Origin: a plasmid | Reading direction: 5' to 3' (one strand) | Length of the DNA: 64,000 nucleotides | Sequence record: NZ_CP104760.1 | Translations under genes and position numbers: made by a program | The notes under the pieces: generated by a model | What the model was told of the DNA's origin: nothing | The model's database searches: none | The model's input: the letters and a program-made list of their open reading frames with translations, nothing else | Shown: in pieces, positions 1-64,000 of the stretch | Position numbering within the stretch: the first letter of the stretch is position 1 | Layout: every line of letters starts with the position of its first letter

Positions 1-26
1 GGAGAGCGTGATTGATTTAAGCTGTT

Positions 27-626
27 TCATTGGCTGTCCTTGCCTCCAAATGTTTCAATTGTCAGGAAATTAACAATATCGTCACCGGTGTTATCAGAGA
101 CCAGAAGGTCACGCCAGGCCTCAATATGTGGCTCTACCCAGGAGTGCGCCTGGCACATTGAACTCAGGGACGCGAGCAGCGGGTCGCTGATTTCATTTGC
201 GCCTGTAATGGGTGTCAAAGACGCCAAAAAACTTCTGTCCAGAAAGGAGTCTAAGCTCTCTCCCGTTCTGAGCACCACCTTCCGGCAGAAGCGGTCATCC
301 GTTTCGAGGCGGGCGGCATCCTCTGACTCAATGCCGTCAATTAGCATAAACATATAAAGGTCCGCCGTCTGGGGTTCTGCAAGGATGTCACGGACGTCTG
401 CGGCCCACCGGAATGCACTCTGAACAGTACTCAGCGAATTGCTAAATGCCGTGATCAACACAGTGCGCCATCCAGCCGTTTCCCGATTAATACGTTTGAG
501 CTGAATTGCAGCCATGTCGATATCAACCGATGGCAAAATCATTTTTTCCAAATCTGGCAAAAGAACGTCATAACGACCTTCAGCACGCCGGGTTATTGAG
601 GTTATGAGTTCATGAGTTGTTGGCAT
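27..626 (-). CDS. Hypothetical protein (about 199 aa), second gene of a two-gene operon. The likely start is the ATG at 626, preceded by an AAGGAG Shine-Dalgarno sequence and one nucleotide after the upstream stop, so translationally coupled. The ORF track's longer form starts at 665.
   Basis: Long ORF on the minus strand. A perfect SD (revcomp of 633-638) sits 7 nt upstream of the ATG. No recognisable catalytic motifs. Confidence 0.5.
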   Translation of the reverse strand: MPTTHELITSITRRAEGRYDVLLPDLEKMILPSVDIDMAAIQLKRINRETAGWRTVLITAFSNSLSTVQSAFRWAADVRDILAEPQTADLYMFMLIDGIESEDAARLETDDRFCRKVVLRTGESLDSFLDRSFLASLTPITGANEISDPLLASLSSMCQAHSWVEPHIEAWRDLLVSDNTGDDIVNFLTIETFGGKDSQ

Positions 627-627
627 A

Positions 628-2535
628 TCAGACTCCTTTCGTATTCTTCTTGATGGCTGATTCACGCGCGAGTTGCCGTTCCTGCCATTGCTTACTGAAG
701 TGCTGACGTACGGATTCTAGTGTCCCCTTACGCAGCTGTTGATATACCCCTGACCGGGTGATGAGGAGGTGCGGTTGACGCGCTGCCGCCATACTGGTTG
801 CTGTCTCTGCGTCATCCGCCATGTCTAAGTTTAATAATTCCGAAGGGGATGTATTGACGCCCGACAGGATGACGATGGGGTCTGGATTCGGTCCGATAAC
901 GGATAATAATGGATCGTCTGACAGCGCCCGTACGTCAGACGTGTCACCCAGCGGCCCAGACCAGTATTTGAGCGCAATGCTCAAGACCGAGCCGCCTTCC
1001 TGAAAGGACTCCCAAGTGTTATTGCCTCTGGAAAATCCGACTGCAACTAACAGTAAGGTTTCAACCGCAGTAACGAGCAGATTTACAGTACGAAGGCCTA
1101 AGCGAAGTGCATGCATTTCATTCTTCCTTTCCGTTTTCGGATACAGAAGCTGTTCCATGAATGCGCGTCGACTCTTGGGGTTCGCGGTAAACCCGGACTG
1201 CCATGTCTTCCAAACTATTTCCATCGCTTCAGCCAGGTCCAGATTTGGGATTGAGCTTAGTTTTTCTGAGATCCCTTGCTGAACCCGTAGCCAGAGCACG
1301 TCGTCCATTGCTTCCGTAAGGGCTTCAGCTTCCTTTCTGGCCTCAATGTGTGTCCTAAACTCGTAATCCTGTGCGCATTTCAGACGTTCAGTGTTCTCCA
1401 GCCACAGCACCTCCCTGAAGTCATCCTCTGAACTTCCCAATGTGTGACCGATTTCATATCCTACAGTATTGCGCCACATGGGTTCGCCTAGCATCAAACT
1501 CTTGCTGCCATTGGTCAGGTGCAAAGCCATACGGATGATTGCTGATGGGAGCGTGAGACTTGCTCCCAGAGGAATGGAGAGGGGGGCATATATTCTTAGT
1601 TTACGGTCTCCGTACTGTTCGTTCCACATGTGCTCCACAACCCCCTTGGCGGACCTCGGAGTGAGGCTCATCAGATCATGCGTTCCGGATAATGACCACG
1701 ATCTAAGGCCTCCGGCCGAGACGTCATTGAGTTGATACTGAGCCCAAGTTTCGATATCGGATCGAAGCTCGCCCCGAAGCTCTCGAAGGGCCGCGTGACA
1801 ACCCAGAGCGGATACGTCAGATGTTTCCGCAGATATATAGGTTATCAAGCGCTCAAGTGTCCGTTGTGGATCGCGAAAGTAACGACCGAGCAAGTCGCAA
1901 GTGTGACTTTTAAGTGCCACATCGTTACCGATGCAGTTTATATAAACACGACGTAGCACGTCCCTCACGTGGCCCCAATCGTTGAACCCACACCATGTCG
2001 TCAACCATTTATACGCCCTCTGGGTAGGGCCATCCTTTCGACTGGCTAAATCATTAAGGCTAAGTCCATCCTGGCGACAAAGGTCACAGAGCTCATCCAG
2101 ATGATTGACTGTCAGCTCATCTTTAATCTGCAGATGAGCACCTAACAGGGTCAGCTTGAATACACGATCTGGAGCCAGATTGAGTTTGCCCGATACTGCA
2201 TATCCAGCGAGGCTGGCGAAAGCCTTATCCAGAACGGAGTCTGCAGTTGTGTAGTCTGAAGAGTCGTCTTTGGTCTTTCGGGAGGACGCTTTTGTCTTGT
2301 CTGGATTTTTAGTGCAGAAGTGAGTTGTCTGACGTTTGATCTGTAGATGCTCAAAGGAGTCTAAGGTGTGCATAATGACCACATCATCCCATTCCTCAAT
2401 CCCACCTTGTTCAGCGCCGATTGCGAGTGGTGCAGGTCTGCCCCTTAAGAATTTCTCAAGCATGTCTGCTAGTCGCTGAGCAATGACCAGTTTCTCATAT
2501 TCAGACTTCCGCTCCAGCCGGAACCTTCTGATCAT
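628..2535 (-). CDS. Large hypothetical protein (635 aa) of unknown function. No P-loop, HEPN or other motif recognised. First gene of a candidate defence-like operon.
   Basis: 1.9-kb uninterrupted ORF with an AAGGA SD 8 nt upstream of the ATG at 2535. Region looks AT-richer than the rest of the window. Confidence 0.55.
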   Translation of the reverse strand: MIRRFRLERKSEYEKLVIAQRLADMLEKFLRGRPAPLAIGAEQGGIEEWDDVVIMHTLDSFEHLQIKRQTTHFCTKNPDKTKASSRKTKDDSSDYTTADSVLDKAFASLAGYAVSGKLNLAPDRVFKLTLLGAHLQIKDELTVNHLDELCDLCRQDGLSLNDLASRKDGPTQRAYKWLTTWCGFNDWGHVRDVLRRVYINCIGNDVALKSHTCDLLGRYFRDPQRTLERLITYISAETSDVSALGCHAALRELRGELRSDIETWAQYQLNDVSAGGLRSWSLSGTHDLMSLTPRSAKGVVEHMWNEQYGDRKLRIYAPLSIPLGASLTLPSAIIRMALHLTNGSKSLMLGEPMWRNTVGYEIGHTLGSSEDDFREVLWLENTERLKCAQDYEFRTHIEARKEAEALTEAMDDVLWLRVQQGISEKLSSIPNLDLAEAMEIVWKTWQSGFTANPKSRRAFMEQLLYPKTERKNEMHALRLGLRTVNLLVTAVETLLLVAVGFSRGNNTWESFQEGGSVLSIALKYWSGPLGDTSDVRALSDDPLLSVIGPNPDPIVILSGVNTSPSELLNLDMADDAETATSMAAARQPHLLITRSGVYQQLRKGTLESVRQHFSKQWQERQLARESAIKKNTKGV

Positions 2536-2754
2536 TAAGATTTTCCTTATTGCATTCTAATTCCTTATTAAAATAAGTCATGCTAACTGATTTTTTGCTC
2601 ATTTCACAGTGAGACTAAGTACAGCAATCACAAATGCGTTGGCGGTGGATAACGCTCCTCATCGGGGAGAAAAAGCGCAAATATCTCTCATGGAACAGTC
2701 TAAGGATGTGTGAATATGTTTTAAGAATCTAAACACCCCCCCCAAGGAGCCGAT
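2536..2754. promoter_or_regulatory. Divergent promoter region between the 635-aa gene (minus) and the nuclease gene (plus). Contains a C8 homopolymer at 2736-2743 immediately 5' of the AAGGAG SD of the nuclease gene.
   Basis: AT-rich 219-bp gap between two divergent start codons. The poly-C run is read directly from the sequence. Confidence 0.4.
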
Positions 2755-3621
2755 ATGACTCGCCCTTCCATGAAAGCCTTAGTAGATATGCTCAGTAAGT
2801 CTCCCAGCTCACCACCTCCCGACAAATGGCAGGATCTGGAATCCCATGTTCAGGGCGTCTATCAGAAACTACTTGATATCCAGGGTAATAAAACCATGGT
2901 CGCCCGTGACGTACAGATTTCTGGGAGAGAGGGCAGTAGCTATCAGATAGATGTTTACTATGAATTTGAAATGGCAGGTATCCGCCACCGTGTTGCGGTG
3001 GAATGCAAGAACCGCTCCCGGCCATTGGAGAGGGATAGCGTGTTGGCCTTTCATGCCAAAATCCATGAGTGCAGTCTGAGCCACGGGGTCATCGTCTCCT
3101 CAGGCGGGTTTCAGAAAGGGGCACGCGAATTTGCTGAAAAAAATAACGTTACGCTTATGGATTACTCAGAGCTGCCTTCGATAGGCAATCTTCTTTCACG
3201 AAGACTGGCAAACGTGGTTATCCCCGACGAGGATACGATAGGACAGCCTTTTTGGACCCTTTTTAATATTGAGGAATACTCCCCTTACGGACAGATCCAT
3301 CATAAGGAAGAAATCATGTCGGCTTTTCTTTTTCTGTCCCGCACTCATGCCCTGCGATTTCTGAAAGAGCAGAATCTGGACAAAAGGTGGCAGGTCAGGG
3401 GCATGGCTCAGCGGCATCTCACGTGCTATATCCTGACCTGTGATGCGTTTAATGCAAGATACTTCATTGCCCGGCCCGGGTATGCAGCTGGTGTACCGGA
3501 AAACTGTTTCTTGTTTGATGAAATAAGGAGAAAGGATCTGATCAGTGATTTCTATGAGGGCATTGATCTACCCAAGGAAGCAAACACTGCTCCAAGATAT
3601 CGTTCAATTTTTCGGAAATAA
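2755..3621 (+). CDS. Mrr-cat-type PD-(D/E)xK restriction-endonuclease-like protein with a C-terminal extension of about 150 aa of unknown function.
   Basis: Motifs QIDVYYE...VAVECKN (D-E-x-K core) followed by IVSSGGFQKGAREFAEKNNVTLMDY, typical of the Mrr N-terminal catalytic domain (PF04471-like). Good SD AAGGAG. Confidence 0.65.
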   Translation: MTRPSMKALVDMLSKSPSSPPPDKWQDLESHVQGVYQKLLDIQGNKTMVARDVQISGREGSSYQIDVYYEFEMAGIRHRVAVECKNRSRPLERDSVLAFHAKIHECSLSHGVIVSSGGFQKGAREFAEKNNVTLMDYSELPSIGNLLSRRLANVVIPDEDTIGQPFWTLFNIEEYSPYGQIHHKEEIMSAFLFLSRTHALRFLKEQNLDKRWQVRGMAQRHLTCYILTCDAFNARYFIARPGYAAGVPENCFLFDEIRRKDLISDFYEGIDLPKEANTAPRYRSIFRK

Positions 3622-4499
3622 AAAGGCTAATTCATCAAAAGGAACCGCATACTTAGTGCTATCGAATAATTAAATTCAGATTGGTATTGATTTAATACTA
3701 TGTTTAAAGCATGTGACCTGCTTTCCATTGATTATTGACTAACCTCTTTAACGATGTTCGCTTATGGCATAAAGCGGATATCGTGTCCGCAACCGGGGTG
3801 TCATCCTTATCTCAAAATGCCGCGTAGCGGCATGAAGGCGCCAGCTGGTATCACATACATTCCAGCAGCTGAACTGCGCCGGTAGCGCGGCATAGGTGCC
3901 CTCCCCCTTACCCTGTAAATCCAACCACGCCCTGCCAGACGCCCTTAAAGCAGCGGCCATAAAGGCGCACAGAACCCTGACGGTCGAAGACGAAAGAACG
4001 CCTCAGCCGCACTCCCCACAGCGACACCCATACTTTAGTTACAGCACCCATTTATCAGCCACTGCAGTACCGGCCCTCCGGGCCGGGCGGCCGGGGCTGT
4101 TCAGTATCGGTACTGGGCTTTATATGAGTAGTAACCGAGCGCGATAACGTGAAAATATGGATGACGTTTAGTATTACTACATAACTTCAGAACGCAGCAT
4201 CAATCAGGGATTGCTCGACACTGTCCTGCAGCTTATACCATGCTGCATTCAGGCGACAATTAATGTCCCACTCTGCTGGCGAAAGGCGCTGAAGGTCTGG
4301 CTTAGCTGCGTTCTGATTCGCAGGTTAAGTCCCCCACATCCTGGTATGCTGCCCGGCGTGAGGAGCACCCAATATGCGTCAGTTGTCCTAAAAAAGGCGA
4401 GACGCGCAGCCTCTGAACACTCATCTGCAATCAAGCCAACCAAAACCACGCCGCGAACCGCAGGCGCGCGCTTTGCCGTTCTGAATCACTCACCCTGTT

Positions 4500-5237
4500 T
4501 TAGAGAGTATCCCTCTTCCCATCCTCGGAGGAGCCTGATTCCCGATGCCACTTCGTCAGCATCGTCATGCTGTGTTCACGGGTGATCGTTTTCAGCATCG
4601 TCAGGCGCGCGTCATCAAATTGCGTCCATTTAAGCTGCGTCAGCACGGTGTTTTGCATAGCGTGTATCATCGCGACCTGGCCGATAAGCGAAACCGTTCG
4701 CAGGCGAGTGATCTCTGCGCTGACAGGCTGTTGGGTAATACGTCCGATAAGCTGAAAACCTGCCTGGAAGATTTTGTTCCCGATTAACTTCTGCATCAGC
4801 GCAAACGCCTGTTCCGGCCCATCGCCCATCTGTAAACGGGCATGAAATAACCGCTTGCCGGGCGAGCTCTGGCTGCCGGTGATGCGGTCAAACATGGTAT
4901 CGAGCAATGCGCAAAAAAGCGTCTTGCACTCCTCAACATCCATATCCTCGTCCGGGCTTTCAATGCGCTCCAGCAGCGGCTGGAAGAAGGCGTAACTCTC
5001 GTTAGCCAGTGAATCGACGCAGGCGAGGTAAAGCCCGTCTTTGTTCTCAAAGTAATACTGTAACGCAGGGGTGTTCACCCCGGCTGCCGTCGCTATCTGC
5101 CGGGTTGTTGCCGTCTTAAATCCCCGCTTGCCAAAAATCTCGATGGCAGCATCAATTATGCGCTGGCGCGTCTCTTCACCACGGTGATATCCGCTTTCTG
5201 TTGAATGCCTTAAGGGCTTTAGATTTTTTCCCGACAC
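4500..5237 (-). CDS. TetR/AcrR-family transcriptional regulator.
   Basis: N-terminal HTH RQRIIDAAIEIFGKRGFKTATTRQIATAAGVNTPALQYYFENKDGLY. Divergent from the efflux operon. Confidence 0.8.
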   Translation of the reverse strand: MSGKNLKPLRHSTESGYHRGEETRQRIIDAAIEIFGKRGFKTATTRQIATAAGVNTPALQYYFENKDGLYLACVDSLANESYAFFQPLLERIESPDEDMDVEECKTLFCALLDTMFDRITGSQSSPGKRLFHARLQMGDGPEQAFALMQKLIGNKIFQAGFQLIGRITQQPVSAEITRLRTVSLIGQVAMIHAMQNTVLTQLKWTQFDDARLTMLKTITREHSMTMLTKWHRESGSSEDGKRDTL

Positions 5238-5369
5238 GCCTCTCCTCCTGTCGCCTGAACGCGCATTATACGCAGTTATCTGCGGGGTTTTAAAATATAT
5301 CGCTTGACATAAATTCAGCTCACAGACAATTTATATCACGCGATATAATTTTCTTTACAGAGGTTTACC

Positions 5370-6482
5370 TTGCTGTACCTTTCAGTAGCCACTTCAGCAT
5401 CACCCGCTCACGGTGATGCCTCCAGTTCAGTAACCAGACCCAAACCTAAAAGCAAGCGGATGCGTTTACTCCTGCTGATTGCCATCGTGGTTATCGCGCT
5501 GGTTTGCGCCGTCTGGTATTTTTTGACGCGTTATACCGAATCGACCAATGATGCTTATCTTCAGGCTGACAGCGTGACGCTGGCGCCGAAGGTATCTGGA
5601 AATATCGTGGCCGTTCTGGTTAATGACAATCAGTTAGTCAAAGCAGGCGATCCGCTGGTTCGCATCGAAAACGACCAGTACCAGGCGCGGGTCAATGAGA
5701 TGCAGGCCACGATTAAAGCCCGTGAGGCGGCAATCGAACGCGCAAGAGCGGATATCACCCGTCAGCAGGCTGAGATCGAACAGGCTCAGGCTCAGTACGC
5801 CTCTGCCCAGGTGCAGTTACGTTATGCCTCGCATGAATACGATCGCTATCGCCCGCTGGCCGCCAGCGGTGCCGAAGCGAGCGAACATCTGGCCGACTTA
5901 AAGCGCAGCCGCGATGCCGCGCAAGCGGATGTCGCCGCCAATGCCGCGGCGGTAAAAGCCGCTTCCGCCCAGATTGCTACGCTGAAAGCGCAAATCGTGC
6001 AAAGTGAAGCGGAACTGGCGTCATCAAGAGCCAGTCTGGCGCAGTCCGATATCGATCTTAAAAATACGCTTGTGAGCAGCCCGATAGACGGCGTGATCGG
6101 CAACCGCACCGTTCGGGTGGGCCAGTATGTGCAGCCGGGTACCCGCATGCTGACGGTGGTGCCGCTCAACGACATTTATCTGACCGCTAATTTCAAAGAA
6201 ACGCAGCTGACCAATATGCGTCCTGGACAGCCTGCTACGCTGCACGTTGATGCGCTGCCGGATCTGAAAATTAAAGGCGTGGTTGACAGCTTCTCGCCCG
6301 GTACCGGATCGCAGTTCGCGCTGCTGCCGCCGGAAAATGCGACGGGCAACTTTACTAAAATCGTCCAGCGCGTACCGGTGAAAATCCGCATTAACGCCTC
6401 GCCAGAGGAACGTAAGCGGCTCTTACCCGGGATGTCAGTGACGGTCGACGTCGATACCCATGAACAGGGTGCAGGAAAATGA
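5370..6482 (+). CDS. HlyD/EmrA-family membrane fusion protein of a DHA2 efflux pump. Start uncertain (TTG at 5370 or ATG at 5460).
   Basis: KPKSKRMRLLLLIAIVV...NDAYLQADSVTLAPKVSGNIV and a C-terminal ANFKETQLTNMRPGQPA region align with E. coli EmrA. Long coiled-coil segment. Confidence 0.8.
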   Translation: MLYLSVATSASPAHGDASSSVTRPKPKSKRMRLLLLIAIVVIALVCAVWYFLTRYTESTNDAYLQADSVTLAPKVSGNIVAVLVNDNQLVKAGDPLVRIENDQYQARVNEMQATIKAREAAIERARADITRQQAEIEQAQAQYASAQVQLRYASHEYDRYRPLAASGAEASEHLADLKRSRDAAQADVAANAAAVKAASAQIATLKAQIVQSEAELASSRASLAQSDIDLKNTLVSSPIDGVIGNRTVRVGQYVQPGTRMLTVVPLNDIYLTANFKETQLTNMRPGQPATLHVDALPDLKIKGVVDSFSPGTGSQFALLPPENATGNFTKIVQRVPVKIRINASPEERKRLLPGMSVTVDVDTHEQGAGK

Positions 6483-8062
6483 GTGCGGCTGGCGTCACGT
6501 CGCAAGAGGCGGAAAAAGCCTCACTGTCGGACTGGATAGCGGTAATCGCCGGTGCGCTGGGGGCGTTGCTGGCCACCCTTGATATCTCTATCACCAACTC
6601 GGCGCTGCCGCAAATTCAGGGGGAGCTTGGCGCAACCGGCACCGAGGGAACCTGGATCTCTACGGGTTATCTGATGTCCGAGATCGTCATGATCCCGCTG
6701 GCAGGCTGGCTTACCCGGGTGTTTGGCTTACGAAACTTCCTCATCTCGATGGCGGTATTCTTTACGCTGTTTTCCGTTATCTGCGGTCTGTCAGAAAGCC
6801 TGCCGCAGATGGTGTTAGGGCGTATTGGGCAGGGTTTTACCGGCGGCGCGATGATACCAACCGCGCAGATGATTATTCGTACCCGCCTGCCCCGCTCTCA
6901 GCTGCCGCTGGGCATGTCGATATTTGGTCTGATCGTCATTTTGGGGCCGGTACTCGGCCCGGTTATGGGCGGCTGGCTGGCAGAAAATATCAGCTGGCAC
7001 TGGTGCTTTTTTATTAACGTGCCGGTGAGCGTGGCGCTGGTGTTTCTGCTGTTAAACGGCCTGAATAAAGAAGAAACCAACTGGACTGAATTTATTCGCG
7101 CGGACTGGACTGGCGTGCTGGGACTCAGCGCGGCGCTTAGCTCACTGACGGTGGTGCTGGAAGAGGGTCAGCGCGAGCGCTGGTTTGAGTCTACCGAAAT
7201 CTGCTGGCTTAGCGTGGTATGCGCGATCGGGTTTGTTCTGCTGCTGATCTCTCAGGTTACCGCACGCAGGCCGGTCATTCGTCTGTCGCTACTGTTTAAC
7301 TTTCGCTTTCTCAGCGTCATCGTCATCGTTTTTATCCTCGGCATCGCTCTCTACTGCATCTTATATCTGCTGCCGCAGTTTCTGAGCGGCATAGCTGACT
7401 ATAACGCCCAGCAGTCCGGAATGGTGTTGCTGATTTCAGGCATACCCAGCCTGTTGCTTATGCCCTTTCTGCCCAGACTATTGACCAAAATCGATATTAA
7501 ATTACTGGTCATATGCGGTATCGGCTTCTTTGCGTGGAGCTCTTTCCTGGACACGACGCTTACCGTGCAGAGCAACGGCGACGATTTTTTCTGGTCGCAA
7601 ATTTTGCGCGGCGCAGGACAGATCCTGGCGATGATGCCGCTGAATCAGGCGTCAATGGCGGCGGTGCGCACCGAAGAAGCGGCCGATGCTGCCGGTCTTT
7701 ACAATATGATGCGCAACCTCGGCGGCTCGGTCGGACTCGCGCTGGTTGGCATATTTATCGACCGGCAAAGCAAGCTCCACAACGATGTTATCCGCGAATC
7801 TATCAGCGCAAATTCGCCGCTGGTCACTGACAGAATGGCGGCAAGCAGCGCCGGATTTTTCAGCCAGACCGGCGATGCGGCCTATTCAGCATCACAGGCG
7901 CTGGCGCAGCTGGCGCAACAGATTCAACAACAGGCGCTGGTGCTGACCTATTCAGAAACCTTCTATCTGATGGGGTTTGCCCTGATCTGCTGTATACCTC
8001 TTACTTTCCTGTTGCGCTCGCCGCATAAGCCCGGCGCCGCTTCCAGCTCGATGAAAAAATGA
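6479..8062 (+). CDS. MFS transporter of the DHA2 (EmrB/QacA) family, 14-TM drug:H+ antiporter.
   Basis: 527 aa and very hydrophobic. Start overlaps the stop of the upstream membrane fusion protein, as in the emrAB arrangement. Confidence 0.85.
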   Translation: MSAAGVTSQEAEKASLSDWIAVIAGALGALLATLDISITNSALPQIQGELGATGTEGTWISTGYLMSEIVMIPLAGWLTRVFGLRNFLISMAVFFTLFSVICGLSESLPQMVLGRIGQGFTGGAMIPTAQMIIRTRLPRSQLPLGMSIFGLIVILGPVLGPVMGGWLAENISWHWCFFINVPVSVALVFLLLNGLNKEETNWTEFIRADWTGVLGLSAALSSLTVVLEEGQRERWFESTEICWLSVVCAIGFVLLLISQVTARRPVIRLSLLFNFRFLSVIVIVFILGIALYCILYLLPQFLSGIADYNAQQSGMVLLISGIPSLLLMPFLPRLLTKIDIKLLVICGIGFFAWSSFLDTTLTVQSNGDDFFWSQILRGAGQILAMMPLNQASMAAVRTEEAADAAGLYNMMRNLGGSVGLALVGIFIDRQSKLHNDVIRESISANSPLVTDRMAASSAGFFSQTGDAAYSASQALAQLAQQIQQQALVLTYSETFYLMGFALICCIPLTFLLRSPHKPGAASSSMKK

Positions 8063-9462
8063 TGAATAAATTCAATAAACTCTCCTATACCATGCTGATG
8101 TTGCTGCCTGTGCTGACAGGCTGTACGGTCGGCCCGGATTACCATGCGCCCGCCAGTCCGGTTAAAGCCACTAAATATGCCCGGCTTCCTGATACAGGCT
8201 TCGCCACCTCGCCGACGGCGTCAGCATGGTGGACAACGCTAAACGCTCCGCTGCTGAATCAGCTCATTGACGAGGCGTTAAAAAATAACCCCGATATCGG
8301 CATCGTACGCGCACGGCTACGTCAGGCGCGGGCGACGCTGAGCGGCAATGAAGCCAATGAATATCCTTCGTTGTCGGCGTCAGGCGCCGCGGTTCGGGCG
8401 CATCTTCCCGACAGCGTGGCGACAGGCGAAAAAAATCCGCTGTCGTTGTACACCACCAGTTTTGACGCCAGCTGGGAGGTAGATCTCTTTGGCGGTACGC
8501 GCCGGGCGATTGAAGCGTCCCGCGCCATGGAACAGGCGAACATGGCGAACATTGCGGATGCGCAGGTTTCCATCACGGCAGAGGTCGCCAGAAATTATCT
8601 GATGCTGGCCGGTGCGCGACAGCAGCTGGCGTTGCTGAAGCGTTCCGTAGAGGTGCAGCAGCAAATGCTCACCCTTACTCAGCAAAGACGACGTCAGGGA
8701 ACAGCCAGCGACAGCGATGTAGAGCGCCTCGTTACGCAGCTTGAAACAACCCAGTCTCAGCTGTCGCCTTTGCAGGCGGATATCGATGCGTATCTGGATA
8801 CGCTCGCTTTCCTGGTTGGGAAAACGCCCGGCGAGCTTGATGGCATGCTGTCAAATATTGACACTCTGCCGCAGCTCCCCTCTGACATTAACGTTTCCGA
8901 TCCGGGCTCGCTGTTAAAACGCCGGCCGGACGTGCGCAGCGCAGAACGCCAGCTTGCTGCGAAAACGGCGGAGATTGGCGAACATAAGGCGGACTACTTC
9001 CCCAAAATTAATCTTGTCGGGACCCTGGGGTTCAGCACGGCCGAGGGCGCACTGCTTGAGAAGCAGAATATGTCATGGATGCTGATCCCATTTCTGCAGT
9101 GGAACTTCCTGGATTTCGGCCGGGTACGCGCCCAGGTCGATAAGGCTCAGGCGGAGCGCGACGAAGCGGAAGCGCAGTGGCGTAAGACGGTGCTGGATGC
9201 GTTACGCGATGCCAACTCCTCACTCTCCCGCTACGGCCACCAGCGGCAAAACGTGGTTGATCTCTATCGCGTAAGCGCGTCGGCGCAGCACGCCAGTTCG
9301 CTCGTACAGCAGCGCTATAAAGCGGGCGCTGCCAGCCTGATCGACTATCTGGACAGCGAACGCACCCTGCTGACCGCCCAGCAAGATGAGATTAATGCCC
9401 AGACGCAACTCACCGTCGACTTCGTAGCGTTACAGAAAAGTCTGGGTCTGGGTTGGCAATAA
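8059..9462 (+). CDS. Efflux outer-membrane factor lipoprotein (NodT/OprM family).
   Basis: Signal peptide plus lipobox LTGC, about 467 aa. Two-repeat outer-membrane efflux protein architecture. Start overlaps the upstream stop. Confidence 0.8.
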   Translation: MMNKFNKLSYTMLMLLPVLTGCTVGPDYHAPASPVKATKYARLPDTGFATSPTASAWWTTLNAPLLNQLIDEALKNNPDIGIVRARLRQARATLSGNEANEYPSLSASGAAVRAHLPDSVATGEKNPLSLYTTSFDASWEVDLFGGTRRAIEASRAMEQANMANIADAQVSITAEVARNYLMLAGARQQLALLKRSVEVQQQMLTLTQQRRRQGTASDSDVERLVTQLETTQSQLSPLQADIDAYLDTLAFLVGKTPGELDGMLSNIDTLPQLPSDINVSDPGSLLKRRPDVRSAERQLAAKTAEIGEHKADYFPKINLVGTLGFSTAEGALLEKQNMSWMLIPFLQWNFLDFGRVRAQVDKAQAERDEAEAQWRKTVLDALRDANSSLSRYGHQRQNVVDLYRVSASAQHASSLVQQRYKAGAASLIDYLDSERTLLTAQQDEINAQTQLTVDFVALQKSLGLGWQ

Positions 9463-9511
9463 CGTGCTGGAGACCCGACACTCTGTTTTTCATAAAACGC
9501 TAACGGATACT

Positions 9512-10534
9512 ATGGCGATAAAAAAAGCGTTACCGCCACTGCTGACGACATTGCTCTCAGGGACCCTGAGCGTCGCCTGGGCGGATACCGTCTGGCTGAA
9601 TAATGGCGACCGCCTGACGGGCACCGTTCGCTATTTGAGCGACGGCAAACTGGGGCTGGATACGGAGTATGGCGGCACGCTAACTTTAACGTGGAGCGCC
9701 GTCAGTACCCTTGCCAGCAATAACCCTTTTGTGGTGGAAAATAAAAAGACCGGCGAGAACTATCACGTTACTTTAACCGCGGGCGATCCCGGTTACGTCT
9801 GGGTAAGACGCGACGATGAGCGTCAGCAGCAGAAAGTCTCGGTCAAACGCATAGACGATTTTATGAAAGAAAAAGTGCGGACCGATACGCTATCCTGGAC
9901 AGGAAATATAGACGCGGGCGTGAATATAAAAAAATCCTCGACTAAAACCGATGATTATAATTTCTCGCTGAATACTAAGCTTAGCCAGGGACGCTGGCGG
10001 CATGATATTGGCGCGACCTACAACCGTGAGCAGGAAAATGAGAGTGTCAATACGGATAATTACAGCCTGCGCTATGCCTTTGACTACATTTTTCGTGAAC
10101 AATATTTCTGGCAAACGCGCGGCACATATAAACGTGACTGGGTGGAAGATGTTTCCCGCCAGGCGCTGATTGGTACCGGTCCCGGTTATCAGCTATGGGA
10201 CACTGAGCTGAGTTCTTTTTCCGTTTCAATACTGGCGGGCGCTTTTGGCTACGGTTACAGCGACGGGAGCAGCGACGATCACCTGGGCGCCTCCATACGC
10301 TGGAATTATCAGCGTTATTTGCTGGCGAAAAAGGTGACGCTTTACAGCAACGGGGATATTGGACATTCGCTGGACGAGGACGGTATTTTTACAATGGATG
10401 CAGAGGTCGGCTTGCGCTATTCGCTAACCTCGTGGTCGACATGGCATATCGGCTATCACAAAAATCTGGTGCACGGCACGCGCGATAATCTGAATGAAGG
10501 CACCTTTTCAACCGGCCTTGGCGTGAAGTGGTAA
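9512..10534 (+). CDS. DUF481 (YdiY-like) outer-membrane beta-barrel protein.
   Basis: Signal peptide (LLTTLLSGTLSVAWA), then a DTVWLNNGDRLTG motif and aromatic-rich beta strands ending ...GLGVKW. The ATG at 9512 is preferred over the ORF-track start. Confidence 0.55.
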   Translation: MAIKKALPPLLTTLLSGTLSVAWADTVWLNNGDRLTGTVRYLSDGKLGLDTEYGGTLTLTWSAVSTLASNNPFVVENKKTGENYHVTLTAGDPGYVWVRRDDERQQQKVSVKRIDDFMKEKVRTDTLSWTGNIDAGVNIKKSSTKTDDYNFSLNTKLSQGRWRHDIGATYNREQENESVNTDNYSLRYAFDYIFREQYFWQTRGTYKRDWVEDVSRQALIGTGPGYQLWDTELSSFSVSILAGAFGYGYSDGSSDDHLGASIRWNYQRYLLAKKVTLYSNGDIGHSLDEDGIFTMDAEVGLRYSLTSWSTWHIGYHKNLVHGTRDNLNEGTFSTGLGVKW

Positions 10535-10826
10535 TCCTTAATCGACGGGCGTCAGGCTTATTCTGTAACAGATCAATAAAGTCTGCGTGGCGCCCGCTTT
10601 TGCCATTTAAGCGGGTCGGTGCGTCATCAGATTAAATTCTGACTGCAGGCGACGATTACATAGCGGGACGATAAGATTCAGGGCCGCACAACGATAAGCG
10701 CCGCTCGCCTAAATGAAGCAGGCTAATTTAAATAAAAACTCGCTCCCGACTCCTCTCTATTAGAATAGCGGCGTAATTACTGTATGATGCCTGACTAATC
10801 ATCGCTGCCGGCACACATCCTTTTAT

Positions 10827-12380
10827 ATGCGAAAGAATACGTTGCGTACTTCAGGTTCCTCTCTGTTAAGAACGTCGCTTGGTAAAAGCATGGTGATGTT
10901 TTTGATGCTGACGAGCCTCTTCGTTATTGCCATCAATGCCTGGTCTTTATGGAACTCGTGGCAGCAAGAAGTCATTGAGAAAAAAGATGACGCCCGTAAC
11001 CTGTCTGTCTCTCTGGCAAAGCAGGCTGAGGATGCGATTCTACAGGTAGATATTACGCTGGCGGACGCGGTCAGACAGCTAAGGCAGCGCGGAAACGACT
11101 ATGCTGCGACGCCTGCTTTTTTGCATCAGCTCAAAGAGCAGCAAAGTAAACTGCCGCAGCTGCACGGACTTTTTATTTACGACACGGCGGGACACTGGGT
11201 TGCCTCTTCCGGCAATTTTATTCCGACTAACGCCAGCAATGCCGATCGAGACTATTTCATCTGGCATCGCACCCATAACGATACCAGTTTGTTGATCAGC
11301 CACGTTATACGCAGCCGCTCGACCGGCGACCTGGTGATCCCTGTTTCCGTTCGCCTTAACGATGCGCAGGGTAACTTTGCCGGCGTTGCGCTGGCGACCG
11401 TGCGGGTAGACTATTTCCGCCAGTATTACAGCTATTTTTCCCTGGGCGAAAAGGACACGTTAGGACTGATTCTGGCGGACTCTTCAGCGCTTTATATCCG
11501 CCCTTTCTCCGATGCCTATATTGGCAAAATGCTCTCAACCAGTCCGCTGTTCGAAACCGAACTTAAAGCGGCCTCCAGCGGCAATGCTACGTGGCGCTCA
11601 TCCTTTGACGGCGTGGAACGCGTATTTGGTTACGCCCGGCTTGAACGTTATCCGCTGATTGTGACCGCTGGCTACGATCTGTCGAACATTCGTATGGCGT
11701 GGCTCTCGGGCAATCTGCTGAACGTGCTGCTCAATCTGGCGCTGCTGGGCATTATCAACGGCATCGGCGTGCTGGTGCTCCGCCAGGTCGGCACCAACGT
11801 CAGAAACCAGCTCGAGCTCTCTTTCGTCCGCGACGAGCTGACCACCATTAACCATACGCTGCAGTCGCTGGCGCTGGTGGATGGTTTAACCGGGCTTGCC
11901 AACCGCCGCCAGTTTGACGCGCTGCTGGAGCAGGCGTTGCTGAGATCGCATAAAACTGGCGACCCGCTGGCGCTGGTCATGATCGATATCGACTTTTTCA
12001 AGCGCTACAACGACACCTATGGACATGTATCAGGGGATGAGTGTTTGCAGGATGTCGCTCAGGCGCTTAAGGGCAGCGTTCAGTACCACGGCGACGTGGT
12101 CGCGCGATACGGCGGAGAGGAGTTCGCGATTATCATGCCCAACACTGACTTTTCCGAGGCGAAAATCGTTGCTGATGAGGCCGTCAGGTCGGTTATGGAG
12201 TTGGGTATTGCTCACGAAACCACCGAGACGCCGGCAGGCGTTGTCACCATCAGCGCGGGTTACTTTGCGCTGATATCTAAAGGCGATCCTTCAGAAGCAG
12301 AACAGCTGAAACGTGAGGCTGATCAGGCGCTTTATCAGGCGAAGCGCAATGGACGCAATCAGGCCTACGGTCAAAAATGA
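10827..12380 (+). CDS. Sensor diguanylate cyclase (GGEEF) with an N-terminal periplasmic sensor domain flanked by two TM helices.
   Basis: RYGGEEF active-site motif. LANRRQFD and MIDIDFFKRYNDTYGH are GGDEF-domain hallmarks. Confidence 0.8.
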   Translation: MRKNTLRTSGSSLLRTSLGKSMVMFLMLTSLFVIAINAWSLWNSWQQEVIEKKDDARNLSVSLAKQAEDAILQVDITLADAVRQLRQRGNDYAATPAFLHQLKEQQSKLPQLHGLFIYDTAGHWVASSGNFIPTNASNADRDYFIWHRTHNDTSLLISHVIRSRSTGDLVIPVSVRLNDAQGNFAGVALATVRVDYFRQYYSYFSLGEKDTLGLILADSSALYIRPFSDAYIGKMLSTSPLFETELKAASSGNATWRSSFDGVERVFGYARLERYPLIVTAGYDLSNIRMAWLSGNLLNVLLNLALLGIINGIGVLVLRQVGTNVRNQLELSFVRDELTTINHTLQSLALVDGLTGLANRRQFDALLEQALLRSHKTGDPLALVMIDIDFFKRYNDTYGHVSGDECLQDVAQALKGSVQYHGDVVARYGGEEFAIIMPNTDFSEAKIVADEAVRSVMELGIAHETTETPAGVVTISAGYFALISKGDPSEAEQLKREADQALYQAKRNGRNQAYGQK

Positions 12381-12423
12381 TGGACGCTGCAGGCGCATCC
12401 GGTAGCTGAATACGGAGCAAAAA

Positions 12424-12445
12424 AGTGGGGCATCGCTGCCCCACT
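12424..12445. terminator. Bidirectional rho-independent terminator between the convergent diguanylate cyclase and PQQ dehydrogenase genes.
   Basis: Perfect 9-bp stem agtggggca/tgccccact with loop tcgc, preceded by an A-run and followed by gcagttt. Confidence 0.6.
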
Positions 12446-12477
12446 GCAGTTTACTGCCTCAGCCTCAACTCAAGGCC

Positions 12478-14571
12478 TTACTTCGGCAGCGCGTACACCA
12501 CAACCTGGTCGCCCACCTGATCTTTCAGGATGGTATTACCGCCTGCCACGAACGCCACATACTGACGCCCTTTATATTCATAGACAGAGGGGTTAGCCAC
12601 GGCGGGCGCTTCAGCCTGATCGGACCACAGCTCTTTGCCGCTCTCCAGCGAATAGGCGCGCACTTTGGCATCCATTGAGGCGCCAATAAAGATAACGCCG
12701 CCCGCGGTCACTGCCGGGCCGCCAATGGTGGGCGAGCCCCAGCTTTCAGGCATAAAGAAGCCGTACTGCTGCGATGCGCCAACCGGACGACGCCACTTCA
12801 CCTCGCCGGTGTGCATATCCAGCGCCACCAGCTCGCCAAACGGCGGCTGCCAGCAGGGCATGCCGAGCCAGTTATTCGCCACGTCAAGACGCATGCCGTA
12901 AGGCGCGCCCTCCTGCGGAGCAAAACCACTCTCGTTGCCAGAGCCTTTATCCGCTTTGTCATAGTCTTCACGGCTATAAAGCTTCACGTACTGCACGATA
13001 TGGGAGACGTTAACGACCGCGATCTGGTTCTGCGGATCGAAGGCTACGCCGCCCCACTGCACGCCGCCGGCGCTGTCCGGGTAGGTTAACGTGCCCTCGC
13101 CCTTGGTCGTCGGCGGGGTATACATACCTTCATAGGTCAGCTTATCCCACAGGCGTGAACACTGACCGGCACCAACGATATCCGCCAGCTTCCAGATTTC
13201 AGGTTTTTTAGACTGATCGAGCAGCGGTGCGGGTTTGGTAGGGAACGGCTGCGTCGGAGACAGTTTCTCGCCCTGCACTGAGCCATCGCCCTGCGGTACG
13301 GGACGTTCCTCGATTGGCCAGACATCTTCACCCGTCAGGCGGTTCACCACGAACAGGAAGCCCTGTTTGGTTGCCTGAATAAGCGCGGGGATCTGCTTGC
13401 CATTGACCGTGATGTCCATCAGCGTCGGCGCGGAGTTGATATCGTAATCCCATACGTCGTGATGCACCCACTGACGCGACCAGACCACTTTACCGGTGTT
13501 CACATCCAGCGCGGTGGTGGATGTCCCGAGCGGAATAGCGTCAACGCGGTTGCCGCCCCAGTAGTTCGGCGAAGGCGACGAAACCGGCAGGTAGATCAGG
13601 CCGTGGGCTTCGTCTGCTGACATATGAGTCCAGACGTTGGCGGTGCCGGTTCGTTTGCGGATATCAGCCGGAATGGCATCGAAGGTCCATTCACGCTGGC
13701 CCGTCTCTGCGTTGATCGAAAAGACCGTGCCGGGAGGCGCTTCAGCATAGGCCCAGTCTTTCCCTGCCCAACCCACAATCAGATGGTTGCCAACCACGGT
13801 AGGCGGCTGCAACAGCGACAGCGGATATTTGGCGTTCAGGGTATTCCACTGATTAATGTCCAGTACGCCTTTATTGGCGAACTGTTCACACGGCTTGCCG
13901 GAGTCCGCATCCAGCGCGTAGAGTTTGGCGTCAACGGTGCCCATATAAACGATTTTTTGGCAGGCCTGCCCGGCGACCGGGTTTTTAGCCTGCCAGTAGG
14001 AGACACCACGATTTTTCAGAACCGGCTGCGTCAGCGCTTCGCGCGGGGCTTTGGTATCGTAATGCCACTTCTCTTTACCGGTTCCCGGATCCAGGGCGAT
14101 CAGGCGGTCAAACGGCGTGCCTATATAGATTGTTTCATTAGCAAAAACCGGTGTGGCTGACCAGACCGTTGCGGGCGTTTTACCTTTGCCATCGGAAACG
14201 TCGCCGGTATGGAATTCCCAGACCTTCTCCAGTTTACTGACGTTATCAGCCGTGATCTGTTTAAGCGGGCTGTACTTCTGGGCATTGAGCTGGCCGTGGA
14301 AACTGTCCCAGGTCGCGTTTTCCGGCACCAGCGGCGAAGCCACGCCGGGCGCTGACTCCACCTTCTGGCCATCCTGCCCGGAAGAGGCCTCTTTGGTGGT
14401 ATTGGTGGTGCCTGGCGCCTGCTGGTTAGCGGCATCCACATTAAGCTTCTTCTGCGTTCCCTGAGAAGCTTCTGCGGCTTTATCCTGCGCCTGTAATGTG
14501 AGTGGCGCCACCAGCAGAGCAAGCGCAGTCATGCTGACTTTCATCAGTTGGTTCTGTTTATCTTTATGCAC
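12478..14571 (-). CDS. Periplasmic catalytic domain of a Gcd-family PQQ-dependent dehydrogenase (glucose/quinate/shikimate family), beginning with a Sec-type signal peptide.
   Basis: FDRLIALDPGTGKEKWHYD and multiple PQQ beta-propeller repeats align with E. coli Gcd. N-terminal MKVSMTALALLVAPLTLQA looks cleavable. Confidence 0.75.
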   Translation of the reverse strand: MHKDKQNQLMKVSMTALALLVAPLTLQAQDKAAEASQGTQKKLNVDAANQQAPGTTNTTKEASSGQDGQKVESAPGVASPLVPENATWDSFHGQLNAQKYSPLKQITADNVSKLEKVWEFHTGDVSDGKGKTPATVWSATPVFANETIYIGTPFDRLIALDPGTGKEKWHYDTKAPREALTQPVLKNRGVSYWQAKNPVAGQACQKIVYMGTVDAKLYALDADSGKPCEQFANKGVLDINQWNTLNAKYPLSLLQPPTVVGNHLIVGWAGKDWAYAEAPPGTVFSINAETGQREWTFDAIPADIRKRTGTANVWTHMSADEAHGLIYLPVSSPSPNYWGGNRVDAIPLGTSTTALDVNTGKVVWSRQWVHHDVWDYDINSAPTLMDITVNGKQIPALIQATKQGFLFVVNRLTGEDVWPIEERPVPQGDGSVQGEKLSPTQPFPTKPAPLLDQSKKPEIWKLADIVGAGQCSRLWDKLTYEGMYTPPTTKGEGTLTYPDSAGGVQWGGVAFDPQNQIAVVNVSHIVQYVKLYSREDYDKADKGSGNESGFAPQEGAPYGMRLDVANNWLGMPCWQPPFGELVALDMHTGEVKWRRPVGASQQYGFFMPESWGSPTIGGPAVTAGGVIFIGASMDAKVRAYSLESGKELWSDQAEAPAVANPSVYEYKGRQYVAFVAGGNTILKDQVGDQVVVYALPK

Positions 14572-14581
14572 GGTCGGTTCC

Positions 14582-14947
14582 TCAGGATCTGGCGTATTGA
14601 TGATGGGTTGCCTTCTCTTTACTCAGCGCAATGAGTCCGATCAGGCCGACAATCATCGCTGCGGTGATGACCCACTGATGCAGCAGTAGCGCGGCAAACC
14701 CAATGCCAGCCAGCACGATGAGGGTGATGATGGTCCAGAAAATGCGAGCGCCACGTGCTGAAACGCCACGTAAGATAAAGGTCAGCACGGCCAGAACCAC
14801 ACTGGCGATGACCACGCCAAGCGCCCCGATAGTGCCGGTAACGCCGGTTAATGGTGTAAGCCAGGCATAAAGGGCCAGTGCGAAGCTGGCCACTGCAGCC
14901 AGCAGCAGCAAAATGCTGCCCAGGTGCGAGCGTTGAGATTGCAACAT
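14582..14947 (-). CDS. Four-TM membrane protein equivalent to the N-terminal membrane anchor of Gcd-family dehydrogenases. Separated from the catalytic domain by a stop and a frame change, so possibly a pseudogene fragment.
   Basis: Four hydrophobic helices. Ends with TGA 10 nt before the start of the catalytic ORF, which is in a different frame. Confidence 0.45.
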   Translation of the reverse strand: MLQSQRSHLGSILLLLAAVASFALALYAWLTPLTGVTGTIGALGVVIASVVLAVLTFILRGVSARGARIFWTIITLIVLAGIGFAALLLHQWVITAAMIVGLIGLIALSKEKATHHQYARS

Positions 14948-15256
14948 ACCAGGAAGTCCCCTGCGAAAAGAAAAATGGAAAAAGGAGTCGTTAGTGGATC
15001 TATACGGGCGCGTTTCGCGCAGCGTTACCTGCTTAAAGCAGAACGCAGCGCAGAAATAGCGGCATATTTCACTAAACGCAGTAGAGTATAGATGCGGATC
15101 CGCGAGTTGTTTCCCGCAGGCGCGAAGGGAACATGAAGAGCCGCAACCGCTACCCGGTTTCGGCTTGAATGTCGGTGCGGCAGGCTGGAGATTAAGCCGG
15201 TGCTGATTTCGCTGCCGGTAAAGCCGCACATGCGTCAATATGCCGCTTGAGGAACG

Positions 15257-15981
15257 TTACCAGGGCGCCCGGCTTTTATCGAAGTAGAAGCCCGCTGTGG
15301 TTGTTAAAGGATCGAGACCAGCCAGCCAGACGATGCCTTCAGCGGCCTGCTCAACGGTTCGGTAGCCGGTATGCCCGTTAAAATCGGTGGCGGTATAGCC
15401 TGGATCGACGGCGTTAACGCTGATGTTAAAGTCCCTGAGCTCTTTAGCGAAAGCGACGGTCACAGCATTCAGGGCCGTTTTTGAACTGTTGTACCCCATT
15501 GCCTCTACGCGGGAAAAGGGATGGTTCGGATCGGAAACCCATGTCAGCGAGCCTAATCCGCTGCTGACCATAACAACACTGGCGCCTGCCGCGGCTTTAA
15601 GCAGAGGCAAAAAAGCCTGGGTCACCCGGATGGCGCCGAACACATTGGTGTCGTAGATCGTTTCGATATCCCTGATACTCTGCTCGCTGGGCGCCACGGG
15701 ATAGTTGCCTGAGATGCCGGCATTATTAATCAGAATATCCAGCGTCCCCTCTTCCTTGAGCACCCGCTGCGCCGCCGCCTGAATAGTCGCCATATCCGTT
15801 ACGTCGATGATCAGCAGCCGGACATCAACGCCCTGCGCCGCCAGGCTGGCCGCGGCCGTCTGCCCTCGTGCTTCATCGCGACAGCCCAGCCAGATCCGGT
15901 AACCGAGTCGTCCCATTTGCCGGGCCGTTTCAAAACCGATGCTTTTATTCGCGCCGGTAATAAGCACGCTTTTGCTCTTCA
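15257..15981 (-). CDS. SDR-family NAD(P)-dependent oxidoreductase.
   Basis: VLITGANKSIGFETARQ (TGxxxGxG-like) and the catalytic YNSSK motif. The ATG at 15981 is chosen over the longer ORF-track form. Confidence 0.8.
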
Positions 15982-16097
15982 TATCGCCTCTCCGCTTATT
16001 TTGTCTTTTTGTTAAAAAGACGCTTCTTTGCTGTTCTGAATTTATAACTTGCCTGATAGCTTTGATAAACGGACATAATGCGAACAGGCTGATCGGT

Positions 16098-17009
16098 ATG
16101 GCGAACAATAACGGCGCGGCGGGGATGGAAAACCTGTCGATCTTTCTTACCGTGTTGAACGAAAGAAGTTTCCGCACGGCGGCGAAACAGCTTGGTCTGT
16201 CGCCCTCGACCGTTAGCGAAAAAGTCTCCGCGCTGGAGCGGGAGCTGGGAATACCGCTATTCATCAGAACGACGCGCAGCGTAACGGCCACAGCGGCAGG
16301 CCTGGCGCTGGCCGAACGCATCACGCCGCTGCTCACGGAGATGCGGGCGGCGCTGAATGATGTGGCGAGTTCGCAGCAATCTGTTCGCGGCGTACTGAAA
16401 CTGAACGTCACCGGCGCGGTGATGGTGGATATTCTACCGCCGCTGCTGGATCGCTTTCTTTCCCGGCATCCGCAACTGCGGGTTGAACTTATGGTTGATG
16501 ACCGTCTGGTAGACGCGACGCTGGCGGGTTGCGATGCAGGCATACGTTACGGCGAACATCTGGCGAAAGATACCATCGCCGTGCCGATAGGGCCGCGGAC
16601 CCAGAGGCTGGCGCTGGCTGCCGCACCCGGTTATCTCGCTTCGAGCGGCTCTGTTGCGCATCCTGCCGACCTGCTTGAACATGCGTGCATTCGCCTGAAA
16701 TATTCAAGCGGCGCGCTAATACCCTGGGAGTTTGAACGGGCGGGTAAAACCTTTATCGTCGATCCTCCTGGTCGTTTGACCATCGGCGTTAACGGCGCTT
16801 CCGCCGCCATTGATCTGGCGCGAAGCGGCAAAGGCATCCTTGCTACGTTTGAAAACTGGCTACAGCCCCATTTTGCAACCGGCGATCTTCAGCCACTGTT
16901 GCCTGAGTGGTGGCTGGCATTTGAAGGGCCCTGGCTCTACTTTTCCAGCCGCTTTAAAACTGCGCCGCTGCGCGCATTCGTAGACTTTCTTAAAGAAGAG
17001 CGTGAATAG
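16098..17009 (+). CDS. LysR-family transcriptional regulator.
   Basis: N-terminal HTH LSIFLTVLNERSFRTAAKQLGLSPSTVSEKVSALERELG. Divergent from the SDR gene. Confidence 0.8.
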   Translation: MANNNGAAGMENLSIFLTVLNERSFRTAAKQLGLSPSTVSEKVSALERELGIPLFIRTTRSVTATAAGLALAERITPLLTEMRAALNDVASSQQSVRGVLKLNVTGAVMVDILPPLLDRFLSRHPQLRVELMVDDRLVDATLAGCDAGIRYGEHLAKDTIAVPIGPRTQRLALAAAPGYLASSGSVAHPADLLEHACIRLKYSSGALIPWEFERAGKTFIVDPPGRLTIGVNGASAAIDLARSGKGILATFENWLQPHFATGDLQPLLPEWWLAFEGPWLYFSSRFKTAPLRAFVDFLKEERE

Positions 17010-17040
17010 CTGGGGACCCATAAAAAGTTTAAGCCTGACA

Positions 17041-17073
17041 ATAATCGGATATTATTGTCAGGCTTCTGTAGGA
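17041..17073. terminator. Bidirectional rho-independent terminator between the convergent LysR and isomerase genes.
   Basis: Perfect 14-bp inverted repeat agcctgacaataat/attattgtcaggct with loop cggat, preceded by aaaaagttt. Confidence 0.6.
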
Positions 17074-17103
17074 CGCGTTTGTTCTTACTTCAGCGCCCAG
17101 CTG

Positions 17104-18060
17104 TCAACGGCTGATGCTTACATTCAGCGCGTCGATTGACGTGCGAAGACCCGCCTCAACGCTCATGGTGAGATCTTCCATCTCCAGTGATACGTCGCCA
17201 TCATAACCGGTCATGCGCAGCACTGAGAAAAACTCTTTCCACCACTGCAGATCCTGACCGCATCCTACCGCCACATAGTTCCAGGTGCGGGTTTTAGTGT
17301 TGATTACCGGCTGGTACTCCATCAGGCCATCAATATCCGCCAGTCCACGCTCAATACGCGCATCTTTGCCATGGACGTGGAAGATCGCCCCTTCGAGTTT
17401 ACGCGCAGCGGCAATTGGGTCAGCGCCCATTGCAATCAGATGCGACGGGTCAAGGTTCATGCCGATAATATCGTCGACGGCGTTACGCAGACGCAGCAGC
17501 GTCGACGGGTTGTAGACCAGCTGGCTCGGAAACTCTTCGAGTGCGATCTGTTCTACGCCGTGCTGTTTAGCGTGCTGCACAAACTTTTTCCACCAGGGAA
17601 TAGCCACTTCATTCCACTGATAATCAATCACGCCAGGCATGTAATCTGGCCAGGAGATGGTAGAGGTGATCCAGTTCGGTACGCGGTCTTCCGGTCCGCC
17701 ACCCGGCAGGCCGCTCATCATCACGATTTTTTTCACGCCGAGCTTGCCAGCCAGCTCAACGGCGCGATAGCTGCTTTTGGTATGGGTTTCACCCAGCTCG
17801 CCGGGCGCCAGCGGGTTACCTGAGCAGTTCAGCGCTACGATGCGCATCTCACGTTCGGCCAGCTCTTGTTTGAACTTTTCCAGTTTTTCTGGGGAGGCCA
17901 GCAGCTCTTCGGTTTTCACATGCGGACACGGCGACCAGCCGCCAGCGGTCATCTCGACGCCATCAATGCCGTAGCTTTTAACTTTATCCAGCATTGCCGG
18001 GAAGGACAAATCCGCCAGAACATCCGTACATAAAGCAAGTTTCATTATTTGTTCCTTCAT
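17104..18060 (-). CDS. Sugar phosphate isomerase/epimerase (xylose-isomerase-like TIM barrel; IolE/IolI-like).
   Basis: 318 aa with an overall AP-endonuclease-2/xylose-isomerase-like fold signature. Sits in a sugar-catabolic cluster. Confidence 0.7.
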   Translation of the reverse strand: MKEQIMKLALCTDVLADLSFPAMLDKVKSYGIDGVEMTAGGWSPCPHVKTEELLASPEKLEKFKQELAEREMRIVALNCSGNPLAPGELGETHTKSSYRAVELAGKLGVKKIVMMSGLPGGGPEDRVPNWITSTISWPDYMPGVIDYQWNEVAIPWWKKFVQHAKQHGVEQIALEEFPSQLVYNPSTLLRLRNAVDDIIGMNLDPSHLIAMGADPIAAARKLEGAIFHVHGKDARIERGLADIDGLMEYQPVINTKTRTWNYVAVGCGQDLQWWKEFFSVLRMTGYDGDVSLEMEDLTMSVEAGLRTSIDALNVSISR

Positions 18061-18072
18061 CTGGTGCGTTAA

Positions 18073-18501
18073 TTACGCTTTCTCAAACAGACTAATAAAT
18101 TCTTCTTTGGTTTTTGCGCTGGCTAATAAGGTCGTTTTTACTTCATCGCCTAACAGATCTGCGATGTCCGCCAGCACCTGAATATGTTCATTCCTGGAAG
18201 CGGCTACGGCTACCATCACGAAAACCACTTTCCCGTTTCCCCAGCCGACGCCGTGTGGAAACTGAAAAACCTGAAAACCCGTTTTGATCACCAGATCAAG
18301 GTTCTCTTTAGCACAATGAGGAAACGCGATACCTGCGCCGATATAGGTAGAGACGCTTTTTTCGCGTGCCAGCATGCCGTGCAGGAAACCCGGTTTCACA
18401 TAACCGGCCTTTTCCAGCGCGTCAGCGGCAATTTTAATGGCTTCGTTTTTATTCGCTGCCCGACACTGCAAATGCAGTGAATCTGCCGTCAGTTTCAACA
18501 T
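18073..18501 (-). CDS. PTS EIIA component of the fructose/mannitol/Ntr type (PTS_EIIA_2). Lone EIIA with no EIIB/C partner in the window.
   Basis: ELLKEREKLSSTGIGNGIAIPH-like region (KSVSTYIGAGIAFPH). Start set at MLKLTAD (ATG at 18501). Confidence 0.65.
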   Translation of the reverse strand: MLKLTADSLHLQCRAANKNEAIKIAADALEKAGYVKPGFLHGMLAREKSVSTYIGAGIAFPHCAKENLDLVIKTGFQVFQFPHGVGWGNGKVVFVMVAVAASRNEHIQVLADIADLLGDEVKTTLLASAKTKEEFISLFEKA

Positions 18502-18535
18502 TATTAGTCCCTCACAAAAAGCGAGAAGAAGTATT

Positions 18536-19546
18536 TCAGCGATAAAGCGACGGCTGTTGCGGAATGACGACGTCGTGTTTTTCGCCATCTTTCAGCGAAG
18601 CCAGACCAGCGTCGCAGACCAGCGCCACAACATAACCATCCCAGGACGACGGTCCGCTCATTTCGCGGCCGTCGCGCACGCTGTCGACAAAGTGCTGCAC
18701 TTCACGGTCGTAAGCCGTGGCGAAACGCTCCATGCAGGATTGAGCAATATGGTGCGCATTGCCATGAAGCGAACGCGTGTTAATTAACTGCTGTTCGTTC
18801 AGCGCGATAATGGCATTCTCACCGACGACCTCGCAGCGGATGTCATAGCCATAATGGCAGTTCACAAACAGCTCATCGTCAATGCGCACGCCCGATTCGG
18901 TCTCAAAAATGACGATAAGCGGATCCTGCAAATGCGGCAGCGCGCGGCTGGTTTTTTTACGAGGCTTGTCAACGCGAACGGACGTAATGTTCTCGTTCAG
19001 CAGATAACGAATAATGTCAATTTCATGGGTCGCTGAATCATTGATCGCCATCTCCAGCGTGTAGCTTTCCGGCACAGAGGGATTACGGTGCGCGCAGTGA
19101 ATCAACATCACGTCGCCAGGCTCGCCGCTGTCGATGGCGTGCTTCAGCGCCTGATAGCCGGGGTCGAAACGGCGCATAAAGCCCAGCTGCAGCAGGCGCT
19201 TGCCCGCTTTCACTTCTGCTTCAATAATTTCTTTTGATTCATCAGCGGTCGGCGTCAGCGGTTTTTCGCAGAATACCGGCTTGCCTGCGTTAAAAGCGGC
19301 CAGAATTTGCGTTTTGTGCACCGGGCCAATAGAGCAGATAAATACCGCATCGACCAGCTCGGAATGAATCATCTCCTCTGCGTCATAAAATGCGGTAGCG
19401 CCATATTCGCTGGCAACCGCATCCGCGGCCGCACGGTTGATGTCGCAAACCGCCGTCACTTCCGCGCCAGAAATTACATTGTGAAAACGTTTCAGATGAT
19501 CCCGGCCAATCATACCCAGACCAATTAAACCGATTTTGACAGTCAT
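18536..19546 (-). CDS. Gfo/Idh/MocA-family NAD(P)-dependent oxidoreductase (inositol 2-dehydrogenase-like).
   Basis: N-terminal Rossmann motif MTVKIGLIGLGMIGRDH and an EKPL motif (FCEKPLT). Confidence 0.8.
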   Translation of the reverse strand: MTVKIGLIGLGMIGRDHLKRFHNVISGAEVTAVCDINRAAADAVASEYGATAFYDAEEMIHSELVDAVFICSIGPVHKTQILAAFNAGKPVFCEKPLTPTADESKEIIEAEVKAGKRLLQLGFMRRFDPGYQALKHAIDSGEPGDVMLIHCAHRNPSVPESYTLEMAINDSATHEIDIIRYLLNENITSVRVDKPRKKTSRALPHLQDPLIVIFETESGVRIDDELFVNCHYGYDIRCEVVGENAIIALNEQQLINTRSLHGNAHHIAQSCMERFATAYDREVQHFVDSVRDGREMSGPSSWDGYVVALVCDAGLASLKDGEKHDVVIPQQPSLYR

Positions 19547-19561
19547 TTAATAATCCTCATA

Positions 19562-20971
19562 TTAAAAGCGAAATTTCTTTTCAATCTGTTCTAATGTCAG
19601 GCCACGCGTCTCCGGCAAATATTTCACCAGCAGAATAAGCATGATCACGTTGGTCGCGCCGAAGAAGCCAAAGGTCATACCGCCGCCGTAATGGCTTAAC
19701 AGGAAGGGGAAGATGGACTGAATGATAAAGTCAAAGATCCACAGGCCAAATACGGCGAAGCCCATCCCCGCGCCGCGCATTCTTAATGGATAGATCTCCG
19801 CTAACATCAGCCAGAATACCGGTGCAATCCAGCCCTGCATAAACACCAGAAAGACCAGCATCAAGGCGAGAATAACGTAGGGCGCGTTGGCAAAATTAGC
19901 GTGAAGCGTCTCCACACCGTTGAGGGTTTCTGTATGGAAAAAGACTTTAAATGCCAGACCGATAAGCACCAGACTAACCGTTACGCCTGCCTGGCCGGTA
20001 AAAAACATCTTGCGGCGCGAGTATTTGCCTATCAGCGCCATGCCCAGCAGGGTTGCCAGTACAGAAATAACGCCGTTCGCCACTGCGCCGGTCACCGCCG
20101 CCGCATCACCGAGACCGGCCGCTTTCAGCACGGTGGGCGCGTAGTACATGATGGTGTTAACGCCTGTGACGCGGGTAGCCAGGACGATCATCAGCCCGAT
20201 TAAGATGAGCTGGATAACCCAGCGGTTTTTCAGTTCGGCCAGCAGGTTGAATTTCACCTCATCCGCTTTAACGATTTGCTGAATCTCTTTAACTTCGCGA
20301 TCCACTTCTTCCGGCAGACGTAATGTTTTAAGGACCTTTACCGCTTTTTCGGTTTGCCCTTTGCGAATAAAGAAGCGCGGGGATTCAGGCATCATTAACA
20401 TGCCCACCCACAGCAGCGCGCCCGGCAGCGCCGGAATAGCCAGCATAATGCGCCAGTTGTGCTGCATTTCAGGATAGAGGTTCACAATGGCCGCATTGAC
20501 GGAATAGGCCAGGAACTGTCCGGTGACGATCATCAGTTCGTTAACCGTCACCAGGCTTTCACGCTGATCGGCGCGCGCCAGTTCGGAGATGTAGATGGGT
20601 ACGGTGACCGAGGCACAACCTACCGCTAAGCCCAGAACAAATCGGGCCGCGATCATGGACGGAACATCCCAGGCGAACGCGGTACCTAATGCGCCGAAAA
20701 TAAAAATAGCGGCGACCCATAATAAATTTTTACGGCGGCCCTGCTTGTCTGATAAATAACCGCCGAACAGGGAACCTAACGCCGCGCCAAATAATAAAAA
20801 GGAAGTGATAAAACCTTCCTGGGAGGCTGTCAGGTGAAGGTCGTACTTCATAAAGATAAGCGCGCCGGAAATAACGCCGGTATCGTAACCGAAGCATAAA
20901 CCACCTATCGTTGAGACGATGGTGATTAACCGCATACGCTGAGGGTTTTGTAGGTTGGTTTTATTATACAT
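19562..20971 (-). CDS. MFS sugar-porter-family transporter (myo-inositol/sugar:H+ symporter-like).
   Basis: 12 TM, sugar-porter motifs GRRK and PESPRF. ATG at 20971 (MYNKTN). Confidence 0.8.
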   Translation of the reverse strand: MYNKTNLQNPQRMRLITIVSTIGGLCFGYDTGVISGALIFMKYDLHLTASQEGFITSFLLFGAALGSLFGGYLSDKQGRRKNLLWVAAIFIFGALGTAFAWDVPSMIAARFVLGLAVGCASVTVPIYISELARADQRESLVTVNELMIVTGQFLAYSVNAAIVNLYPEMQHNWRIMLAIPALPGALLWVGMLMMPESPRFFIRKGQTEKAVKVLKTLRLPEEVDREVKEIQQIVKADEVKFNLLAELKNRWVIQLILIGLMIVLATRVTGVNTIMYYAPTVLKAAGLGDAAAVTGAVANGVISVLATLLGMALIGKYSRRKMFFTGQAGVTVSLVLIGLAFKVFFHTETLNGVETLHANFANAPYVILALMLVFLVFMQGWIAPVFWLMLAEIYPLRMRGAGMGFAVFGLWIFDFIIQSIFPFLLSHYGGGMTFGFFGATNVIMLILLVKYLPETRGLTLEQIEKKFRF

Positions 20972-21792
20972 ATCTGTTCCATCTGGTAGTAAGGTAAAAC
21001 CGTCGCACGCCATTTTTCATGGCCAGCATCGACCAGTAAATTTATGGCAGCCTGAATGAGAACATGTAATTAGTACGTCGAGTGTAAATATTATTTTTTA
21101 GCTAACCGCATAATGTAATGCAGGAATCTTTATGGTTGCAGCAAAGTTACATCAAAGTGAAGATTAAAAGCCAGTCACGCCAGGCTGTGCTATTTTACTC
21201 CGTGTTGAGGATCAAATATTCGAATCAAAAAGCACAAAATAGAGTGATAATCGTCACAGGGCATACATTGTTGATTGACATAGCAAGAATGAAGACAAGC
21301 TAAAAAAGAGGGTCGCTTAGCGGTTTTATTAACAAATCGGGAGAGTTAAATAAAGGCGAGTTAACTATAGAAGAGGCGCCCTGACGCCAGCGCAAGGCGG
21401 CATCTGACAACGGCTATTTTTATTTCGAACGCGCATTAATGTTTATTAACAATAGTGGGCTTTGCTCACTTCCGTCACCAGAGCAATTTTGATGATATTT
21501 GCCTTTTTATGGTGGAGATAACCCTAAACAAAAGAGGGCTACTGATATTTCGCCTTTGCAGCATCGAAGAGGAGGTAAGCGGGCGCATGGATTTTGATCA
21601 AAATAAAAGTGTGACGAGGTTCAAAATTGTTTTTGTCCTCGTTTCAGGAAAACAATAATCATCATTCCTTGATGTCATACCATCAGCAAAGCCTGATTTA
21701 TCAATTGTCTGAATTAGGGTAAAAAGCAAAATTGATGATTACCGGCAGAAAAAACTCGTGTAAGAATAGCAGCGCATACTACAGGAGCGATC

Positions 21793-22662
21793 ATGATTAC
21801 CTTTTGCCTTAATGAACATCCTTCAGCTCGCGGGTTCGACAATAATTTGCGCCCTCGCCTGGCGTTTATCTGTAAAGCGGAAGGTAAAGAGGAAGCCCTG
21901 CCCAGAGTCATGCACAAGCACGACGATCGCTTTGAAGTCATGTTCGTTCGCTCCGGCAGCGGTACCTATAACATCGACGGGCGACGCTACAACGTAAAAC
22001 AAGGCGATATCATGCTGTTCAACGCCAATGTCCTGCATGATGAAAGCCCGGATGCATCAGACGATTTATTGATTTTCAGCTGCGGCGTCGAGCAGTTAAA
22101 AATCGATGGCTTGCCCCATAATGTGCTGACGACGCGCGCGCAACCCGCCGTTATGCCAAGCGGTGAATTTTACGATGAAATTAGCCAGCTGTTCGATCAG
22201 ATGTGGGCGCACGTTAACAGTAAACGCCTCTACAGCGCGGAGATTGGCGATAATCTGCTGAATGTTCTGCTGCTGCTGTGCCGGAATATCTGGATAGAAA
22301 ACAAGCAGGAGCGGGAGGACAGCAATACGCTGCTCGGCCAGCGCATTAAGGATTACATCGATGACCACTACAAAGAAGATATCGCGCTCAGTTCCATCAC
22401 CGCGATGATGAACATGAACCAGTTTTATCTGGCGCACGTGTTTAAAAATTTCTCCGGTTATTCGCCTAAACAGTACCAGACGCGTCGCCGTATTGGCGAG
22501 GCGCAAAACTTATTGCTGAGTACCAGCCTAGGCGTGACCGAAGTCGCAAACGCGGTGGGGTACGATAACGTCAATAATTTTCACCGCATCTTTCACAATC
22601 TCGTGGGCATTCCCCCCGCGCGGTATAAAAAGTTCTGGCTGACCGGCCAGATAAAAACCTAG
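21793..22662 (+). CDS. AraC-family transcriptional regulator (cupin sensor plus C-terminal HTH).
   Basis: C-terminal AraC HTH signature ...YSPKQYQTRRRIGEAQNLLLSTSLGVTEVANAVGYDNVNNFHRIFH. Confidence 0.8.
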   Translation: MITFCLNEHPSARGFDNNLRPRLAFICKAEGKEEALPRVMHKHDDRFEVMFVRSGSGTYNIDGRRYNVKQGDIMLFNANVLHDESPDASDDLLIFSCGVEQLKIDGLPHNVLTTRAQPAVMPSGEFYDEISQLFDQMWAHVNSKRLYSAEIGDNLLNVLLLLCRNIWIENKQEREDSNTLLGQRIKDYIDDHYKEDIALSSITAMMNMNQFYLAHVFKNFSGYSPKQYQTRRRIGEAQNLLLSTSLGVTEVANAVGYDNVNNFHRIFHNLVGIPPARYKKFWLTGQIKT

Positions 22663-22716
22663 CGTCAGCCATGACCTTCCTCGCCCCGGCAGAGCCGCAG
22701 CACGCTCGCCGGGCCT

Positions 22717-23673
22717 TTAGCAGCCCGCTGCGATAAAGTCCCCATTGGTACTGACAGGAATGATGGTAGAAAACATCACGGCCGCAAAAAGAATCAGCGC
22801 TACGCCGCCCGCTGCCAGGACCAGCCTGACGAACGTCGCTGAGTAACGCGCCACCCCAGGCAGCTTGACGTTAATCATCCACTCTCTGAAATGATGCACG
22901 AAGGTGGCAAGGATCATGATTGAAGCGGCCGTGCCGAGCGACATCGCCGTTACCGCCGCCACCCCCCAGCTAAACATACCCACCGCATTAGCAAAGACAA
23001 GGATCATCAGCGCCCCGCTGCAGGGCCGGATACCTATGGTGCCAATCACCCAAGCCGCATTGCGCCAGCCGCCGGTCAGCTCATCAGGCGCGGGCTGATG
23101 TTTGTGTCCACAGCCGCAAGCCCCGTTATGCTGATGGCGAGAAGCGCTGACAGGCAGCAGCGAGAGAGGACGGATACCGGCAGCCCGACAAAGCATGACA
23201 AGACCAAAGCCCGCAATGAGCAATGCGCTGGCTTTTTCCATCCAGTATCGGCTCAGGCTGAGATCGCCCAGCGAAAGATTCAGGGAAACGGCGAGAATAA
23301 CCACAAACAGAATGGCGACGATGCCTTGCATCAGACTGCCCAGCAGCGTAATCAGTCGGCTGGCCCTGAGTTGCGCTCTGTGAGTGGCAAGCCAGGTTGT
23401 AATCACGAATTTGCCGTGGCCAGGCCCGACTGAATGCAGGAAACCATAGATAAAACTCCCTGCAATCAGCATCATCCCACCTTTGATATGCCGATCGCGC
23501 TGCAGCAGCAGGTACTGCACCAGATAGCGATGCAGCGAAACCTGCACCGAAAAGCAGTACTGCACAAAGTCGGCCCAGTGCCGGGCGAAAAGGTAAAGCA
23601 GAGCGAGACTCGCCAGGCCGCCAAAGCCCAGCAGGGTTAGCGTTGAGACGCTATTGAGATCGTACTTTTTCAT
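22717..23673 (-). CDS. NicO/RcnA-family nickel/cobalt efflux permease with a Cys/His loop (HQHNGACGCGHKH) instead of a poly-His loop.
   Basis: LHSVGPGHGK corresponds to RcnA LHGLEPGHSK. Six TM. ATG at 23673 (MKKYDLN). Confidence 0.6.
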   Translation of the reverse strand: MKKYDLNSVSTLTLLGFGGLASLALLYLFARHWADFVQYCFSVQVSLHRYLVQYLLLQRDRHIKGGMMLIAGSFIYGFLHSVGPGHGKFVITTWLATHRAQLRASRLITLLGSLMQGIVAILFVVILAVSLNLSLGDLSLSRYWMEKASALLIAGFGLVMLCRAAGIRPLSLLPVSASRHQHNGACGCGHKHQPAPDELTGGWRNAAWVIGTIGIRPCSGALMILVFANAVGMFSWGVAAVTAMSLGTAASIMILATFVHHFREWMINVKLPGVARYSATFVRLVLAAGGVALILFAAVMFSTIIPVSTNGDFIAAGC

Positions 23674-23988
23674 GAGCCTGTCCTGAAGGTAAATAGCCCG
23701 AGCTTGAACAGACCAGAAACCGGACTCGCCATCGCTCGACAGCAGCGGCAAAGGTTGTCGCGCCGTTCGTCGAAATGGCTACAGAGAAGAGAGGAAAAGG
23801 CTACCACCCTGGCAGACGGAAACCAACGGGCGGGACGCATTTATTCACAGATAAGCTGGTCCTGAAGGCGTGCGCGATATCATTATTCAGCAGGAGAATG
23901 TTTTCAGGGGGATTTGCGGGCGGACCTGACTTTTAGCTGCTGGCTGACGCGGTGATTCAGGGCCGCAGGCGCAGCCCTGATGCGCAGA

Positions 23989-24213
23989 TTACTGCGCCTG
24001 TTGCTGATTCTTCTCTGCTTCTTTTTTCGCTTTTTTGCTGGCCATATGATGGCCTACGGCGCAACCTGCCGCCGCACCGGCAACGGCGTGATTCTTGATA
24101 TGCCCCGCCGCTCCGCCCACCGCAGCGCCTTTAAGGCAGCCTTTTGCTTCAGCCTGGGAAGCGACGGACATCAGCAGGCCAAGAGTGACAACTAAATATG
24201 ACAGTTTGCGCAT
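23989..24213 (-). CDS. Small secreted Gly/Ala/His-rich protein (glycine-zipper-like) with two Cys residues.
   Basis: Signal peptide ending AEA, then GAAVGGAAGHIKNHAVAGAAAGCAVGHH, and a Lys-rich tail. Confidence 0.4.
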   Translation of the reverse strand: MRKLSYLVVTLGLLMSVASQAEAKGCLKGAAVGGAAGHIKNHAVAGAAAGCAVGHHMASKKAKKEAEKNQQQAQ

Positions 24214-24387
24214 CTGAACTTCATCCTCATAAGAATTAACAAGACATTTCCATCAATCACCTGTTGAGCATAGTCGAAACCACCGGCAGGAGAGGATAAA
24301 GCGGGGCCTGTTGTTATTTTGTTGAGGAAGCGTTAAGAAAACTGCCGGACCGCCAAATCACTCAGCCCGGCAAAGCGACCGGCGTCG

Positions 24388-25032
24388 TCAGCGGCGATCC
24401 AGACGGATCCATCGTCGTCCCGCGAAGATGGTGAGGAGTACGATGGTAAGGCCTGCCGCAAGATGCATGCTGAAATCGATCAGGTGCAAATGGGTGTTGT
24501 GGCACAGCGACAACAGCATTGACGACATAAACGCGATGCCGCACCCCGCCAGCGCCAGGCTTTTCTCCGGCGAAAGCGATCGGGTGCGATAAAGGCTGAA
24601 CACTGAGATCGCCATCATCGGCAACGCCGCCAGCAGCATAAAGAGATAGCAGTGGATGCCTTCGCCGAAGCGCCCTGCGCCTGCTGGCGCCTGTGCGGCG
24701 GTCAGATTGACCAGGTTGAGCGCCAGCCACGCCAGCGCCAGCAGGACGAGGTATCGCAGCTGAGGCGCCTTCCGTCCTGCGAGGCTGAGGGTAAAGGCGC
24801 CGCCAATGGCGCTAACGCCCAGAATAAATGCGAGCAGCAAGGCCGCCATGGCAGGTAGCGCGCCGGGCTGCGACCAGTCGGTGTTGCGGCTGTGCAGCGC
24901 CCAGCTGCTGAGCGCGCCGCAGGGCAGCGCGGCGGCAACCCAGCCAGCCACGCGCCAGGGAGTCGGCCAGACGCGTCTCACCGGCTGTGCCGAAGCGCTG
25001 AGTTGTTCAATCAGTTGGTCATGATTTCTCAT
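24388..25032 (-). CDS. DUF1109 (NrsF-like) membrane anti-sigma factor.
   Basis: Six TM and about 214 aa. Start ATGA overlaps the stop of the ECF sigma gene. Typical sigma/anti-sigma coupling. Confidence 0.6.
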   Translation of the reverse strand: MRNHDQLIEQLSASAQPVRRVWPTPWRVAGWVAAALPCGALSSWALHSRNTDWSQPGALPAMAALLLAFILGVSAIGGAFTLSLAGRKAPQLRYLVLLALAWLALNLVNLTAAQAPAGAGRFGEGIHCYLFMLLAALPMMAISVFSLYRTRSLSPEKSLALAGCGIAFMSSMLLSLCHNTHLHLIDFSMHLAAGLTIVLLTIFAGRRWIRLDRR

Positions 25033-25582
25033 GCTTACCACTTCCGTATTTACGCAGGTTAAGCATTGCGCGGTGCAAAAGCGATTTGACCGCGGAAAGC
25101 GAAAGGTTAGCCTCAGCCGCCGCCTGAGCCAGGCTCTGCTCGCGCAGATGAACAGATTCGACAATCTCCCGCTGGCGCACCGGCAGCGCGCCCAGGCAGT
25201 CGGTTAGCGCCTCCTGGCCCGGTTCGGCCTCGTCGGGTTCCGCCGTCTGACGGTGAAGGGCGTCATCATCCTGAACTTCATACTGCCGTCCACGCTGACG
25301 CAGGGCGTCTATCGCTCTCGCCGACGCGATCGCCGCCACCCAGGGCAGTAAGGGGCGGCGGGGATCGTAGGTATGGCGCACGCGATGTATCGCCAGCAGC
25401 GTCTCCTGAATCACATCTTCAACCAGCGCATCGTTGGCGATTTTTTTGCGCACCAGCGCGCGGATGGCGGGCACCATCGCTTTCAGAAGCTGATTGTAGG
25501 CGGCCTGGTCGCCAGCCTGCGCGCGGGCCATTAAGGCAGGCCAGTGCTGAGCGCGCGCGTCAGTATCGGGCATCGCCCGCAC
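25019..25582 (-). CDS. ECF (group IV) RNA polymerase sigma factor.
   Basis: Sigma-70 region 2 (VEDVIQETLLAIHR) and region 4 HTH (LPVRQREIVESVHLREQSLAQAAAEANLSLSAVKSLLHRA). Confidence 0.8.
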   Translation of the reverse strand: MRAMPDTDARAQHWPALMARAQAGDQAAYNQLLKAMVPAIRALVRKKIANDALVEDVIQETLLAIHRVRHTYDPRRPLLPWVAAIASARAIDALRQRGRQYEVQDDDALHRQTAEPDEAEPGQEALTDCLGALPVRQREIVESVHLREQSLAQAAAEANLSLSAVKSLLHRAMLNLRKYGSGKHEKS

Positions 25583-25634
25583 TAAAAGGCGGGATCATCC
25601 GCCCTGTTAAGTTGTTATTCAATCACTCACCCGT

Positions 25635-26879
25635 TTACGTTTTCTTTCCGCTTTCAGCGGCCTGCTCCAGCGCCGAAATCACAATCCCCGGCGTCAGCAC
25701 CTGCGGCAGCACAACCGGTTTGCCGCCGTTTGCCGGGTAAACGACATAAAGCGGCAGTCCGCCGCGACCAAAATCGCTGAGCGCCTGTTCAACGTCAGGA
25801 TTATATTTTGTGGAGTCGGCCACCATATAAATGGTACTGGTGCGCGCCATCGCCGATTTCACCGCCTGGGTCGATAACGAGGTGCGGTCGTTAACCTGGC
25901 AGGTAATACACCACGACGCGGTGAAGTTCACCAGCACCGGCTTGCCCTGCCCTTTGATCGCATCGACGTTCTGCGGCGACCAGGCGACGGCCGCAGCGGC
26001 AACGGCACCTTCTGCCCTCTCCTCAGGAGCAGCAGCGCTTTTCAGATTGATTAGCGGCGGTACCAGCAGCAGGACGAAAACCGCGGTCGCCAGATGCAGC
26101 GCCCAGTGGCGGCGACCCATCATACGGCGTTTTTGCGCCATGCCATATAACCAGGCTGCAAAACTGAGCAGCAGGCAGCAGGCCAGGATAGCCGCCAGCG
26201 CGGCCGAGCCTGCCTGACGCTCCAGCACCCAGATAAGCCAGCCGACAGCGCCGAGCATCGGAAAAGCCAGCCCGTGTTTCAGCGTGATCATCCAGGCACC
26301 GGGCGCAGGCAGCACGCGCGCCAGAACCGGGAAAAAAGAGATCAGGGTAAAAGGCGCGGCGAAACCGAGCGCCAGCGCAATAAAGATCACCAGGCTGACG
26401 GCAGGCGGTTGGGTCAGCGCATAGCCGACGGCGCTGGCCATAAAAGGGGCGCTGCAGGGCGTCGCCACCACGATGGCGAGCGCGCCGGTAAGCGCCGAAC
26501 CCACCAGACCGCCGCGATCGCCGCCCACCTCGCCGGCCCGCTGCAGGGACAGGCCGATTTCAAACAGGCCAAAGAGATTAAGCGCTGACGCCAGCATCAC
26601 CAGAATCAGCAGTGCGATCACCAGCGGCGACTGCAGCTGAAATCCCCAGCCGACCGAGGCGCCGCCCGCCCGCGCCAGCAGCAGCACGGCCACCAGCGCC
26701 AGCATGGTCACCACGACGCCCAGCAGAAACGCCAGCCCTTCGGCGCGCGCGTGAGCCGGTTTGTCGTGATGGCGGATCAGGCTGAGCGCTTTCAGCGAAA
26801 TCACCGGGAATACGCACGGCATAAGATTGAGTATGAGGCCGCCGAGAAAAGCGGCGGCAATGGCTGTCAGCATAATCAT
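25635..26879 (-). CDS. DsbD/CcdA-type transmembrane thiol:disulfide reductase fused to a C-terminal periplasmic thioredoxin domain (WCITC). It lacks the DsbD-alpha N-domain.
   Basis: Core TM cysteines (LMPCVFP, ATPCSAPF) and a C-terminal Trx motif CxxC. Confidence 0.75.
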   Translation of the reverse strand: MIMLTAIAAAFLGGLILNLMPCVFPVISLKALSLIRHHDKPAHARAEGLAFLLGVVVTMLALVAVLLLARAGGASVGWGFQLQSPLVIALLILVMLASALNLFGLFEIGLSLQRAGEVGGDRGGLVGSALTGALAIVVATPCSAPFMASAVGYALTQPPAVSLVIFIALALGFAAPFTLISFFPVLARVLPAPGAWMITLKHGLAFPMLGAVGWLIWVLERQAGSAALAAILACCLLLSFAAWLYGMAQKRRMMGRRHWALHLATAVFVLLLVPPLINLKSAAAPEERAEGAVAAAAVAWSPQNVDAIKGQGKPVLVNFTASWCITCQVNDRTSLSTQAVKSAMARTSTIYMVADSTKYNPDVEQALSDFGRGGLPLYVVYPANGGKPVVLPQVLTPGIVISALEQAAESGKKT

Positions 26880-26897
26880 TTCACCTGGAGGTTAGGG

Positions 26898-27455
26898 TCA
26901 GGCAGGATTAGCCTGGCGATATTTCTTCACCGCATCCATCGCTTTCTGGATATGCGCATCGGGATTTTTATCGGTGTAGCTGAACAGTATCTTGCCGTCC
27001 GGCGCGATCACGTAAGAGGTACGATCTGAAAGGGTTTTCCCTTTATATTCCATAGTGCTTTTATACTCCGCCGCGACTTTTGCGCCGGGATCGGCAGCGA
27101 CGGTAAACTTATCACGGCACTCAAGCTGCGAGAATTTGGCAATCTGATCGGTATTGCCGGCGGTCACGCCAATCACCGTCGCACCCTGTTTTTTGAACGC
27201 GTCCGTCGCCTCGGCGAAATCGTGCGCTTCCAGCGTGCAGCCCGCGCTAAAGGCGGCCGGGAAGAAATAGAGCACGACCGGGCCTTTCTGCAGCGCCTGC
27301 TGCAGGGAGAAGGAGGTCGCTTTACCAGCCAGAGCCGCATCAAGTTTGAAATCAGGCGCCTTGTCGCCGACCTGCAGCGCGGCGAACGCGGAGGTGACAG
27401 GCAGGCTCAGAGCGAGAAGCGTGGCGGCCGCCAGGGTTTTCAGGTTGTTTTTCAT
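26898..27455 (-). CDS. Secreted redoxin/peroxiredoxin (AhpC/TSA-like), first gene of the sigma operon.
   Basis: Signal peptide, then VVLYFFPAAFSAGCTLEAHDF (peroxidatic Cys context). Confidence 0.65.
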   Translation of the reverse strand: MKNNLKTLAAATLLALSLPVTSAFAALQVGDKAPDFKLDAALAGKATSFSLQQALQKGPVVLYFFPAAFSAGCTLEAHDFAEATDAFKKQGATVIGVTAGNTDQIAKFSQLECRDKFTVAADPGAKVAAEYKSTMEYKGKTLSDRTSYVIAPDGKILFSYTDKNPDAHIQKAMDAVKKYRQANPA

Positions 27456-27666
27456 CAACATCTCTTTCTTCTCCATTAACAATCAGGCGGAGTGCCCGAA
27501 AGGTTTAATCAGAGGTTCGGTGGCGGTCGCGGAAAAGTTTCGCTGCTTTAAAATATTTTCGCGCTGAGGTGAGTGCCGGGCTGGTTAGCCTGCAGCTTTG
27601 CTGATGAGAGCGGGGCGTTATGGTACTATTCGCCGCCTGGACTTAAGACAGAAAAGGCGCATCAGG

Positions 27667-28617
27667 ATGCACAAGAAAAATACGCCTACCCCGCACGATG
27701 CGGTATTCAAAACCTTTCTCTCGCACCCCGAGACGGCGCGTGACTTTATGTCGCTGCATCTGCCGCCCGCGCTGCTGGCGATTTGCGATTTGACTACGCT
27801 GAAGCTGGAATCCGGCAGTTTCGTAGAGGATGACCTGCGCCCCTACTACAGCGATGTGCTTTACTCGCTGAAGACCCGCGGCGGCGAGGGGTATGTGCAC
27901 GTTCTGATTGAGCACCAGAGCACGCCGGATAAGCATATGGCGTTTCGGCTGATGCGCTATGCGGTGGCGGCGATGCAGCGTCATCTCGACGCCGGACATA
28001 AAACGCTGCCGCTGGTGATCCCGGTGCTCTTTTACCAGGGTAAGCGCAGCCCCTATCCTTACTCAATGAGCTGGCTTGATGCCTTTAGCGAGCGAGAACA
28101 GGCCGCGGCGCTCTACAGCGGACATTTCCCGCTGGTGGATGTAACCGTCATCCCGGATGAAGAGATTATGCAACACCGCAGCATGGCGGCGCTGACCCTG
28201 TTGCAAAAGCATATCCGCCAGCGCGATCTGAAAGGCCTGCTCGACCAGCTGGTGTCGTTGATGCTGACGGAATTTATGACCGGACAGCAGGTGATGGCGC
28301 TGGTAAACTATATGCTTCAGGCCGGCGAAACGTCGGACGCGAAAGCGATGATTCGTGAACTGGCACAGCGCGTGCCGCAGCATGAGGATGAACTGATGAC
28401 CCTTGCACAACAGCTTGAACAGATAGGATTGAAAAAAGGTCTGGAGCAAGGACTGGAACAGGGGCTGGAACAAGGCCTGGCACAGGGGCGCCAGCTTGGC
28501 GAACGAGAGGCCAGCCTGAATATCGCCCGGAACTTACTGAAAAGCGGTATGGACGTTCTCTCAGTCATGAAAGTAACGGGCCTGTCGGAAGAGGATCTCC
28601 AGCAAATCCACCACTAA
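27667..28617 (+). CDS. Rpn-family (YhgA-like, PDDEXK_7) recombination-promoting nuclease/putative transposase with a C-terminal GLEQ x 4 repeat.
   Basis: N-terminal HDAVFKTFLSHPETARDF, then VLIEHQSTPD, both typical of the Rpn/YhgA family. Confidence 0.75.
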   Translation: MHKKNTPTPHDAVFKTFLSHPETARDFMSLHLPPALLAICDLTTLKLESGSFVEDDLRPYYSDVLYSLKTRGGEGYVHVLIEHQSTPDKHMAFRLMRYAVAAMQRHLDAGHKTLPLVIPVLFYQGKRSPYPYSMSWLDAFSEREQAAALYSGHFPLVDVTVIPDEEIMQHRSMAALTLLQKHIRQRDLKGLLDQLVSLMLTEFMTGQQVMALVNYMLQAGETSDAKAMIRELAQRVPQHEDELMTLAQQLEQIGLKKGLEQGLEQGLEQGLAQGRQLGEREASLNIARNLLKSGMDVLSVMKVTGLSEEDLQQIHH

Positions 28618-28867
28618 GGCTCCGCCCTGCTTCTTATCTCTGGCCGCCCTTTCTTCAGGGCGGCGGTTTTTCTCGACGTCTCTATCCATGCTGCAATAAA
28701 AACATAAAATAACGCCGCGAGAAAATAACGTGGCGGTTGCATCCACTTATTCCGATATCTATTTAATCCTGTGCCGCTGTAATACGCCTTTAAAGAACCG
28801 ATGAAATGCTGCTTATAACGTCAGGCAGGGATCGTCCCTGCCTGCGCGCCATTATAACGGAGCGAAT

Positions 28868-30067
28868 ATGGCTTTACGGGCTGAGGTAAAAAACAGGCGG
28901 CCGCACGTGGCGATCTTTAATTGCGCTGAACATGGCCATGTTAATCCCACGCTAGGTCTGGTCAACGCGCTGGTGGCGCGGGGATATCGGGTTAGCTATA
29001 CCACGTCGGCTGAATTTGCACCTTTAATAACGGCCTGCGGCGCGGAGCCGGTAATTTATCAGCCCGCATTTAGCAAAGAGACACCTCGCCCGGAAGAGAT
29101 GGGACACGTGGTGGTTGAGCTGGCAAAAGAGGCGACGCTGACCTGGGACGGGCTATTTCACGCCTTTGTCGACGATCGCCCGGATATTATCGCTTATGGC
29201 CCGTTAAGCTGGCTGGGGAAAATATTTTCCGCTCTGTGGAATATTCCTTCCGTCGCGCTTAATCCCACCCATGCCAGCTATCAGGGACAGTCGGAAGAGT
29301 GGCTGGGAATAGCGGGCAATGCCTGGCCCTGCTTACCGCTGCTCAACGCCCTGCTGAGGTCTAAAGGCGTGGCGCTCGATCTCTCCGCGCTGTTATCCCG
29401 CCACGACAATGCTATTGCCTTTATTCCGCGCTGCTTTCAGGAAAAAGTGGAGACGGTCGATCCCCGCGTTATTTTCGTCGGGCCTGAAATCGTCGCCAGA
29501 CCTGCTGAGCATAAATGGTGCCCTGCGTCACAAGCGCGCCCCGTTGTGGTCGTTTCGCTGGGTTCGGTCTACACCAACCAGCGCGATTTTTTCCGCACCT
29601 GCATCGCGGCGTTCGCCGACAGCGAATTCCACCTGGTGTTATCTATTGGCCGCTACGTCACGCCGGACGAGCTGGGGCCAGTCGCAGCCAATATTGAGGT
29701 ACATGCGCAGATCCCTCAGCTTGAGGTGCTGCAGTCAGCCAGTTTGTTTATCACGCATGCCGGTATGAACAGCCTGATGGAGGCGGCGCATTTCGGCGTG
29801 CCGGTTATCGCCGTTCCCCAGCAGGCGGAGCAGCGGCTCAATGCCAGACGCGTCCAGCAGCTTGGTCTCGGCGTCCATCTGCCGCGGGAGCAGGTCGATG
29901 CGGACGGGTTGCTCTCCGCCGCGCGTGCGCTTCACGCCAGCGAGATCTGTCGGACACAGATTGCGCGCTTTCAGCAGCAGCTAAAAGCGGCTGGCGGCGC
30001 CAGCGCAGCAGCCGATCTCTTCGATCGACTCTTTGCCAGCCTGCAGCGCCGGGCTCAGGCGATATAA
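28868..30067 (+). CDS. GT1-family UDP-glycosyltransferase (macrolide/zeaxanthin glycosyltransferase MGT type).
   Basis: N-terminal HVAIFNCAEHGHVNPTLGLVNALVARGY and C-terminal HAGMNSLMEAAHFGVPVIAVPQQAEQ (PSPG-like donor-binding motif). Confidence 0.75.
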   Translation: MALRAEVKNRRPHVAIFNCAEHGHVNPTLGLVNALVARGYRVSYTTSAEFAPLITACGAEPVIYQPAFSKETPRPEEMGHVVVELAKEATLTWDGLFHAFVDDRPDIIAYGPLSWLGKIFSALWNIPSVALNPTHASYQGQSEEWLGIAGNAWPCLPLLNALLRSKGVALDLSALLSRHDNAIAFIPRCFQEKVETVDPRVIFVGPEIVARPAEHKWCPASQARPVVVVSLGSVYTNQRDFFRTCIAAFADSEFHLVLSIGRYVTPDELGPVAANIEVHAQIPQLEVLQSASLFITHAGMNSLMEAAHFGVPVIAVPQQAEQRLNARRVQQLGLGVHLPREQVDADGLLSAARALHASEICRTQIARFQQQLKAAGGASAAADLFDRLFASLQRRAQAI

Positions 30068-30088
30068 CAGACGAGAAATAACAAAAAA

Positions 30089-30115
30089 CGCGCAGCACGT
30101 TAACCGTGCTGCGCG
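30089..30115. terminator. Bidirectional terminator between the convergent glycosyltransferase and SDR genes.
   Basis: 11-bp stem cgcgcagcacg/cgtgctgcgcg with loop ttaac, preceded by aaaaaa. Confidence 0.55.
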
Positions 30116-30130
30116 CGGAAGGCGGGCGTT

Positions 30131-30967
30131 CTACACTTCGAGGCTGTTGACGCGCAGCATAAAGAGGTCGCGATCTCTGATCTCTCTTTTTCTTTCCAGC
30201 AGCAGGTCGAGATTATCCCTGACCGTAAGATAGAGGCCGCTCAGGCTTTTATATTTACCGCTGCACAGCTTCTCAATATTGATCATGCTCTGCTTCTCAT
30301 CCACGGTATTTCCGGCGTCCTGCTCGTCATAAACCCACTGCAACGCTTTGCCCCTGGCGCTGTTGCGATCGGTGACGGTGGAGATCAAACTGGTGACCAT
30401 GCCCGTAGAGTGAACCAGACCGGGGTGATAGGCGTAGACAGAGATATTTTCGCGCTTCATCTCGACGGCCAGGTTTTCGGTTAATTTAATCACCGCCGCT
30501 TTCGTGACTGAATAAGAGGTGCAGTAGGGCCAGCGGTAGGCGCCTGCATTGCTGACGATATTAATGATAATGCCGCGTTTGCGCATCCGCATCGGTTTAA
30601 GCGCTTCGTGGGTGCAATAAGAGAGACCAAGCAGGTTAATATTAATCGCTTCATACCAGTCATCCAGCGCGATATCGGCGAATTTATCTACCGGTCCCCA
30701 GACGCCGGCATTATTTATCACCACATCGATATGGCCAAACATGGCGACGATATCTGCAAAGCATTGTGACACGGCGGCCCGATCGCTGACGTCACAGGTG
30801 ATACAGTGAAAAAGGCCCGGATATTCCGCCTCCAGCTGCGCCAGACGGGCAGTATCCCTTCCGGTAATAATAACGGTGTGCTGACGGGCAAGCGCTTTCG
30901 CGTAGGAAAAACCCAGCCCTTTTGAACCACCGGTAATTAAAATTACTTTTTTATCTGCGTCTGTCAT
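30131..30967 (-). CDS. SDR-family oxidoreductase.
   Basis: VILITGGSKGLGFSYAKAL (Gly-rich NAD(P) motif) and YCTSYSVTK (YxxxK). Confidence 0.8.
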   Translation of the reverse strand: MTDADKKVILITGGSKGLGFSYAKALARQHTVIITGRDTARLAQLEAEYPGLFHCITCDVSDRAAVSQCFADIVAMFGHIDVVINNAGVWGPVDKFADIALDDWYEAININLLGLSYCTHEALKPMRMRKRGIIINIVSNAGAYRWPYCTSYSVTKAAVIKLTENLAVEMKRENISVYAYHPGLVHSTGMVTSLISTVTDRNSARGKALQWVYDEQDAGNTVDEKQSMINIEKLCSGKYKSLSGLYLTVRDNLDLLLERKREIRDRDLFMLRVNSLEV

Positions 30968-31392
30968 TGCCCTAATTCCTGTATTAAAAAAATCGCGGCT
31001 ATTGAGTTGCGAATATCATCTCTGGGCAGGATTATTGGCACGCCAGTGTGAATGATAAATGACAATCCGTTGCTAATTTGATTTAAGGCAGCGGCACGCT
31101 GACAGAAAGTCTTATCGGTTAAAATAACGCAAAGAAACTACTTTTCAGATCGCTTTTATTTTGATTAATGCAGAAAGTAATAATTTTTTCTCTGCCGTGA
31201 AATAGCCGCTACATCCGTGATGGTGCGTTATAAAACAGAAGATTTTAAGGCCAGTCATTACTAAGAACATTCTTAAATATCCCTGATGTCGGGCGCTGTA
31301 TTAAAAGATTCATAAAGCGCTTTTACTATGCCAGCAATAAATAAAAAGGCCCACCCTATATTCATGCCTCGCGCAATGAAGCCTGTTGCCGC

Positions 31393-33864
31393 ATGAAACA
31401 GAGGAATGTCATGGATCGCGTTGTAATAGCCCACACGCCGCTTGGTAGCGAACTCCTGTTTAAAAAGATGACGGGTCGGGAGCAATTCTCAGACTGTTAT
31501 CAGTTTGACGTCGATATGCTGAGCACCAGCAACGAAATAAACCTGCAGGATCTGCTGGGCGAGCAGATAACGCTTGAGCTGCGCCCTAATCCGGAAACAC
31601 AGCGTTTCCTCAGCGGCATGATTACCCGCATGGCGTTTGTCGGACATGAAAAGCACCGCGAAGAGTATTATATCTACCGCGCAACGATGCGCCCCCACTT
31701 GTGGAACCTGACCCAGACGCAGGGTTTTCGCATCTGGCAGCAAAAGACCGCCAGAGAGATCCTGACCGACGTTTTCCAGGATTATGCCATTCCCATTGAT
31801 GACCAGCTGGAGGGAAACTTCCGCATCTGGGAATACTGCGTGCAGTATCAGGAAAGCATGTATGACTTCGTAAAGCGTCTGATGGAGCACGAAGGCATCT
31901 ACTTCTACTTTCGTCATGCGATGGGCCAGGAGACGCTGGTGCTCTGCAACAGCAGGAAATCTCACCAGCCGTTCGGATGCTATGAGACCATCGAGTTTCA
32001 TCAAACCGGCGCGGGTGGTTACGTAAATCAGGAGGCGATCAACAGCTGGCAGGCGTCAGCGTCGGTGTCGGCCAGCCTCTACAGCCATGATGATTATAAC
32101 TATCTGCAATCGAACGCCGACCTCTCCGCCACGATGCAGATCGCCGACGCCCGCTCGCCGGCGAATACCAAAATCACCGAGTGGCCGGGACGCTATCCCC
32201 ATCAGTCAGAGGGAAACGACTATTCACAGATCCGCCAGCAGGAATATGGCGCGCGACAGCAGCAAATTGAAGGCGCGGGCGATGCGTTCGGCCTGGCGCC
32301 AGGCTACACCTTTACGCTCTGTATGGCGCCGCGCGCCGCAGATGAAGGAAAAACCTTTCTGATTACCCGGGTCGATTACCACCTGGAAGAGAACAGCTAC
32401 GCCAGTAACGATCAAGACCACAATATCCATCGCTTCGACTTCTGCGTTATTCCAGCGACGGTGGTCTGGCGTCCGGCGCGCGTCACGCCCTGGCCGCGCA
32501 CCACCGGCCCGCAAACGGCGGTGGTCATCAAAGCCAGCGACGCCAGCAAAGGCGACGGCGACCATATCTCCACCGATCAGTATGGTCGCGTGCGGGTTAA
32601 ATTCCGCTGGTTCAGAGCGGAAGATGAAACCCGGCTTCACTCCTGCTGGCTGCGCGTCTCAAGCGGCTGGGCCGGGAGCCAGTATGGCACGTATCAGATC
32701 CCGCGCGTCGGCGAAGAGGTGGTGGTCGATTTTATTAACGGCGACCCCCACACGCCGGTGGTGACTGGGCGAGTCTATAACGATTTGCAGACCCTGCCGA
32801 TTTCTGAACACCTGGTGACGGAAGCCAGCACCAGCGATATTGCCAGCGGTGACAGCGTAACGGCGGAGAGCGCCGCCGAGTGGAATTACGCTAAAAGTGG
32901 CATCTGGACGCGTACGCTCGGCAGCCAGGATGTTAACGACGGCAATTTCCTCACCTTTGACGACACCGAAGGCGAACAGTCGGTCGATCTGCACGCCGCG
33001 AAGAAGCTGAATATCTCCGCCAAGGACGCGGTCAAAATCTACTCCGCCAGGGCGGGCGACGACGCGATAAAAGTCTGGTCGCCCGGCCAGGTTTACATTC
33101 AGAGCGAAGATACCTTAAACACCAGCGCGCCGACGCAGAAACACAGCATTCGCGGCAGCTACTACACCATCAGCGGCGCCAACTTCACCACTAACGGCAT
33201 CGCCTTAACCATTAATGGCGTCAACGGCACCATCAATGCCGTCAGCAGCCTGCAGGCGACGACGACGGAATTCACTGCCAAAGGCTTATCCATGGAAGTC
33301 ACCGGCGTGAAGCACGCCAAAACCTATTCTGAAATAAAAAAGAACGTCAATGAGATCAAAGAGGTCAACCGGCAACTGGTCTTCGCCTCTTTGATCTCGA
33401 TTATGAATGGCGGCGGCGGCGCGTTGCCGAATGAGAATGAGCGGACGGTGACCAGCCAGCTGGACAAGCTGAAAGCGAAAGTGAAATGGAAAGGGAAAAG
33501 CAACGAAAGCGCCGCCGGTTCGCGACCGCCTTCGCAGGCGAGTAACGCCTCGCAGGGGAGTAACGCTTCGCAGGCGAGCAATGCTTCGCAGGCAAGTAAC
33601 GCCTCACAGGCAAGCAACGCTTCGCAGGCAAGTAACGCCTCCCAGGCGAGCAATGCTTCGCAGGCAAGCAATGCCTCGCAGGCAAGTAATGCTTCCCAGG
33701 CGAGTAACGCTTCTCAGGCGAGCAATGCCTCGCAGGCAAGTAACGCCTCACAGGCGAGCAATGCTTCGCAGGCAAGCAATGCCTCGCAGGCAAGCAACGC
33801 TTCGCAGGAGAGCTTCCAGACGGCGCGCACCAGTCAATCGACACCCGGTGGAGAAGGCGCTTAG
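31393..33864 (+). CDS. vgrG: T6SS spike protein VgrG with a C-terminal (SNASQA)n repeat tail and no recognisable toxin domain.
   Basis: gp27/gp5-like N-terminal region (RATMRPHLWNLTQTQGFRIWQ...). The C-terminal 15 hexapeptide repeats end in ...SQSTPGGEGA. Confidence 0.9.
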   Translation: MKQRNVMDRVVIAHTPLGSELLFKKMTGREQFSDCYQFDVDMLSTSNEINLQDLLGEQITLELRPNPETQRFLSGMITRMAFVGHEKHREEYYIYRATMRPHLWNLTQTQGFRIWQQKTAREILTDVFQDYAIPIDDQLEGNFRIWEYCVQYQESMYDFVKRLMEHEGIYFYFRHAMGQETLVLCNSRKSHQPFGCYETIEFHQTGAGGYVNQEAINSWQASASVSASLYSHDDYNYLQSNADLSATMQIADARSPANTKITEWPGRYPHQSEGNDYSQIRQQEYGARQQQIEGAGDAFGLAPGYTFTLCMAPRAADEGKTFLITRVDYHLEENSYASNDQDHNIHRFDFCVIPATVVWRPARVTPWPRTTGPQTAVVIKASDASKGDGDHISTDQYGRVRVKFRWFRAEDETRLHSCWLRVSSGWAGSQYGTYQIPRVGEEVVVDFINGDPHTPVVTGRVYNDLQTLPISEHLVTEASTSDIASGDSVTAESAAEWNYAKSGIWTRTLGSQDVNDGNFLTFDDTEGEQSVDLHAAKKLNISAKDAVKIYSARAGDDAIKVWSPGQVYIQSEDTLNTSAPTQKHSIRGSYYTISGANFTTNGIALTINGVNGTINAVSSLQATTTEFTAKGLSMEVTGVKHAKTYSEIKKNVNEIKEVNRQLVFASLISIMNGGGGALPNENERTVTSQLDKLKAKVKWKGKSNESAAGSRPPSQASNASQGSNASQASNASQASNASQASNASQASNASQASNASQASNASQASNASQASNASQASNASQASNASQASNASQASNASQASNASQESFQTARTSQSTPGGEGA
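33538..33807 (+). repeat. 15 tandem copies of an 18-bp unit (consensus gcRagYaaYgcYtcNcag) encoding (ASNASQ)15 inside the 3' end of vgrG. Copies differ almost only at synonymous positions.
   Basis: Counted directly from the sequence. It generates artefactual antisense ORFs (LACEALLACE...). Confidence 0.9.
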
Positions 33865-33872
33865 CCGCTGTT

Positions 33873-36353
33873 ATGAAAATCATTAAACCACGCCACCTGG
33901 GCTTGTTACCGCGCCCCTTCCGTTGGCAGCGCCAGCACTATCTCGGCGTCGCCGTTATGGCGATGATAAATATGGATGCGCTGCCGCGCCTGCTGACCGA
34001 GCAGGCGCTATGGAATCTGCTGCCAGAGGCGCTGCAGTCGCCCGATGGCGTGCTCGATCACGGCCTGCCTAAACCGCACCCGGAGTTTCTCGCCAGCGGC
34101 TTTGCCTTTCCGCCCGGCGGCGCGGCATCGCACTGTATCGCCCGCATCCAGGTAGCCGATCGGGAAAAAACGCTGCACGTTTACGGCGATCGCCAGCGGC
34201 GGGAGGATGGCCTCAGCGCACCGCAGCCTTTTACGCAGATGCCGCTCGACTGGCAACATGCGTTGGGCGACGCAGGCGACAGCGAAAATCCGCTGGGCAA
34301 GGCGATACCCAACGTCGAGGCGGCCGCGCCGCTGCTGATCCAGCCCGGCGCGGGCGCGCTTCCTGCCAGCTTTAACGCGGTGCCGTTAAGCGCGCCGCGT
34401 CGCCTGCGCCACGTTGGCAGCGCCTTTGACGAGGCCTGGCTGGCGCATGACTATCCTGGCTTCGCCCGCGATGCCGACCGACGCCTGTTTAACCAGGGCG
34501 ATGCGGATCAGCGCTGGGACGATCGCGACGCCCTGCCCGCTGGCGCCGCCTGGCGCATTGAAAACATGCATCCAGATAAATCGCTGCTTGAGGGATGCCT
34601 GCCGCCGTGGCAGGCACGCTGTTTCGTGGTGCGTCAGCATACCCACGGCGAGATGTTTGAAGCGATCCCGCTGCGCGCCACGACGCTGCACTTTTTCCCT
34701 CATCTGGAGCGCATTGTGATGATCTGGCATGGCGAGCTGGCGATCCGTGAAGATGACGCTGCAGACGTGCTCACCACGGTCGCAGCGCTCGAGTCGATCC
34801 ACCAGCCGCGCACGCCCGAAGCCTATGAAGAGATCACGCGGCAACGCAGCGACCCCGAACGCTCGGTGCTGCTTGCGTTACGCGACGGCGAGTTGCTGCC
34901 CCCAGGCAGCGCCATTACGGATGACGAGCCTGAACCGCCTCCCGGCCCGACAGATCGCAACCTTGCGCGCTGGGAAACGGCGCAGCGCCAGCAGCTGCGG
35001 CATGCGCACAGCGACAGCGGGATGGATATAGATGCGCTGGCGCCCACCCGACCGCGCGCTCCGACGGTGCCGCTGGAGGATCTGCATGATTATATCGACG
35101 CGCAGGATCGCGCCGCGCAGCAGCAGCTGGCGCAGATGATAACGCGCTATCAGCAGGAAGCGGCGCTGGCTCCGCCCGCCGCCAGACCGGCCGCCGCGAT
35201 AGAGACCTATCGCAGCCAGCGCGCCGCGTTTGACGAGAACGCGCAGCAGCAGCCGATGGATGACCGTCAGCGTACGTTCAGCTCTCAGGCGCTGCGTGAC
35301 AGCTACCGCTTTAATGCTCATCAGCTGAGCGCGCCCGAGCGCCTGACGCCCGCGCAGTCGGCGCAGTTGCGTCAGGCGGTGCTGACGCGCGATGGCGACT
35401 GCCGCGAGATGGATCTCACCGGCGCGGATCTGTCAGGGCTTGACCTGCGCGACACCGACTTCAGCGGCGCGCTGCTGGAGAATGTCGATTTCAGCCACTG
35501 CCAGCTCGACGGCAGCCTGTTCAGCAATGCCGTGCTGACGCGCGCAGAACTGCATCGCTGCTCAGCCCGCGCCTGCGCCTTCGATAATGCCAGCCTGGCT
35601 CTGGCCCAGTGCTGTTACGCCGACTTTAGCGATTCAGTCTTCAGCGAGACGGAGTGCCGGGATCTGATGCTGGAACAGTGCGTTTTCGATCGCGCCACCC
35701 TCAGTGACGTAATGCTGACACAGGCGAGCCTGGCGCACTGCCGCTTTCATCATGCGCAGATCGTCAATGCCCATTTCAGCGAGCTGACGCTGCAGGCGCT
35801 CGACTTCAGTCACGCCACGCTGCGCAAAGTCTATTTCGTCGAGTGCCATCTGCTGGCGCTCAGTTTCGAACAGGCGCGCCTGACGGCGGTGGGCTTCGTC
35901 GACTGTCAGGCGCCAGAAATCTGTTTTCATCAGGCGCAGCTGCATACTTCGCTGTTTGTCACCGATACGGCCCTGATCCGCGCCGACTTCAGCGGCGCCA
36001 CGCTGACGCAGTGCAATCTGCGGGAGACGCGGCTGGCGCAGGCGAACTTTTCTCACGCCATGCTGATCAACAGCGACCTCAGCGGCGCGGACTGTACGCA
36101 GGCGGATATGCGGCGGATGCAGGCCAGGGAGTGCCAGTTTACCCGTGCGGATTTGACGCGGGCGACGCTGGCGGAGAGCGACCTGATCGGCGCCTCCTTC
36201 TCAAAATCTCAGCTGCAGGGATGTGATTTCAGCGGCTGCAACCTGTTCCGCGCCGACCTCTCGCTTAGCGTGCGCGATGCGACGACGCGCTTCGAAGAGG
36301 CCTGGCTTAACGGCATGAAAACCGCGCCGCAGCGCGACGAGGAGCATTCGTGA
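33873..36353 (+). CDS. DUF2169-type T6SS adaptor domain fused to a long C-terminal pentapeptide-repeat domain (826 aa).
   Basis: Immediately downstream of vgrG, as is typical for DUF2169. The C-terminal half is A(D/N)LxG/F pentapeptide repeats (ADLSGLDLRDTDFSGALLENVDFSHCQL...). Confidence 0.7.
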   Translation: MKIIKPRHLGLLPRPFRWQRQHYLGVAVMAMINMDALPRLLTEQALWNLLPEALQSPDGVLDHGLPKPHPEFLASGFAFPPGGAASHCIARIQVADREKTLHVYGDRQRREDGLSAPQPFTQMPLDWQHALGDAGDSENPLGKAIPNVEAAAPLLIQPGAGALPASFNAVPLSAPRRLRHVGSAFDEAWLAHDYPGFARDADRRLFNQGDADQRWDDRDALPAGAAWRIENMHPDKSLLEGCLPPWQARCFVVRQHTHGEMFEAIPLRATTLHFFPHLERIVMIWHGELAIREDDAADVLTTVAALESIHQPRTPEAYEEITRQRSDPERSVLLALRDGELLPPGSAITDDEPEPPPGPTDRNLARWETAQRQQLRHAHSDSGMDIDALAPTRPRAPTVPLEDLHDYIDAQDRAAQQQLAQMITRYQQEAALAPPAARPAAAIETYRSQRAAFDENAQQQPMDDRQRTFSSQALRDSYRFNAHQLSAPERLTPAQSAQLRQAVLTRDGDCREMDLTGADLSGLDLRDTDFSGALLENVDFSHCQLDGSLFSNAVLTRAELHRCSARACAFDNASLALAQCCYADFSDSVFSETECRDLMLEQCVFDRATLSDVMLTQASLAHCRFHHAQIVNAHFSELTLQALDFSHATLRKVYFVECHLLALSFEQARLTAVGFVDCQAPEICFHQAQLHTSLFVTDTALIRADFSGATLTQCNLRETRLAQANFSHAMLINSDLSGADCTQADMRRMQARECQFTRADLTRATLAESDLIGASFSKSQLQGCDFSGCNLFRADLSLSVRDATTRFEEAWLNGMKTAPQRDEEHS

Positions 36354-37408
36354 ACGGGATGACGGCTGAGGCGGTCGAGCGCGCCATCCAGCACGGCGAG
36401 ATGATCTATCAGGTCGGGCTGCAGGGCCTGGACTTCAGCGGACGCGATCTCTCCGGCGGCTCTTTTATCGAGGTCGACTTAACCGGCGCACGCCTGACAG
36501 ACTGCAATCTGCATGAGACGCGCTTCAGCGACTGCTGCCTGCGCGGCAGCGATTTTTCAGGCAACAGGCTAGAGGAGACGCTGTTCAACCAGTGCGTTAT
36601 GACCGGCGCGCGCTTCAGCGATTGCGGCCTCTACCAGTGTCTGTTCAGCCAGTGTCAGCTTGAAGAAAGTCAGTTCGACGCCAGCGCGCAGATCGGCACG
36701 CAGTTCCTGGGCGGCTCGCTTAGCGACAGCGATTTTCAGCACGCCGCGCTGCAAGGATGCGGCTTCAGCGATCTGGGACATTTAACGCTCCAGCTTGCCG
36801 GGTGCTGGTGCGAGCAGGGTTCCTTTATGAACGCCGACCTGCGTCAGGCGGACTTTAGCGCGGCGCGCTTCTCGCTCACGACCTTTTTCGCCTGCGACCT
36901 GCGGCTGCAAACGCTGGACGGCGTGGCGTTTAACCAGTGCCAGTTTACGCAAAGCCAGCTGGACGGCGCCAGCTTCCACCAGGCGATCCTGAGCCAGTGC
37001 GGTCTCAGCGGTCTGTCGCTACGCCAGGCCAGGCTGACGCAGGTGCAGGCGCAGCAAACGCTGTTTAACGCCGCCGATATGACCGGCTGTGACTGCCGCG
37101 ACGCGCAGTTTGCTCAGGCCAACTTTGCCGACGCGATTCTGACCGGCTGCGATTTCAGCCGCAGCGATCTACAGCGCGCCGTGCTGGCGCGCAGCCGTGC
37201 CGTTCAGACGCGCTTCGACGGCTGCGATATGACCTGGGCGGACTGCACCAGGGCGCAAATGGATGAGGCGCAGTTTAACGACGCGCAGTTCGGGCACACC
37301 CGCTTCCACCGCGCCAGCACGCACCAGAGCGAATTCACCTCGCGCAGCGGTATTATTGAACGGGATGAAGCGCTGTTTGCAGCAGAGGAGTGGAGCCGCC
37401 AGCGTTAA
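36350..37408 (+). CDS. Pentapeptide-repeat protein (352 aa).
   Basis: DFSGRDLSGGSFIEVDLTGARLTDCNLHETRFSDCCLRGSDFSG and similar repeats throughout. Start overlaps the upstream stop. Confidence 0.8.
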   Translation: MNGMTAEAVERAIQHGEMIYQVGLQGLDFSGRDLSGGSFIEVDLTGARLTDCNLHETRFSDCCLRGSDFSGNRLEETLFNQCVMTGARFSDCGLYQCLFSQCQLEESQFDASAQIGTQFLGGSLSDSDFQHAALQGCGFSDLGHLTLQLAGCWCEQGSFMNADLRQADFSAARFSLTTFFACDLRLQTLDGVAFNQCQFTQSQLDGASFHQAILSQCGLSGLSLRQARLTQVQAQQTLFNAADMTGCDCRDAQFAQANFADAILTGCDFSRSDLQRAVLARSRAVQTRFDGCDMTWADCTRAQMDEAQFNDAQFGHTRFHRASTHQSEFTSRSGIIERDEALFAAEEWSRQR

Positions 37409-38241
37409 ATTATTTCGCCGCGTGCGACGGCGATTATAAAAAATTTATTATGCCATATTTATTATTGACGATTGACGCTGCGGCCTTAAAGAGGCCGCTT
37501 TTGCTTTTGTGTGAATTAAATATTTATGACAGAAGGCTGAGAAGATCCGTTAGTCAGTGACGGAGATAATTAACCTGTGAAATGATATTCACTGTTTTCC
37601 TTTGCTGGCCTTATATTATTCGGACTAAATGGCTGTGTATTGCTGAAAATTAACGCCTGTTTCAAACGGGTGTCATAAAGGCTGCGCTAACCAGATATTT
37701 ACTATGCTGTTTCAGTATCGGATATCTTTCAATATATCATTGATTTTTATAGCTTTGATTTTATTTAATTCAGATTTAAATTTAATTATGACATTTACAT
37801 TAAGTTTATATGAATATTTTCCCGGGCTATTTATTAAGAGTATTCCCATCTTCACAGGTGCCAGCGAATAATGTAAATATGTTCCCCGGTTAGTGTATTT
37901 ATTGAGTAAATTATTTCGCATCATGAACGCTGCGTATGCGCCACGCCTCTATTTATTCTGGCGGAGCTGTTTGCGTCTTTTTACTGGCGGCAAAAAATCA
38001 AAATATATTACCTGAGGGTTATTGTTTCTTCTATGCGCCTCTTTTTAACGTGCAGTTTATTCGCCCCGACAGGCTTTGCAGCAGAAAGAATCGCCTTTAT
38101 TTGCCGTCAGTCTCTGAAAAAAGCGGCTAATCACGCTGTTATCGATGCGCGTGGAAATAACCGCGTCGGCGCAGGAAAAACCGTTACGCCGCGCCTCCCC
38201 TGTTTCGTGCCATTCCCTTTCGTCGATTGTGAGAGTTCGCT
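37409..38241. promoter_or_regulatory. AT-rich non-coding spacer of about 830 bp inside the vgrG-adaptor module. Candidate silenced or regulated promoter region for the DUF3540/DUF4150/tssJ-M genes.
   Basis: Strikingly AT-rich compared with flanking coding DNA (above 60% GC by eye). No credible ORF. Confidence 0.45.
37480..37511 (+). terminator. Rho-independent terminator downstream of the second pentapeptide-repeat gene.
   Basis: Stem gcggcc/ggccgc, loop ttaaaga, then ttttgcttttgtg. Confidence 0.6.
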
Positions 38242-38850
38242 ATGAGCAAAAAAGAGAACACCCTCTCCATGCCGCTGCGGTTGCCTGCGCAGGCGGAGGG
38301 CGTAGTGGTCGCCCCGCTGTCCGAAAACAGCGTCGAGGTGGAGCTGCAGGGACGTCGCTGGCGCACGCAGCGCGCCGCCAGCTGCCTGCTGACGCCGGAG
38401 CCGGGAGACCGGGTGCTGCTGGCCAACCTTAACCATCAACTCTGGCTGCTGGCGGTGCTGGAGCGGGCGCAGCCCGAACAGACGGCGCAGCTCGGCTGCG
38501 GCAGCGATCTGCATCTCGCCTGCGGCGGCGCGCTCACGCTTAGCAGCCAGCAGTTCAGCCTGAAAGCCGCGCAGGGCGAGTGCGATATCGACAGCCTGCG
38601 CTATCGCGGCCAGTCGGTTTCCGCCTGGATCAGCGTCGGCCGCTTCTTCGGCAAACAGTGTGAAAGCGTCTGGGAGAGCCTCAGCCAGTTTAGCCAGCGG
38701 CTGCTGCGCAAAACCGCACAGTGCGAACAGGTTCGTGCAGGCCAGCTTGACGTCAAAACCGAAGAGTTCACCCGACTCCATTCGCGCAACACCCTGATCA
38801 GCAGCACGTCGCTGACCAAGGTCGACGCCAAACAGATTCACATGGGCTAA
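38242..38850 (+). CDS. DUF3540-like protein of the vgrG/DUF2169/PAAR-like module.
   Basis: About 200 aa, positioned between the pentapeptide-repeat genes and the DUF4150 gene, as in described VgrG1b-type modules. Assigned by context and size. Confidence 0.5.
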   Translation: MSKKENTLSMPLRLPAQAEGVVVAPLSENSVEVELQGRRWRTQRAASCLLTPEPGDRVLLANLNHQLWLLAVLERAQPEQTAQLGCGSDLHLACGGALTLSSQQFSLKAAQGECDIDSLRYRGQSVSAWISVGRFFGKQCESVWESLSQFSQRLLRKTAQCEQVRAGQLDVKTEEFTRLHSRNTLISSTSLTKVDAKQIHMG

Positions 38851-38863
38851 GGGAGAAGCGGAT

Positions 38864-39244
38864 ATGTTTGCCAATTGCCAACGCGGCGGCTGCGACCAGG
38901 CGGTCAGCGACGTCTGCAAAGCGCCTGCGCCGACGACCTTCGTCAATATCGCCAGCGGCAGCCTGGCGGTGCCTACGGCGCCGACCATCCTCTTCGCCGG
39001 CATGCCGGCCCATAACATGACCACGCTGATCCCCGTCAGTCAGGGAGATGAAGCGGGCGTGCTCGGCGGGGTGATCTCGAACGTGATCCTTGGCCCTTCG
39101 CGCCACCTGACCGGCTGCTCCACCTTACTGCTGCAGGGATCGCCCGCGACACGCATGGGCAGCACTACCCTGCAGAACCTGAACAACGCGCCAGGCGTCC
39201 GTCTGACGCCCAGCCAGACCACTATCGAACTGCTGGCGCGATAA
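38864..39244 (+). CDS. DUF4150 PAAR-like spike-sharpening protein with no C-terminal toxin domain (126 aa).
   Basis: Size and position match DUF4150 PAAR-like proteins. Gly/Ala/Thr-rich beta-rich sequence. Ends shortly after the domain. Confidence 0.6.
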   Translation: MFANCQRGGCDQAVSDVCKAPAPTTFVNIASGSLAVPTAPTILFAGMPAHNMTTLIPVSQGDEAGVLGGVISNVILGPSRHLTGCSTLLLQGSPATRMGSTTLQNLNNAPGVRLTPSQTTIELLAR

Positions 39245-39250
39245 CACTCT

Positions 39251-39754
39251 ATGGAAGCTCGGTTACCCCTTATGAAAAAGATGATATCTGGCGTGGTGAT
39301 TGCGTTAGCGCTCAGCGGCTGTAACGCGCCGCCGGTGAAATCTCAGGAGAAGCTGGAAACCAGCGTAGTGGACGGAACGACCCTGGTGCATCGCCACGAG
39401 ATCGGCGCGCCGAAAACCTTCACGCCGGTTTATCAGGCCTATCGCGCGCTCTATGCGGCGTCGGTGATGAGCACGCCGGGCTTCCAGGGAAAACGGGTCG
39501 GGACGCTTAAAAACGGCGAGCTTTACCAGGTACTGGGTCGGGTAGAAAACAACTGGCTGGCGATCTCCGACAGCCCGGAGCTGCAGCTGACCGGCTACGT
39601 CGAGTTTAAGGCGGGCGTGCCCTCAGCGCGCTATGACGCCACCGTAACCGGCGCGCCACCCGTATCGCGGCGCCCCGCCCGGCAGTGCATCGGCGTCGGC
39701 AACGGCGACAGCGCCTGCCGTAAAGGCCGTTCCGCCACCTGGATCATTCAATAG
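39251..39754 (+). CDS. Lipoprotein with a bacterial SH3-like domain. Alternative start at MKKMISG.
   Basis: Lipobox LALSGC. The NGELYQVLGRVENNWLAIS...GYVEFK region resembles SH3b. Confidence 0.5.
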   Translation: MEARLPLMKKMISGVVIALALSGCNAPPVKSQEKLETSVVDGTTLVHRHEIGAPKTFTPVYQAYRALYAASVMSTPGFQGKRVGTLKNGELYQVLGRVENNWLAISDSPELQLTGYVEFKAGVPSARYDATVTGAPPVSRRPARQCIGVGNGDSACRKGRSATWIIQ

Positions 39755-39763
39755 GAGCGCCTT

Positions 39764-40270
39764 ATGACCATGCGTTTTGCAGCGCTGCTTGCGCTGACCT
39801 GTGCGGGCGCGCTCGGCGGTTGCGCCTCCTCTCCCGCCGCGCCTGACGCGCCGGCGAAAGTGAACATCGCTTTTAGCTACCGTCCCGACGCCAACGGCGG
39901 CGCACCGCTCAAAATACGGCTCTTTATGCTGCGCGCATCGTCCGATTTCGCCTCGGCGGACTTTTACTCGCTGCAAAACCGCGCGTCGTCGCTGCTGGGC
40001 GAGAACCTGCTCGACAGCAACGTCTTCTTTCTGACGCGGCAGACGCCGCGCAGCGTCACGGCCAGCGTGCCGCCCGTCGGCACGCGCTATGTCGGCATCA
40101 TGGCGGAGTACCAGACCATCGACCGCAAAGTCTGGCGAAAACTGCTGACGCTGCCTGCGGCGCGGCCCCGCCCTTTTTATCGCGTCTGGCAGAGCGACGA
40201 AAACGAGCTGAAGGTCAGCGTCGTGGCGGGCAAAGAGGGACTGACGCTCAGTCAGAGCAGCAATGATTAA
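39764..40270 (+). CDS. tssJ: T6SS outer-membrane lipoprotein TssJ.
   Basis: Lipobox ALGGC, about 168 aa, immediately upstream of tssK-tssL-tssM. Confidence 0.7.
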   Translation: MTMRFAALLALTCAGALGGCASSPAAPDAPAKVNIAFSYRPDANGGAPLKIRLFMLRASSDFASADFYSLQNRASSLLGENLLDSNVFFLTRQTPRSVTASVPPVGTRYVGIMAEYQTIDRKVWRKLLTLPAARPRPFYRVWQSDENELKVSVVAGKEGLTLSQSSND

Positions 40271-40291
40271 CCAGAACGGCAGGAAGGCGAA

Positions 40292-41632
40292 ATGAACAGA
40301 GCGGATAAGGTGATCTGGACGGAAGGGATGTTTTTGCGCCCCCACCATTTTCAACAGGCGGAACGCTGGCTGGAAGGCTACAGCCGCAGCTGGGGGAAAC
40401 TGCAGTGTCCCTATCACTGGGGGTTTATGACGCTGAGCTTCGACCCGTCGCTGCTGCGCCAGGGAAAGCTGGCTATCGCCGAGGCGAGCGGCATGATGCC
40501 GGACGGCACTCCTTTTATCATCAGCGATGCGGAGAACGGCCCTGCGCCACTGGAGATTGGCGATAACCAGAGCGATATCCGGGTGGTGCTGGCGCTGCCG
40601 GAGCAACGCGACGGCCGCACCGAAGTGATCTTCGAGGCGTCGTCGGACTCGCTGGCGCGCTACGGCGCACGCGAAAGCGAAGTCGCCGATCTCAACAGCG
40701 CCGCCGTCGGCCGCGCCGCGGTGCAGTTCGGCACGCTGCGCCTGCGCCTGATGGCGGCCAGCGATCTCAACGCCGAATGGACCGCGCTCGGCGTCGCGCA
40801 CGTCAAAGGCAAAGATGCATCGCGCCACCTTCAGCTCGACAGCAGCTATATTCCGCCGCTGCTCAACGGCCACAGCTCGCCGGCGGTCGCCGCCTTTATC
40901 AACGATCTCGACGGCATTCTCAGCCAGCGCAGCGAACAGATGGCGCAACGCTTGCAGCAGGCCGGGCGCGGCGGCAACGCCGAAATGATCGATTTTATGC
41001 TGCTGGCGCTGATTAACCGCCATATCGGCCAGCTCAGCCACGCGCGCCGCCTGCCGCAGCTCCATCCAGAGCAGCTCTTTAGCGACTGGCTGCAGTTCGC
41101 CGCCGAGCTGGCGACCTGGTCGCCGACGCGCCGCCCGGAGGAGTTCCCGCGGTATGACCACGATAACCTCCAGCTCAGCTTTAGCCGCCTGATGTTGCAT
41201 CTGCGCCAGCGTCTGTCGCTGGTGATGGAGGAGAGCGCGCTGCAGCTGACGCTCACCGAGCGCTCACATGGACTCTATGTGGCGACGGTCTCCGACGCCA
41301 GCCTGCTGCGCGACTACGGCTTTGTGCTGGCGGTACGCGCCGATATGCCGAGCGAAACCCTGCTGACCCACTTCCCGGCGCAGATGAAGATCGCCCCGGT
41401 AAGCCGCATCCGCGATCTGGTGCAGCTTCAGCTGCCGGGCATTGCCCTGCGCGCCATGCCCGCCGCGCCGCGTCAGATCCCCTGGCACGCTGGCTACACC
41501 TATTTCGCGCTGGAACAGGGCGGCGATCTCTGGGCGCAGATGACGAAATCGGAAGCCTTCGCGCTTCACCTGGCGGGCGAATTCCCCGGCCTGAATTTGC
41601 AACTCTGGGCGCTGCGCAATGCGCACGACTGA
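40292..41632 (+). CDS. tssK: T6SS baseplate protein TssK.
   Basis: N-terminal KVIWTEGMFLRPHHFQQ signature. 446 aa. Confidence 0.85.
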   Translation: MNRADKVIWTEGMFLRPHHFQQAERWLEGYSRSWGKLQCPYHWGFMTLSFDPSLLRQGKLAIAEASGMMPDGTPFIISDAENGPAPLEIGDNQSDIRVVLALPEQRDGRTEVIFEASSDSLARYGARESEVADLNSAAVGRAAVQFGTLRLRLMAASDLNAEWTALGVAHVKGKDASRHLQLDSSYIPPLLNGHSSPAVAAFINDLDGILSQRSEQMAQRLQQAGRGGNAEMIDFMLLALINRHIGQLSHARRLPQLHPEQLFSDWLQFAAELATWSPTRRPEEFPRYDHDNLQLSFSRLMLHLRQRLSLVMEESALQLTLTERSHGLYVATVSDASLLRDYGFVLAVRADMPSETLLTHFPAQMKIAPVSRIRDLVQLQLPGIALRAMPAAPRQIPWHAGYTYFALEQGGDLWAQMTKSEAFALHLAGEFPGLNLQLWALRNAHD

Positions 41633-42875
41633 AGGAGGAACGGGACCCATGATGCAGTCACTCTCCCTCAACGGCTATCTTCCCGACGCCGCGCAGCCGG
41701 AGAATCCGCTGGTGGCACTGGCCAACCCGCTGATCAACGCCATTCCGCAAATCCGCCATTCGGTATCGCACCAGAATCCGGACGGCCTGCGCCAGCAGCT
41801 GATCGACCTGATGCGTCGCTTCGAAGTGAAGTGTCAGCAGGCGCAGCTTCCCTACGAAACCATCGTCGGCGCGCGCTACTGCCTCTGCACCTCGCTCGAT
41901 GAAGCGGCGGCGCTGACGCCCTGGGGCAGCCGCAGCGTCTGGCCGCGCAGCGGACTGCTGGTGACCTTCCATAACGAAACCTGGGGCGGCGAGAAGTTTT
42001 TCCAGCTTCTGGCGCGTCTCTCTCAGCAGCCGCAGCAAAACATTCTGCTGCTGGAGCTGATGAACGCCTGCCTGCTGCTGGGCTTCGAGGGACGCTACCG
42101 CATTATGGAGAACGGACGCACCCAGCTTGAGACGCTGAAGCAGCGGCTGCTGCAGCTGATTGAGAACGTGCGCGGCGGTTATGCCCCGCCGCTTTCGCCG
42201 CAGCCGTTCGACGAACCGGTGGCGCAGCGGCTGTGGCGACCGCTGGTTCCGCTCTGGAGCTTCGCCGCCCTGCTGGCGCTGCTCGGCTGCCTGATCTACA
42301 TCGGCCTCAACTGGCGGCTCAGCCACTTCACCTCGCCGGTGCTGTCGGCGCTCTACCAGACGACGCTGCCGAAAGTAGAGATTGCGCGCCCCGCCGCGCC
42401 GCCTGCGCCGCCGCTCGATCTGAGCCGTTTCCTCGCGCGGGAAATCGCCGAGGGGCTGGTCAGCGTGCGCGACGAAGCGACGCAGAGCGTGGTGCTGTTG
42501 CGCGGCGACGGGCTGTTTGACTCCGCCGCCACCACCATTCACGGGCGTTATGAGCCGGTGATCCTGCGTATCGCCGAGGCGATGAATAACGTCAACGGCC
42601 AGATCCTGGTCAGCGGCTATACCGATGACCGGCCGATCCACAGCGCCCGCTTCAGCTCCAACTTTGAGCTGGCGCTGGCCCGCGCGCAGGCGGTGCAGAA
42701 GATGCTGCAGGCGCACCTGAGCCAGCCGGATCGCGTCAGCGCAGAGGGCCGCGGCGACAGCGACCCGCTGGTGCCGAACAGCAGTGACGCCAACCGCGCC
42801 CGTAACCGCCGGGTGGAGATCACGCTGAAGGTCGCGCCTAAAGAGACCCAGGCCGAACTGAACAGCCTGCGCTGA
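41619..42875 (+). CDS. tssL: T6SS membrane protein TssL (DotU family) with a C-terminal OmpA-like peptidoglycan-binding extension. Start may be the MMQ at 41649.
   Basis: DotU core (YCLCTSLDEAA...WGGEKFF). C-terminal OmpA motif (NRARNRRVEITL). Confidence 0.85.
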   Translation: MRTTEGGTGPMMQSLSLNGYLPDAAQPENPLVALANPLINAIPQIRHSVSHQNPDGLRQQLIDLMRRFEVKCQQAQLPYETIVGARYCLCTSLDEAAALTPWGSRSVWPRSGLLVTFHNETWGGEKFFQLLARLSQQPQQNILLLELMNACLLLGFEGRYRIMENGRTQLETLKQRLLQLIENVRGGYAPPLSPQPFDEPVAQRLWRPLVPLWSFAALLALLGCLIYIGLNWRLSHFTSPVLSALYQTTLPKVEIARPAAPPAPPLDLSRFLAREIAEGLVSVRDEATQSVVLLRGDGLFDSAATTIHGRYEPVILRIAEAMNNVNGQILVSGYTDDRPIHSARFSSNFELALARAQAVQKMLQAHLSQPDRVSAEGRGDSDPLVPNSSDANRARNRRVEITLKVAPKETQAELNSLR

Positions 42876-42883
42876 GGACCCCT

Positions 42884-45800
42884 ATGTTTCGCACACTGCT
42901 CTTAATTGTATCCAGCCGCCTGCTGTGGGGCGCAATGGGCATCACCGCGCTGTGCCTGCTGATCTGGACCATCGGCCCGCTGATCGCCATTGGCGATATG
43001 CGTCCGCTGGAATCAGAAGAGAATCGCTTTAGCGCTATCGCGCTTTTCTGGCTGCTGTGGTTCGCCTTTCGTCTGGTGCCGCGCCTGTGGCGACGCCTGC
43101 AAAACCGTCGCCTGGTGCGTCGGCTGGAGACCCCCGCGCCAGCGGAGGCGCCGCCGGAGACGCGCGCGGAAGAGACGCAGCTCGCCGCGCGTTTCAACGA
43201 AGCGACGCAGCTGCTGCGCCACGCCCGCTTCAACCGGGCGGAAAACCGCCGTCTGCCCGCGTGGCTGCAGCGCTTTAATCGCCAGTATCTCTATCAGCTG
43301 CCGTGGTACATGCTGATCGGCGCGCCGGGCGCAGGCAAAACCACCGCGCTGATCAACTCCGGGCTCCATTTCCCGCTGGCCGACCGCTTTGGCAAGAATG
43401 CGCTGCGCGGCGTCGGCGGCACGCGCAACTGCGACTGGTGGTTCACCGACGAGGCGATCCTGCTTGATACCGCAGGCCGCTACACTACGCAGGAGAGCGA
43501 CAGAGAGCAGGACGCCAGCGAGTGGAAAAGCTTTATGAGCCTGCTGAAGCGCTCCCGCCCGCGCCAGCCGATCAACGGCGCTATCGTCACCATCAGCATC
43601 GGCGATCTGCTTACCGAGGATGAAACGGCGCGGCACGCGCAGGCCAGCGCCCTGCGCCAGCGTCTGCTTGAGCTGCGCGAACAGCTTGGCATCCCCTTTC
43701 CTGTCTATCTGCTGGTGACCAAAAGCGACCTGCTTAAAGGTTTCGCGCCGACTTTCGCGGGCTTTAGCAAGGCGCAGCGCGATCAGGTCTGGGGCGTCAC
43801 CTGGCCGTGGCGGCAGAAACAGCCCGATCTCGGCGCCGAGTTCGACTACCAGTTCGAACGGCTGCACAGCCGTCTGCTGGCGGGCGTCTCCGATTTGATG
43901 ATCGCCGAGCACAACAGCGCCAGGCGCGCCGAGATCTATCTTTTCCCACAGGAGTTCGCCGCGCTGAAGCCGTTGCTCCGGCACTACCTGGAAATCCTGT
44001 TCGCCTCCTCGCACTATGAGGAGACGCTGCGGCCGCGCGGGATCTACTTCACCAGCGGCACGCAGGAAGGGCTGCCGTTTGACCGCGTGATGGGTCAGAT
44101 GAACCGCGCGCTGGGGCTGCCCGACATCGACGCCCGCGCCGCCGCTGCGTCCCAGGACGATTTCAGCCACGCGACGCCGGTTCCAGCCGGACACGGCCAG
44201 AGTTTCTTTCTGCAGCAGGTGCTGCAGTCGGTAATCTTTAAAGAGGCGGGCCTGGCGGGCGTCAACCGCTGGTGGGAGTACCGCAATCGCATGGCGCACT
44301 GGATCGGCTACGGCCTGTTCGGCAGCGTACTGCTGATCGCTCTGCTGTGGTGGCTGACCAGCTATCACCACAATAAAAATTATCTCGCCGCCACGCTGGC
44401 GAAGATCCCGGCTTTCGAGCGCCAGGGTGCCGCGCTGCCGCCGCTCAACAGCGCCGATATGTTCGCCCTGCTGCCCTATCTACGCAGCCTGACGGCGATA
44501 CCGCGCTCGCCGCAGCTCGCCGATCCCAATAGCCCGCCCGTCGGCTGGCGCGCTGGACTCTACCGCGGCGAGGAGGTCAACAGCGCGGCCGCCTCCCTTT
44601 ACGACCGCGCCCTGCAGGAGCTGCTGCTGCCGCTGGCGGCGCGCAATATCACCGACTGGCTGCGCAACGACAACGGCAGCGACGTCGATTACAGCTATGA
44701 AGCCCTGAAGGCCTATCAGATGCTCTATATGCCGCAGCACTACGACGGCCAGTTCCTGCACGCCTGGATAATGCTCAATATCCAGCGCTTTCAGGGAGCC
44801 AACGCCCCACAGGAGGCGCTGCGCGAGCTTGATCAGCATCTGGGCCGCCTGTTTGACAACAGGATCAATACTTCGCCCTTCGAGCGCGACGACGCGCTGG
44901 TGGTGCGCCAGCAAAATCTGATTAACCGCTCGCCGCTCGCCAGCCGCGTCTACGGTCGGCTCAAACGGCTGCTGGCGGCGCAGGGCGACAAAGGGGTCAG
45001 CCTGCTGACGCTCGGCGGCCCGCAGAGCGAGCTGGTCTTCTCCCGCAAAAGCGGCGCGCCGCTAACGCAGCCGATTCCGTCGCTCTTTACGCCGCAGGGC
45101 TACTGGGGCGCGTTCAGCGACCATATCGGCAAGGTCGCCTCTGGCCTGCAGCAGGAAGATAAGTGGGTGCTGAGCCGCCGCGAAAGCGACAGCGGTCAGC
45201 AGCGGCTGGAGGATTCTGTCCGCCGCCTCTATATGGAGGACTTTATTGCGCACTGGGATGCGTTGCTGAGCGATATCCAGCTTAATCCGGCCTCCAGCCT
45301 GGAGGCGCGCATCAATATGGCGCGTCTGCTGTCGGGGCGCACCTCGCCGCTGCGCCAGCTGCGCATTAACCTCAGCCGTTACCTGACGCTGGCGAAGCCG
45401 GAAAAAGATGAGAAGCCGTCGCTGGCGGAGCGCGGCGCGCACTACTTCAACAACAACGCCACCCAGACGCTGCAGGCGTTGTTCCGCGCCCGCAAAGCGG
45501 AGCAGCGCGGCAGCCTCGACGCCCCTGAGCAGCGCGTCATGGCGCGCTACGACGCCATTATCGAGCAGGCGCAGGCGACTGACGGACAGAGTGACCATAT
45601 CCCGTTCGACGAGCAGCTGAAGAATGTCGACGATCTCTACGGCTATCTCACGGCGGTGCAGGACGCCAGCAACAGCATGATGACGCCGCCGCGCAATGAA
45701 ATTATCTCCCGCATGCAGGCTGACGCAGGCCGCGAGCCTGAGCCCTTTCGCTCAATGCTGCTCTCGCTGGCGGTGGGTGCCAGCAGCGATACGCAGCAGC

Positions 45801-46498
45801 GCAGCCTGAACAACACCCAGAAACGCGCCAGCGTTGAGGTGGGCAGCTTCTGCCGTCAGGCGATCGCCGGACGCTATCCGCTCTCCAGCCGCTCCGGCGT
45901 CGACATCACCCCCGACGATATGGCGCGCATGTTCGCCCCCGGCAGCGGGCTGATGGACAGCTTTTTCCGCGCCAGCCTCGCCAGCAACGTCGACACCACC
46001 CAGAGCCGCTGGCGCTTTGCGCCGGGCGTCGACGGCAAAAGCCTGCCGGGCGGCGCCGCGCTGCTGGAGCCTTTCCAGCAGGCGCAGGCGATACGCGACG
46101 CGCTCTTTGCCAATGGCGCCAGCGCGCCCTCTTACCGCCTGACCATCCGGCCCCTGAGCATGGATAACGCCATCCTTAACCTGACGCTCGACGTCGATGG
46201 CCAGCTGATCCGCTACAGCCACGGCCCGCAGACCCCGCAGGTGGTGAGCTGGCCCGGCCCCGGCGGCACGCAGCAGGTACGGATGCAGACCGGCTTAACC
46301 GACGGCTCCGGCGACACGCTCACTACCTCGGGCGCCTGGGCGCTTAACCGCCTGTTTGATAAAGCGCGCATCGCAAACGGCGGCAGCCCGTTAAGCCATA
46401 TCGCCACCTTCAGCCTCGGCGGCCGCCAGGTGGTGCTGGAATACACCGCTAACAGCGTGCGCAATCCGCTGCAGCTCCCGGCCTTTCGCTGCCCATGA
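42884..46498 (+). CDS. tssM: T6SS membrane complex ATPase TssM (IcmF).
   Basis: 1204 aa, N-terminal TMs, Walker A GAPGAGKTTALINSG. Confidence 0.9.
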   Translation: MFRTLLLIVSSRLLWGAMGITALCLLIWTIGPLIAIGDMRPLESEENRFSAIALFWLLWFAFRLVPRLWRRLQNRRLVRRLETPAPAEAPPETRAEETQLAARFNEATQLLRHARFNRAENRRLPAWLQRFNRQYLYQLPWYMLIGAPGAGKTTALINSGLHFPLADRFGKNALRGVGGTRNCDWWFTDEAILLDTAGRYTTQESDREQDASEWKSFMSLLKRSRPRQPINGAIVTISIGDLLTEDETARHAQASALRQRLLELREQLGIPFPVYLLVTKSDLLKGFAPTFAGFSKAQRDQVWGVTWPWRQKQPDLGAEFDYQFERLHSRLLAGVSDLMIAEHNSARRAEIYLFPQEFAALKPLLRHYLEILFASSHYEETLRPRGIYFTSGTQEGLPFDRVMGQMNRALGLPDIDARAAAASQDDFSHATPVPAGHGQSFFLQQVLQSVIFKEAGLAGVNRWWEYRNRMAHWIGYGLFGSVLLIALLWWLTSYHHNKNYLAATLAKIPAFERQGAALPPLNSADMFALLPYLRSLTAIPRSPQLADPNSPPVGWRAGLYRGEEVNSAAASLYDRALQELLLPLAARNITDWLRNDNGSDVDYSYEALKAYQMLYMPQHYDGQFLHAWIMLNIQRFQGANAPQEALRELDQHLGRLFDNRINTSPFERDDALVVRQQNLINRSPLASRVYGRLKRLLAAQGDKGVSLLTLGGPQSELVFSRKSGAPLTQPIPSLFTPQGYWGAFSDHIGKVASGLQQEDKWVLSRRESDSGQQRLEDSVRRLYMEDFIAHWDALLSDIQLNPASSLEARINMARLLSGRTSPLRQLRINLSRYLTLAKPEKDEKPSLAERGAHYFNNNATQTLQALFRARKAEQRGSLDAPEQRVMARYDAIIEQAQATDGQSDHIPFDEQLKNVDDLYGYLTAVQDASNSMMTPPRNEIISRMQADAGREPEPFRSMLLSLAVGASSDTQQRSLNNTQKRASVEVGSFCRQAIAGRYPLSSRSGVDITPDDMARMFAPGSGLMDSFFRASLASNVDTTQSRWRFAPGVDGKSLPGGAALLEPFQQAQAIRDALFANGASAPSYRLTIRPLSMDNAILNLTLDVDGQLIRYSHGPQTPQVVSWPGPGGTQQVRMQTGLTDGSGDTLTTSGAWALNRLFDKARIANGGSPLSHIATFSLGGRQVVLEYTANSVRNPLQLPAFRCP

Positions 46499-47226
46499 AA
46501 CAGGAGAACCCCGCAATGCGCCCCTCTTCTCCTCCAGGCTGGTACGGCAAGCTGCCCGGCAGCGGTGACTTTATGCGCCGCAGGCTGCCGGAGAATGTCG
46601 TCAGCCGCTGGTCGCACTGGTTCAGCAGCGGCATGCAGCGCATCGGCGCGCAGGCTGAGCCGCAGCTGCAGCGCGCGCCGGTATGGAACTTTGTCGTGCC
46701 CGCCTCGCTTGGCGCGCCCTGGGTGCAGATGGGATGCCTGCTGCCCGCCAGAGATCGCGTCGGACGGCAGTACCCCATCTGCGCCATGCAGCTCTGCGCC
46801 CCTGAGGCGTGGCATCCGCTGCGGCTGAAGCTGGCGGGCGACTGGTACTACCGGCTCGGCAAAACCCTGAGTCAGGCGGTGCATAACCGCTACTCCGGCG
46901 ACCAGCTCGACGCCGCGCTGCTGGCGCTTGATGCCCCGGCGATGCCGCCGGGAACGCCGCGCTCCGACGTGCTCGACATCATCGGCTACGACGACGCGCC
47001 CGACACCCTGAACTGGCCGAAGCTGGCGTCCTTTTTCGATCCTGAACAGTACAGCAGCTTCTGGTGGAGCAATCAGAGCGACGGCAGCGCCTTCTACACC
47101 CATTCGCACAGCGGCAACTTTACCTCGCAGCTCTTTTTCCGCCTGTTCGATCCGCTTTCGTCACATCAGGGGCTGCATACGCCGATGTTCGGCAAACACC
47201 TACAAGGGAGAGGCGATGAATCCTGA
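46495..47226 (+). CDS. tagF: T6SS-associated protein TagF (DUF2094).
   Basis: N-terminal GWYGKLPGSGDF signature. Confidence 0.75.
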   Translation: MKQENPAMRPSSPPGWYGKLPGSGDFMRRRLPENVVSRWSHWFSSGMQRIGAQAEPQLQRAPVWNFVVPASLGAPWVQMGCLLPARDRVGRQYPICAMQLCAPEAWHPLRLKLAGDWYYRLGKTLSQAVHNRYSGDQLDAALLALDAPAMPPGTPRSDVLDIIGYDDAPDTLNWPKLASFFDPEQYSSFWWSNQSDGSAFYTHSHSGNFTSQLFFRLFDPLSSHQGLHTPMFGKHLQGRGDES

Positions 47227-48226
47227 ATCACTGCTAAGCCCGCTGCGCGACGACGCGCCCTGCGGCGATAACCTGGAGTATGACGCGCAGTTTATGGCGC
47301 TGGAGCAGGCGTGCGTCGGCAAGTCTGAACAGCAGTTCGGCAGTACCATTATTCCGGCGGAAGCGCCCGACTGGCAGGCGGTGGAGAAGGCGGCGCTGGC
47401 GCTGCACGCCCGCACGCGCGACGTGCGGGTGATGCTGATCCTGACCGAAGCCTGGACTCACATTCGCGGGCTGGAAGGGTTTGCCCAGGGCGTCACGCTG
47501 CTGACGCAGGCGCTTGAGCGCTACTGGCTCAGTCTCTATCCGCCGCTGGAGTATGACGGCGAGCCGGACCCGCTGCTGCGTATCAACGCGCTCTCGGCGC
47601 TGAGCGGCCATTCGAACCTGATTAACGCGCTGCGCCAGTGCTGGCTGATCAAAAGCAGCACCGGCGAGATCGCCCTGCGGGACGCGGTCGCGCTGGCGGA
47701 CGGCAGTAAAAGCGACATCCCCGACTTTCCCGGCGGGCTTGCCCGCCTGCGCGACGAGTTCGCCGCGCCTGACCATCCCGGCGTCGGCGCGCTGCAAACC
47801 CTCGCGCAGCAGTTGCCGCTGCTGCGCGACACCCTGACGCTGCATCTCTCGCCGGGCGATCTCCCCGACCTCAGCGTCGTGGAGAAGATAGTGGCGCTGC
47901 TGCTGCCGCTCTGTCCGGCGCGGCCCGTCGCGGCGGTGGAGGCCGTGGAGGAGGCAGGCGACGACGAGATCGCCGCCGCAGGCCAGCAGACCGCTCCCGC
48001 GCAGATTGCCTGGCATCAGGCGGCGCTGCATTCGCGCGCCGACGTTGAGCTGATGCTGGAGAAGATCAAAACCTACTTTCACCAGCATGAACCCAGCCAC
48101 CCTGCGCCCATCATGCTTGAGCGCGTGCAGCGGCTGATCCAGATGGATTTTATGAACATCATTCGCGATTTGGCGCCCGAGGCGGTCAGCCAGCTGAATG
48201 GCGTATTCGGCCAACCCGGGCAATGA
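47216..48226 (+). CDS. tssA: T6SS protein TssA (ImpA N-terminal domain).
   Basis: LSPLRDDAPCGDNLEYDAQFMALEQA, an ImpA_N motif. Confidence 0.75.
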   Translation: MNPESLLSPLRDDAPCGDNLEYDAQFMALEQACVGKSEQQFGSTIIPAEAPDWQAVEKAALALHARTRDVRVMLILTEAWTHIRGLEGFAQGVTLLTQALERYWLSLYPPLEYDGEPDPLLRINALSALSGHSNLINALRQCWLIKSSTGEIALRDAVALADGSKSDIPDFPGGLARLRDEFAAPDHPGVGALQTLAQQLPLLRDTLTLHLSPGDLPDLSVVEKIVALLLPLCPARPVAAVEAVEEAGDDEIAAAGQQTAPAQIAWHQAALHSRADVELMLEKIKTYFHQHEPSHPAPIMLERVQRLIQMDFMNIIRDLAPEAVSQLNGVFGQPGQ

Positions 48227-48266
48227 GTTAGCGCTGCCCACCCCTGACGATTAACGGAGAAAAACG

Positions 48267-48812
48267 ATGGCTAACTTTCCCACCATTAAAAAAGCGAGCA
48301 GCGGACAGAAGTTCATCTCGCGCAACCGCGCACCGCGCGTGCAGATTGAGTATGACGTCGAGATCTACGGTTCAGACCGCAAAATCCAGCTGCCTTTCAT
48401 TATGGGCGTGATGGCGGATCTGGTGGGTCAGCCCGTTACGCCACAGCCGGAGGTGGCGGAGCGTAAATTTATGGAGATCGATATCGACAACTTCGACGAT
48501 CGCATGAAAGCGCTGCAGCCGCATCTCGCCTACCACGTTGACAATACCCTGACCGGCGAAGGCCAGCTGGGCGTCGATCTCACCTTCAACAGCATGGATG
48601 ACTTTCTGCCGGACGCCATCGTGCGCCGCGTAGAGCCGCTCAACCAGCTGCTTGAGGCGCGCACCCAGCTTTCTAACCTGCTCTCCTATATGGACGGCAA
48701 AAACGGCGCGGAAGCGCTGATCGCCGACGTGCTGAAAAACCCGCATCTGCTGGACGCGCTCGCCGCCGCGCCGAAAGCCGCCGAGCCGCAAAAGGATCAC
48801 GACCATGAGTAA
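48267..48812 (+). CDS. tssB: T6SS contractile sheath small subunit TssB (VipA).
   Basis: RVQIEYDVEIYGSDRKIQLPFIMGVMADL is the canonical TssB N-terminus. Confidence 0.9.
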   Translation: MANFPTIKKASSGQKFISRNRAPRVQIEYDVEIYGSDRKIQLPFIMGVMADLVGQPVTPQPEVAERKFMEIDIDNFDDRMKALQPHLAYHVDNTLTGEGQLGVDLTFNSMDDFLPDAIVRRVEPLNQLLEARTQLSNLLSYMDGKNGAEALIADVLKNPHLLDALAAAPKAAEPQKDHDHE

Positions 48813-50304
48813 CGCCGCCCAGACGACCCGTACCGCCGCGCAGCAGACGGTAACCCAGGATGAGTTCAGCGCGTTGCTGAATAAAGAGTTCCGCCCGAAC
48901 AGCGATTCGGCGCGCGACGCCATCGCCGACGCGGTGAAAACCCTGGCCGCGCAGGCGCTGAAAAATACCCTGCCGGTCTCGGACGATGCCTATCGCACCA
49001 TCCAGACGCTGATCGCCGAAATCGACCAGAAGCTGTCGCAGCAGGTGAACCGTATCATGCATCACGAGGGCTTCCAGCAGCTCGAAGGGGCGTGGCGCGG
49101 CCTGCATTACCTGGTGAATAACAGCGAAACCGACGAAATGCTGAAAATCCGCGTGATGAATATCAGCAAGAAAGAGCTGGGTCGGACGCTGAAGCGCTAT
49201 AAAGGCGTCGGCTGGGACCAGAGCCCGCTGTTTAAGAAGATCTACGAAGAGGAGTATGGCCAGTTCGGCGGCGAGCCGTACGGCTGCCTGGTGGCGGACT
49301 TCTACTTCGATCACAGCCCAATGGATGTGGAGCTACTGGGCGAGATGGCGAAAATCGGCGCGGCGGCGCACTGCCCGATTATCACCGGCGCGGCGCCGAG
49401 CGCGCTGCAGATGGAGTCCTGGCAGGAGCTGGCTAACCCGCGCGACATCACCAAAATTTTCGACAATACCGAATACGCCGCCTGGCGCACCCTGCGCGAA
49501 AGCGAAGATACGCGCTACCTCGGCCTGGCGATGCCGCGCTTCCTGTCGCGCCTGCCCTACGGCATCCGCACCAATCCGGTCGACAGCTTCAACTTTGAAG
49601 AGGAGACCGAAGGCGCGACCCACCAGAACTACACCTGGGCCAACGCCGCCTATGCGATGGCAGCCAATATTAACCGCTCCTTTAAGCAGTTCGGCTGGTG
49701 TACCTCGATCCGCGGCGTTGAGTCGGGCGGCTCGGTGGAAAACCTGCCGTGCCACGTCTTCCCGACCGACGACGGCGGGGTCGATATGAAATGCCCGACC
49801 GAGATCGCCATCAGCGACCGACGCGAAGCGGAGCTGGCGAAAAACGGCTTTATCCCGCTGGTGCACCGCAAAAACTCCGATTTCGCCGCCTTTATCGGCG
49901 CGCAGTCGCTGCAAAAACCGCAGGACTACCACGACGCCGACGCGGCCGCCAACGCACAGCTGGCGTCGCGCCTGCCTTACCTGTTCGCCTGCTGCCGCTT
50001 CGCCCACTACCTGAAGTGCATCGTGCGCGACAAGATCGGCTCTTTTCAGGAGCGCCAGGATATGGAGCGCTGGCTCAACGCCTGGATCGTGCGCTACGTC
50101 GATGGCGATCCGGTTAACTCGACCCAGGAGACCAAGGCGCGTAAGCCGCTGGCTGACGCGCGGGTGCTGGTAGAGGAGCTGGAGGATAACCCCGGCTACT
50201 ACGCCGCGAAGTTCTTCCTGCGTCCGCATTATCAGCTGGAAGGGCTGACGGTCTCGCTGCGTCTGGTCTCGAAGCTGCCGTCGCTGAAGAAGCAAAGTCA
50301 TTAA
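48805..50304 (+). CDS. tssC: T6SS contractile sheath large subunit TssC (VipB).
   Basis: 499 aa, follows tssB with overlap. Conserved LKIRVMNISKKEL and GGEPYGCLVADFYF regions. Confidence 0.9.
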   Translation: MSNAAQTTRTAAQQTVTQDEFSALLNKEFRPNSDSARDAIADAVKTLAAQALKNTLPVSDDAYRTIQTLIAEIDQKLSQQVNRIMHHEGFQQLEGAWRGLHYLVNNSETDEMLKIRVMNISKKELGRTLKRYKGVGWDQSPLFKKIYEEEYGQFGGEPYGCLVADFYFDHSPMDVELLGEMAKIGAAAHCPIITGAAPSALQMESWQELANPRDITKIFDNTEYAAWRTLRESEDTRYLGLAMPRFLSRLPYGIRTNPVDSFNFEEETEGATHQNYTWANAAYAMAANINRSFKQFGWCTSIRGVESGGSVENLPCHVFPTDDGGVDMKCPTEIAISDRREAELAKNGFIPLVHRKNSDFAAFIGAQSLQKPQDYHDADAAANAQLASRLPYLFACCRFAHYLKCIVRDKIGSFQERQDMERWLNAWIVRYVDGDPVNSTQETKARKPLADARVLVEELEDNPGYYAAKFFLRPHYQLEGLTVSLRLVSKLPSLKKQSH

Positions 50305-50367
50305 TCCCCGGCGCGGATGGCCGCGCCATTTTTATTTTCTTAACTAAAAGCAAGGAGTTACACCAGT

Positions 50368-50850
50368 ATGGCTATCGCAATGTATTTCAAACCTGAAGGC
50401 GTTGAAGGCGAGTCCAAAGATTCCGCGCATGAAGGCTGGATCGACGTGCTCTCTTTCAGCTGGGGCGCTAATCAGCCGAACAACATGAGCGTGGGCGGCG
50501 GCGGCGGCGCTGGCAAGGTGAACTACAACGACCTGCACGTGCACTGCCGTATCGATAAGGCGACGCCGACCCTGCTGCAGTTCTGCTCCAACGGCAAACA
50601 TATTCCGTCGCTGACCATGCACGTCTGTAAGGCGGGCGGCACCCAGATGATCTACAACGTCATCCAGCTGACGGAAGTGCTGGTGACCAGCGTGCAGTTC
50701 ACCGGCTCGCGCGATGACGACACCATCGGCATCGACTACGCCTTCCAGGCGGCGGCGATCCAGGAGAACTACACCCAGCAGGCGGAAGACGGTTCCGCCG
50801 GCGCGGAAACCACTTCCCAGTGGAATATCAAGACCAACACCGCGTCTTAA
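50368..50850 (+). CDS. hcp: T6SS inner tube protein Hcp (TssD).
   Basis: AIAMYFKPEGVEGESKDSAHEGWIDVLSFSWG...GGGGGAGKVNYNDLHV matches the Hcp1 family. Confidence 0.85.
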   Translation: MAIAMYFKPEGVEGESKDSAHEGWIDVLSFSWGANQPNNMSVGGGGGAGKVNYNDLHVHCRIDKATPTLLQFCSNGKHIPSLTMHVCKAGGTQMIYNVIQLTEVLVTSVQFTGSRDDDTIGIDYAFQAAAIQENYTQQAEDGSAGAETTSQWNIKTNTAS

Positions 50851-50858
50851 CGCTATCC

Positions 50859-50881
50859 GGCAACCTCCGCGCGAGGTTGCC
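50859..50881 (+). other. Stable stem-loop immediately downstream of hcp (9-bp stem ggcaacctc/gaggttgcc, loop cgcgc), not followed by a U-tract. Candidate attenuator or processing/stabilising hairpin.
   Basis: Inverted repeat read directly from the sequence. Confidence 0.45.
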
Positions 50882-50908
50882 CTGATTCAGATCGATCAGG
50901 TAATCAGC

Positions 50909-52612
50909 ATGCGATTCACGATTGTTAAGAACAGCAGCGGCATGCAGCCGCCGCAGACCAGCTTCGACTTCTATCCGCCCGGCGGCACCATCGGCCGCAG
51001 CGAAGATAACAATTTCGTTTTGCCGGATGAGAGCCGCGCCATTTCGCGTCTGCAGCTGCTGGTGCATACCTCCGCCAACGGCGAGTGTCGCATTACCAAC
51101 CGCGGCAATGTGATTAACATTGAATTCAACGGCATCCCGCTGGAGCATGGCCGTCAGGTAGAGCTGCAGAGCGGCGACCTGCTCGGCATCGGCGACTATA
51201 GTCTGGCCGTGTCTGACCTCGACGGCAGCGCGCCTTCGCCCGCCGTTCAGCCGCAGCAGGCGCCGCTTCGCGCCGCGCCGCGAACCGCGGAAGCGATCCC
51301 CGGCGAGATCTGGGAGAGCCTGGCGCGCGACTTCACGCCGCCACCGCCGCCCGCCCGTGACGCCGCGCCCGCCGTCGCCAATCCGCTGACCGCCGCGCCG
51401 GGCAAAGAGCTGAACCCTGTCGACCCGCTGGCGCAGCAGCAGACCTTTACCGATCTGCACCAGCTCAGCGCGCGGGAAACCGATCCGGCGCGGCTGTTCA
51501 ACGAAAACGATCTCTTTCAACAGCCCGATATTTTGCAGGACGCCACGCCGAGCGCGCTGCGCGCCGCACCGCAGGCAGCGCCGCTCCACCCGGAGGCGTC
51601 GCAGGAGTGCGATCCGCTGGCGCTGTTCGGCCACGCCGCCGGGAAGCAGGAAGATCCCTTCGGCATTATGGTCGAAGGGGCGCAGTCGCTGACCCCGCCC
51701 GATATTTTTACGCCACCGCCCGCGCCGCAGAGCTCGCCTCAACCTGTCGCACCGCCCGCACAGCAGGCCTCGCTTCAACCTGTGTCGCCGTCCGCGCCGC
51801 AGAAAGCTGAGCCTGAGCCGCCGCCCATGCAGCCAGCATCCGCACCTGCGCCCGAGCGCGCCGCCACGCCGAAGCCGGAAGTGGCCGCGCCCTCTCCCTC
51901 CGGCTACAACCACGTCGCCGGTCGCCGCATGGGTATAGATCCGGTCTCTTATCAGCGCGCCGGACAGGCGCGTAGCGCGCAGGGGTGTCAGCTGGAAGGT
52001 GAACTGCTGCAGGCGCTGCTGGCAGGCGCGGATTTGCAGGATATGGATGGTCAGCCCGCCTTCGGCAAGCAGCAGATGTTTCTGGTTGGCCAGCTGCTGA
52101 GCCTTTTCTCCCAGGGCACGGTGGCGCTGCTCTCCTCGCGTTCGATGCTGAAGCGCGGCGTCAATGCGGAGATGACCATGATCCTTGATGAGGCCAATAA
52201 CCCGTTCAAGCTGCTGCCGTCGGGCAAAACGGTGCTGATCCAGATGTTTGGCAGCCAGATGCCGGGCTTTATGTCGCCGGAGAAAGCGGTGCGCGATGCG
52301 CTGATCGATCTGCAGGCGCATCAGCTCGGCATGATTGCCGGCATACGCGCCATTATCGCCGCCATGCTGCAGTCGTTTAATCCTGAAAAGATCGAGAGCC
52401 AGGCGCGCGACAGCGGCCGCACCCCGCGTTTCGCCCTCGCCTCCGCCCGCAAGGCGGCGCTGTGGGATTACTTTGTGCAGCGCTTCCACACTACGGCTGA
52501 CGAAATCGACGACGATTTCCACACGCTGTTCGGCGAAGCCTTTCTGCGCGCCTATGACATCGAAGTCAATCAATACAAAGACTTGCAAACAAAAAACGAC
52601 GGTGACCGATGA
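50909..52612 (+). CDS. tagH: T6SS FHA-domain protein TagH (Fha).
   Basis: N-terminal FHA domain (GRSEDNNFVLPDESRAISRLQLLV), long Pro/Ala-rich linker, conserved C-terminal domain. ATG at 50909. Confidence 0.75.
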   Translation: MRFTIVKNSSGMQPPQTSFDFYPPGGTIGRSEDNNFVLPDESRAISRLQLLVHTSANGECRITNRGNVINIEFNGIPLEHGRQVELQSGDLLGIGDYSLAVSDLDGSAPSPAVQPQQAPLRAAPRTAEAIPGEIWESLARDFTPPPPPARDAAPAVANPLTAAPGKELNPVDPLAQQQTFTDLHQLSARETDPARLFNENDLFQQPDILQDATPSALRAAPQAAPLHPEASQECDPLALFGHAAGKQEDPFGIMVEGAQSLTPPDIFTPPPAPQSSPQPVAPPAQQASLQPVSPSAPQKAEPEPPPMQPASAPAPERAATPKPEVAAPSPSGYNHVAGRRMGIDPVSYQRAGQARSAQGCQLEGELLQALLAGADLQDMDGQPAFGKQQMFLVGQLLSLFSQGTVALLSSRSMLKRGVNAEMTMILDEANNPFKLLPSGKTVLIQMFGSQMPGFMSPEKAVRDALIDLQAHQLGMIAGIRAIIAAMLQSFNPEKIESQARDSGRTPRFALASARKAALWDYFVQRFHTTADEIDDDFHTLFGEAFLRAYDIEVNQYKDLQTKNDGDR

Positions 52613-53382
52613 ATATTACCTTTGCTTCCACCAGCCAGCAGGGCCAGCGCGCCATGAATCAGGATCAGCTCGCCGACGCGCTCGGCGCGCGCGCTGCCTG
52701 CTTTGTGATCTGCGACGGCATCGCCGGCAAGCCGGGCGGAGATGTCGCCGCCCGGCTGGCGTGCGAGACCATCGTCGGGCAGTTCAACACCGAAACGCAC
52801 CTCGACGCGCAGCATATCCGCCACTATATCGCTGCCGCCAATCGCGCCATTCTGCAAACCCAGGCGCGCGACGCGCAGCTGAAAAATATGGGCACCACGC
52901 TGGTGAGCCTGTTTATCGATCGCGACTATCAGCTCGCCTACTGGGCGCACGCGGGGGACAGCCGCCTCTATCTGTTCCGCCGCGGCTATCTGCTGCAGCA
53001 GACGCGCGATCACAGCCTGGCGCAGCAGATGCGCGATGCCGGGCATGATGGCGGCAGCGTAAACCAGAACCTGCTCTACTTCGCGCTGGGCATGCGCGAG
53101 GAGCGCGAGGCCAGCTACAGCGATGTGTTGCCGCTGGAAGACGGCGACGCCTTTTTGCTCTGCACCGACGGTTTCTGGCATGCGCTGCAGGTTGAGGATC
53201 TCGAACAGAGCCTGCGGATGGTAAGTTCGCCGCAGGAGTGGCTGGCGCTGCTACAGCGCATGCAGCCCGACGACAACCCGGATAATTTCAGCGCGCTGGC
53301 GGTCTGGATCGGCGAGCCGCAGGACGCCACGCTGCTCAGCTCGTTCAGCGATGCCCAGCGCATCTTGCTCAACTGCCGCTAA
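52609..53382 (+). CDS. pppA: PP2C-family Ser/Thr phosphatase PppA (TagG).
   Basis: FASTSQQGQRAMNQDQ...FVICDGIAG (PP2C motifs) and TDGFW. Confidence 0.8.
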   Translation: MNITFASTSQQGQRAMNQDQLADALGARAACFVICDGIAGKPGGDVAARLACETIVGQFNTETHLDAQHIRHYIAAANRAILQTQARDAQLKNMGTTLVSLFIDRDYQLAYWAHAGDSRLYLFRRGYLLQQTRDHSLAQQMRDAGHDGGSVNQNLLYFALGMREEREASYSDVLPLEDGDAFLLCTDGFWHALQVEDLEQSLRMVSSPQEWLALLQRMQPDDNPDNFSALAVWIGEPQDATLLSSFSDAQRILLNCR

Positions 53383-53398
53383 CCGCCGGGAACCCACG

Positions 53399-54313
53399 AT
53401 GAAAAGCTGGATTATTCCGCTCTGTCTGGCGCTGCTGCCCGCTGCCGTTCAGGCCAAAAGCGTGCGTATCGCCTGGTCGCCCGCCGCCCGGCTCAGCGCC
53501 TGGCTGGACAATGTGCCCGGCGCGCAGCCGCGCCAGTGGTGCGGTGCCAGCGCGGCGCTGCATATCGAACCGGCGGGCGCGTTCAGCCAGGAGGCGTTTA
53601 ACGATTTCCTGCCGCAGGTGGGCCGTATCCTGGCGAAGCAGTGCGGCGAACTGAAAACCCTGCGCTGGACGGTGATCGACAAACAGGGCGACGCCCGGCT
53701 TAAAGGCACCGCCAGCGCCGACCAGAAGTGGCGCGTCATTCTGCCGCCGCCGGAGATCGTCGCCGACGCCACGCCGTGGCAGCGCTTCGCCCTCTCGGCA
53801 CGCTGCAGCTTCCGCACCTACTGGCCCGCCGACGGCCAGGCGGCGCAGCCGGTTTCGCCGGAAGGTTCCGAACCGCGCTGCGACGATGCGGGCTGGATCC
53901 AGGGGCCGGGCCGCATTGGTTCTTCCGCCGTCACCTTTGTCAGCGGCTACCCGCTGCTTAACGCGCCTGCCGGCGCGACCCAGCAGAGCACGCAGGTGGT
54001 CAGCGCCAATAACCAGCGCCTGATCCTGGCCAGCGGCAGCGACGCCAGCAGCTGGCTGCTGCTGCCGTGGGATGCGGCGCATCTCGCCTGGCGCTTTGAC
54101 GGCAGCGTGCTGATTAAGGCGACGCCGGGCGAGGCGGAGGACGCGCGCGCCCGCACAACGTTGATTGATGCCGCGCGCCAGCGCTGGGCGCTGGGCGATA
54201 AAGAGGCCGCGTGGCAGCTGATCGCCGCTCTTCATCCGCACGCCCTCAATCCCGCGCCGGATCCGCTGGCGCAGCTAAACAGTGACGCGGCGCCCGCCGC
54301 CCGAGGTAAATGA
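53399..54313 (+). CDS. Secreted/periplasmic protein of unknown function encoded between pppA and the tagJ-like gene.
   Basis: Signal peptide MKSWIIPLCLALLPAAVQA. No recognisable motif. Confidence 0.45.
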   Translation: MKSWIIPLCLALLPAAVQAKSVRIAWSPAARLSAWLDNVPGAQPRQWCGASAALHIEPAGAFSQEAFNDFLPQVGRILAKQCGELKTLRWTVIDKQGDARLKGTASADQKWRVILPPPEIVADATPWQRFALSARCSFRTYWPADGQAAQPVSPEGSEPRCDDAGWIQGPGRIGSSAVTFVSGYPLLNAPAGATQQSTQVVSANNQRLILASGSDASSWLLLPWDAAHLAWRFDGSVLIKATPGEAEDARARTTLIDAARQRWALGDKEAAWQLIAALHPHALNPAPDPLAQLNSDAAPAARGK

Positions 54314-55095
54314 TGCAGCTATCCGACATGCTTGAAAATGACGCTATCCAGCCCGCCATCGATGAGGTGAGGCAGGCGATCCGCGAGCAGCCCGCCAGCG
54401 CCGATCGCCGCGCGCATCTGGCGCAGCTGCTCTGTCTGAACGCCGACTGGCGCGGCGCGCTGGCGCAGGTAAAAGCCTGGCAGCAGCTGGCCGCCGAGGC
54501 GGCGCCGACCGTCAGGCTGCTGCTGCAGATGATCGGCGGCGAGACGCAGCGCGCCGCGGTGTTTAGCCAGACGGCGACGCCCGCGCTGTTCCCGCAGGAG
54601 CACCGCTGGGTCGCTGATATGGCACGCGCGCTGAACGCGCCGACGGCGCGCGAGACGCTGCTGGCGGCCGTACCCGTCAACGGCGGCGAGCTGGTGCTTC
54701 GCGCCGCGCCGGAGGCGGCGGAGCGTTTCGACTGGCTGTCGGATGGCGACGAACGTCTCGGGCCGGTGTGCGAACTGATTCTTGACGGCGTCTATCACTG
54801 GGCGAGCCTGCATCTTATCCAGCAGATCCGCTTTCAGCCGCCCGCCAGTGTCATCGACCTGGTATGGCGTCAGTGCAGCGTGCGGTTTCATGACGGCAAC
54901 GAACGCCTTTGCCAGATGCCGGTGCGCTACCCGTCGCAGGCCGACGACAGCGACGCCCTGAAGCTGGCGCGTCAGACAAGCTGGTCGCTGCAGCCGCCGG
55001 GTTACGTCGGTCACGGGCAGCGTATCTGGCTCGACGGCGACCGCGAATGGGCGCTGCTCGATATTGAATCGATCGCTTTCCGGGAGCCGGTATGA
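54310..55095 (+). CDS. ImpE/SciE-family T6SS accessory protein (TagJ-like).
   Basis: About 261 aa, N-terminal TPR-like helical region. Conserved position upstream of tssE. Assignment from size, position and composition. Confidence 0.45.
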   Translation: MMQLSDMLENDAIQPAIDEVRQAIREQPASADRRAHLAQLLCLNADWRGALAQVKAWQQLAAEAAPTVRLLLQMIGGETQRAAVFSQTATPALFPQEHRWVADMARALNAPTARETLLAAVPVNGGELVLRAAPEAAERFDWLSDGDERLGPVCELILDGVYHWASLHLIQQIRFQPPASVIDLVWRQCSVRFHDGNERLCQMPVRYPSQADDSDALKLARQTSWSLQPPGYVGHGQRIWLDGDREWALLDIESIAFREPV

Positions 55096-55661
55096 AACCT
55101 CTGCGCGCCGAGTCGGACGCTGAGGCGGATCGCTCGCTGAGCGGCACCGCGTCACGCCGTCTCAATCCGCACGACAGGATGCGTCCGAGCATCCTGGATC
55201 GCCTCACCGACGACGAGCCGGATCGGCCCGCCAGAACCGAAATGCGCAACGTTATTTCGCATCAGACTCTGCGCAGCCAGGTGCTGCGCGATCTGCAGTG
55301 GCTGTTCAACTGCATCAACAATACGTCGCAGCTCGATCTGCGCCCCTATCCGCAGGTGCGCGCCTCGGTGCTGAATTTCGGCGTGGAGCCGCTGGCGGGC
55401 CAGCGTATTTCCGAGATTGAGTGGGAGACGGTGCGGCGTCAGCTGACGCAGGCGATTATTCAGTTTGAACCGCGCATTATCGCGCAGGATCTGACCCTCC
55501 GCTGCATCAGCGATCCGCACTCCCTGACCACCCATAACGTTCTCTCTATTGAGATTAAAGGCAACCTCTGGTGCGTGCCCTGGCCGCTCGCCTTTCTGTT
55601 TCGCACCGAGCTTGACCTGGAGCACAGCCGTTACGAACTGAAGGATAGTGAGGGAACATGA
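55092..55661 (+). CDS. tssE: T6SS baseplate protein TssE (gp25-like).
   Basis: PSILDRLTDDEP motif. 189 aa, precedes tssF. Confidence 0.75.
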   Translation: MKPLRAESDAEADRSLSGTASRRLNPHDRMRPSILDRLTDDEPDRPARTEMRNVISHQTLRSQVLRDLQWLFNCINNTSQLDLRPYPQVRASVLNFGVEPLAGQRISEIEWETVRRQLTQAIIQFEPRIIAQDLTLRCISDPHSLTTHNVLSIEIKGNLWCVPWPLAFLFRTELDLEHSRYELKDSEGT

Positions 55662-57523
55662 ACCAGAAGCTGCTTGACTACTACAACCGCGAGCTGAGCT
55701 GGCTGCGCGAAATGGGCGAGGAGTTCGCGGAGCGCTATCCCAAGGTGGCGGGCCGCCTCGGTATGCGCGAAGGCGACGTCTCCGATCCCTATATTGAACG
55801 GCTGATGGAGGGATTCGCTTTTCTCACCTCGCGGGTGCAGCTCAAGATGGACGCTGAGTTTCCGCGTTTTACCCAGCGACTGCTGGAGATGATCTACCCC
55901 AACTATCTGGCACCGACGCCCTCGATGGCGATTGTCGAGTTTCAGCCGGACGGCATGAAGGGCAATATCAACAGCGGCTTCGCTATTCCGCGCGGTACGC
56001 TGATTGAAAATCAGGCGATGAAGAGTAAGGGCGTGAGCTGCAAATACCGCACCGCCCATGACGTGACGCTGCTGCCGCTGCAGATCGCCCAGGTGGCGCT
56101 TGGCGGCATCCCGGCGGACCTGCCGGTGGCAGCCGCCGCGTTACAGCAGCGCGGCGCGATCCGCGCGTTGCGCATTCGGCTTGAGAGCGGGCGCAATATC
56201 CCCCTTGACCAGCTGACGGTCGATAAGCTGTCGTTCTATCTGAGCGGGCCTGACGGTCAGGCGCTGGCGCTGCTGGAGCTGCTGATGGGCCACTGCGTTG
56301 GGGTCGTTTGCCGCAGCGCGCAGCAGAGCCTGCTGCTGGAACCGGAGGCGCTGCGCCAGCAGGGATTCGACGCACAGCAGGCGCTGCTGCCAGACGATCT
56401 GCGCAATGCGTCCGGTTACCGGCTGCTGCAGGAGTATTTCGCCTTTCCGTCGCGCTATCTCTTCTGCGACGTCGAGGGGCTGGCTCCCTTTATCCGCGGG
56501 CTGAAAGGCGAGCATCAGTTTGAGATCCTGCTGCTGCTCGATGAAGAAAACGACGCGCTGGAAGGGGTCGTCGACAGCGAGCATCTGTCGCTGCACTGTA
56601 CGCCGGTCATCAATCTCTTTCCCCGCGCGTCGGAGCGCATCAACGTTGACGAGCTGGCGAGCGAATATCATCTGGTGGTGGATAACGCCCATCCGCTCGA
56701 TTATGAGATCTACAGCGTGACGGCCCTTTACGGCAGCGGTCGCGGCCTGCGCGAGGAGCAGCGGTTTCGTCCATTCTGGGACAGCCGGGGTGAGGACGAC
56801 GGCAACTACGGTGCCTATTTCGCCCAGCGTCGCGAACCGCGCCTGCTCTCCGATAAGGGCAAAATATACGGCACCCGTACCGGCTATCTCGGCTCCGAGC
56901 TGTTTGTCTCGCTGGTGGACGAGCAGCAGACGCCCTACGCCGCCTCTCTGCAGTACCTGATGGCGGATCTACTCTGCACCAACCGCGACCTGCCGCTGAT
57001 CCTGCGACAGCAGGGGCTGGACGTTTTCACGCTGCCCACCTCCGCACCGGTGCTGGCGATCCGCATGCGCAAAGGGCCGACCGCGCCGCGACCGGCACTG
57101 GCGGAAGGCGCCGTCTCCTGGCGTTTGATCAGCCAGCTACAGCTCAACTACCTCAGCCTGACGGAGACAGACGCGCAGCAGGGTGCCGCCTCGCTGCGTC
57201 AGCTACTGGCGCTTTATGCCGAGGTGGCGGAGCCGGCTATCAGCCGTCAGATCGAGGGGATCCGCCGCTGCGCGCTGCGTCCGGTGCATCGCCGCGTGCC
57301 GCAGCCGGGGCCGATAACCTTTGCGCGCGGCATCGCTATCGAACTCACCGTGGATGAAGGCGCGTTCTCTGGCGCCAGCCCCTGGCTGCTCGGCTGCGTG
57401 CTGGAGACGCTTTTTTCGCGCCTGGTGGCAATCAACAGCTTTACCGAGACCAGGCTTGTCAGCGAGCAGCGCGGCGAAATCGGCTTCTGGCCGGCGCGCA
57501 TCGGCATGAGGCCGCTGCTGTGA
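55658..57523 (+). CDS. tssF: T6SS baseplate protein TssF.
   Basis: N-terminal LLDYYNRELSWLREMGEEFAERYPKVAGRL signature. 621 aa. Confidence 0.85.
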   Translation: MNQKLLDYYNRELSWLREMGEEFAERYPKVAGRLGMREGDVSDPYIERLMEGFAFLTSRVQLKMDAEFPRFTQRLLEMIYPNYLAPTPSMAIVEFQPDGMKGNINSGFAIPRGTLIENQAMKSKGVSCKYRTAHDVTLLPLQIAQVALGGIPADLPVAAAALQQRGAIRALRIRLESGRNIPLDQLTVDKLSFYLSGPDGQALALLELLMGHCVGVVCRSAQQSLLLEPEALRQQGFDAQQALLPDDLRNASGYRLLQEYFAFPSRYLFCDVEGLAPFIRGLKGEHQFEILLLLDEENDALEGVVDSEHLSLHCTPVINLFPRASERINVDELASEYHLVVDNAHPLDYEIYSVTALYGSGRGLREEQRFRPFWDSRGEDDGNYGAYFAQRREPRLLSDKGKIYGTRTGYLGSELFVSLVDEQQTPYAASLQYLMADLLCTNRDLPLILRQQGLDVFTLPTSAPVLAIRMRKGPTAPRPALAEGAVSWRLISQLQLNYLSLTETDAQQGAASLRQLLALYAEVAEPAISRQIEGIRRCALRPVHRRVPQPGPITFARGIAIELTVDEGAFSGASPWLLGCVLETLFSRLVAINSFTETRLVSEQRGEIGFWPARIGMRPLL

Positions 57524-58557
57524 GCGCCTCAGGCCGTCGCGACGAGCCGCGGTTGCCCGCTGACTTCTGGCATCAGGTTGAGCGTGCGCCCTTCCGCCAC
57601 GATCTGTTTCAACTGCTGCGCCGACTGGACGCGCAGGCGGGCGAACCTTATCCGCTGGGCCGCGCGCCGCTGCCGCGTTTTGAGCCGTTGCGCCTCGGCC
57701 AGGCACCGTCGCTGGCTTTCGCGCCAGCCACCGTAGCGCGCGCGGCGACCCGTCCCGGATCGCAACGGCCTGAAATCGACATCTACAGCTTTGGCCTGTT
57801 CGGCCCCAACGGCCCGCTGCCGCGCCACCTCACTGAGTATGCCCACCAGCGCGTGGCGCATCACGGCGACCGCAGCATGGTGGATTTCCTCAATCTGTTT
57901 CATCACCGCCTGATTCTGCTCTTCTACCGCGCCTGGGCAGAGGCGCAGCCGACGGTGTCGCTGGATCGCGACGACCGTCATCGCTTCAATCACTATCTTT
58001 CCTGCCTGACCGGCGTGGGACAGCCCGCGCTGACCCATGCGCGCGGCGCAGTCCATGAGCATGCGCGCTACGCGCTCGCCGGCCACCTTACGCGCCAGAC
58101 CCATGATGCCGAGGGGGTAGAGCGATCCCTGACGTGGTATTTCCGCGTGCCGGTCAGCGTGCTGCAAAACGTACCGCAGTGGCTGCCCATCGAGCCGCGC
58201 GACCAGGTGCGGCTGCGCGGCGGGCGCGGCAGTCCGCGACTGGGCGAAAACACGCTGCTCGGCAGCGCGGTGCGCGACGCGCAGCACGCATTCCGCCTTG
58301 TTTTCGGCCCGCTGACCCTCGCCGACTATCAGCGCTTTTTACCGGGCAAGCGCTCCTCGCAGCAGCTGCGTGACTGGCTGCTGCAAACGATCGGCATTGA
58401 GTATCGCTGGGATCTGCAGCTGGTTTTGCAGCAGCAGGCGGTGACGGGCGTCTCGCTGGGCGGCACGGCGCAGCTCGGCTATAGCAGCTGGCTCGGCGAA
58501 CAGCCGGAACCGCGCGACCGCGACGACCTGATCCTGCATCTGGAGCCTGCACCCTGA
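57520..58557 (+). CDS. tssG: T6SS baseplate protein TssG.
   Basis: FRHDLFQLLRRLDA motif. 345 aa, follows tssF with overlap. Confidence 0.8.
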   Translation: MSASGRRDEPRLPADFWHQVERAPFRHDLFQLLRRLDAQAGEPYPLGRAPLPRFEPLRLGQAPSLAFAPATVARAATRPGSQRPEIDIYSFGLFGPNGPLPRHLTEYAHQRVAHHGDRSMVDFLNLFHHRLILLFYRAWAEAQPTVSLDRDDRHRFNHYLSCLTGVGQPALTHARGAVHEHARYALAGHLTRQTHDAEGVERSLTWYFRVPVSVLQNVPQWLPIEPRDQVRLRGGRGSPRLGENTLLGSAVRDAQHAFRLVFGPLTLADYQRFLPGKRSSQQLRDWLLQTIGIEYRWDLQLVLQQQAVTGVSLGGTAQLGYSSWLGEQPEPRDRDDLILHLEPAP

Positions 58558-58587
58558 ACTTTTTCGTTACTTTTGTTAAGGAACATC

Positions 58588-61218
58588 ATGTCTGATATTC
58601 GTCGCTCTGAGTTGTTTAGCAAACTGAATTCGCCGCTCTTTACCGCGCTGGAGAGCGCCACCGCGTTCTGTAAGCTGCGCGGCAATCCCTATGTCGAGCT
58701 GGTGCACTGGCTGCATCAGCTGATGCAGCTGCCCAACAGCGATCTGCAGCGGCTTATTGCCCGCTTCGGGCTGAATGAGTCGCAGCTGGCGAGCGAGATC
58801 GTGGCGGCGCTCGACCGCCTGCCGCGCGGCGCGGGAACCATCTCCGATCTTGCCGAGCATATCGACAACGCCGTCGAACGCAGCTGGGTCTACTGCTCGC
58901 TGAGCTTTGGTCACAGCCGCATTCGCGGCGGCCATCTGCTGCTGGCGCTGCTGAAAACCTTCGCCCTGCGCCATGTGCTGCTGGCGATCTCTCCGCAGTT
59001 TGAGCGCATCGACAGCACCCTGCTGCTGAGCGACTTCGCCCGCTGCGTGGCGGGTTCCGACGAAGAGGCGCTGGCCGACTCCGCCGCGCCGCAGTCGCCG
59101 GGACACGGCAGTGAAAATTTTCTGGCGCTTTATGGCCGCGATCTCACTGCGCTGGCGCGCAAAGGCGATATCGATCCGGTCGTTGGCCGCGACGACGAGA
59201 TCCGGCAGATGGTCGATATTCTGCTGCGCCGCCGCCAGAACAATCCCCTGCTGACCGGCGAGGCGGGCGTGGGCAAAACCGCGCTGGCGGAAGGGCTGGC
59301 GATGCGCATCGCGGCGGGATCGGTGCCGCCGCCCCTGCAGCAGGTGCAGCTCTGGCTGCTCGACATCGGGCTGCTGCAGGCGGGTGCGTCGGTTAAGGGC
59401 GAATTTGAAAGCCGTCTGCAAGGGGTCATCGCTCAGGTTCAGGCCAGTCCGGTGCCGGTGGTGCTGTTTATCGACGAAATACACACCTTGATCGGCGCGG
59501 GCGGCCAGCAGGGAACCGGCGACGCCGCCAACCTGCTGAAGCCTGCGCTGGCGCGCGGTCAGCTGCGCACTATCGGCGCGACGACATGGGCGGAATATAA
59601 AAAATATATCGAGAAAGATCCGGCGTTGACGCGCCGCTTTCAGCCGGTTCAGGTCACCGAGCCGGACGAGGAGAAGGCGATTCAGATGCTGCGCCACCTT
59701 TCCGTGACGCTGTCACAGCATCATCAGGTGCTGCTGCTGGATGAAGCGGTGGAAAGCGCGGTACGCCTGTCGCATCGCTATATTCCCGCCCGCCAGCTGC
59801 CGGATAAGGCGATCGCGCTGCTTGATACCGCCTGCGCGCGCGTCGCCGTCAGCCTGCATGGCGAACCGCCGACGCTGGTGGCGCTGCGGCGTCAACAGGA
59901 GGCGCTGACGCTTGAAGCGGAGATCGCGCGGCGCGAAGCGCGGCTGAATCAGGCTGACGCCGTAGAACGTCTGGCGAAAGCGGAGGCGGCGCTGGCGCAG
60001 GTGGCGCAGCGGTTTGCCGATCTGCAGCCGCGCTGTGAACAGGAGCTGGCGCTGGTGCGCCAGCTTATCGCGCTGCGGGCGGAGCAGCTGGCGGCGGCGC
60101 AGGACGATCCGGCGCTGCGCGCCCGTCTCAGCGAGGCGCAGCGGCAGCTTCAGCAACTGCAGGACGATGCGCCGCTGATCTTCCCGGCGGTGGACGCCAG
60201 CGTCGTCGCCGCCGTGGTCGCTGACTGGACCGGCATTCCTCTCGGCCGCATGCTGCGCGACGAGGCGGCATCGGTGCTTAATCTGCCCGCAGCGCTGGCG
60301 CGGCGCGTTGTCGGCCAGCCTCACGCGCTGGCCGCCATTGCGCACCGCATTCGCACCGCGCACGCGCGCCTCGACGATCCCCATAAGCCCACCGGCGTTT
60401 TCCTGCTGTGCGGACCCTCCGGCGTGGGCAAAACCGAAACGGCGCTGGCGCTGGCGGAGGCGCTCTACGGCGGCGAACAGAACCTGATCACCATTAATAT
60501 GAGCGAGTTCCAGGAAGCGCATACGGTCTCGACGCTGAAAGGCGCGCCGCCGGGCTATGTCGGCTACGGCGAAGGCGGCGTGCTGACCGAGGCGGTACGT
60601 CGCCGTCCCTACAGCGTGGTGCTGCTGGATGAGATTGAAAAAGCGCATGCCGACGTGCACGAGCTTTTTTTCCAGGTGTTCGATAAGGGCTGGATGGAGG
60701 ATGGCGAAGGCCGCCATATCGATTTCCGTAACTGCGTCATTATCCTTACCTCCAATATCGGCAGCGAGCTGATCGAGGGGCTGTGCGCCGATGAAAGCCT
60801 GCTGCCGGAGCCGGAGGCGCTGACCGCGATGCTGCGCCCGCCGCTGCGCCAGGCGTTCCCGGCGGCGCTGCTTGGGCGACTGACGGTGATCCCCTACTAT
60901 CCGCTCAGCGACGCGATGCTGATGCGTATCGTCGGGATGCGCCTGGAGCAGATCCGCCAGCGGCTGCTGACGCATCACCGCATTCAGGCGGAGTTTGCGC
61001 CGGAGGTGGCGCAGCAGATCGCCAGCCGCTGTCAGGAAACCGAATCGGGCGGGCGCATGGTTGACGCTATCCTGACCCAGACGCTGTTGCCGCAGATCAG
61101 CGAGCGGCTGCTGACCGCGACGCTGGAGAAACAGCAGTGGAGCGCGCTGCGGGTCAGCTATGCGCATCCGCAGTTCAGCTACCACTTCAGCGAGGAACAG
61201 GCGGGAATTTCTCAATGA
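58588..61218 (+). CDS. clpV: T6SS AAA+ ATPase ClpV (TssH).
   Basis: Two AAA+ modules (GEAGVGKTALAEGLA and GPSGVGKTETALALA). N-terminal Clp-N-like domain. Confidence 0.9.
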   Translation: MSDIRRSELFSKLNSPLFTALESATAFCKLRGNPYVELVHWLHQLMQLPNSDLQRLIARFGLNESQLASEIVAALDRLPRGAGTISDLAEHIDNAVERSWVYCSLSFGHSRIRGGHLLLALLKTFALRHVLLAISPQFERIDSTLLLSDFARCVAGSDEEALADSAAPQSPGHGSENFLALYGRDLTALARKGDIDPVVGRDDEIRQMVDILLRRRQNNPLLTGEAGVGKTALAEGLAMRIAAGSVPPPLQQVQLWLLDIGLLQAGASVKGEFESRLQGVIAQVQASPVPVVLFIDEIHTLIGAGGQQGTGDAANLLKPALARGQLRTIGATTWAEYKKYIEKDPALTRRFQPVQVTEPDEEKAIQMLRHLSVTLSQHHQVLLLDEAVESAVRLSHRYIPARQLPDKAIALLDTACARVAVSLHGEPPTLVALRRQQEALTLEAEIARREARLNQADAVERLAKAEAALAQVAQRFADLQPRCEQELALVRQLIALRAEQLAAAQDDPALRARLSEAQRQLQQLQDDAPLIFPAVDASVVAAVVADWTGIPLGRMLRDEAASVLNLPAALARRVVGQPHALAAIAHRIRTAHARLDDPHKPTGVFLLCGPSGVGKTETALALAEALYGGEQNLITINMSEFQEAHTVSTLKGAPPGYVGYGEGGVLTEAVRRRPYSVVLLDEIEKAHADVHELFFQVFDKGWMEDGEGRHIDFRNCVIILTSNIGSELIEGLCADESLLPEPEALTAMLRPPLRQAFPAALLGRLTVIPYYPLSDAMLMRIVGMRLEQIRQRLLTHHRIQAEFAPEVAQQIASRCQETESGGRMVDAILTQTLLPQISERLLTATLEKQQWSALRVSYAHPQFSYHFSEEQAGISQ

Positions 61219-62714
61219 GCGACAACCGTTCACAGGCGTTGCCGCAGGGCTATCGCTTTAATGAGTTTGAAATTGAGCAGGTGATTGGCGAAGGCGGCTT
61301 CGGCATCGTCTACAGCGCCTGGGATCATCAGCTGGAGCGCCGGGTGGCGATCAAGGAGTATATGCCCGCTTCAATGGCGGTGCGCGGGGAGAACCTGCAT
61401 CTGCAGCTGCGCAGCGAGCGCTTCGTCGCTGTATTTCAGGCCGGTATGAACAGCTTTATTCAGGAGGCGCGCATCCTGGCGCGTTTCTCCCATCCCGGCC
61501 TGCTCCATGTGCTGCGTTTCTGGCAGGATAACGATACTGCCTATATGGTCACGGAGTTTTACAGCGGCGATACCCTGAAAAACCGCTATCAGAAAGAGCC
61601 GCAGCTGGTGAACGAAACATGGATCCGCTCGCTGCTGCCGCCGCTGCTCAGCGCCTTGCGCACGCTGCACGACAACGGTTATCTGCATCGCGATATCGCG
61701 CTGGATAATATTCAGATTCAGGAGAACATGCTGCCGGTGCTGCTCGACTTTGGCTCGGCATGCAAAGAGATCGGCCATCTCACCGATAAAACCGAGATTA
61801 TGCTCAAGCCCGGCTATGCGCCGATTGAACAGTACAGCGAGGGACGCGATGGCGACCAGGGGCCCTGGACCGATATCTACGCCCTCGGCGCGGTGCTGCA
61901 TATGCTGGTCGCTGGCGAACCGCCGCCGGTCAGCGTCGTGCGGCTGATCAGCAATAACTATCAGCCGCTGGCGCAGCGCCAGCCGCCGGGCTTCTCTCTG
62001 TCGCTGTTGCAGCTGATCGATGAGATGCTGCAGCTGCAGCCCGAAGATCGTCCGCAGAGTATTCAGGCGCTGGCAGCGCGGCTGATAAGCCTCGACCGCG
62101 ACCTTGCCGGGCGCGAAACGGCATCTGCCCCTGAGGCGATCCCCACCCCGACGGCGTCGTTCCCGGCGACGTTGCCGGTGGCGGCGTCCCCTGACACCCT
62201 GCTGCCGGTGCCTGCGGTGCCTGATGCCGCGCAGTCGGTGAGCGTGCAGCCAGGGAGAAAAAGCGCCGCGCGCCGTCCGCTGATACTGGCGGCCGCGGCG
62301 GCCGCGGGCCTCGCCGCTGTGGTGGTCTGGCTGGTCGCCCGGCCCGCGCCGTCCGAACCTGCGGTGGCCGCTGTGGCGACTCCCGCTTCGCCCGCTGCCA
62401 CGCCGCCCAGACCTGCGCCCGCGTCATCGCTGGCCGCTGCCTCTGCGCCATCACCGGCGCCGAAGCCGCTACCGGCACCGAAGCCGCCTGTCGCCCAGGC
62501 GCGCGTCTATCTGAATCTTCAGAAGGACGACGCTCTCTTTCTTGACGGCGAGGCGCAGCCCGCTGCCACCGCTGACGAGCCGCGACTGCTACGGCTGGCG
62601 CCGGGCCATTATCAGCTGGCGGTGAAGCGAGGCGAGCAAAACTGGACGCAACAGCTGGAGATTACGCAGGCTGGCACCTGGCTGGTTAAGGTGCCTGAGC
62701 GCTTTACGCCTTAA
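61215..62714 (+). CDS. ppkA: Ser/Thr protein kinase PpkA (short form: kinase, TM, Pro-rich periplasmic tail).
   Basis: Hanks kinase motifs (VIGEGGFGIVY, VAIKEY, HRDIALDN, DFGSA, GYAPIEQ). One TM. ATG at 61215 overlaps the clpV stop. Confidence 0.8.
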   Translation: MSDNRSQALPQGYRFNEFEIEQVIGEGGFGIVYSAWDHQLERRVAIKEYMPASMAVRGENLHLQLRSERFVAVFQAGMNSFIQEARILARFSHPGLLHVLRFWQDNDTAYMVTEFYSGDTLKNRYQKEPQLVNETWIRSLLPPLLSALRTLHDNGYLHRDIALDNIQIQENMLPVLLDFGSACKEIGHLTDKTEIMLKPGYAPIEQYSEGRDGDQGPWTDIYALGAVLHMLVAGEPPPVSVVRLISNNYQPLAQRQPPGFSLSLLQLIDEMLQLQPEDRPQSIQALAARLISLDRDLAGRETASAPEAIPTPTASFPATLPVAASPDTLLPVPAVPDAAQSVSVQPGRKSAARRPLILAAAAAAGLAAVVVWLVARPAPSEPAVAAVATPASPAATPPRPAPASSLAAASAPSPAPKPLPAPKPPVAQARVYLNLQKDDALFLDGEAQPAATADEPRLLRLAPGHYQLAVKRGEQNWTQQLEITQAGTWLVKVPERFTP

Positions 62715-63097
62715 CGACTGACGCTGCCGTTTTCCCGGAAAACCACATCGTCGCCGTGCGGTGTGGTTTTGGTAACCTGCAGGAACCAGGCGCTGTTATC
62801 GCTGCTGCCCTCTTCCGCCGGAGCCAGCACGTAGGTGTAGGGCGCCTGGCGGAAGATATAGCCGCGAAAGTCGCGCGACGGCCCGATATTCAACGTCGAG
62901 CCTTTCAGGGTCAGCTGGTGGTGATTATTTTTATTCACCGCATGGTAGGTGACCTGGTCGCACTCAATATCCTCGGCGGTGCATTTCCCCAGGGAGAGAT
63001 AGACGTTATAGCTTTTGCTCTGGAAAAAGGGCTTATTATCCTGCGCCAGAGAGTGAAATGTGCAGGCCAGCAGACATAGCGCCATCAGCTTTTTCAT
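62711..63097 (-). CDS. Periplasmic small protein. Candidate immunity protein for the upstream lysozyme-like effector.
   Basis: Sec signal MKKLMALCLLACTFHSLA. Start ATGA overlaps the effector stop. Confidence 0.45.
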   Translation of the reverse strand: MKKLMALCLLACTFHSLAQDNKPFFQSKSYNVYLSLGKCTAEDIECDQVTYHAVNKNNHHQLTLKGSTLNIGPSRDFRGYIFRQAPYTYVLAPAEEGSSDNSAWFLQVTKTTPHGDDVVFRENGSVSR

Positions 63098-63894
63098 ATT
63101 TTTAGATAAACTCCTTCATGGTATACCTTCAGTTCGCTTTTTCGCCGGTTAATTAGCCCGCGCATCGGTTTGCCGTGCGAAAGCGTATAACGCATCCAGG
63201 CGTTATCAAGGTTTTCGCCTGACTCACCGTTTATTATTTTCAAAACGGTGGAGTAGTAAAATCCAGCATGATGCCGATCGTCTCTGCTGCCGATATTGAA
63301 CGCGAAGATTAATAACGCGTCAAATTCGTTCTGGGTTAAATCCACCTTCACATAGTCGCGCACCGTCGCAATAAAGGGTTTCAGATCGCGCGCGAATAAT
63401 GCCTCGGCGTCGCTCTCTGAAATTCCCTCTTTATATTGCGCAAAATCGCTCTTACGGCTTATCCAGTGACCGTAACCGATGGTAGCGCCGCTGGTCCAGC
63501 TGTCGATAGTCATGGAGGTCTGGTCATCGTAGGGCAAGGTGTGCAGCTGCTCATACTGCATCAGCAGGCGCAGGCAGCGGTAGCTGGGCAGTATCTGGCG
63601 AGGCTGGCGCCGCGTGCCCTGCCGGTTCGTGCTGGTCGCGCCCTGCGGCCCGCGCGGCGGCGAGGCGTTTTGCGTCAGGTGCTGCAACGTTTTCCTGCCT
63701 GGCGTCACTATCCCGTCGGGCAGATGATAAAGACGTTTCTGGTAATCGATAATGGCTTTAAGGGTATTACTGCCGCAGATTCCGTCGACCCTGAGCGCAG
63801 GGAAGCCGTTTTCACGCAGTAATTTTTGCACGACGACGACATCCTGAGGCCGGTTGACCGCACCCTTACCTACCGGGGAAGTTATGGTTTCCAT
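63094..63894 (-). CDS. Peptidoglycan-binding domain (PG_binding_1) fused to a GH24 phage-type lysozyme domain. Candidate T6SS muramidase effector.
   Basis: VVVVQKLLRENGF...DGICGSNTLKAIIDYQK (PG-binding). YEQL...PYDD...TIGYGH and NEFDALLIFAFNIG match GH24 lysozyme motifs. ATG at 63894. Confidence 0.6.
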   Translation of the reverse strand: METITSPVGKGAVNRPQDVVVVQKLLRENGFPALRVDGICGSNTLKAIIDYQKRLYHLPDGIVTPGRKTLQHLTQNASPPRGPQGATSTNRQGTRRQPRQILPSYRCLRLLMQYEQLHTLPYDDQTSMTIDSWTSGATIGYGHWISRKSDFAQYKEGISESDAEALFARDLKPFIATVRDYVKVDLTQNEFDALLIFAFNIGSRDDRHHAGFYYSTVLKIINGESGENLDNAWMRYTLSHGKPMRGLINRRKSELKVYHEGVYLKI

Positions 63895-64000
63895 CTGAGA
63901 TCCGTTAATATCAGAAAGGTTTGCCAGACTCGTGCGGCGCAAACTGATCCGCAACGCCTGACTTTATCCGCAACGTATGACAGCCAGATGAAATTTAACT

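What the first reader, a model, noticed from the sequence alone, without database searches (positions are those of the whole stretch)
33520..33864. VgrG ends in 15 tandem SNASQA hexapeptide repeats encoded by wobble-diversified 18-bp units
A canonical VgrG core is followed by (ASNASQ)15 and a short tail, with no toxin or adaptor-binding domain. The DNA copies differ almost exclusively at synonymous third positions (gcg/gca, agt/agc, aac/aat, gcc/gct, tcg/tca/tcc/tct). This means the peptide repeat is conserved while the DNA is kept from being perfectly repetitive. The repeat is therefore under purifying selection at the protein level. It may be an extended flexible or spacer stalk that presents the DUF2169/PAAR-like cap or cargo. 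Repeat-number variation would change spike reach.
Basis: seen in the sequence. Interest (0 to 1): 0.55.

Follow-up and report, generated by a model that had tools for sequence, protein, structure and literature searches.

The report
Variable hexapeptide-repeat tail on VgrG spike
The spike protein of a Pantoea piersonii type VI secretion system ends in 15 perfect copies of a six-residue peptide, a strain-variable, species-specific repeat tail that is real and unusual for this protein family but has no known function.

Summary
vgrG (31393-33864) ends in 15 in-frame 18-bp units (33538-33807) encoding ASNASQ (unit 2 is GSNASQ), then 18 residues. All other DNA variation is at third codon positions.

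The organism is Pantoea piersonii-like. Three other assemblies are 99.1-99.4% identical in the flank but carry 17, 17 and 20 units with reshuffled wobble patterns. All 69 units encode [A/G]SNASQ. Rare A/T-ending codons make up about half of the array, against 2-7% in the rest of vgrG.

The repeat is not conserved beyond the species. Thirteen loci in Pantoea, Erwinia, Rouxiella and Tatumella keep the same core and operon but have unrelated low-complexity tails, including (NNT)~31, (SNASNNSRNSTE)n, poly-Asn and 26 collagen-like Gly-X-Y triplets. The operon is a published Class III Tvp system, in which the PAAR-like cap sits on the beta-prism tip and DUF2169 binds that cap.

Best reading: a lineage-specific, recombination-prone expansion in a hypervariable polar tail. 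It most likely acts as a flexible spacer carrying a short terminal motif. Peptide-level purifying selection is supported. "Presents the cap" is not. The closest formal analogue is the staphylococcal ClfA/Fbl 18-bp R-domain. I rate it a new variant of a known kind, of moderate interest.

The parts
31393..33864 (+). vgrG (tssI), 823 aa. Orthologues start at MDRVV, codon 7 (31411), so the true start may be there.
   Evidence: ORF and translation. Pfam PF05954 and PF04717. TIGR03361 and TIGR01646 above their cut-offs. Orthologue N-termini.
31477..32778 (+). Canonical VgrG core: gp27/gpD-like hub (aa 29-334) and gp5-like OB fold (aa 394-462).
   Evidence: Pfam coordinates. The AF2 hub domain is confident, mostly pLDDT above 80.
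32779..33369 (+). Short beta-prism and tip region (aa 463-659), conserved within the Pantoea/Erwinia/Rouxiella/Tatumella subfamily. The tip segment aligns with the last ~100 aa of Serratia-type Class III VgrG1, but about 200 aa of prism are absent.
   Evidence: Subfamily alignment. BLASTP against P0011, E = 2e-5. Only one strong 50%-identity cluster among 1.84 billion representatives.
33370..33489 (+). Two predicted helices (aa 660-671 and 683-699): the hydrophobic QLVFASLISIM segment, a GGGG hinge, and the Lys-rich LDKLKAKVKW segment. This is the last part conserved across the subfamily.
   Evidence: AF2 secondary structure. Subfamily alignment.
33490..33537 (+). Non-repetitive linker KGKSNESAAGSRPPSQ, ending in a partial unit 'SQ'.
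   Evidence: Translation. Alignment of the collapsed array to Erwinia sp. S63.
33538..33807 (+). The repeat: 15 in-frame 18-bp units, consensus GCR AGY AAY GCY TCN CAG, encoding (ASNASQ)15 with GSNASQ at unit 2.
   Evidence: Copy number is 17, 17 and 20 in L001, L002 and L015. pN/pS about 0.015, GC3 0.62 against 0.72-0.80 nearby, and enrichment of rare codons.
33808..33864 (+). Terminal 18 residues ESFQTARTSQSTPGGEGA plus the stop codon. Candidate short linear motif (E/D)SF(Q/S)TAR(T/E)S.
   Evidence: Identical in L015 and, by translation, in L001 and L002. Shared with Erwinia sp. S63, P0001 and P0002 despite otherwise unalignable tails.
33873..36353 (+). tvpAB-like gene: DUF2169 (aa 21-286) fused to pentapeptide repeats. 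It starts 8 nt after the vgrG stop.
   Evidence: Pfam. Conserved downstream of vgrG in all 13 related genome loci. Naming from PMC13373197.
36350..37408 (+). tvpB-like pentapeptide-repeat protein.
   Evidence: Pfam. Synteny.
38242..38850 (+). tvpC-like DUF3540 protein.
   Evidence: Pfam PF12059. Synteny.
38864..39244 (+). PAAR-like (DUF4150 / Tox-PAAR-like) spike cap.
   Evidence: Pfam PF13665. Synteny.

Best explanation
The (ASNASQ)15 block is a species-specific variable-number tandem repeat. It grew by amplification of one hexapeptide-coding segment inside the C-terminal tail of a Class III Tvp-chaperoned VgrG.

Shown:
- The array is real.
- It lies after the last conserved structural element of the spike.
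- It changes copy number (15-20) and wobble pattern between strains that are otherwise over 99% identical.
- It keeps the peptide perfect.
- Its position is occupied by unrelated polar low-complexity sequences in every related species.

Inferred, DNA level: the array evolves by out-of-register pairing between units (replication slippage, unequal recombination or gene conversion). This gains and loses units and reassorts a small pool of synonymous C:G>T:A variants of an ancestral preferred-codon unit, GCG AGC AAC GCC TCG CAG. Amino-acid changes are removed by selection.

Inferred, protein level: three such uncharged, hydrophilic, probably flexible 90-120-residue segments emerge near the spike tip. 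They act as a length-tunable spacer or tether that holds the short C-terminal motif (ESFQTAR...) away from the tip, which is capped by the PAAR-like protein and wrapped by TvpAB/TvpB. There the motif could contact a partner, or the tail could simply keep the hydrophobic tip helix soluble. The tail is not a toxin domain and does not carry the cap.
For: - Array anatomy and synonymous-only variation.
- Four independent assemblies hold 15, 17, 17 and 20 units. Their flanks differ by 12-19 of ~2140 nt. Aligned wobble sites differ at 15-27%. The allele set is always the same, and Gln is CAG in 69 of 69 units.
- Sites 3 bp apart show all four allele combinations, with two linked cores (AGT-AAC-GCC and AGC-AAT-GCT). 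This is consistent with reassortment.
- Allele-level test: 7 synonymous against 1 non-synonymous, P about 2e-4 to 1e-3.
- With the array collapsed to one unit, the tail (PPSQ-ASNASQ-ESFQTARTS) resembles Erwinia sp. S63 PPSTASARSSTDSFSTARES in a protein alignment. The DNA alignment of the same region is poor, so an origin by local amplification is suggestive only.
- Orthologues share the core, the tip and the helices, but their tails are unrelated polar low-complexity sequence of about 60-215 aa.
- The same downstream cassette is present in all 13 loci. It matches the Class III Tvp system (PMC13373197).
- The tail has no detectable relative among 5.8 billion proteins and no domain hit.
- The full-length AF2 model with an alignment gives pLDDT about 30 and no secondary structure for residues 700-823.
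- Formal precedent: staphylococcal R-domains are 18-bp wobble-degenerate units with strain-variable copy number and dN/dS 0.045, and they function as a flexible stalk (PMC3324548; PMC6533592).
Against: - A passive spacer would not be expected to keep a perfect peptide. In the rest of VgrG, 5 of 19 differences between the window and L015, and 5 of 13 between the window and L001, change the protein.
- A single-sequence AF2 run predicts one long helix across the repeat. The best model reaches pLDDT 94, but the five models range from 46 to 73. Order cannot be excluded.
- One orthologue has a collagen-like Gly-X-Y tail, which argues that at least some tails form rods.
- The terminal motif is not universal in the subfamily.
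- One strain (L001) has a premature stop in vgrG, so the gene may be dispensable there.
- No binding partner for the tail is known.
- Copy numbers come from assemblies of unknown read type.
Confidence: 0.5

Rival explanations
1. Ordered fibrous extension. The three tails of the VgrG trimer associate into a regular rod, for example a helical bundle, that physically lengthens the spike or forms a 'whisker'. Rod length would be set by copy number.
For: - The peptide is strictly conserved over 69 units.
- Single-sequence AF2 predicts a continuous helix over residues ~721-814, with pLDDT up to 94 in the best model.
- The Rouxiella silvae orthologue carries 26 uninterrupted Gly-X-Y triplets at the same position. 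On a trimeric scaffold that is the signature of a collagen-like triple helix.
- This VgrG has a prism about 200 aa shorter than Serratia-type Class III VgrG1.
Against: - The full-length AF2 run with an alignment gives pLDDT about 30 and coil. The five single-sequence models disagree, with mean pLDDT from 46 to 73.
- Single-sequence AF2 is known to over-predict helices for Ala-rich repeats (own knowledge).
- ASNASQ has no hydrophobic periodicity and is half Ser and Asn, which form helices poorly.
- Other orthologues have poly-Asn, Pro/Ser-rich or charged tails that cannot form the same structure.
- The axial position at the tip is occupied by the PAAR-like cap in the published model.
Confidence: 0.2
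2. Functionless by-product. The tail region tolerates any polar sequence. Slippage-prone repeats expand there by chance, and the perfect peptide reflects recent amplification and concerted evolution rather than selection.
For: - Tails are unalignable between species and vary about 60-215 aa in length.
- Tatumella's (NNT)~31 is nearly perfect at the DNA level, which suggests a young microsatellite-type expansion.
- Copy number varies freely within P. piersonii.
- L001 carries a nonsense codon in vgrG.
- Most between-strain differences in the array can be explained by reshuffling existing alleles.
Against: - The allele pool is 7 synonymous to 1 non-synonymous, whereas about 22% synonymous is expected by chance.
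- pS among units is about 0.66, so the units are not recent copies.
- Every member of the subfamily keeps a polar tail of at least about 60 aa after the conserved helices.
- The terminal motif is conserved with Erwinia sp. S63.
Confidence: 0.2
3. Modification scaffold. Each unit carries an Asn-Ala-Ser sequon and two serines. The array would be a multivalent substrate for glycosylation or phosphorylation, in the producer or in a eukaryotic target.
For: - There is an N-X-S/T sequon in every unit.
- Two other repeat tails are also sequon-rich: NNT in Tatumella, and NAS/NNS/NST in Ca. Pantoea formicae.
- A glycosyltransferase gene lies 1.3 kb upstream.
- The cluster encodes Fha and a PP2C phosphatase, which indicates Ser/Thr phospho-signalling.
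- Staphylococcal SD repeats are glycosylated (own knowledge).
Against: - The upstream enzyme is a macrolide-family (MGT) small-molecule glycosyltransferase, TIGR01426 at 341 bits against a cut-off of 260.
- It is present only next to the P. piersonii locus, not next to other sequon-rich tails.
- Sequons are expected by composition in Asn/Ser-rich sequence.
- The poly-Asn, GDK and Pro/Ser-rich tails lack regular sequons.
- No HMW1C-type N-glycosyltransferase was seen in the window.
Confidence: 0.05
4. Assembly artefact: a collapsed, expanded or chimeric repeat.
For: The read technology of the assemblies is unknown. The three comparison sequences are a scaffold-level isolate draft and two metagenome contigs, and 270-360-bp arrays can be mis-assembled.
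Against: - Four independent assemblies all contain an in-frame array in the same place, with the same allele set and the same flanks.
- Arrays share partial unit order, as real homologues would.
- Wobble heterogeneity makes collapse less likely.
Confidence: 0.03

Closest known systems
[quoted passage not shown]
   Same: - The operon logic is the same: vgrG, tvpAB (DUF2169 plus pentapeptide repeats), tvpB (pentapeptide repeats), tvpC (DUF3540), then a DUF4150/PAAR-like gene at the head of a T6SS cluster.
- The VgrG core is about 45% identical to Serratia homologues.
- The tip segment is homologous and is followed by a hydrophobic helix (discussion read).
   Different: - Serratia VgrG1 ends at the hydrophobic segment. 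It has an exceptionally long beta-prism and an immunity gene (vai1) directly downstream.
- The P. piersonii protein has a prism about 200 aa shorter and no gene between vgrG and tvpAB (8-nt gap).
- It has an extra ~165-residue C-terminal extension: a GGGG hinge, a Lys-rich helix, the repeat, and a terminal motif.
- The paper does not describe such tails.
Staphylococcal R-domains: ClfA/Sdr Ser-Asp repeats and S. lugdunensis Fbl SDSDSA repeats
   Same: - The units are 18 bp and encode a hexapeptide.
[quoted passage not shown]
- There are many distinct DNA versions of one peptide, with dN/dS of 0.045.
- Copy number varies between strains without frameshift.
- The region is interpreted as a flexible stalk whose length affects function (PMC3324548; PMC6533592).
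   Different: - These are Gram-positive, cell-wall-anchored adhesins. The repeat there is acidic and lies between the ligand-binding domain and the wall anchor.
- Here the repeat is uncharged, lies at the free C-terminus of a secreted, trimeric T6SS spike protein, and is confined to one species.
- This is a resemblance in how it works. It is not homology.
VgrG C-terminal extensions that recruit effectors or adaptors (EAEC VgrG DUF2345/TTR; DUF4123-adaptor-binding tails; A. tumefaciens VgrG C-termini)
   Same: A non-toxic C-terminal extension of VgrG whose extreme end may be a binding site. The literature states that the VgrG C-terminal tail is the effector loading site (PMC13373197 introduction; PMC12574953).
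   Different: Those extensions are folded domains or short specific segments. None is reported as a long tandem-repeat, low-complexity tract. No adaptor or cargo gene specific to this tail was found next to any of the 13 loci.
Bacterial collagen-like repeat proteins with strain-variable length (e.g. Bacillus anthracis BclA; own knowledge)
   Same: A trimeric protein with a C- or N-terminal tandem-repeat region whose copy number sets filament length. The Rouxiella silvae orthologue of this VgrG has 26 Gly-X-Y triplets at the same position.
   Different: ASNASQ has no glycine periodicity, so the P. piersonii tail cannot be a collagen helix.

Membership tests
VgrG / TssI spike protein | gp27/gpD-like hub followed by a gp5-like OB fold, scoring above curated family cut-offs. 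| tested here: met
   PF05954 at 272 bits and PF04717 at 62 bits. TIGR03361 at 432 bits (cut-off 186) and TIGR01646 at 346 bits (cut-off 122).
VgrG / TssI spike protein | Encoded with the T6SS core genes. | tested here: met
   TssJ, K, L, M, A, B, C, Hcp, TssE, F, G and ClpV lie downstream on the same strand.
Class III Tvp-associated VgrG (PMC13373197) | Followed by a DUF2169 plus pentapeptide-repeat fusion (TvpAB) and a separate pentapeptide-repeat protein (TvpB). | tested here: met
   ORF 33873-36353 has DUF2169 at residues 21-286 plus pentapeptide repeats. ORF 36350-37408 has pentapeptide repeats. The class definition was read.
Class III Tvp-associated VgrG (PMC13373197) | A DUF3540 TvpC protein and a DUF4150/PAAR-like protein in the same cassette. 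| tested here: met
   PF12059 at 38242-38850 and PF13665 at 38864-39244. The cassette is conserved in all 13 related loci.
Class III Tvp-associated VgrG (PMC13373197) | Longer-than-usual beta-prism. The paper reports this as a tendency, not a strict criterion. | tested here: inconclusive
   BLASTP against Serratia-type P0011 shows about 200 residues of prism missing. The AF2 monomer model of this region has low confidence. A trimer model was not possible with these tools.
Specialised ('evolved') VgrG with a C-terminal effector domain | A recognisable toxin or enzymatic domain after the spike. | tested here: not met
   No Pfam or NCBIfam domain lies beyond residue ~550. The Plasmodium_HRP hit is below its cut-off and reflects composition. 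The tail has no relative among 5.8 billion proteins. The only PDB hit is a low-complexity artefact.
Staphylococcal-type R-domain repeat (architecture only) | 18-bp wobble-degenerate units encoding one hexapeptide, with strain-variable copy number and in-frame changes only. | tested here: met
   compared with the descriptions read.
Staphylococcal-type R-domain repeat (homology / membership) | Ser-Asp dipeptide composition within an LPXTG cell-wall-anchored adhesin. | tested here: not met
   The sequence is ASNASQ with no acidic residues, at the free C-terminus of a Gram-negative T6SS protein.
Collagen-like repeat | Glycine at every third residue over many triplets. | tested here: not met
   There is no Gly periodicity in the P. 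piersonii array. The feature is met in the Rouxiella silvae orthologue, L013.
Left-handed beta-helix 'hexapeptide repeat' (PF00132-type) | [LIV]-G-x4 hexads with an aliphatic residue at a fixed position. | tested here: not met
   No Pfam Hexapep hit. The unit has no aliphatic residue larger than Ala.
Phase-variable contingency locus (simple-sequence on/off switch) | The repeat unit is not a multiple of three, or copy change shifts the frame or promoter spacing. | tested here: not met
   The unit is 18 bp. All four alleles (15-20 units) stay in frame and keep the same terminal 18 residues. Copy change alters length, not expression state.

The most novel reading that the evidence does not exclude
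A small VgrG subfamily in Pantoea, Erwinia, Rouxiella and Tatumella has replaced part of the rigid beta-prism with a species-specific, copy-number-tunable fibrous or flexible 'whisker' at the spike tip. The whisker is collagen-like (GDK)26 in Rouxiella and (ASNASQ)15-20 in P. piersonii. It would set the reach of the spike or mediate first contact with the target. The wobble diversification, with roughly ten-fold enrichment of rare codons, would be a product of second-order selection to keep a long repeat genetically maintainable.
Probability: 0.12. Interest if true: 0.7.

Novelty: new variant of a known kind. Interest (0 to 1): 0.45.

Why it matters
VgrG C-termini decide what a T6SS spike carries and how it is assembled. 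Known extensions are folded toxin or adaptor-binding domains.

A family of spikes whose C-terminus is a rapidly evolving tandem-repeat tail would add a new type of spike decoration. In this family the tail varies in length within a species and is collagen-like in a sister lineage.

It also gives a simple experimental handle, repeat number, on how much space and flexibility the Tvp-chaperoned tip tolerates.

At the DNA level it is a clean Gram-negative counterpart of the staphylococcal R-domain repeat. The array is strain-variable enough that it might be tested as a typing marker for P. piersonii, a species known from the International Space Station and from clinical samples (own knowledge).

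If the tail proves dispensable, it is still a neat example of repeat expansion in a tolerant protein terminus.

Tried and rejected
1. Looked for the same peptide elsewhere. A search of 5.8 billion proteins with the tail gave only one weak SQ-rich hit. A PDB search gave only a low-complexity artefact, 9e5c.
2. Metagenome scan with the subfamily profile found nothing. The permitted second scan, with a degenerate three-unit DNA pattern, found one contig, L015.
3. E. coli genomes: no match.
4. Tested whether neighbouring units are more dissimilar than chance, which would indicate selection for non-repetitiveness. The result was not consistent: P is about 0.06-0.1 in two strains and the trend is opposite in L001.
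5. Considered that the upstream glycosyltransferase modifies the Ser/Asn-rich tail. Rejected as unlikely. It is an MGT small-molecule enzyme and is absent from the other loci.
6. Looked for a conserved adaptor or effector gene upstream of vgrG across the subfamily. Only housekeeping genes were found: RND efflux, a LacI-type regulator and gluconate dehydrogenase.
7. RNA-level role. There are no Rfam hits in the window. The array RNA folds with z = -2.6, which is unremarkable for a self-similar repeat.
8. Overlapping ORFs in other frames or on the other strand (33401-33883 minus, 33581-33886 plus) are by-products of a stop-free repeat.
9. Literature searches for VgrG low-complexity, disordered or collagen-like tails returned nothing relevant.
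10. Structure prediction did not settle order against disorder. The two runs disagree.
Full report
**1. The observation**

The ORF at 31393-33864 on the plus strand encodes an 823-residue protein. It has a gp27/gpD-like hub (PF05954, residues 29-334) and a gp5-like OB fold (PF04717, residues 394-462). It scores well above the curated cut-offs of the NCBI VgrG models.

Tandem Repeats Finder reports an 18-bp array at 33527-33808 with 15.6 copies. It is by far the strongest tandem repeat in the 64-kb window.

Read in frame, there are exactly 15 units at 33538-33807. Fourteen encode ASNASQ and unit 2 encodes GSNASQ. ESFQTARTSQSTPGGEGA and the stop codon follow.

Every other difference between units is at the third base of codons 1-5: GCG/GCA, AGT/AGC, AAC/AAT, GCC/GCT and TCG/A/C/T. 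Gln is always CAG.

**2. Source and close relatives**

A profile of the conserved C-terminal structured region found 13 loci among species-representative genomes. The best, at 100% identity over the probe, is Pantoea piersonii IIIF1SW-P2 (L002). A 99%-identical protein fragment led to a JGI metagenome contig (L001). A degenerate DNA pattern for three units found a fourth copy in another metagenome (L015).

The 2.1 kb of vgrG upstream of the array differs from the window by only 12-19 nucleotides in these three. Yet the arrays have 17, 17 and 20 units instead of 15, and the order of wobble variants is largely different. After the best unit-level alignment, 15-27% of aligned wobble sites differ (4.3-7.4% per nucleotide of array), against 0.6-0.9% per nucleotide in the flank.

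All 69 units encode [A/G]SNASQ. The only amino-acid variant is Gly in units 1-3 at the 5' edge. The same alleles recur in every strain (GCR AGY AAY GCY TCN CAG), and CAA never occurs. The terminal 18 residues are identical in all four.

L001 has a premature TAG at codon 512. The other three genes are intact.

**3. What the DNA pattern means**

Pairwise pN/pS among units is about 0.015, with pS about 0.66. Units are not independent, so this is descriptive.

A more conservative count is of alleles. At least seven synonymous variants exist against one non-synonymous. About 22% of random single-base changes in this unit would be synonymous, which gives P about 2e-4, or about 1e-3 if 30% is assumed.

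The A/T-ending variants are C:G>T:A transitions away from a unit made of the genome's preferred codons. Five of the six possible synonymous transitions are present and none of the seven possible non-synonymous ones (my count).

Rare codons are strongly over-represented. GCA plus GCT make up 46% of Ala codons in the arrays, against 6% in the rest of vgrG. AGT is 59% of AGY codons, against about 7%.

Sites 3 bp apart show all four allele combinations, and sites 2-4 retain two linked cores.

Together these points suggest a small old pool of synonymous variants that is continually reassorted by out-of-register pairing between units, with gain and loss of units. Replacement changes are removed. So peptide-level purifying selection is supported. 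However, the large number of synonymous differences overstates the number of independent events.

I found no consistent evidence that neighbouring units are more different than chance. The array is the least stable part of the gene. The idea that heterogeneity is maintained to protect the repeat therefore remains plausible but unshown.

**4. Origin and conservation**

The nine closest protein clusters and the 13 genome loci come from Pantoea, Erwinia, Rouxiella and Tatumella. They share the core, a short prism and tip, a hydrophobic helix (QLVFASLISIM-type), a Gly-rich hinge and a Lys-rich helix. Beyond that point they are unalignable.

The tails observed are:
- Pro/Ser-rich, in Erwinia sp. 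S63.
- REPTPRQSQEQ repeats.
- Poly-Asn.
- (SNASNNSRNSTE)n, in Ca. Pantoea formicae.
- About 31 copies of NNT, encoded by near-perfect AACAACACT, in Tatumella morbirosei.
- 26 uninterrupted Gly-X-Y triplets (GDK/GDQ/GNK), in Rouxiella silvae.

Tail length ranges from roughly 60 to 215 residues.

With the P. piersonii array collapsed to one unit, the protein alignment resembles the Erwinia sp. S63 tail: PPSQ-ASNASQ-ESFQTARTS against PPSTASARSSTDSFSTARES. The DNA alignment of that region is poor. The array therefore looks like a lineage-specific amplification of a pre-existing hexapeptide, but this is suggestive only. The (E/D)SF(Q/S)TAR motif after it is older than the repeat.

Other members end in acidic-aromatic motifs such as [FY]FDAE or FNPWA, but not all do.

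The tail peptide has no relative in a 5.8-billion-protein collection. The structured C-terminal region has only one strong cluster among 1.84 billion representatives. The subfamily is small.

**5. Genomic context and what is known**

In all 13 loci vgrG is followed by a fixed set of genes:
- a DUF2169/pentapeptide-repeat fusion;
- a pentapeptide-repeat protein;
- a DUF3540 protein;
- a PAAR-like DUF4150 protein;
- a TagV-like lipoprotein, found in the loci long enough to include it;
- TssJ and TssK, likewise.

The rest of the T6SS follows in the window. Upstream genes differ between lineages and are housekeeping, so vgrG heads the cluster.

This cassette is the Class III Tvp system described for Serratia marcescens VgrG1. 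[quoted passage not shown] Paar1 sits on the end of the beta-prism, and TvpAB and TvpB wrap the tip (PMC13373197). DUF2169 is a chaperone of the PAAR-like (PIPY) domain (PMC11883445).

Serratia VgrG1 ends with 26 mostly hydrophobic residues that the authors suspect to be a cryptic membrane-active peptide. It is followed by an immunity gene.

The P. piersonii protein differs in three ways. Its tip segment is homologous to Serratia-type VgrG1, but about 200 prism residues are missing. There is no gene between vgrG and tvpAB. The chain continues for about 165 residues beyond the hydrophobic helix.

Neither these papers nor my searches describe repeat or low-complexity VgrG tails.

**6. Structure**

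The full-length AF2 model with a 58-sequence alignment is confident for the hub. It gives pLDDT about 30 and no secondary structure for residues 700-823, with helices at 660-671 and 683-699.

A single-sequence run of residues 659-823 instead draws one long helix through the repeat. The best model reaches pLDDT 94, but the five models range from 46 to 73 in mean pLDDT.

The unit is uncharged, half Ser/Asn and one-third Ala, and it has no hydrophobic periodicity. I read this as probably flexible or disordered, with transient or trimer-induced helicity not excluded. A trimer model could not be made with these tools.

**7. Most likely function**

My best account is a length-variable, hydrophilic spacer or tether. 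Three of them emerge beside the capped and chaperoned tip. Each ends in a short motif that may bind a partner, or the tail may simply keep the hydrophobic tip helix soluble.

Three things fit this account: the position after the last conserved element, the universal presence but free sequence of polar tails in the subfamily, and the older terminal motif.

There is also a formal precedent in staphylococcal ClfA/Fbl R-domains. Those are 18-bp wobble-degenerate units with many DNA versions of one hexapeptide, dN/dS of 0.045 and 9-52 copies. They act as a flexible stalk whose length matters.

Against the account, a passive spacer should not need a perfect peptide, while replacement differences do occur in the folded part of VgrG. 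The collagen-like tail in Rouxiella also shows that at least one lineage probably builds a rod.

Rival readings, each scored separately in the report:
- an ordered trimeric fibre;
- a functionless expansion in a tolerant terminus;
- a modification scaffold, weakened because the neighbouring glycosyltransferase is a macrolide-type enzyme found only in this species;
- an assembly artefact, which is excluded for the array's existence but not for exact copy numbers.

**8. Verdict**

Purifying selection on the peptide, the absence of a toxin domain and copy-number variation all hold. The role in presenting the DUF2169/PAAR cap does not fit the published architecture. The repeat is species-specific rather than conserved.

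It is a new variant of a known kind: a VgrG C-terminal extension with a repeat architecture already known from Gram-positive adhesins. Interest is moderate. It rises if the tails turn out to be functional whiskers of tunable length.

Noticed in passing
window 37409-38241: An AT-rich (32-40% GC) 833-bp insert separates the tvpB-like gene from the DUF3540 (tvpC-like) gene. It occurs only in P. piersonii-like loci (also L002, and L015 at 98% identity). The other species have 20-80 bp at this position. The insert carries a strong terminator-like hairpin (37480-37498 plus a T-run) and three promoter-like sites, so it may split the accessory operon. It has no Rfam hit.
   Followed up: partly
L013 2412-2645 (Rouxiella silvae strain 213): The orthologous VgrG ends in 26 uninterrupted Gly-X-Y triplets (GDK/GDQ/GNK, then GTR and GNR). 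This is a collagen-like repeat on a trimeric spike protein. My literature searches found no report of it.
   Followed up: partly
L014 6679-6957 (Tatumella morbirosei); L012 6769-7023 (Ca. Pantoea formicae): Other orthologues carry about 31 copies of Asn-Asn-Thr encoded by almost perfect AACAACACT, or (SNASNNSRNSTE)n. The same tail position is a hotspot for independent tandem-repeat expansions of different ages.
   Followed up: partly
L001 about 11534-11536 (codon 512 of vgrG); window 32926-32928: One metagenome-derived strain has CAG>TAG at codon 512. The context is AGCCAGGAT, which contains the Dcm site CCAGG, a classic 5-methylcytosine deamination hotspot. vgrG may be a pseudogene in that strain, yet its array is intact with 17 units.
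   Followed up: partly
window 27598-30967: Upstream of vgrG lie an Rpn-family recombination-promoting nuclease (YhgA-like), a macrolide-family (MGT) glycosyltransferase, and an SDR on the opposite strand. This arrangement was seen only in the three P. piersonii-like loci whose upstream flank was examined (window, L001, L002). No functional link to the repeat was found.
   Followed up: partly
window 31393-31413: The longest ORF starts at MKQRNVMDRVV, but all orthologues start at MDRVV. The real vgrG start is probably the ATG at 31411.
   Followed up: no
window 32779-33369: The beta-prism of this VgrG is about 200 residues shorter than in Serratia-type Class III VgrG1. This runs against the published tendency for Class III spikes to have long prisms.
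   Followed up: partly
window 39251-39754 and 50714-53382: The lipoprotein after the PAAR-like gene resembles TagV, but at 144 bits it is below the model's cut-off of 300. The cluster also encodes an Fha protein and a PP2C phosphatase, so this T6SS is probably under threonine-phosphorylation control.
   Followed up: no

Follow-up and report, generated by a model that had tools for sequence, protein, structure and literature searches.

[quoted passage not shown] The name of the system follows Monlezun, Earl & Coulthurst (EMBO J 2026; PMC13373197); the same system is the DUF2169 'synteny type C' of Sachar et al. (JBC 2025), and its genes are also designated tagAB/tagB/tagC/tagD. Synteny type C comprises 37% of DUF2169 genes, and DUF2169 proteins chaperone PIPY domains (PMC11883445). 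An earlier note on this DNA considered the association of pentapeptide-repeat proteins with vgrG modules unexplained; the observation is real, but that statement is out of date, because experiments in Serratia marcescens Db10 account for the orthologues through the clamping of TvpAB and TvpB around the spike tip. In that strain VgrG1 and the DUF4150 protein Paar1 co-purify with TvpAB and TvpB; a pre-complex contains TvpAB, TvpB and Paar1 with the DUF3540 protein TvpC; Hcp secretion through the VgrG1 spike is lost in tvp mutants; and TvpAB and TvpB were never detected as secreted in secretome studies (PMC13373197). Among the roles proposed in the earlier note, the structural chaperone is thus the one directly backed by experiments on an orthologous system.

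Gene order and conservation of the module

The window shares approximately 99% DNA identity with P. piersonii strain IIIF1SW-P2. All the genes of the module lie on the plus strand in the order vgrG-tvpAB-tvpB-tvpC(DUF3540)-paar(DUF4150)-tagV-like-tssJKLM, as in the S. marcescens T6SS cluster, the two orders being identical from vgrG as far as tssB, where the fetched locus stops. Protein identities to S. marcescens were 34% (VgrG), 38% (TvpAB, full length), 37% (TvpB), 46% (TvpC), 52% (PAAR) and 66% (TssK), the reference being an assembly carrying the cluster (L014) that may not be strain Db10. The tagV-like gene (39251-39754) encodes a 167-aa lipoprotein (NCBIfam TagV E 2.2e-42, under its cut-off; LPAM_1 and SH3_3 domains), and after it come the core genes of the T6SS, tssJ to clpV (39764-61218). 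The tvpAB-tvpB-paar core was found from Enterobacterales to Polyangiaceae, DUF3540 being detected in three of six myxobacterial loci. The dN/dS values of the four module genes were between 0.11 and 0.33 (tvpAB 0.15-0.29; tvpB 0.11-0.33), with similar values for vgrG, in lineages already bearing the intergenic spacer and the PTTF motif described below, indicating purifying selection.

The spike protein gene, vgrG (31393-33864, 823 aa), lies upstream of the DUF2169 gene, as the earlier note had it (Phage_GPD E 5.9e-81; Phage_base_V E 9.1e-17; TIGR03361 E 2e-129). Its product has a gp27/gp5 core with the OB fold extending to residue 463, a 183-aa prism region, a C-terminal amphipathic/hydrophobic helix at about residues 647-676 (...EIKKNVNEIKEVNRQLVFASLISIMNGGGG) and a low-complexity tail of approximately 130 aa. 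The tail contains (ASNASQ)n, encoded by an 18-bp tandem repeat of 15.6 copies (33527-33808, plus strand; TRF), and is hypervariable, the copy number differing by strain: VgrG has 823 aa in the window vs 835 aa in IIIF1SW-P2 (L001), locus L012 has fewer copies, and L011 has an AGNATQ variant.

Architecture of TvpAB and TvpB

The coordinates of the two open reading frames had been given exactly in the earlier note, and their domain content was confirmed by Pfam far beyond chance. The first, tvpAB (33873-36353, ATG start, 826 aa), encodes a fusion of DUF2169 (residues 21-286, PF09937 E 4.4e-54) with pentapeptide repeats (Pentapeptide/Pentapeptide_4 E 1e-39). The fusion stood as the note described it, but the 500 aa assigned to the repeats did not: a repeat register is seen only between about residues 511 and 803 (approximately 58 pentads), and in the AlphaFold2 model (pLDDT 89.7) DUF2169 reaches to about residue 310, residues 315-505 are alpha-helical and a beta-helix spans about 510-815, which indicates a repeat domain of approximately 300 aa and a helical linker in the remainder. 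Nor is the fusion unusually long, since all 101 full-length homologues (754-963 aa) have the same architecture and the repeat domain measures 300-309 aa in 45 of the 45 aligned.

The three parts of TvpAB are unequally conserved. The DUF2169 (TvpA) domain (residues 1-310; 33873-34802) is the most conserved (mean identity 49%), and its top Foldseek match is the crystal structure of a Vibrio xiamenensis DUF2169 protein (8VTH_A; E 4e-14, TM 0.73 on target). The helical linker (residues 311-508; 34803-35396), with long helices at 359-378, 401-431, 442-459, 464-484 and 493-505 according to DSSP of the model, is the least conserved (mean identity 28%, length 183-257 aa); in the Serratia model the linker helices pack against the middle of the TvpC prism (PMC13373197). 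The pentapeptide beta-helix (residues 509-815; 35397-36317) is modelled with pLDDT 92-98 and has about 15 coils.

The second gene, tvpB (36350-37408), encodes the further 352-aa pentapeptide-repeat protein that the note reported (Pentapeptide_4 E 3.3e-40; AlphaFold2 pLDDT 88), composed of an N-terminal cap helix, approximately 61 pentads and a C-terminal helix. It overlaps tvpAB by 4 nt, a geometry common to all the orthologous loci that supports the GTG start. Orthologues from Enterobacterales to Myxococcota align over the full length almost without gaps (351-361 aa). The constrained lengths of the TvpAB repeat domain, TvpB and TvpC fit a geometric, structural role.

tvpC, paar and the intergenic spacer

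Two more genes of the same module lie beyond an 833-bp spacer and had been missed in the first reading of the sequence. The first, tvpC (38242-38850), encodes a 202-aa DUF3540 protein (PF12059 E 1.3e-38). In Serratia, TvpC is a trimeric stand-in for VgrG within the pre-complex (PMC13373197); the VgrG-like nature of the window protein was not reproduced by sequence (hhalign probability 0.4%), its PDB matches being faint (S17 OB folds and Afp8). The sites of system-killing mutations in Serratia TvpC are kept or conservatively replaced in the window (F138W, L152V, I159F, D204, I208, V210M), and both sides of a predicted salt bridge between TvpC-206 and TvpB-R135 changed in the same clade. The second gene, paar (38864-39244), encodes a tagD/Paar1-type cone of the DUF4150/PIPY type (126 aa, PF13665 E 6.5e-26) bearing no effector or toxin domain, whose PIPY motif is degenerate (PTTF in the alignment).

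The spacer (37409-38241) is AT-rich (40% GC; 34% in the first 510 nt), and contains no long open reading frame and no Rfam match at gathering score. Only the piersonii-like clade (L001, L012, L015) has it; in P. rwandensis, Erwinia sp. S63, P. stewartii, S. rubidaea and S. marcescens the genes range from overlapping to 40 nt apart. A terminator-like hairpin followed by a T-run (GCGGCC...GGCCGC; 37480-37508, plus strand) is located 72 nt past the tvpB stop and is not kept in L012. A block of about 54 nt (37830-37883, plus strand) has the same sequence in the window as in L012 and almost the same in L015, while the DNA on either side barely aligns; within it a promoter scan picked out TTCCCA-18 nt-AATAAT (37843-37872) as promoter-like, some 370 nt ahead of tvpC.

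Proposed assembly of the spike tip and alternative explanations

Complexes, order of assembly, requirement for firing and non-secretion are taken from the experiments on the orthologues, and we infer the same for P. piersonii. The small, hydrophobic DUF4150 cone would first be placed on the TvpC trimer, and the TvpAB DUF2169 domain would cover the hydrophobic surface of the cone. TvpAB would wrap along the prism with its helical linker and its beta-helix, and the beta-helix of TvpB, also of about 15 coils, would close the ring as the 'seat belt' of the cap. Subsequently TvpC would be exchanged for VgrG, the capped spike would be accepted by the baseplate, and the Tvp proteins would be shed before or at firing. 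The pentapeptide beta-helices would thus act as rigid, length-matched protein scaffolds rather than as DNA mimics.

The option of delivered cargo, also raised in the earlier note, is contested rather than dead, because one published study of P. ananatis considers a TvpB-type protein, TseG, a secreted effector (PMC10933656); extended to the window, TvpB would be the effector, the DUF3540 protein its immunity protein and TvpAB the adaptor or, in a softer form, the cap proteins would exit with the spike. In that study FLAG-tagged TseG, a pentapeptide/YjbI protein whose gene comes immediately behind that of the DUF2169 protein, was found in supernatants, in lower amounts in vgrG1 and hcp1 mutants; TseG bound TecG and TsiG, its expression slowed E. 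coli growth, which was relieved by TsiG, and the deletion mutant lost virulence and killing (PMC10933656). The same four genes also occur in P. stewartii, a close relative of P. ananatis (locus L009), with 40% identity to the window TvpB. However, the binding to TecG and TsiG and the loss of killing are exactly what a chaperone model predicts, the toxicity amounts to a growth slow-down on over-expression only, and the claim is better explained by the loss of a spike chaperone. It also conflicts with the Serratia secretomes, from which both proteins are absent. Moreover, TvpB has no catalytic domain detectable with Pfam or NCBIfam, and TvpB and TvpC are kept 1:1 with fixed lengths across phyla (dN/dS 0.1-0.3), whereas effector-immunity pairs are patchy and polymorphic. 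We therefore regard secretion of these proteins, in either form, as improbable.

Two further explanations appear weaker still. It is very doubtful that the module is a decaying remnant, as might be suspected from the AT-rich spacer and its terminator-like hairpin, which would uncouple tvpC-paar, from the degenerate PIPY motif, and from one P. piersonii assembly in which tvpAB is split into fragments of 657 and 167 aa on the same contig: the five open reading frames are intact both in the window and in IIIF1SW-P2, selection has been purifying in lineages that already had the spacer and PTTF, the promoter-like block within the spacer is strongly conserved, and Erwinia sp. S63 has PTTF without the spacer. 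The protection of the producer's gyrase or topoisomerase against a DNA-targeting T6SS effector by DNA mimics of the Qnr/MfpA/AlbG type, another role put forward in the earlier note, is the least credible. The repeat regions are indeed acidic (pI 4.7-4.9, net charge -19 each), both proteins weakly match Qnr, MfpA and AlbG sequences and structures, and some database entries name homologues 'QnrS1'. The idea is nevertheless unsupported, because the scores are far under the family cut-offs (Qnr model, 68 and 73 bits vs 240; MfpA model, 48 and 47 bits vs 360); the matches reflect the shared repeat only, with superposition rmsd of 7-15 Å, and about 15 coils contrast with solved Qnr, MfpA and AlbG chains of 180-220 aa. 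In addition, a covalent fusion joins one repeat domain to a PAAR chaperone domain, the module has no nuclease or topoisomerase toxin (the PAAR protein being a bare cone), and Hcp secretion needs the orthologues, where a protective factor would not be needed.

Comparison with related systems

TvpAB (SMDB11_2247), TvpB (2248), TvpC (2249) and Paar1 of S. marcescens Db10 have the same architectures as the window proteins; the 4-nt tvpAB/tvpB overlap and the key TvpC residues are shared as well, and in both cases the genes open the main T6SS cluster, with the lipoprotein and tssJKLM-tagF-tssA-tssB after them. Several features deviate from this prototype. The tvpB-tvpC gap is 30 nt in Serratia vs the spacer with its hairpin in the window; the PAAR protein carries a short deletion, and PTTF replaces PIPY; the pairing of charges between TvpC-206 and TvpB-135 is rewired; the VgrG prism region is 80-120 aa shorter in this clade, by about 120 aa in the comparison with S. 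marcescens, and Serratia VgrG ends at the C-terminal hydrophobic helix, to which the window VgrG adds a GGGG stretch and the long repeat tail. Serratia has vai1, whereas in the window no Vai1 homologue was found, and neither vai1 nor a second small gene is present between vgrG and tvpAB.

TagAB-5 (BPSS1504), TagB-5, TagC-5 and TagD-5 of Burkholderia T6SS-5, together with B. glumae bglu_2g07420 and bglu_2g07410, match the window in the four-gene set and its domains, a comparison made by description. Genetically, T6SS function or virulence in these systems depends on both repeat-containing proteins: Burkholderia sheath assembly requires TagAB, TagB, TagC and TagD (PMC13584744), and in B. glumae neither the repeat domain nor the repeat protein is dispensable (PMC8747328). 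The Burkholderia systems differ in targeting eukaryotic cells, with a C-terminal effector domain on VgrG5. The TecG/TseG/TsiG locus of P. ananatis DZ-12 shares genus and order (DUF2169, pentapeptide protein, next gene, PAAR), its authors reading the products as adaptor, effector and immunity protein, respectively (PMC10933656); the window proteins belong to another subclade, their identity to the P. stewartii/ananatis type being only about 40%. Qnr, MfpA and AlbG also have an acidic, right-handed quadrilateral beta-helix, but the window beta-helices are about 1.5 times longer than those of Qnr and MfpA, are tied to T6SS spike components and have another genomic context. Finally, single-domain DUF2169 chaperones (A. 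tumefaciens Tap2/Atu3641, Class I; P. aeruginosa PA0097 and V. parahaemolyticus VP1398, Class II; and 8VTH) have the fold of the N-terminal 310 residues of TvpAB and also partner a DUF4150/PIPY cone, but they lack the pentapeptide extension, TvpB and DUF3540, and their PAAR proteins bear toxin domains.

Domain architecture and predicted folds of TvpAB and TvpB

Both pentapeptide-repeat open reading frames lie exactly where the earlier note had placed them: tvpAB at 33873..36353 (plus strand, ATG start, 826 aa) and tvpB at 36350..37408 (plus strand, GTG start, 352 aa), the two overlapping by 4 nt. Pfam searches identified a DUF2169 domain at residues 21-286 of TvpAB (PF09937, E 4.4e-54), Pentapeptide/Pentapeptide_4 matches in the same protein (E 1e-39) and Pentapeptide_4 in TvpB (E 3.3e-40). 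The repeat register extends only from ~511 to 803 in TvpAB (~58 pentads), and from residues ~21 to 325 in TvpB (~61 pentads). The AlphaFold2 model of TvpAB (input of 45 homologues, mean pLDDT 89.7) is divided into three parts: the DUF2169 domain, up to residue ~310; a helical part (315-505); and a beta-helix (~510-815, pLDDT >92). The pentapeptide-repeat domain of TvpAB, previously described as 500 aa long, is therefore really ~300 aa long. The fusion is also ordinary rather than unusually long: the repeat domain measures 300-309 aa among 45 aligned homologues, with identities down to 27%, and the fused architecture is shared by all the homologues retrieved (101/101; 754-963 aa). What had been noticed was real but in part mis-measured.

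The top Foldseek match of the TvpAB model was the DUF2169 crystal structure 8VTH_A (E 4e-14, TM 0.73 on target), while its repeat part matched generic pentapeptide proteins only. In the TvpB model (AlphaFold2 with a generic alignment as input, pLDDT 88), a long beta-helix lies between an N-terminal cap helix and a C-terminal helix; again, only generic pentapeptide proteins were matched among known structures, with poor global superposition. When TvpB was used as the query for homologues, all the hits were generic pentapeptide proteins unrelated to it (21-30% identity), and the orthologue of its own species was missed; the TvpB orthologues analysed here were drawn from the fetched loci by tblastn. 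In some P. piersonii assemblies tvpAB is split on one contig (657 aa + 167 aa) or called shorter (664, 682 aa), which points, for some strains, to frameshifts or to breaks in the assembly or annotation.

The locus belongs to the Class III Tvp family

The vgrG gene (31393-33864, plus strand, Phage_GPD E 5.9e-81) lies upstream of tvpAB. On the 3' side are tvpC (38242-38850; DUF3540, PF12059 E 1.3e-38), paar (38864-39244; a 126-aa DUF4150/Tox-PAAR-like protein, PF13665 E 6.5e-26 over residues 12-111), a TagV-like lipoprotein gene, and a complete set of T6SS core genes: tssJ, K, L, M, tagF, tssA, B, C, hcp, fha, pppA, tagJ, tssE, F, G and clpV. The window belongs to Pantoea piersonii: its DNA is 98.7-99.0% identical to that of strain IIIF1SW-P2 over 19 kb.

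The set formed by vgrG, the DUF2169-pentapeptide fusion, the stand-alone pentapeptide-repeat protein (PRP), DUF3540 and DUF4150 is an already described system. Its genes were named tagAB, tagB, tagC and tagD in Burkholderia (Shalom et al., 2007, as cited in later papers); the arrangement corresponds to "synteny type C", comprising 37% of all DUF2169 genes, and DUF4150 ("PIPY") cones are chaperoned by DUF2169 proteins (Sachar et al., JBC 2025, PMC11883445). B. glumae needs both the fused repeat domain and the stand-alone repeat protein (Kim et al., 2021, PMC8747328). [quoted passage not shown] Unlike in other genera, 833 bp lie between tvpB and tvpC. The locus is an uncharacterised and divergent Pantoea addition to this known family, whose members have so far been characterised only in Serratia and Burkholderia.

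Comparison with the Serratia prototype

The S. marcescens Db10 version of the system has been characterised, and its proteins renamed TvpAB, TvpB and TvpC (Monlezun, Earl and Coulthurst, EMBO J 2026, PMC13373197). Both the VgrG1-Paar1 pathway and, without VgrG2, Hcp secretion depend there on every tvp gene; pull-down of VgrG1 recovers TvpAB, TvpB and Paar1, and pull-down of TvpC recovers TvpAB, TvpB and Paar1, but not VgrG1; in the AlphaFold model, the TvpC-Paar1 tip is wrapped by TvpAB and closed by TvpB "like a seat belt" (PMC13373197).

We compared the window with an S. marcescens locus (assembly not confirmed as Db10) fetched via its DUF3540 protein, with the order vgrG1, two small genes, tvpAB (848 aa), tvpB (355), tvpC (211), paar1 (130), lipoprotein, tssJ, K, L, M, tagF, tssA and tssB. 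The order in the window is the same except for the two small genes, with protein identities of 34% (VgrG), 38% (TvpAB), 37% over the full length (TvpB), 46% (TvpC), 52% (PAAR) and 66% (TssK). The TvpC residues whose substitution causes loss of function in Serratia are kept or conservatively replaced (F138W, L152V, I159F, D204, I208, V210M). The acidic TvpC residue 206, predicted to pair with TvpB R135 in Serratia, is K or R in the clade formed by piersonii, rwandensis and Erwinia S63, and TvpB position 135 is G, S or Q in exactly that clade; the two positions changed together, although in a single evolutionary event. The TvpC pre-complex, the VgrG complex and the requirement for Hcp secretion are established for S. 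marcescens alone; the kept interface residues and this paired change lend indirect support to such complexes in the window. The partner residue TvpB R160 of the published work was left unmapped (position 160 is C in the S. marcescens assembly), and only the R135 pair is reported.

TvpC has been proposed to mimic the OB fold and beta-prism of VgrG structurally. Profile comparison of TvpC with VgrG (hhalign) gave a probability of 0.4%, the Pfam scan of 38 TvpC members detected DUF3540 and no other domain, and the TvpC profile search against the PDB produced only faint matches, none significant (S17 OB, E 0.28; Afp8, E 2.4).

Conservation of the repeat proteins and their probable role

The tvpAB-tvpB-paar core is also present in Polyangiaceae: six loci from Polyangium and Polyangiaceae MAGs carry tvpAB-tvpB-(tvpC)-paar at 25-43% identity, with DUF3540 found by tblastn in three of them. 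One of these myxobacterial modules lies behind three tandem vgrG genes. The TvpB alignment is nearly gapless over 351-361 aa in two phyla, and dN/dS values range from 0.11 to 0.33 for tvpAB, tvpB, tvpC and paar. Fixed lengths, strict synteny and purifying selection are consistent with a role that is structural and geometric. The two repeat proteins are very probably the spike-tip chaperones TvpAB and TvpB. Delivered cargo, protection of the producer and a chaperone function had all been listed as options for pentapeptide-repeat proteins in vgrG modules; the last of these was the right one, and the description of their presence as unexplained does not hold, since the Serratia work explains it.

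The option of DNA mimicry and topoisomerase protection, proposed from the likeness to Qnr, MfpA and AlbG, finds no support in the curated models, both proteins staying far short of the thresholds: TvpAB and TvpB score 68.3 and 73.1 bits against the Qnr model NF033086 (cut-off 240), and 48 and 46.6 bits against the MfpA model NF000349 (cut-off 360). Foldseek comparisons with QnrB1, MfpA and AlbG gave rmsd values of 6-17 Å and TM scores on the query of at most 0.32, and arrays of ~58 and ~61 pentads are ~1.5 times longer than the compact Qnr, MfpA and AlbG proteins (~180-220 aa). One of the two repeat proteins is moreover fused to a PAAR chaperone, the module is devoid of a DNA-targeting toxin, and a protective factor would be dispensable for firing, whereas the orthologues are required. 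Acidic pI was considered as a sign of DNA mimicry and discarded as uninformative, being expected generally in pentapeptide-repeat proteins. The PRPs encoded beside vgrG are best annotated as TvpAB/TvpB spike-tip chaperones, and not as Qnr-like resistance or DNA-mimic proteins. TvpAB homologues of 846-854 aa are found in databases as "QnrS1 [Klebsiella pneumoniae]" and "Type III effector pipB2 [Citrobacter freundii]" (VTT28144.1, STB68455.1); these labels are wrong and arise because the repeat is shared.

A different reading comes from P. ananatis, where the DUF2169 protein was named TecG, the pentapeptide protein TseG ("effector") and the product of the next gene TsiG ("immunity") (Zhao et al., 2024, PMC10933656); applied to the window, it would make TvpB a secreted T6SS effector and the next gene its immunity determinant. 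Tagged TseG was released in a VgrG1- and Hcp1-dependent manner, bound both of its neighbours, and slowed the growth of E. coli, an effect relieved by TsiG (PMC10933656). The interactions and mutant phenotypes described in P. ananatis are, however, also predicted by the chaperone model, and secretion of TvpAB and TvpB was never detected in Serratia (PMC13373197), their export being absent from the S. marcescens secretomes. TvpB consists of pentapeptide repeats only, with no toxic domain found, and the strict synteny, fixed length over two phyla and low dN/dS described for these genes are not those of a polymorphic or patchy pair. We consider the effector reading unlikely for TvpB, and keep it at that level because the conflict between Serratia (TvpB as a chaperone) and P. 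ananatis (TseG as an effector), to which this locus draws attention, stands experimentally.

Departures from the prototype in PAAR, VgrG and Vai1

The PAAR of the window has P-T-T-F in place of P(I/V)P(Y/F), the PIPY motif of Sachar et al. (2025), near the cone vertex, with a deletion of 3-7 residues just upstream. Degenerate here, the motif is preserved in the myxobacterial loci and in P. stewartii, S. rubidaea and S. marcescens; the PTTF-type change and the short deletion are common to the window, Erwinia sp. S63 (PVTF) and a lineage at 87% identity.

An exceptionally long VgrG beta-prism was proposed as a correlate, not a strict one, of Class III, and Serratia VgrG1 ends with a C-terminal hydrophobic helix proposed to be a cryptic membrane toxin (PMC13373197). 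According to the alignment, the stretch from the end of the OB-fold to the C-terminal hydrophobic helix measures 183 aa in the VgrG of the window, without an over-long prism; its counterpart in P. stewartii, S. rubidaea and S. marcescens is 260-301 aa long. The conserved hydrophobic helix, terminal in Serratia, is internal in the window: GGGG and then ~130 aa of low-complexity tail come after it. This disordered C-terminal tail, (ASNASQ)n, is encoded by an 18-bp VNTR of 15.6 copies at the 3' end of vgrG (33527-33808). The copy number depends on the strain, the VgrG of IIIF1SW-P2 being 12 residues longer, and the tail differs by species, with fewer copies, or with AGNATQ, PTPRQSQ or P/S-rich sequences, in related lineages.

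The gap between vgrG and tvpAB is only 8 nt, and the interval 31393-33873 lacks a small immunity or membrane-protein gene. Vai1-like proteins (Vai1 being the product of a small immunity gene next to vgrG in Serratia) and neighbouring small proteins of the P. stewartii, S. rubidaea and S. marcescens loci were searched against the whole window, with no homologue found. Small genes near vgrG number two in S. marcescens, eight (paralogous and arrayed around vgrG) in S. rubidaea and one in P. stewartii.

The spacer between tvpB and tvpC

The tvpB/tvpC junction, an overlap or at most 40 nt in other genera, is occupied in the window by an AT-rich non-coding spacer of 833 bp (37409-38241), found only in the piersonii-like clade. 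Its GC content is 34% in the first 510 nt, compared with ~65% across a 2-kb window holding most of tvpAB. No credible ORF was found in the spacer, the Rfam scan gave nothing at the gathering score, and in blastn comparisons with the window and every locus fetched it proved to be single-copy rather than a repeat element. A terminator-like hairpin (37480-37508) lies just 3' of tvpB, and a 13-nt direct repeat is found at 37406 and 37907. A conserved block of ~54 nt (37830-37883), which includes a promoter-like TTCCCA-18-AATAAT, is identical in the lineage at 87% protein identity and nearly so in the lineage at 72%, while its flanks are barely alignable. An internal promoter or operator serving tvpC-paar and the T6SS core genes is probably located here.

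These departures leave the identity of the two repeat proteins unaltered, and run counter to the over-long-prism rationale for the Class III belts. We tentatively propose, as a somewhat doubtful extension, that the Class III Tvp cap has been rewired in the piersonii-like clade: a VgrG prism region ~100 aa shorter than in Serratia, an internal hydrophobic helix with a hypervariable, VNTR-encoded tail, no Vai1, a PIPY-less cone, a swapped TvpC/TvpB charge pair, and tvpC-paar-core genes transcribed apart from vgrG-tvpAB-tvpB via the conserved promoter in an acquired spacer. If this were true, the TvpAB/TvpB belt would not serve an over-long prism, which would favour "fill the baseplate cavity / protect a bare hydrophobic cone", and the locus would offer a natural variant for asking whether the C-terminal helix of VgrG acts as a toxin. 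The short prism, tailed VgrG, missing Vai1, degenerate PIPY and split operon bear on two questions of the 2026 paper: why a long repeat belt is needed in Class III systems, and whether the VgrG helix is toxic.

Other genes in the window

A defence-type group is located at the start of the window (27-3621), with ABC-3C components on the minus strand (MComp1, E 7e-11; CTD2, E 3e-83) and an Mrr-like restriction endonuclease at 2755-3621. A YhgA-like Transposase_31 gene (27598-28617, E 9e-85) lies ~2.8 kb upstream of vgrG, and is followed by glycosyltransferase and short-chain dehydrogenase genes which also adjoin vgrG in the 72% lineage. Within the T6SS cluster, a 320-aa ORF between pppA and tagJ (53351-54313) has no Pfam or NCBIfam match. 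Related clusters carry a Ser/Thr kinase gene (ppkA) at another position, after clpV in P. stewartii, whereas the window yielded no kinase domain. Directly after clpV, on the minus strand, the region 61371-63954 encodes a protein of 286 aa that combines PG_binding_1 and Phage_lysozyme domains, together with three small ORFs of 128, 176 and 176 aa (two of them thus equal in size) that match no family; this region may correspond to a peptidoglycan-hydrolase effector with its immunity genes.
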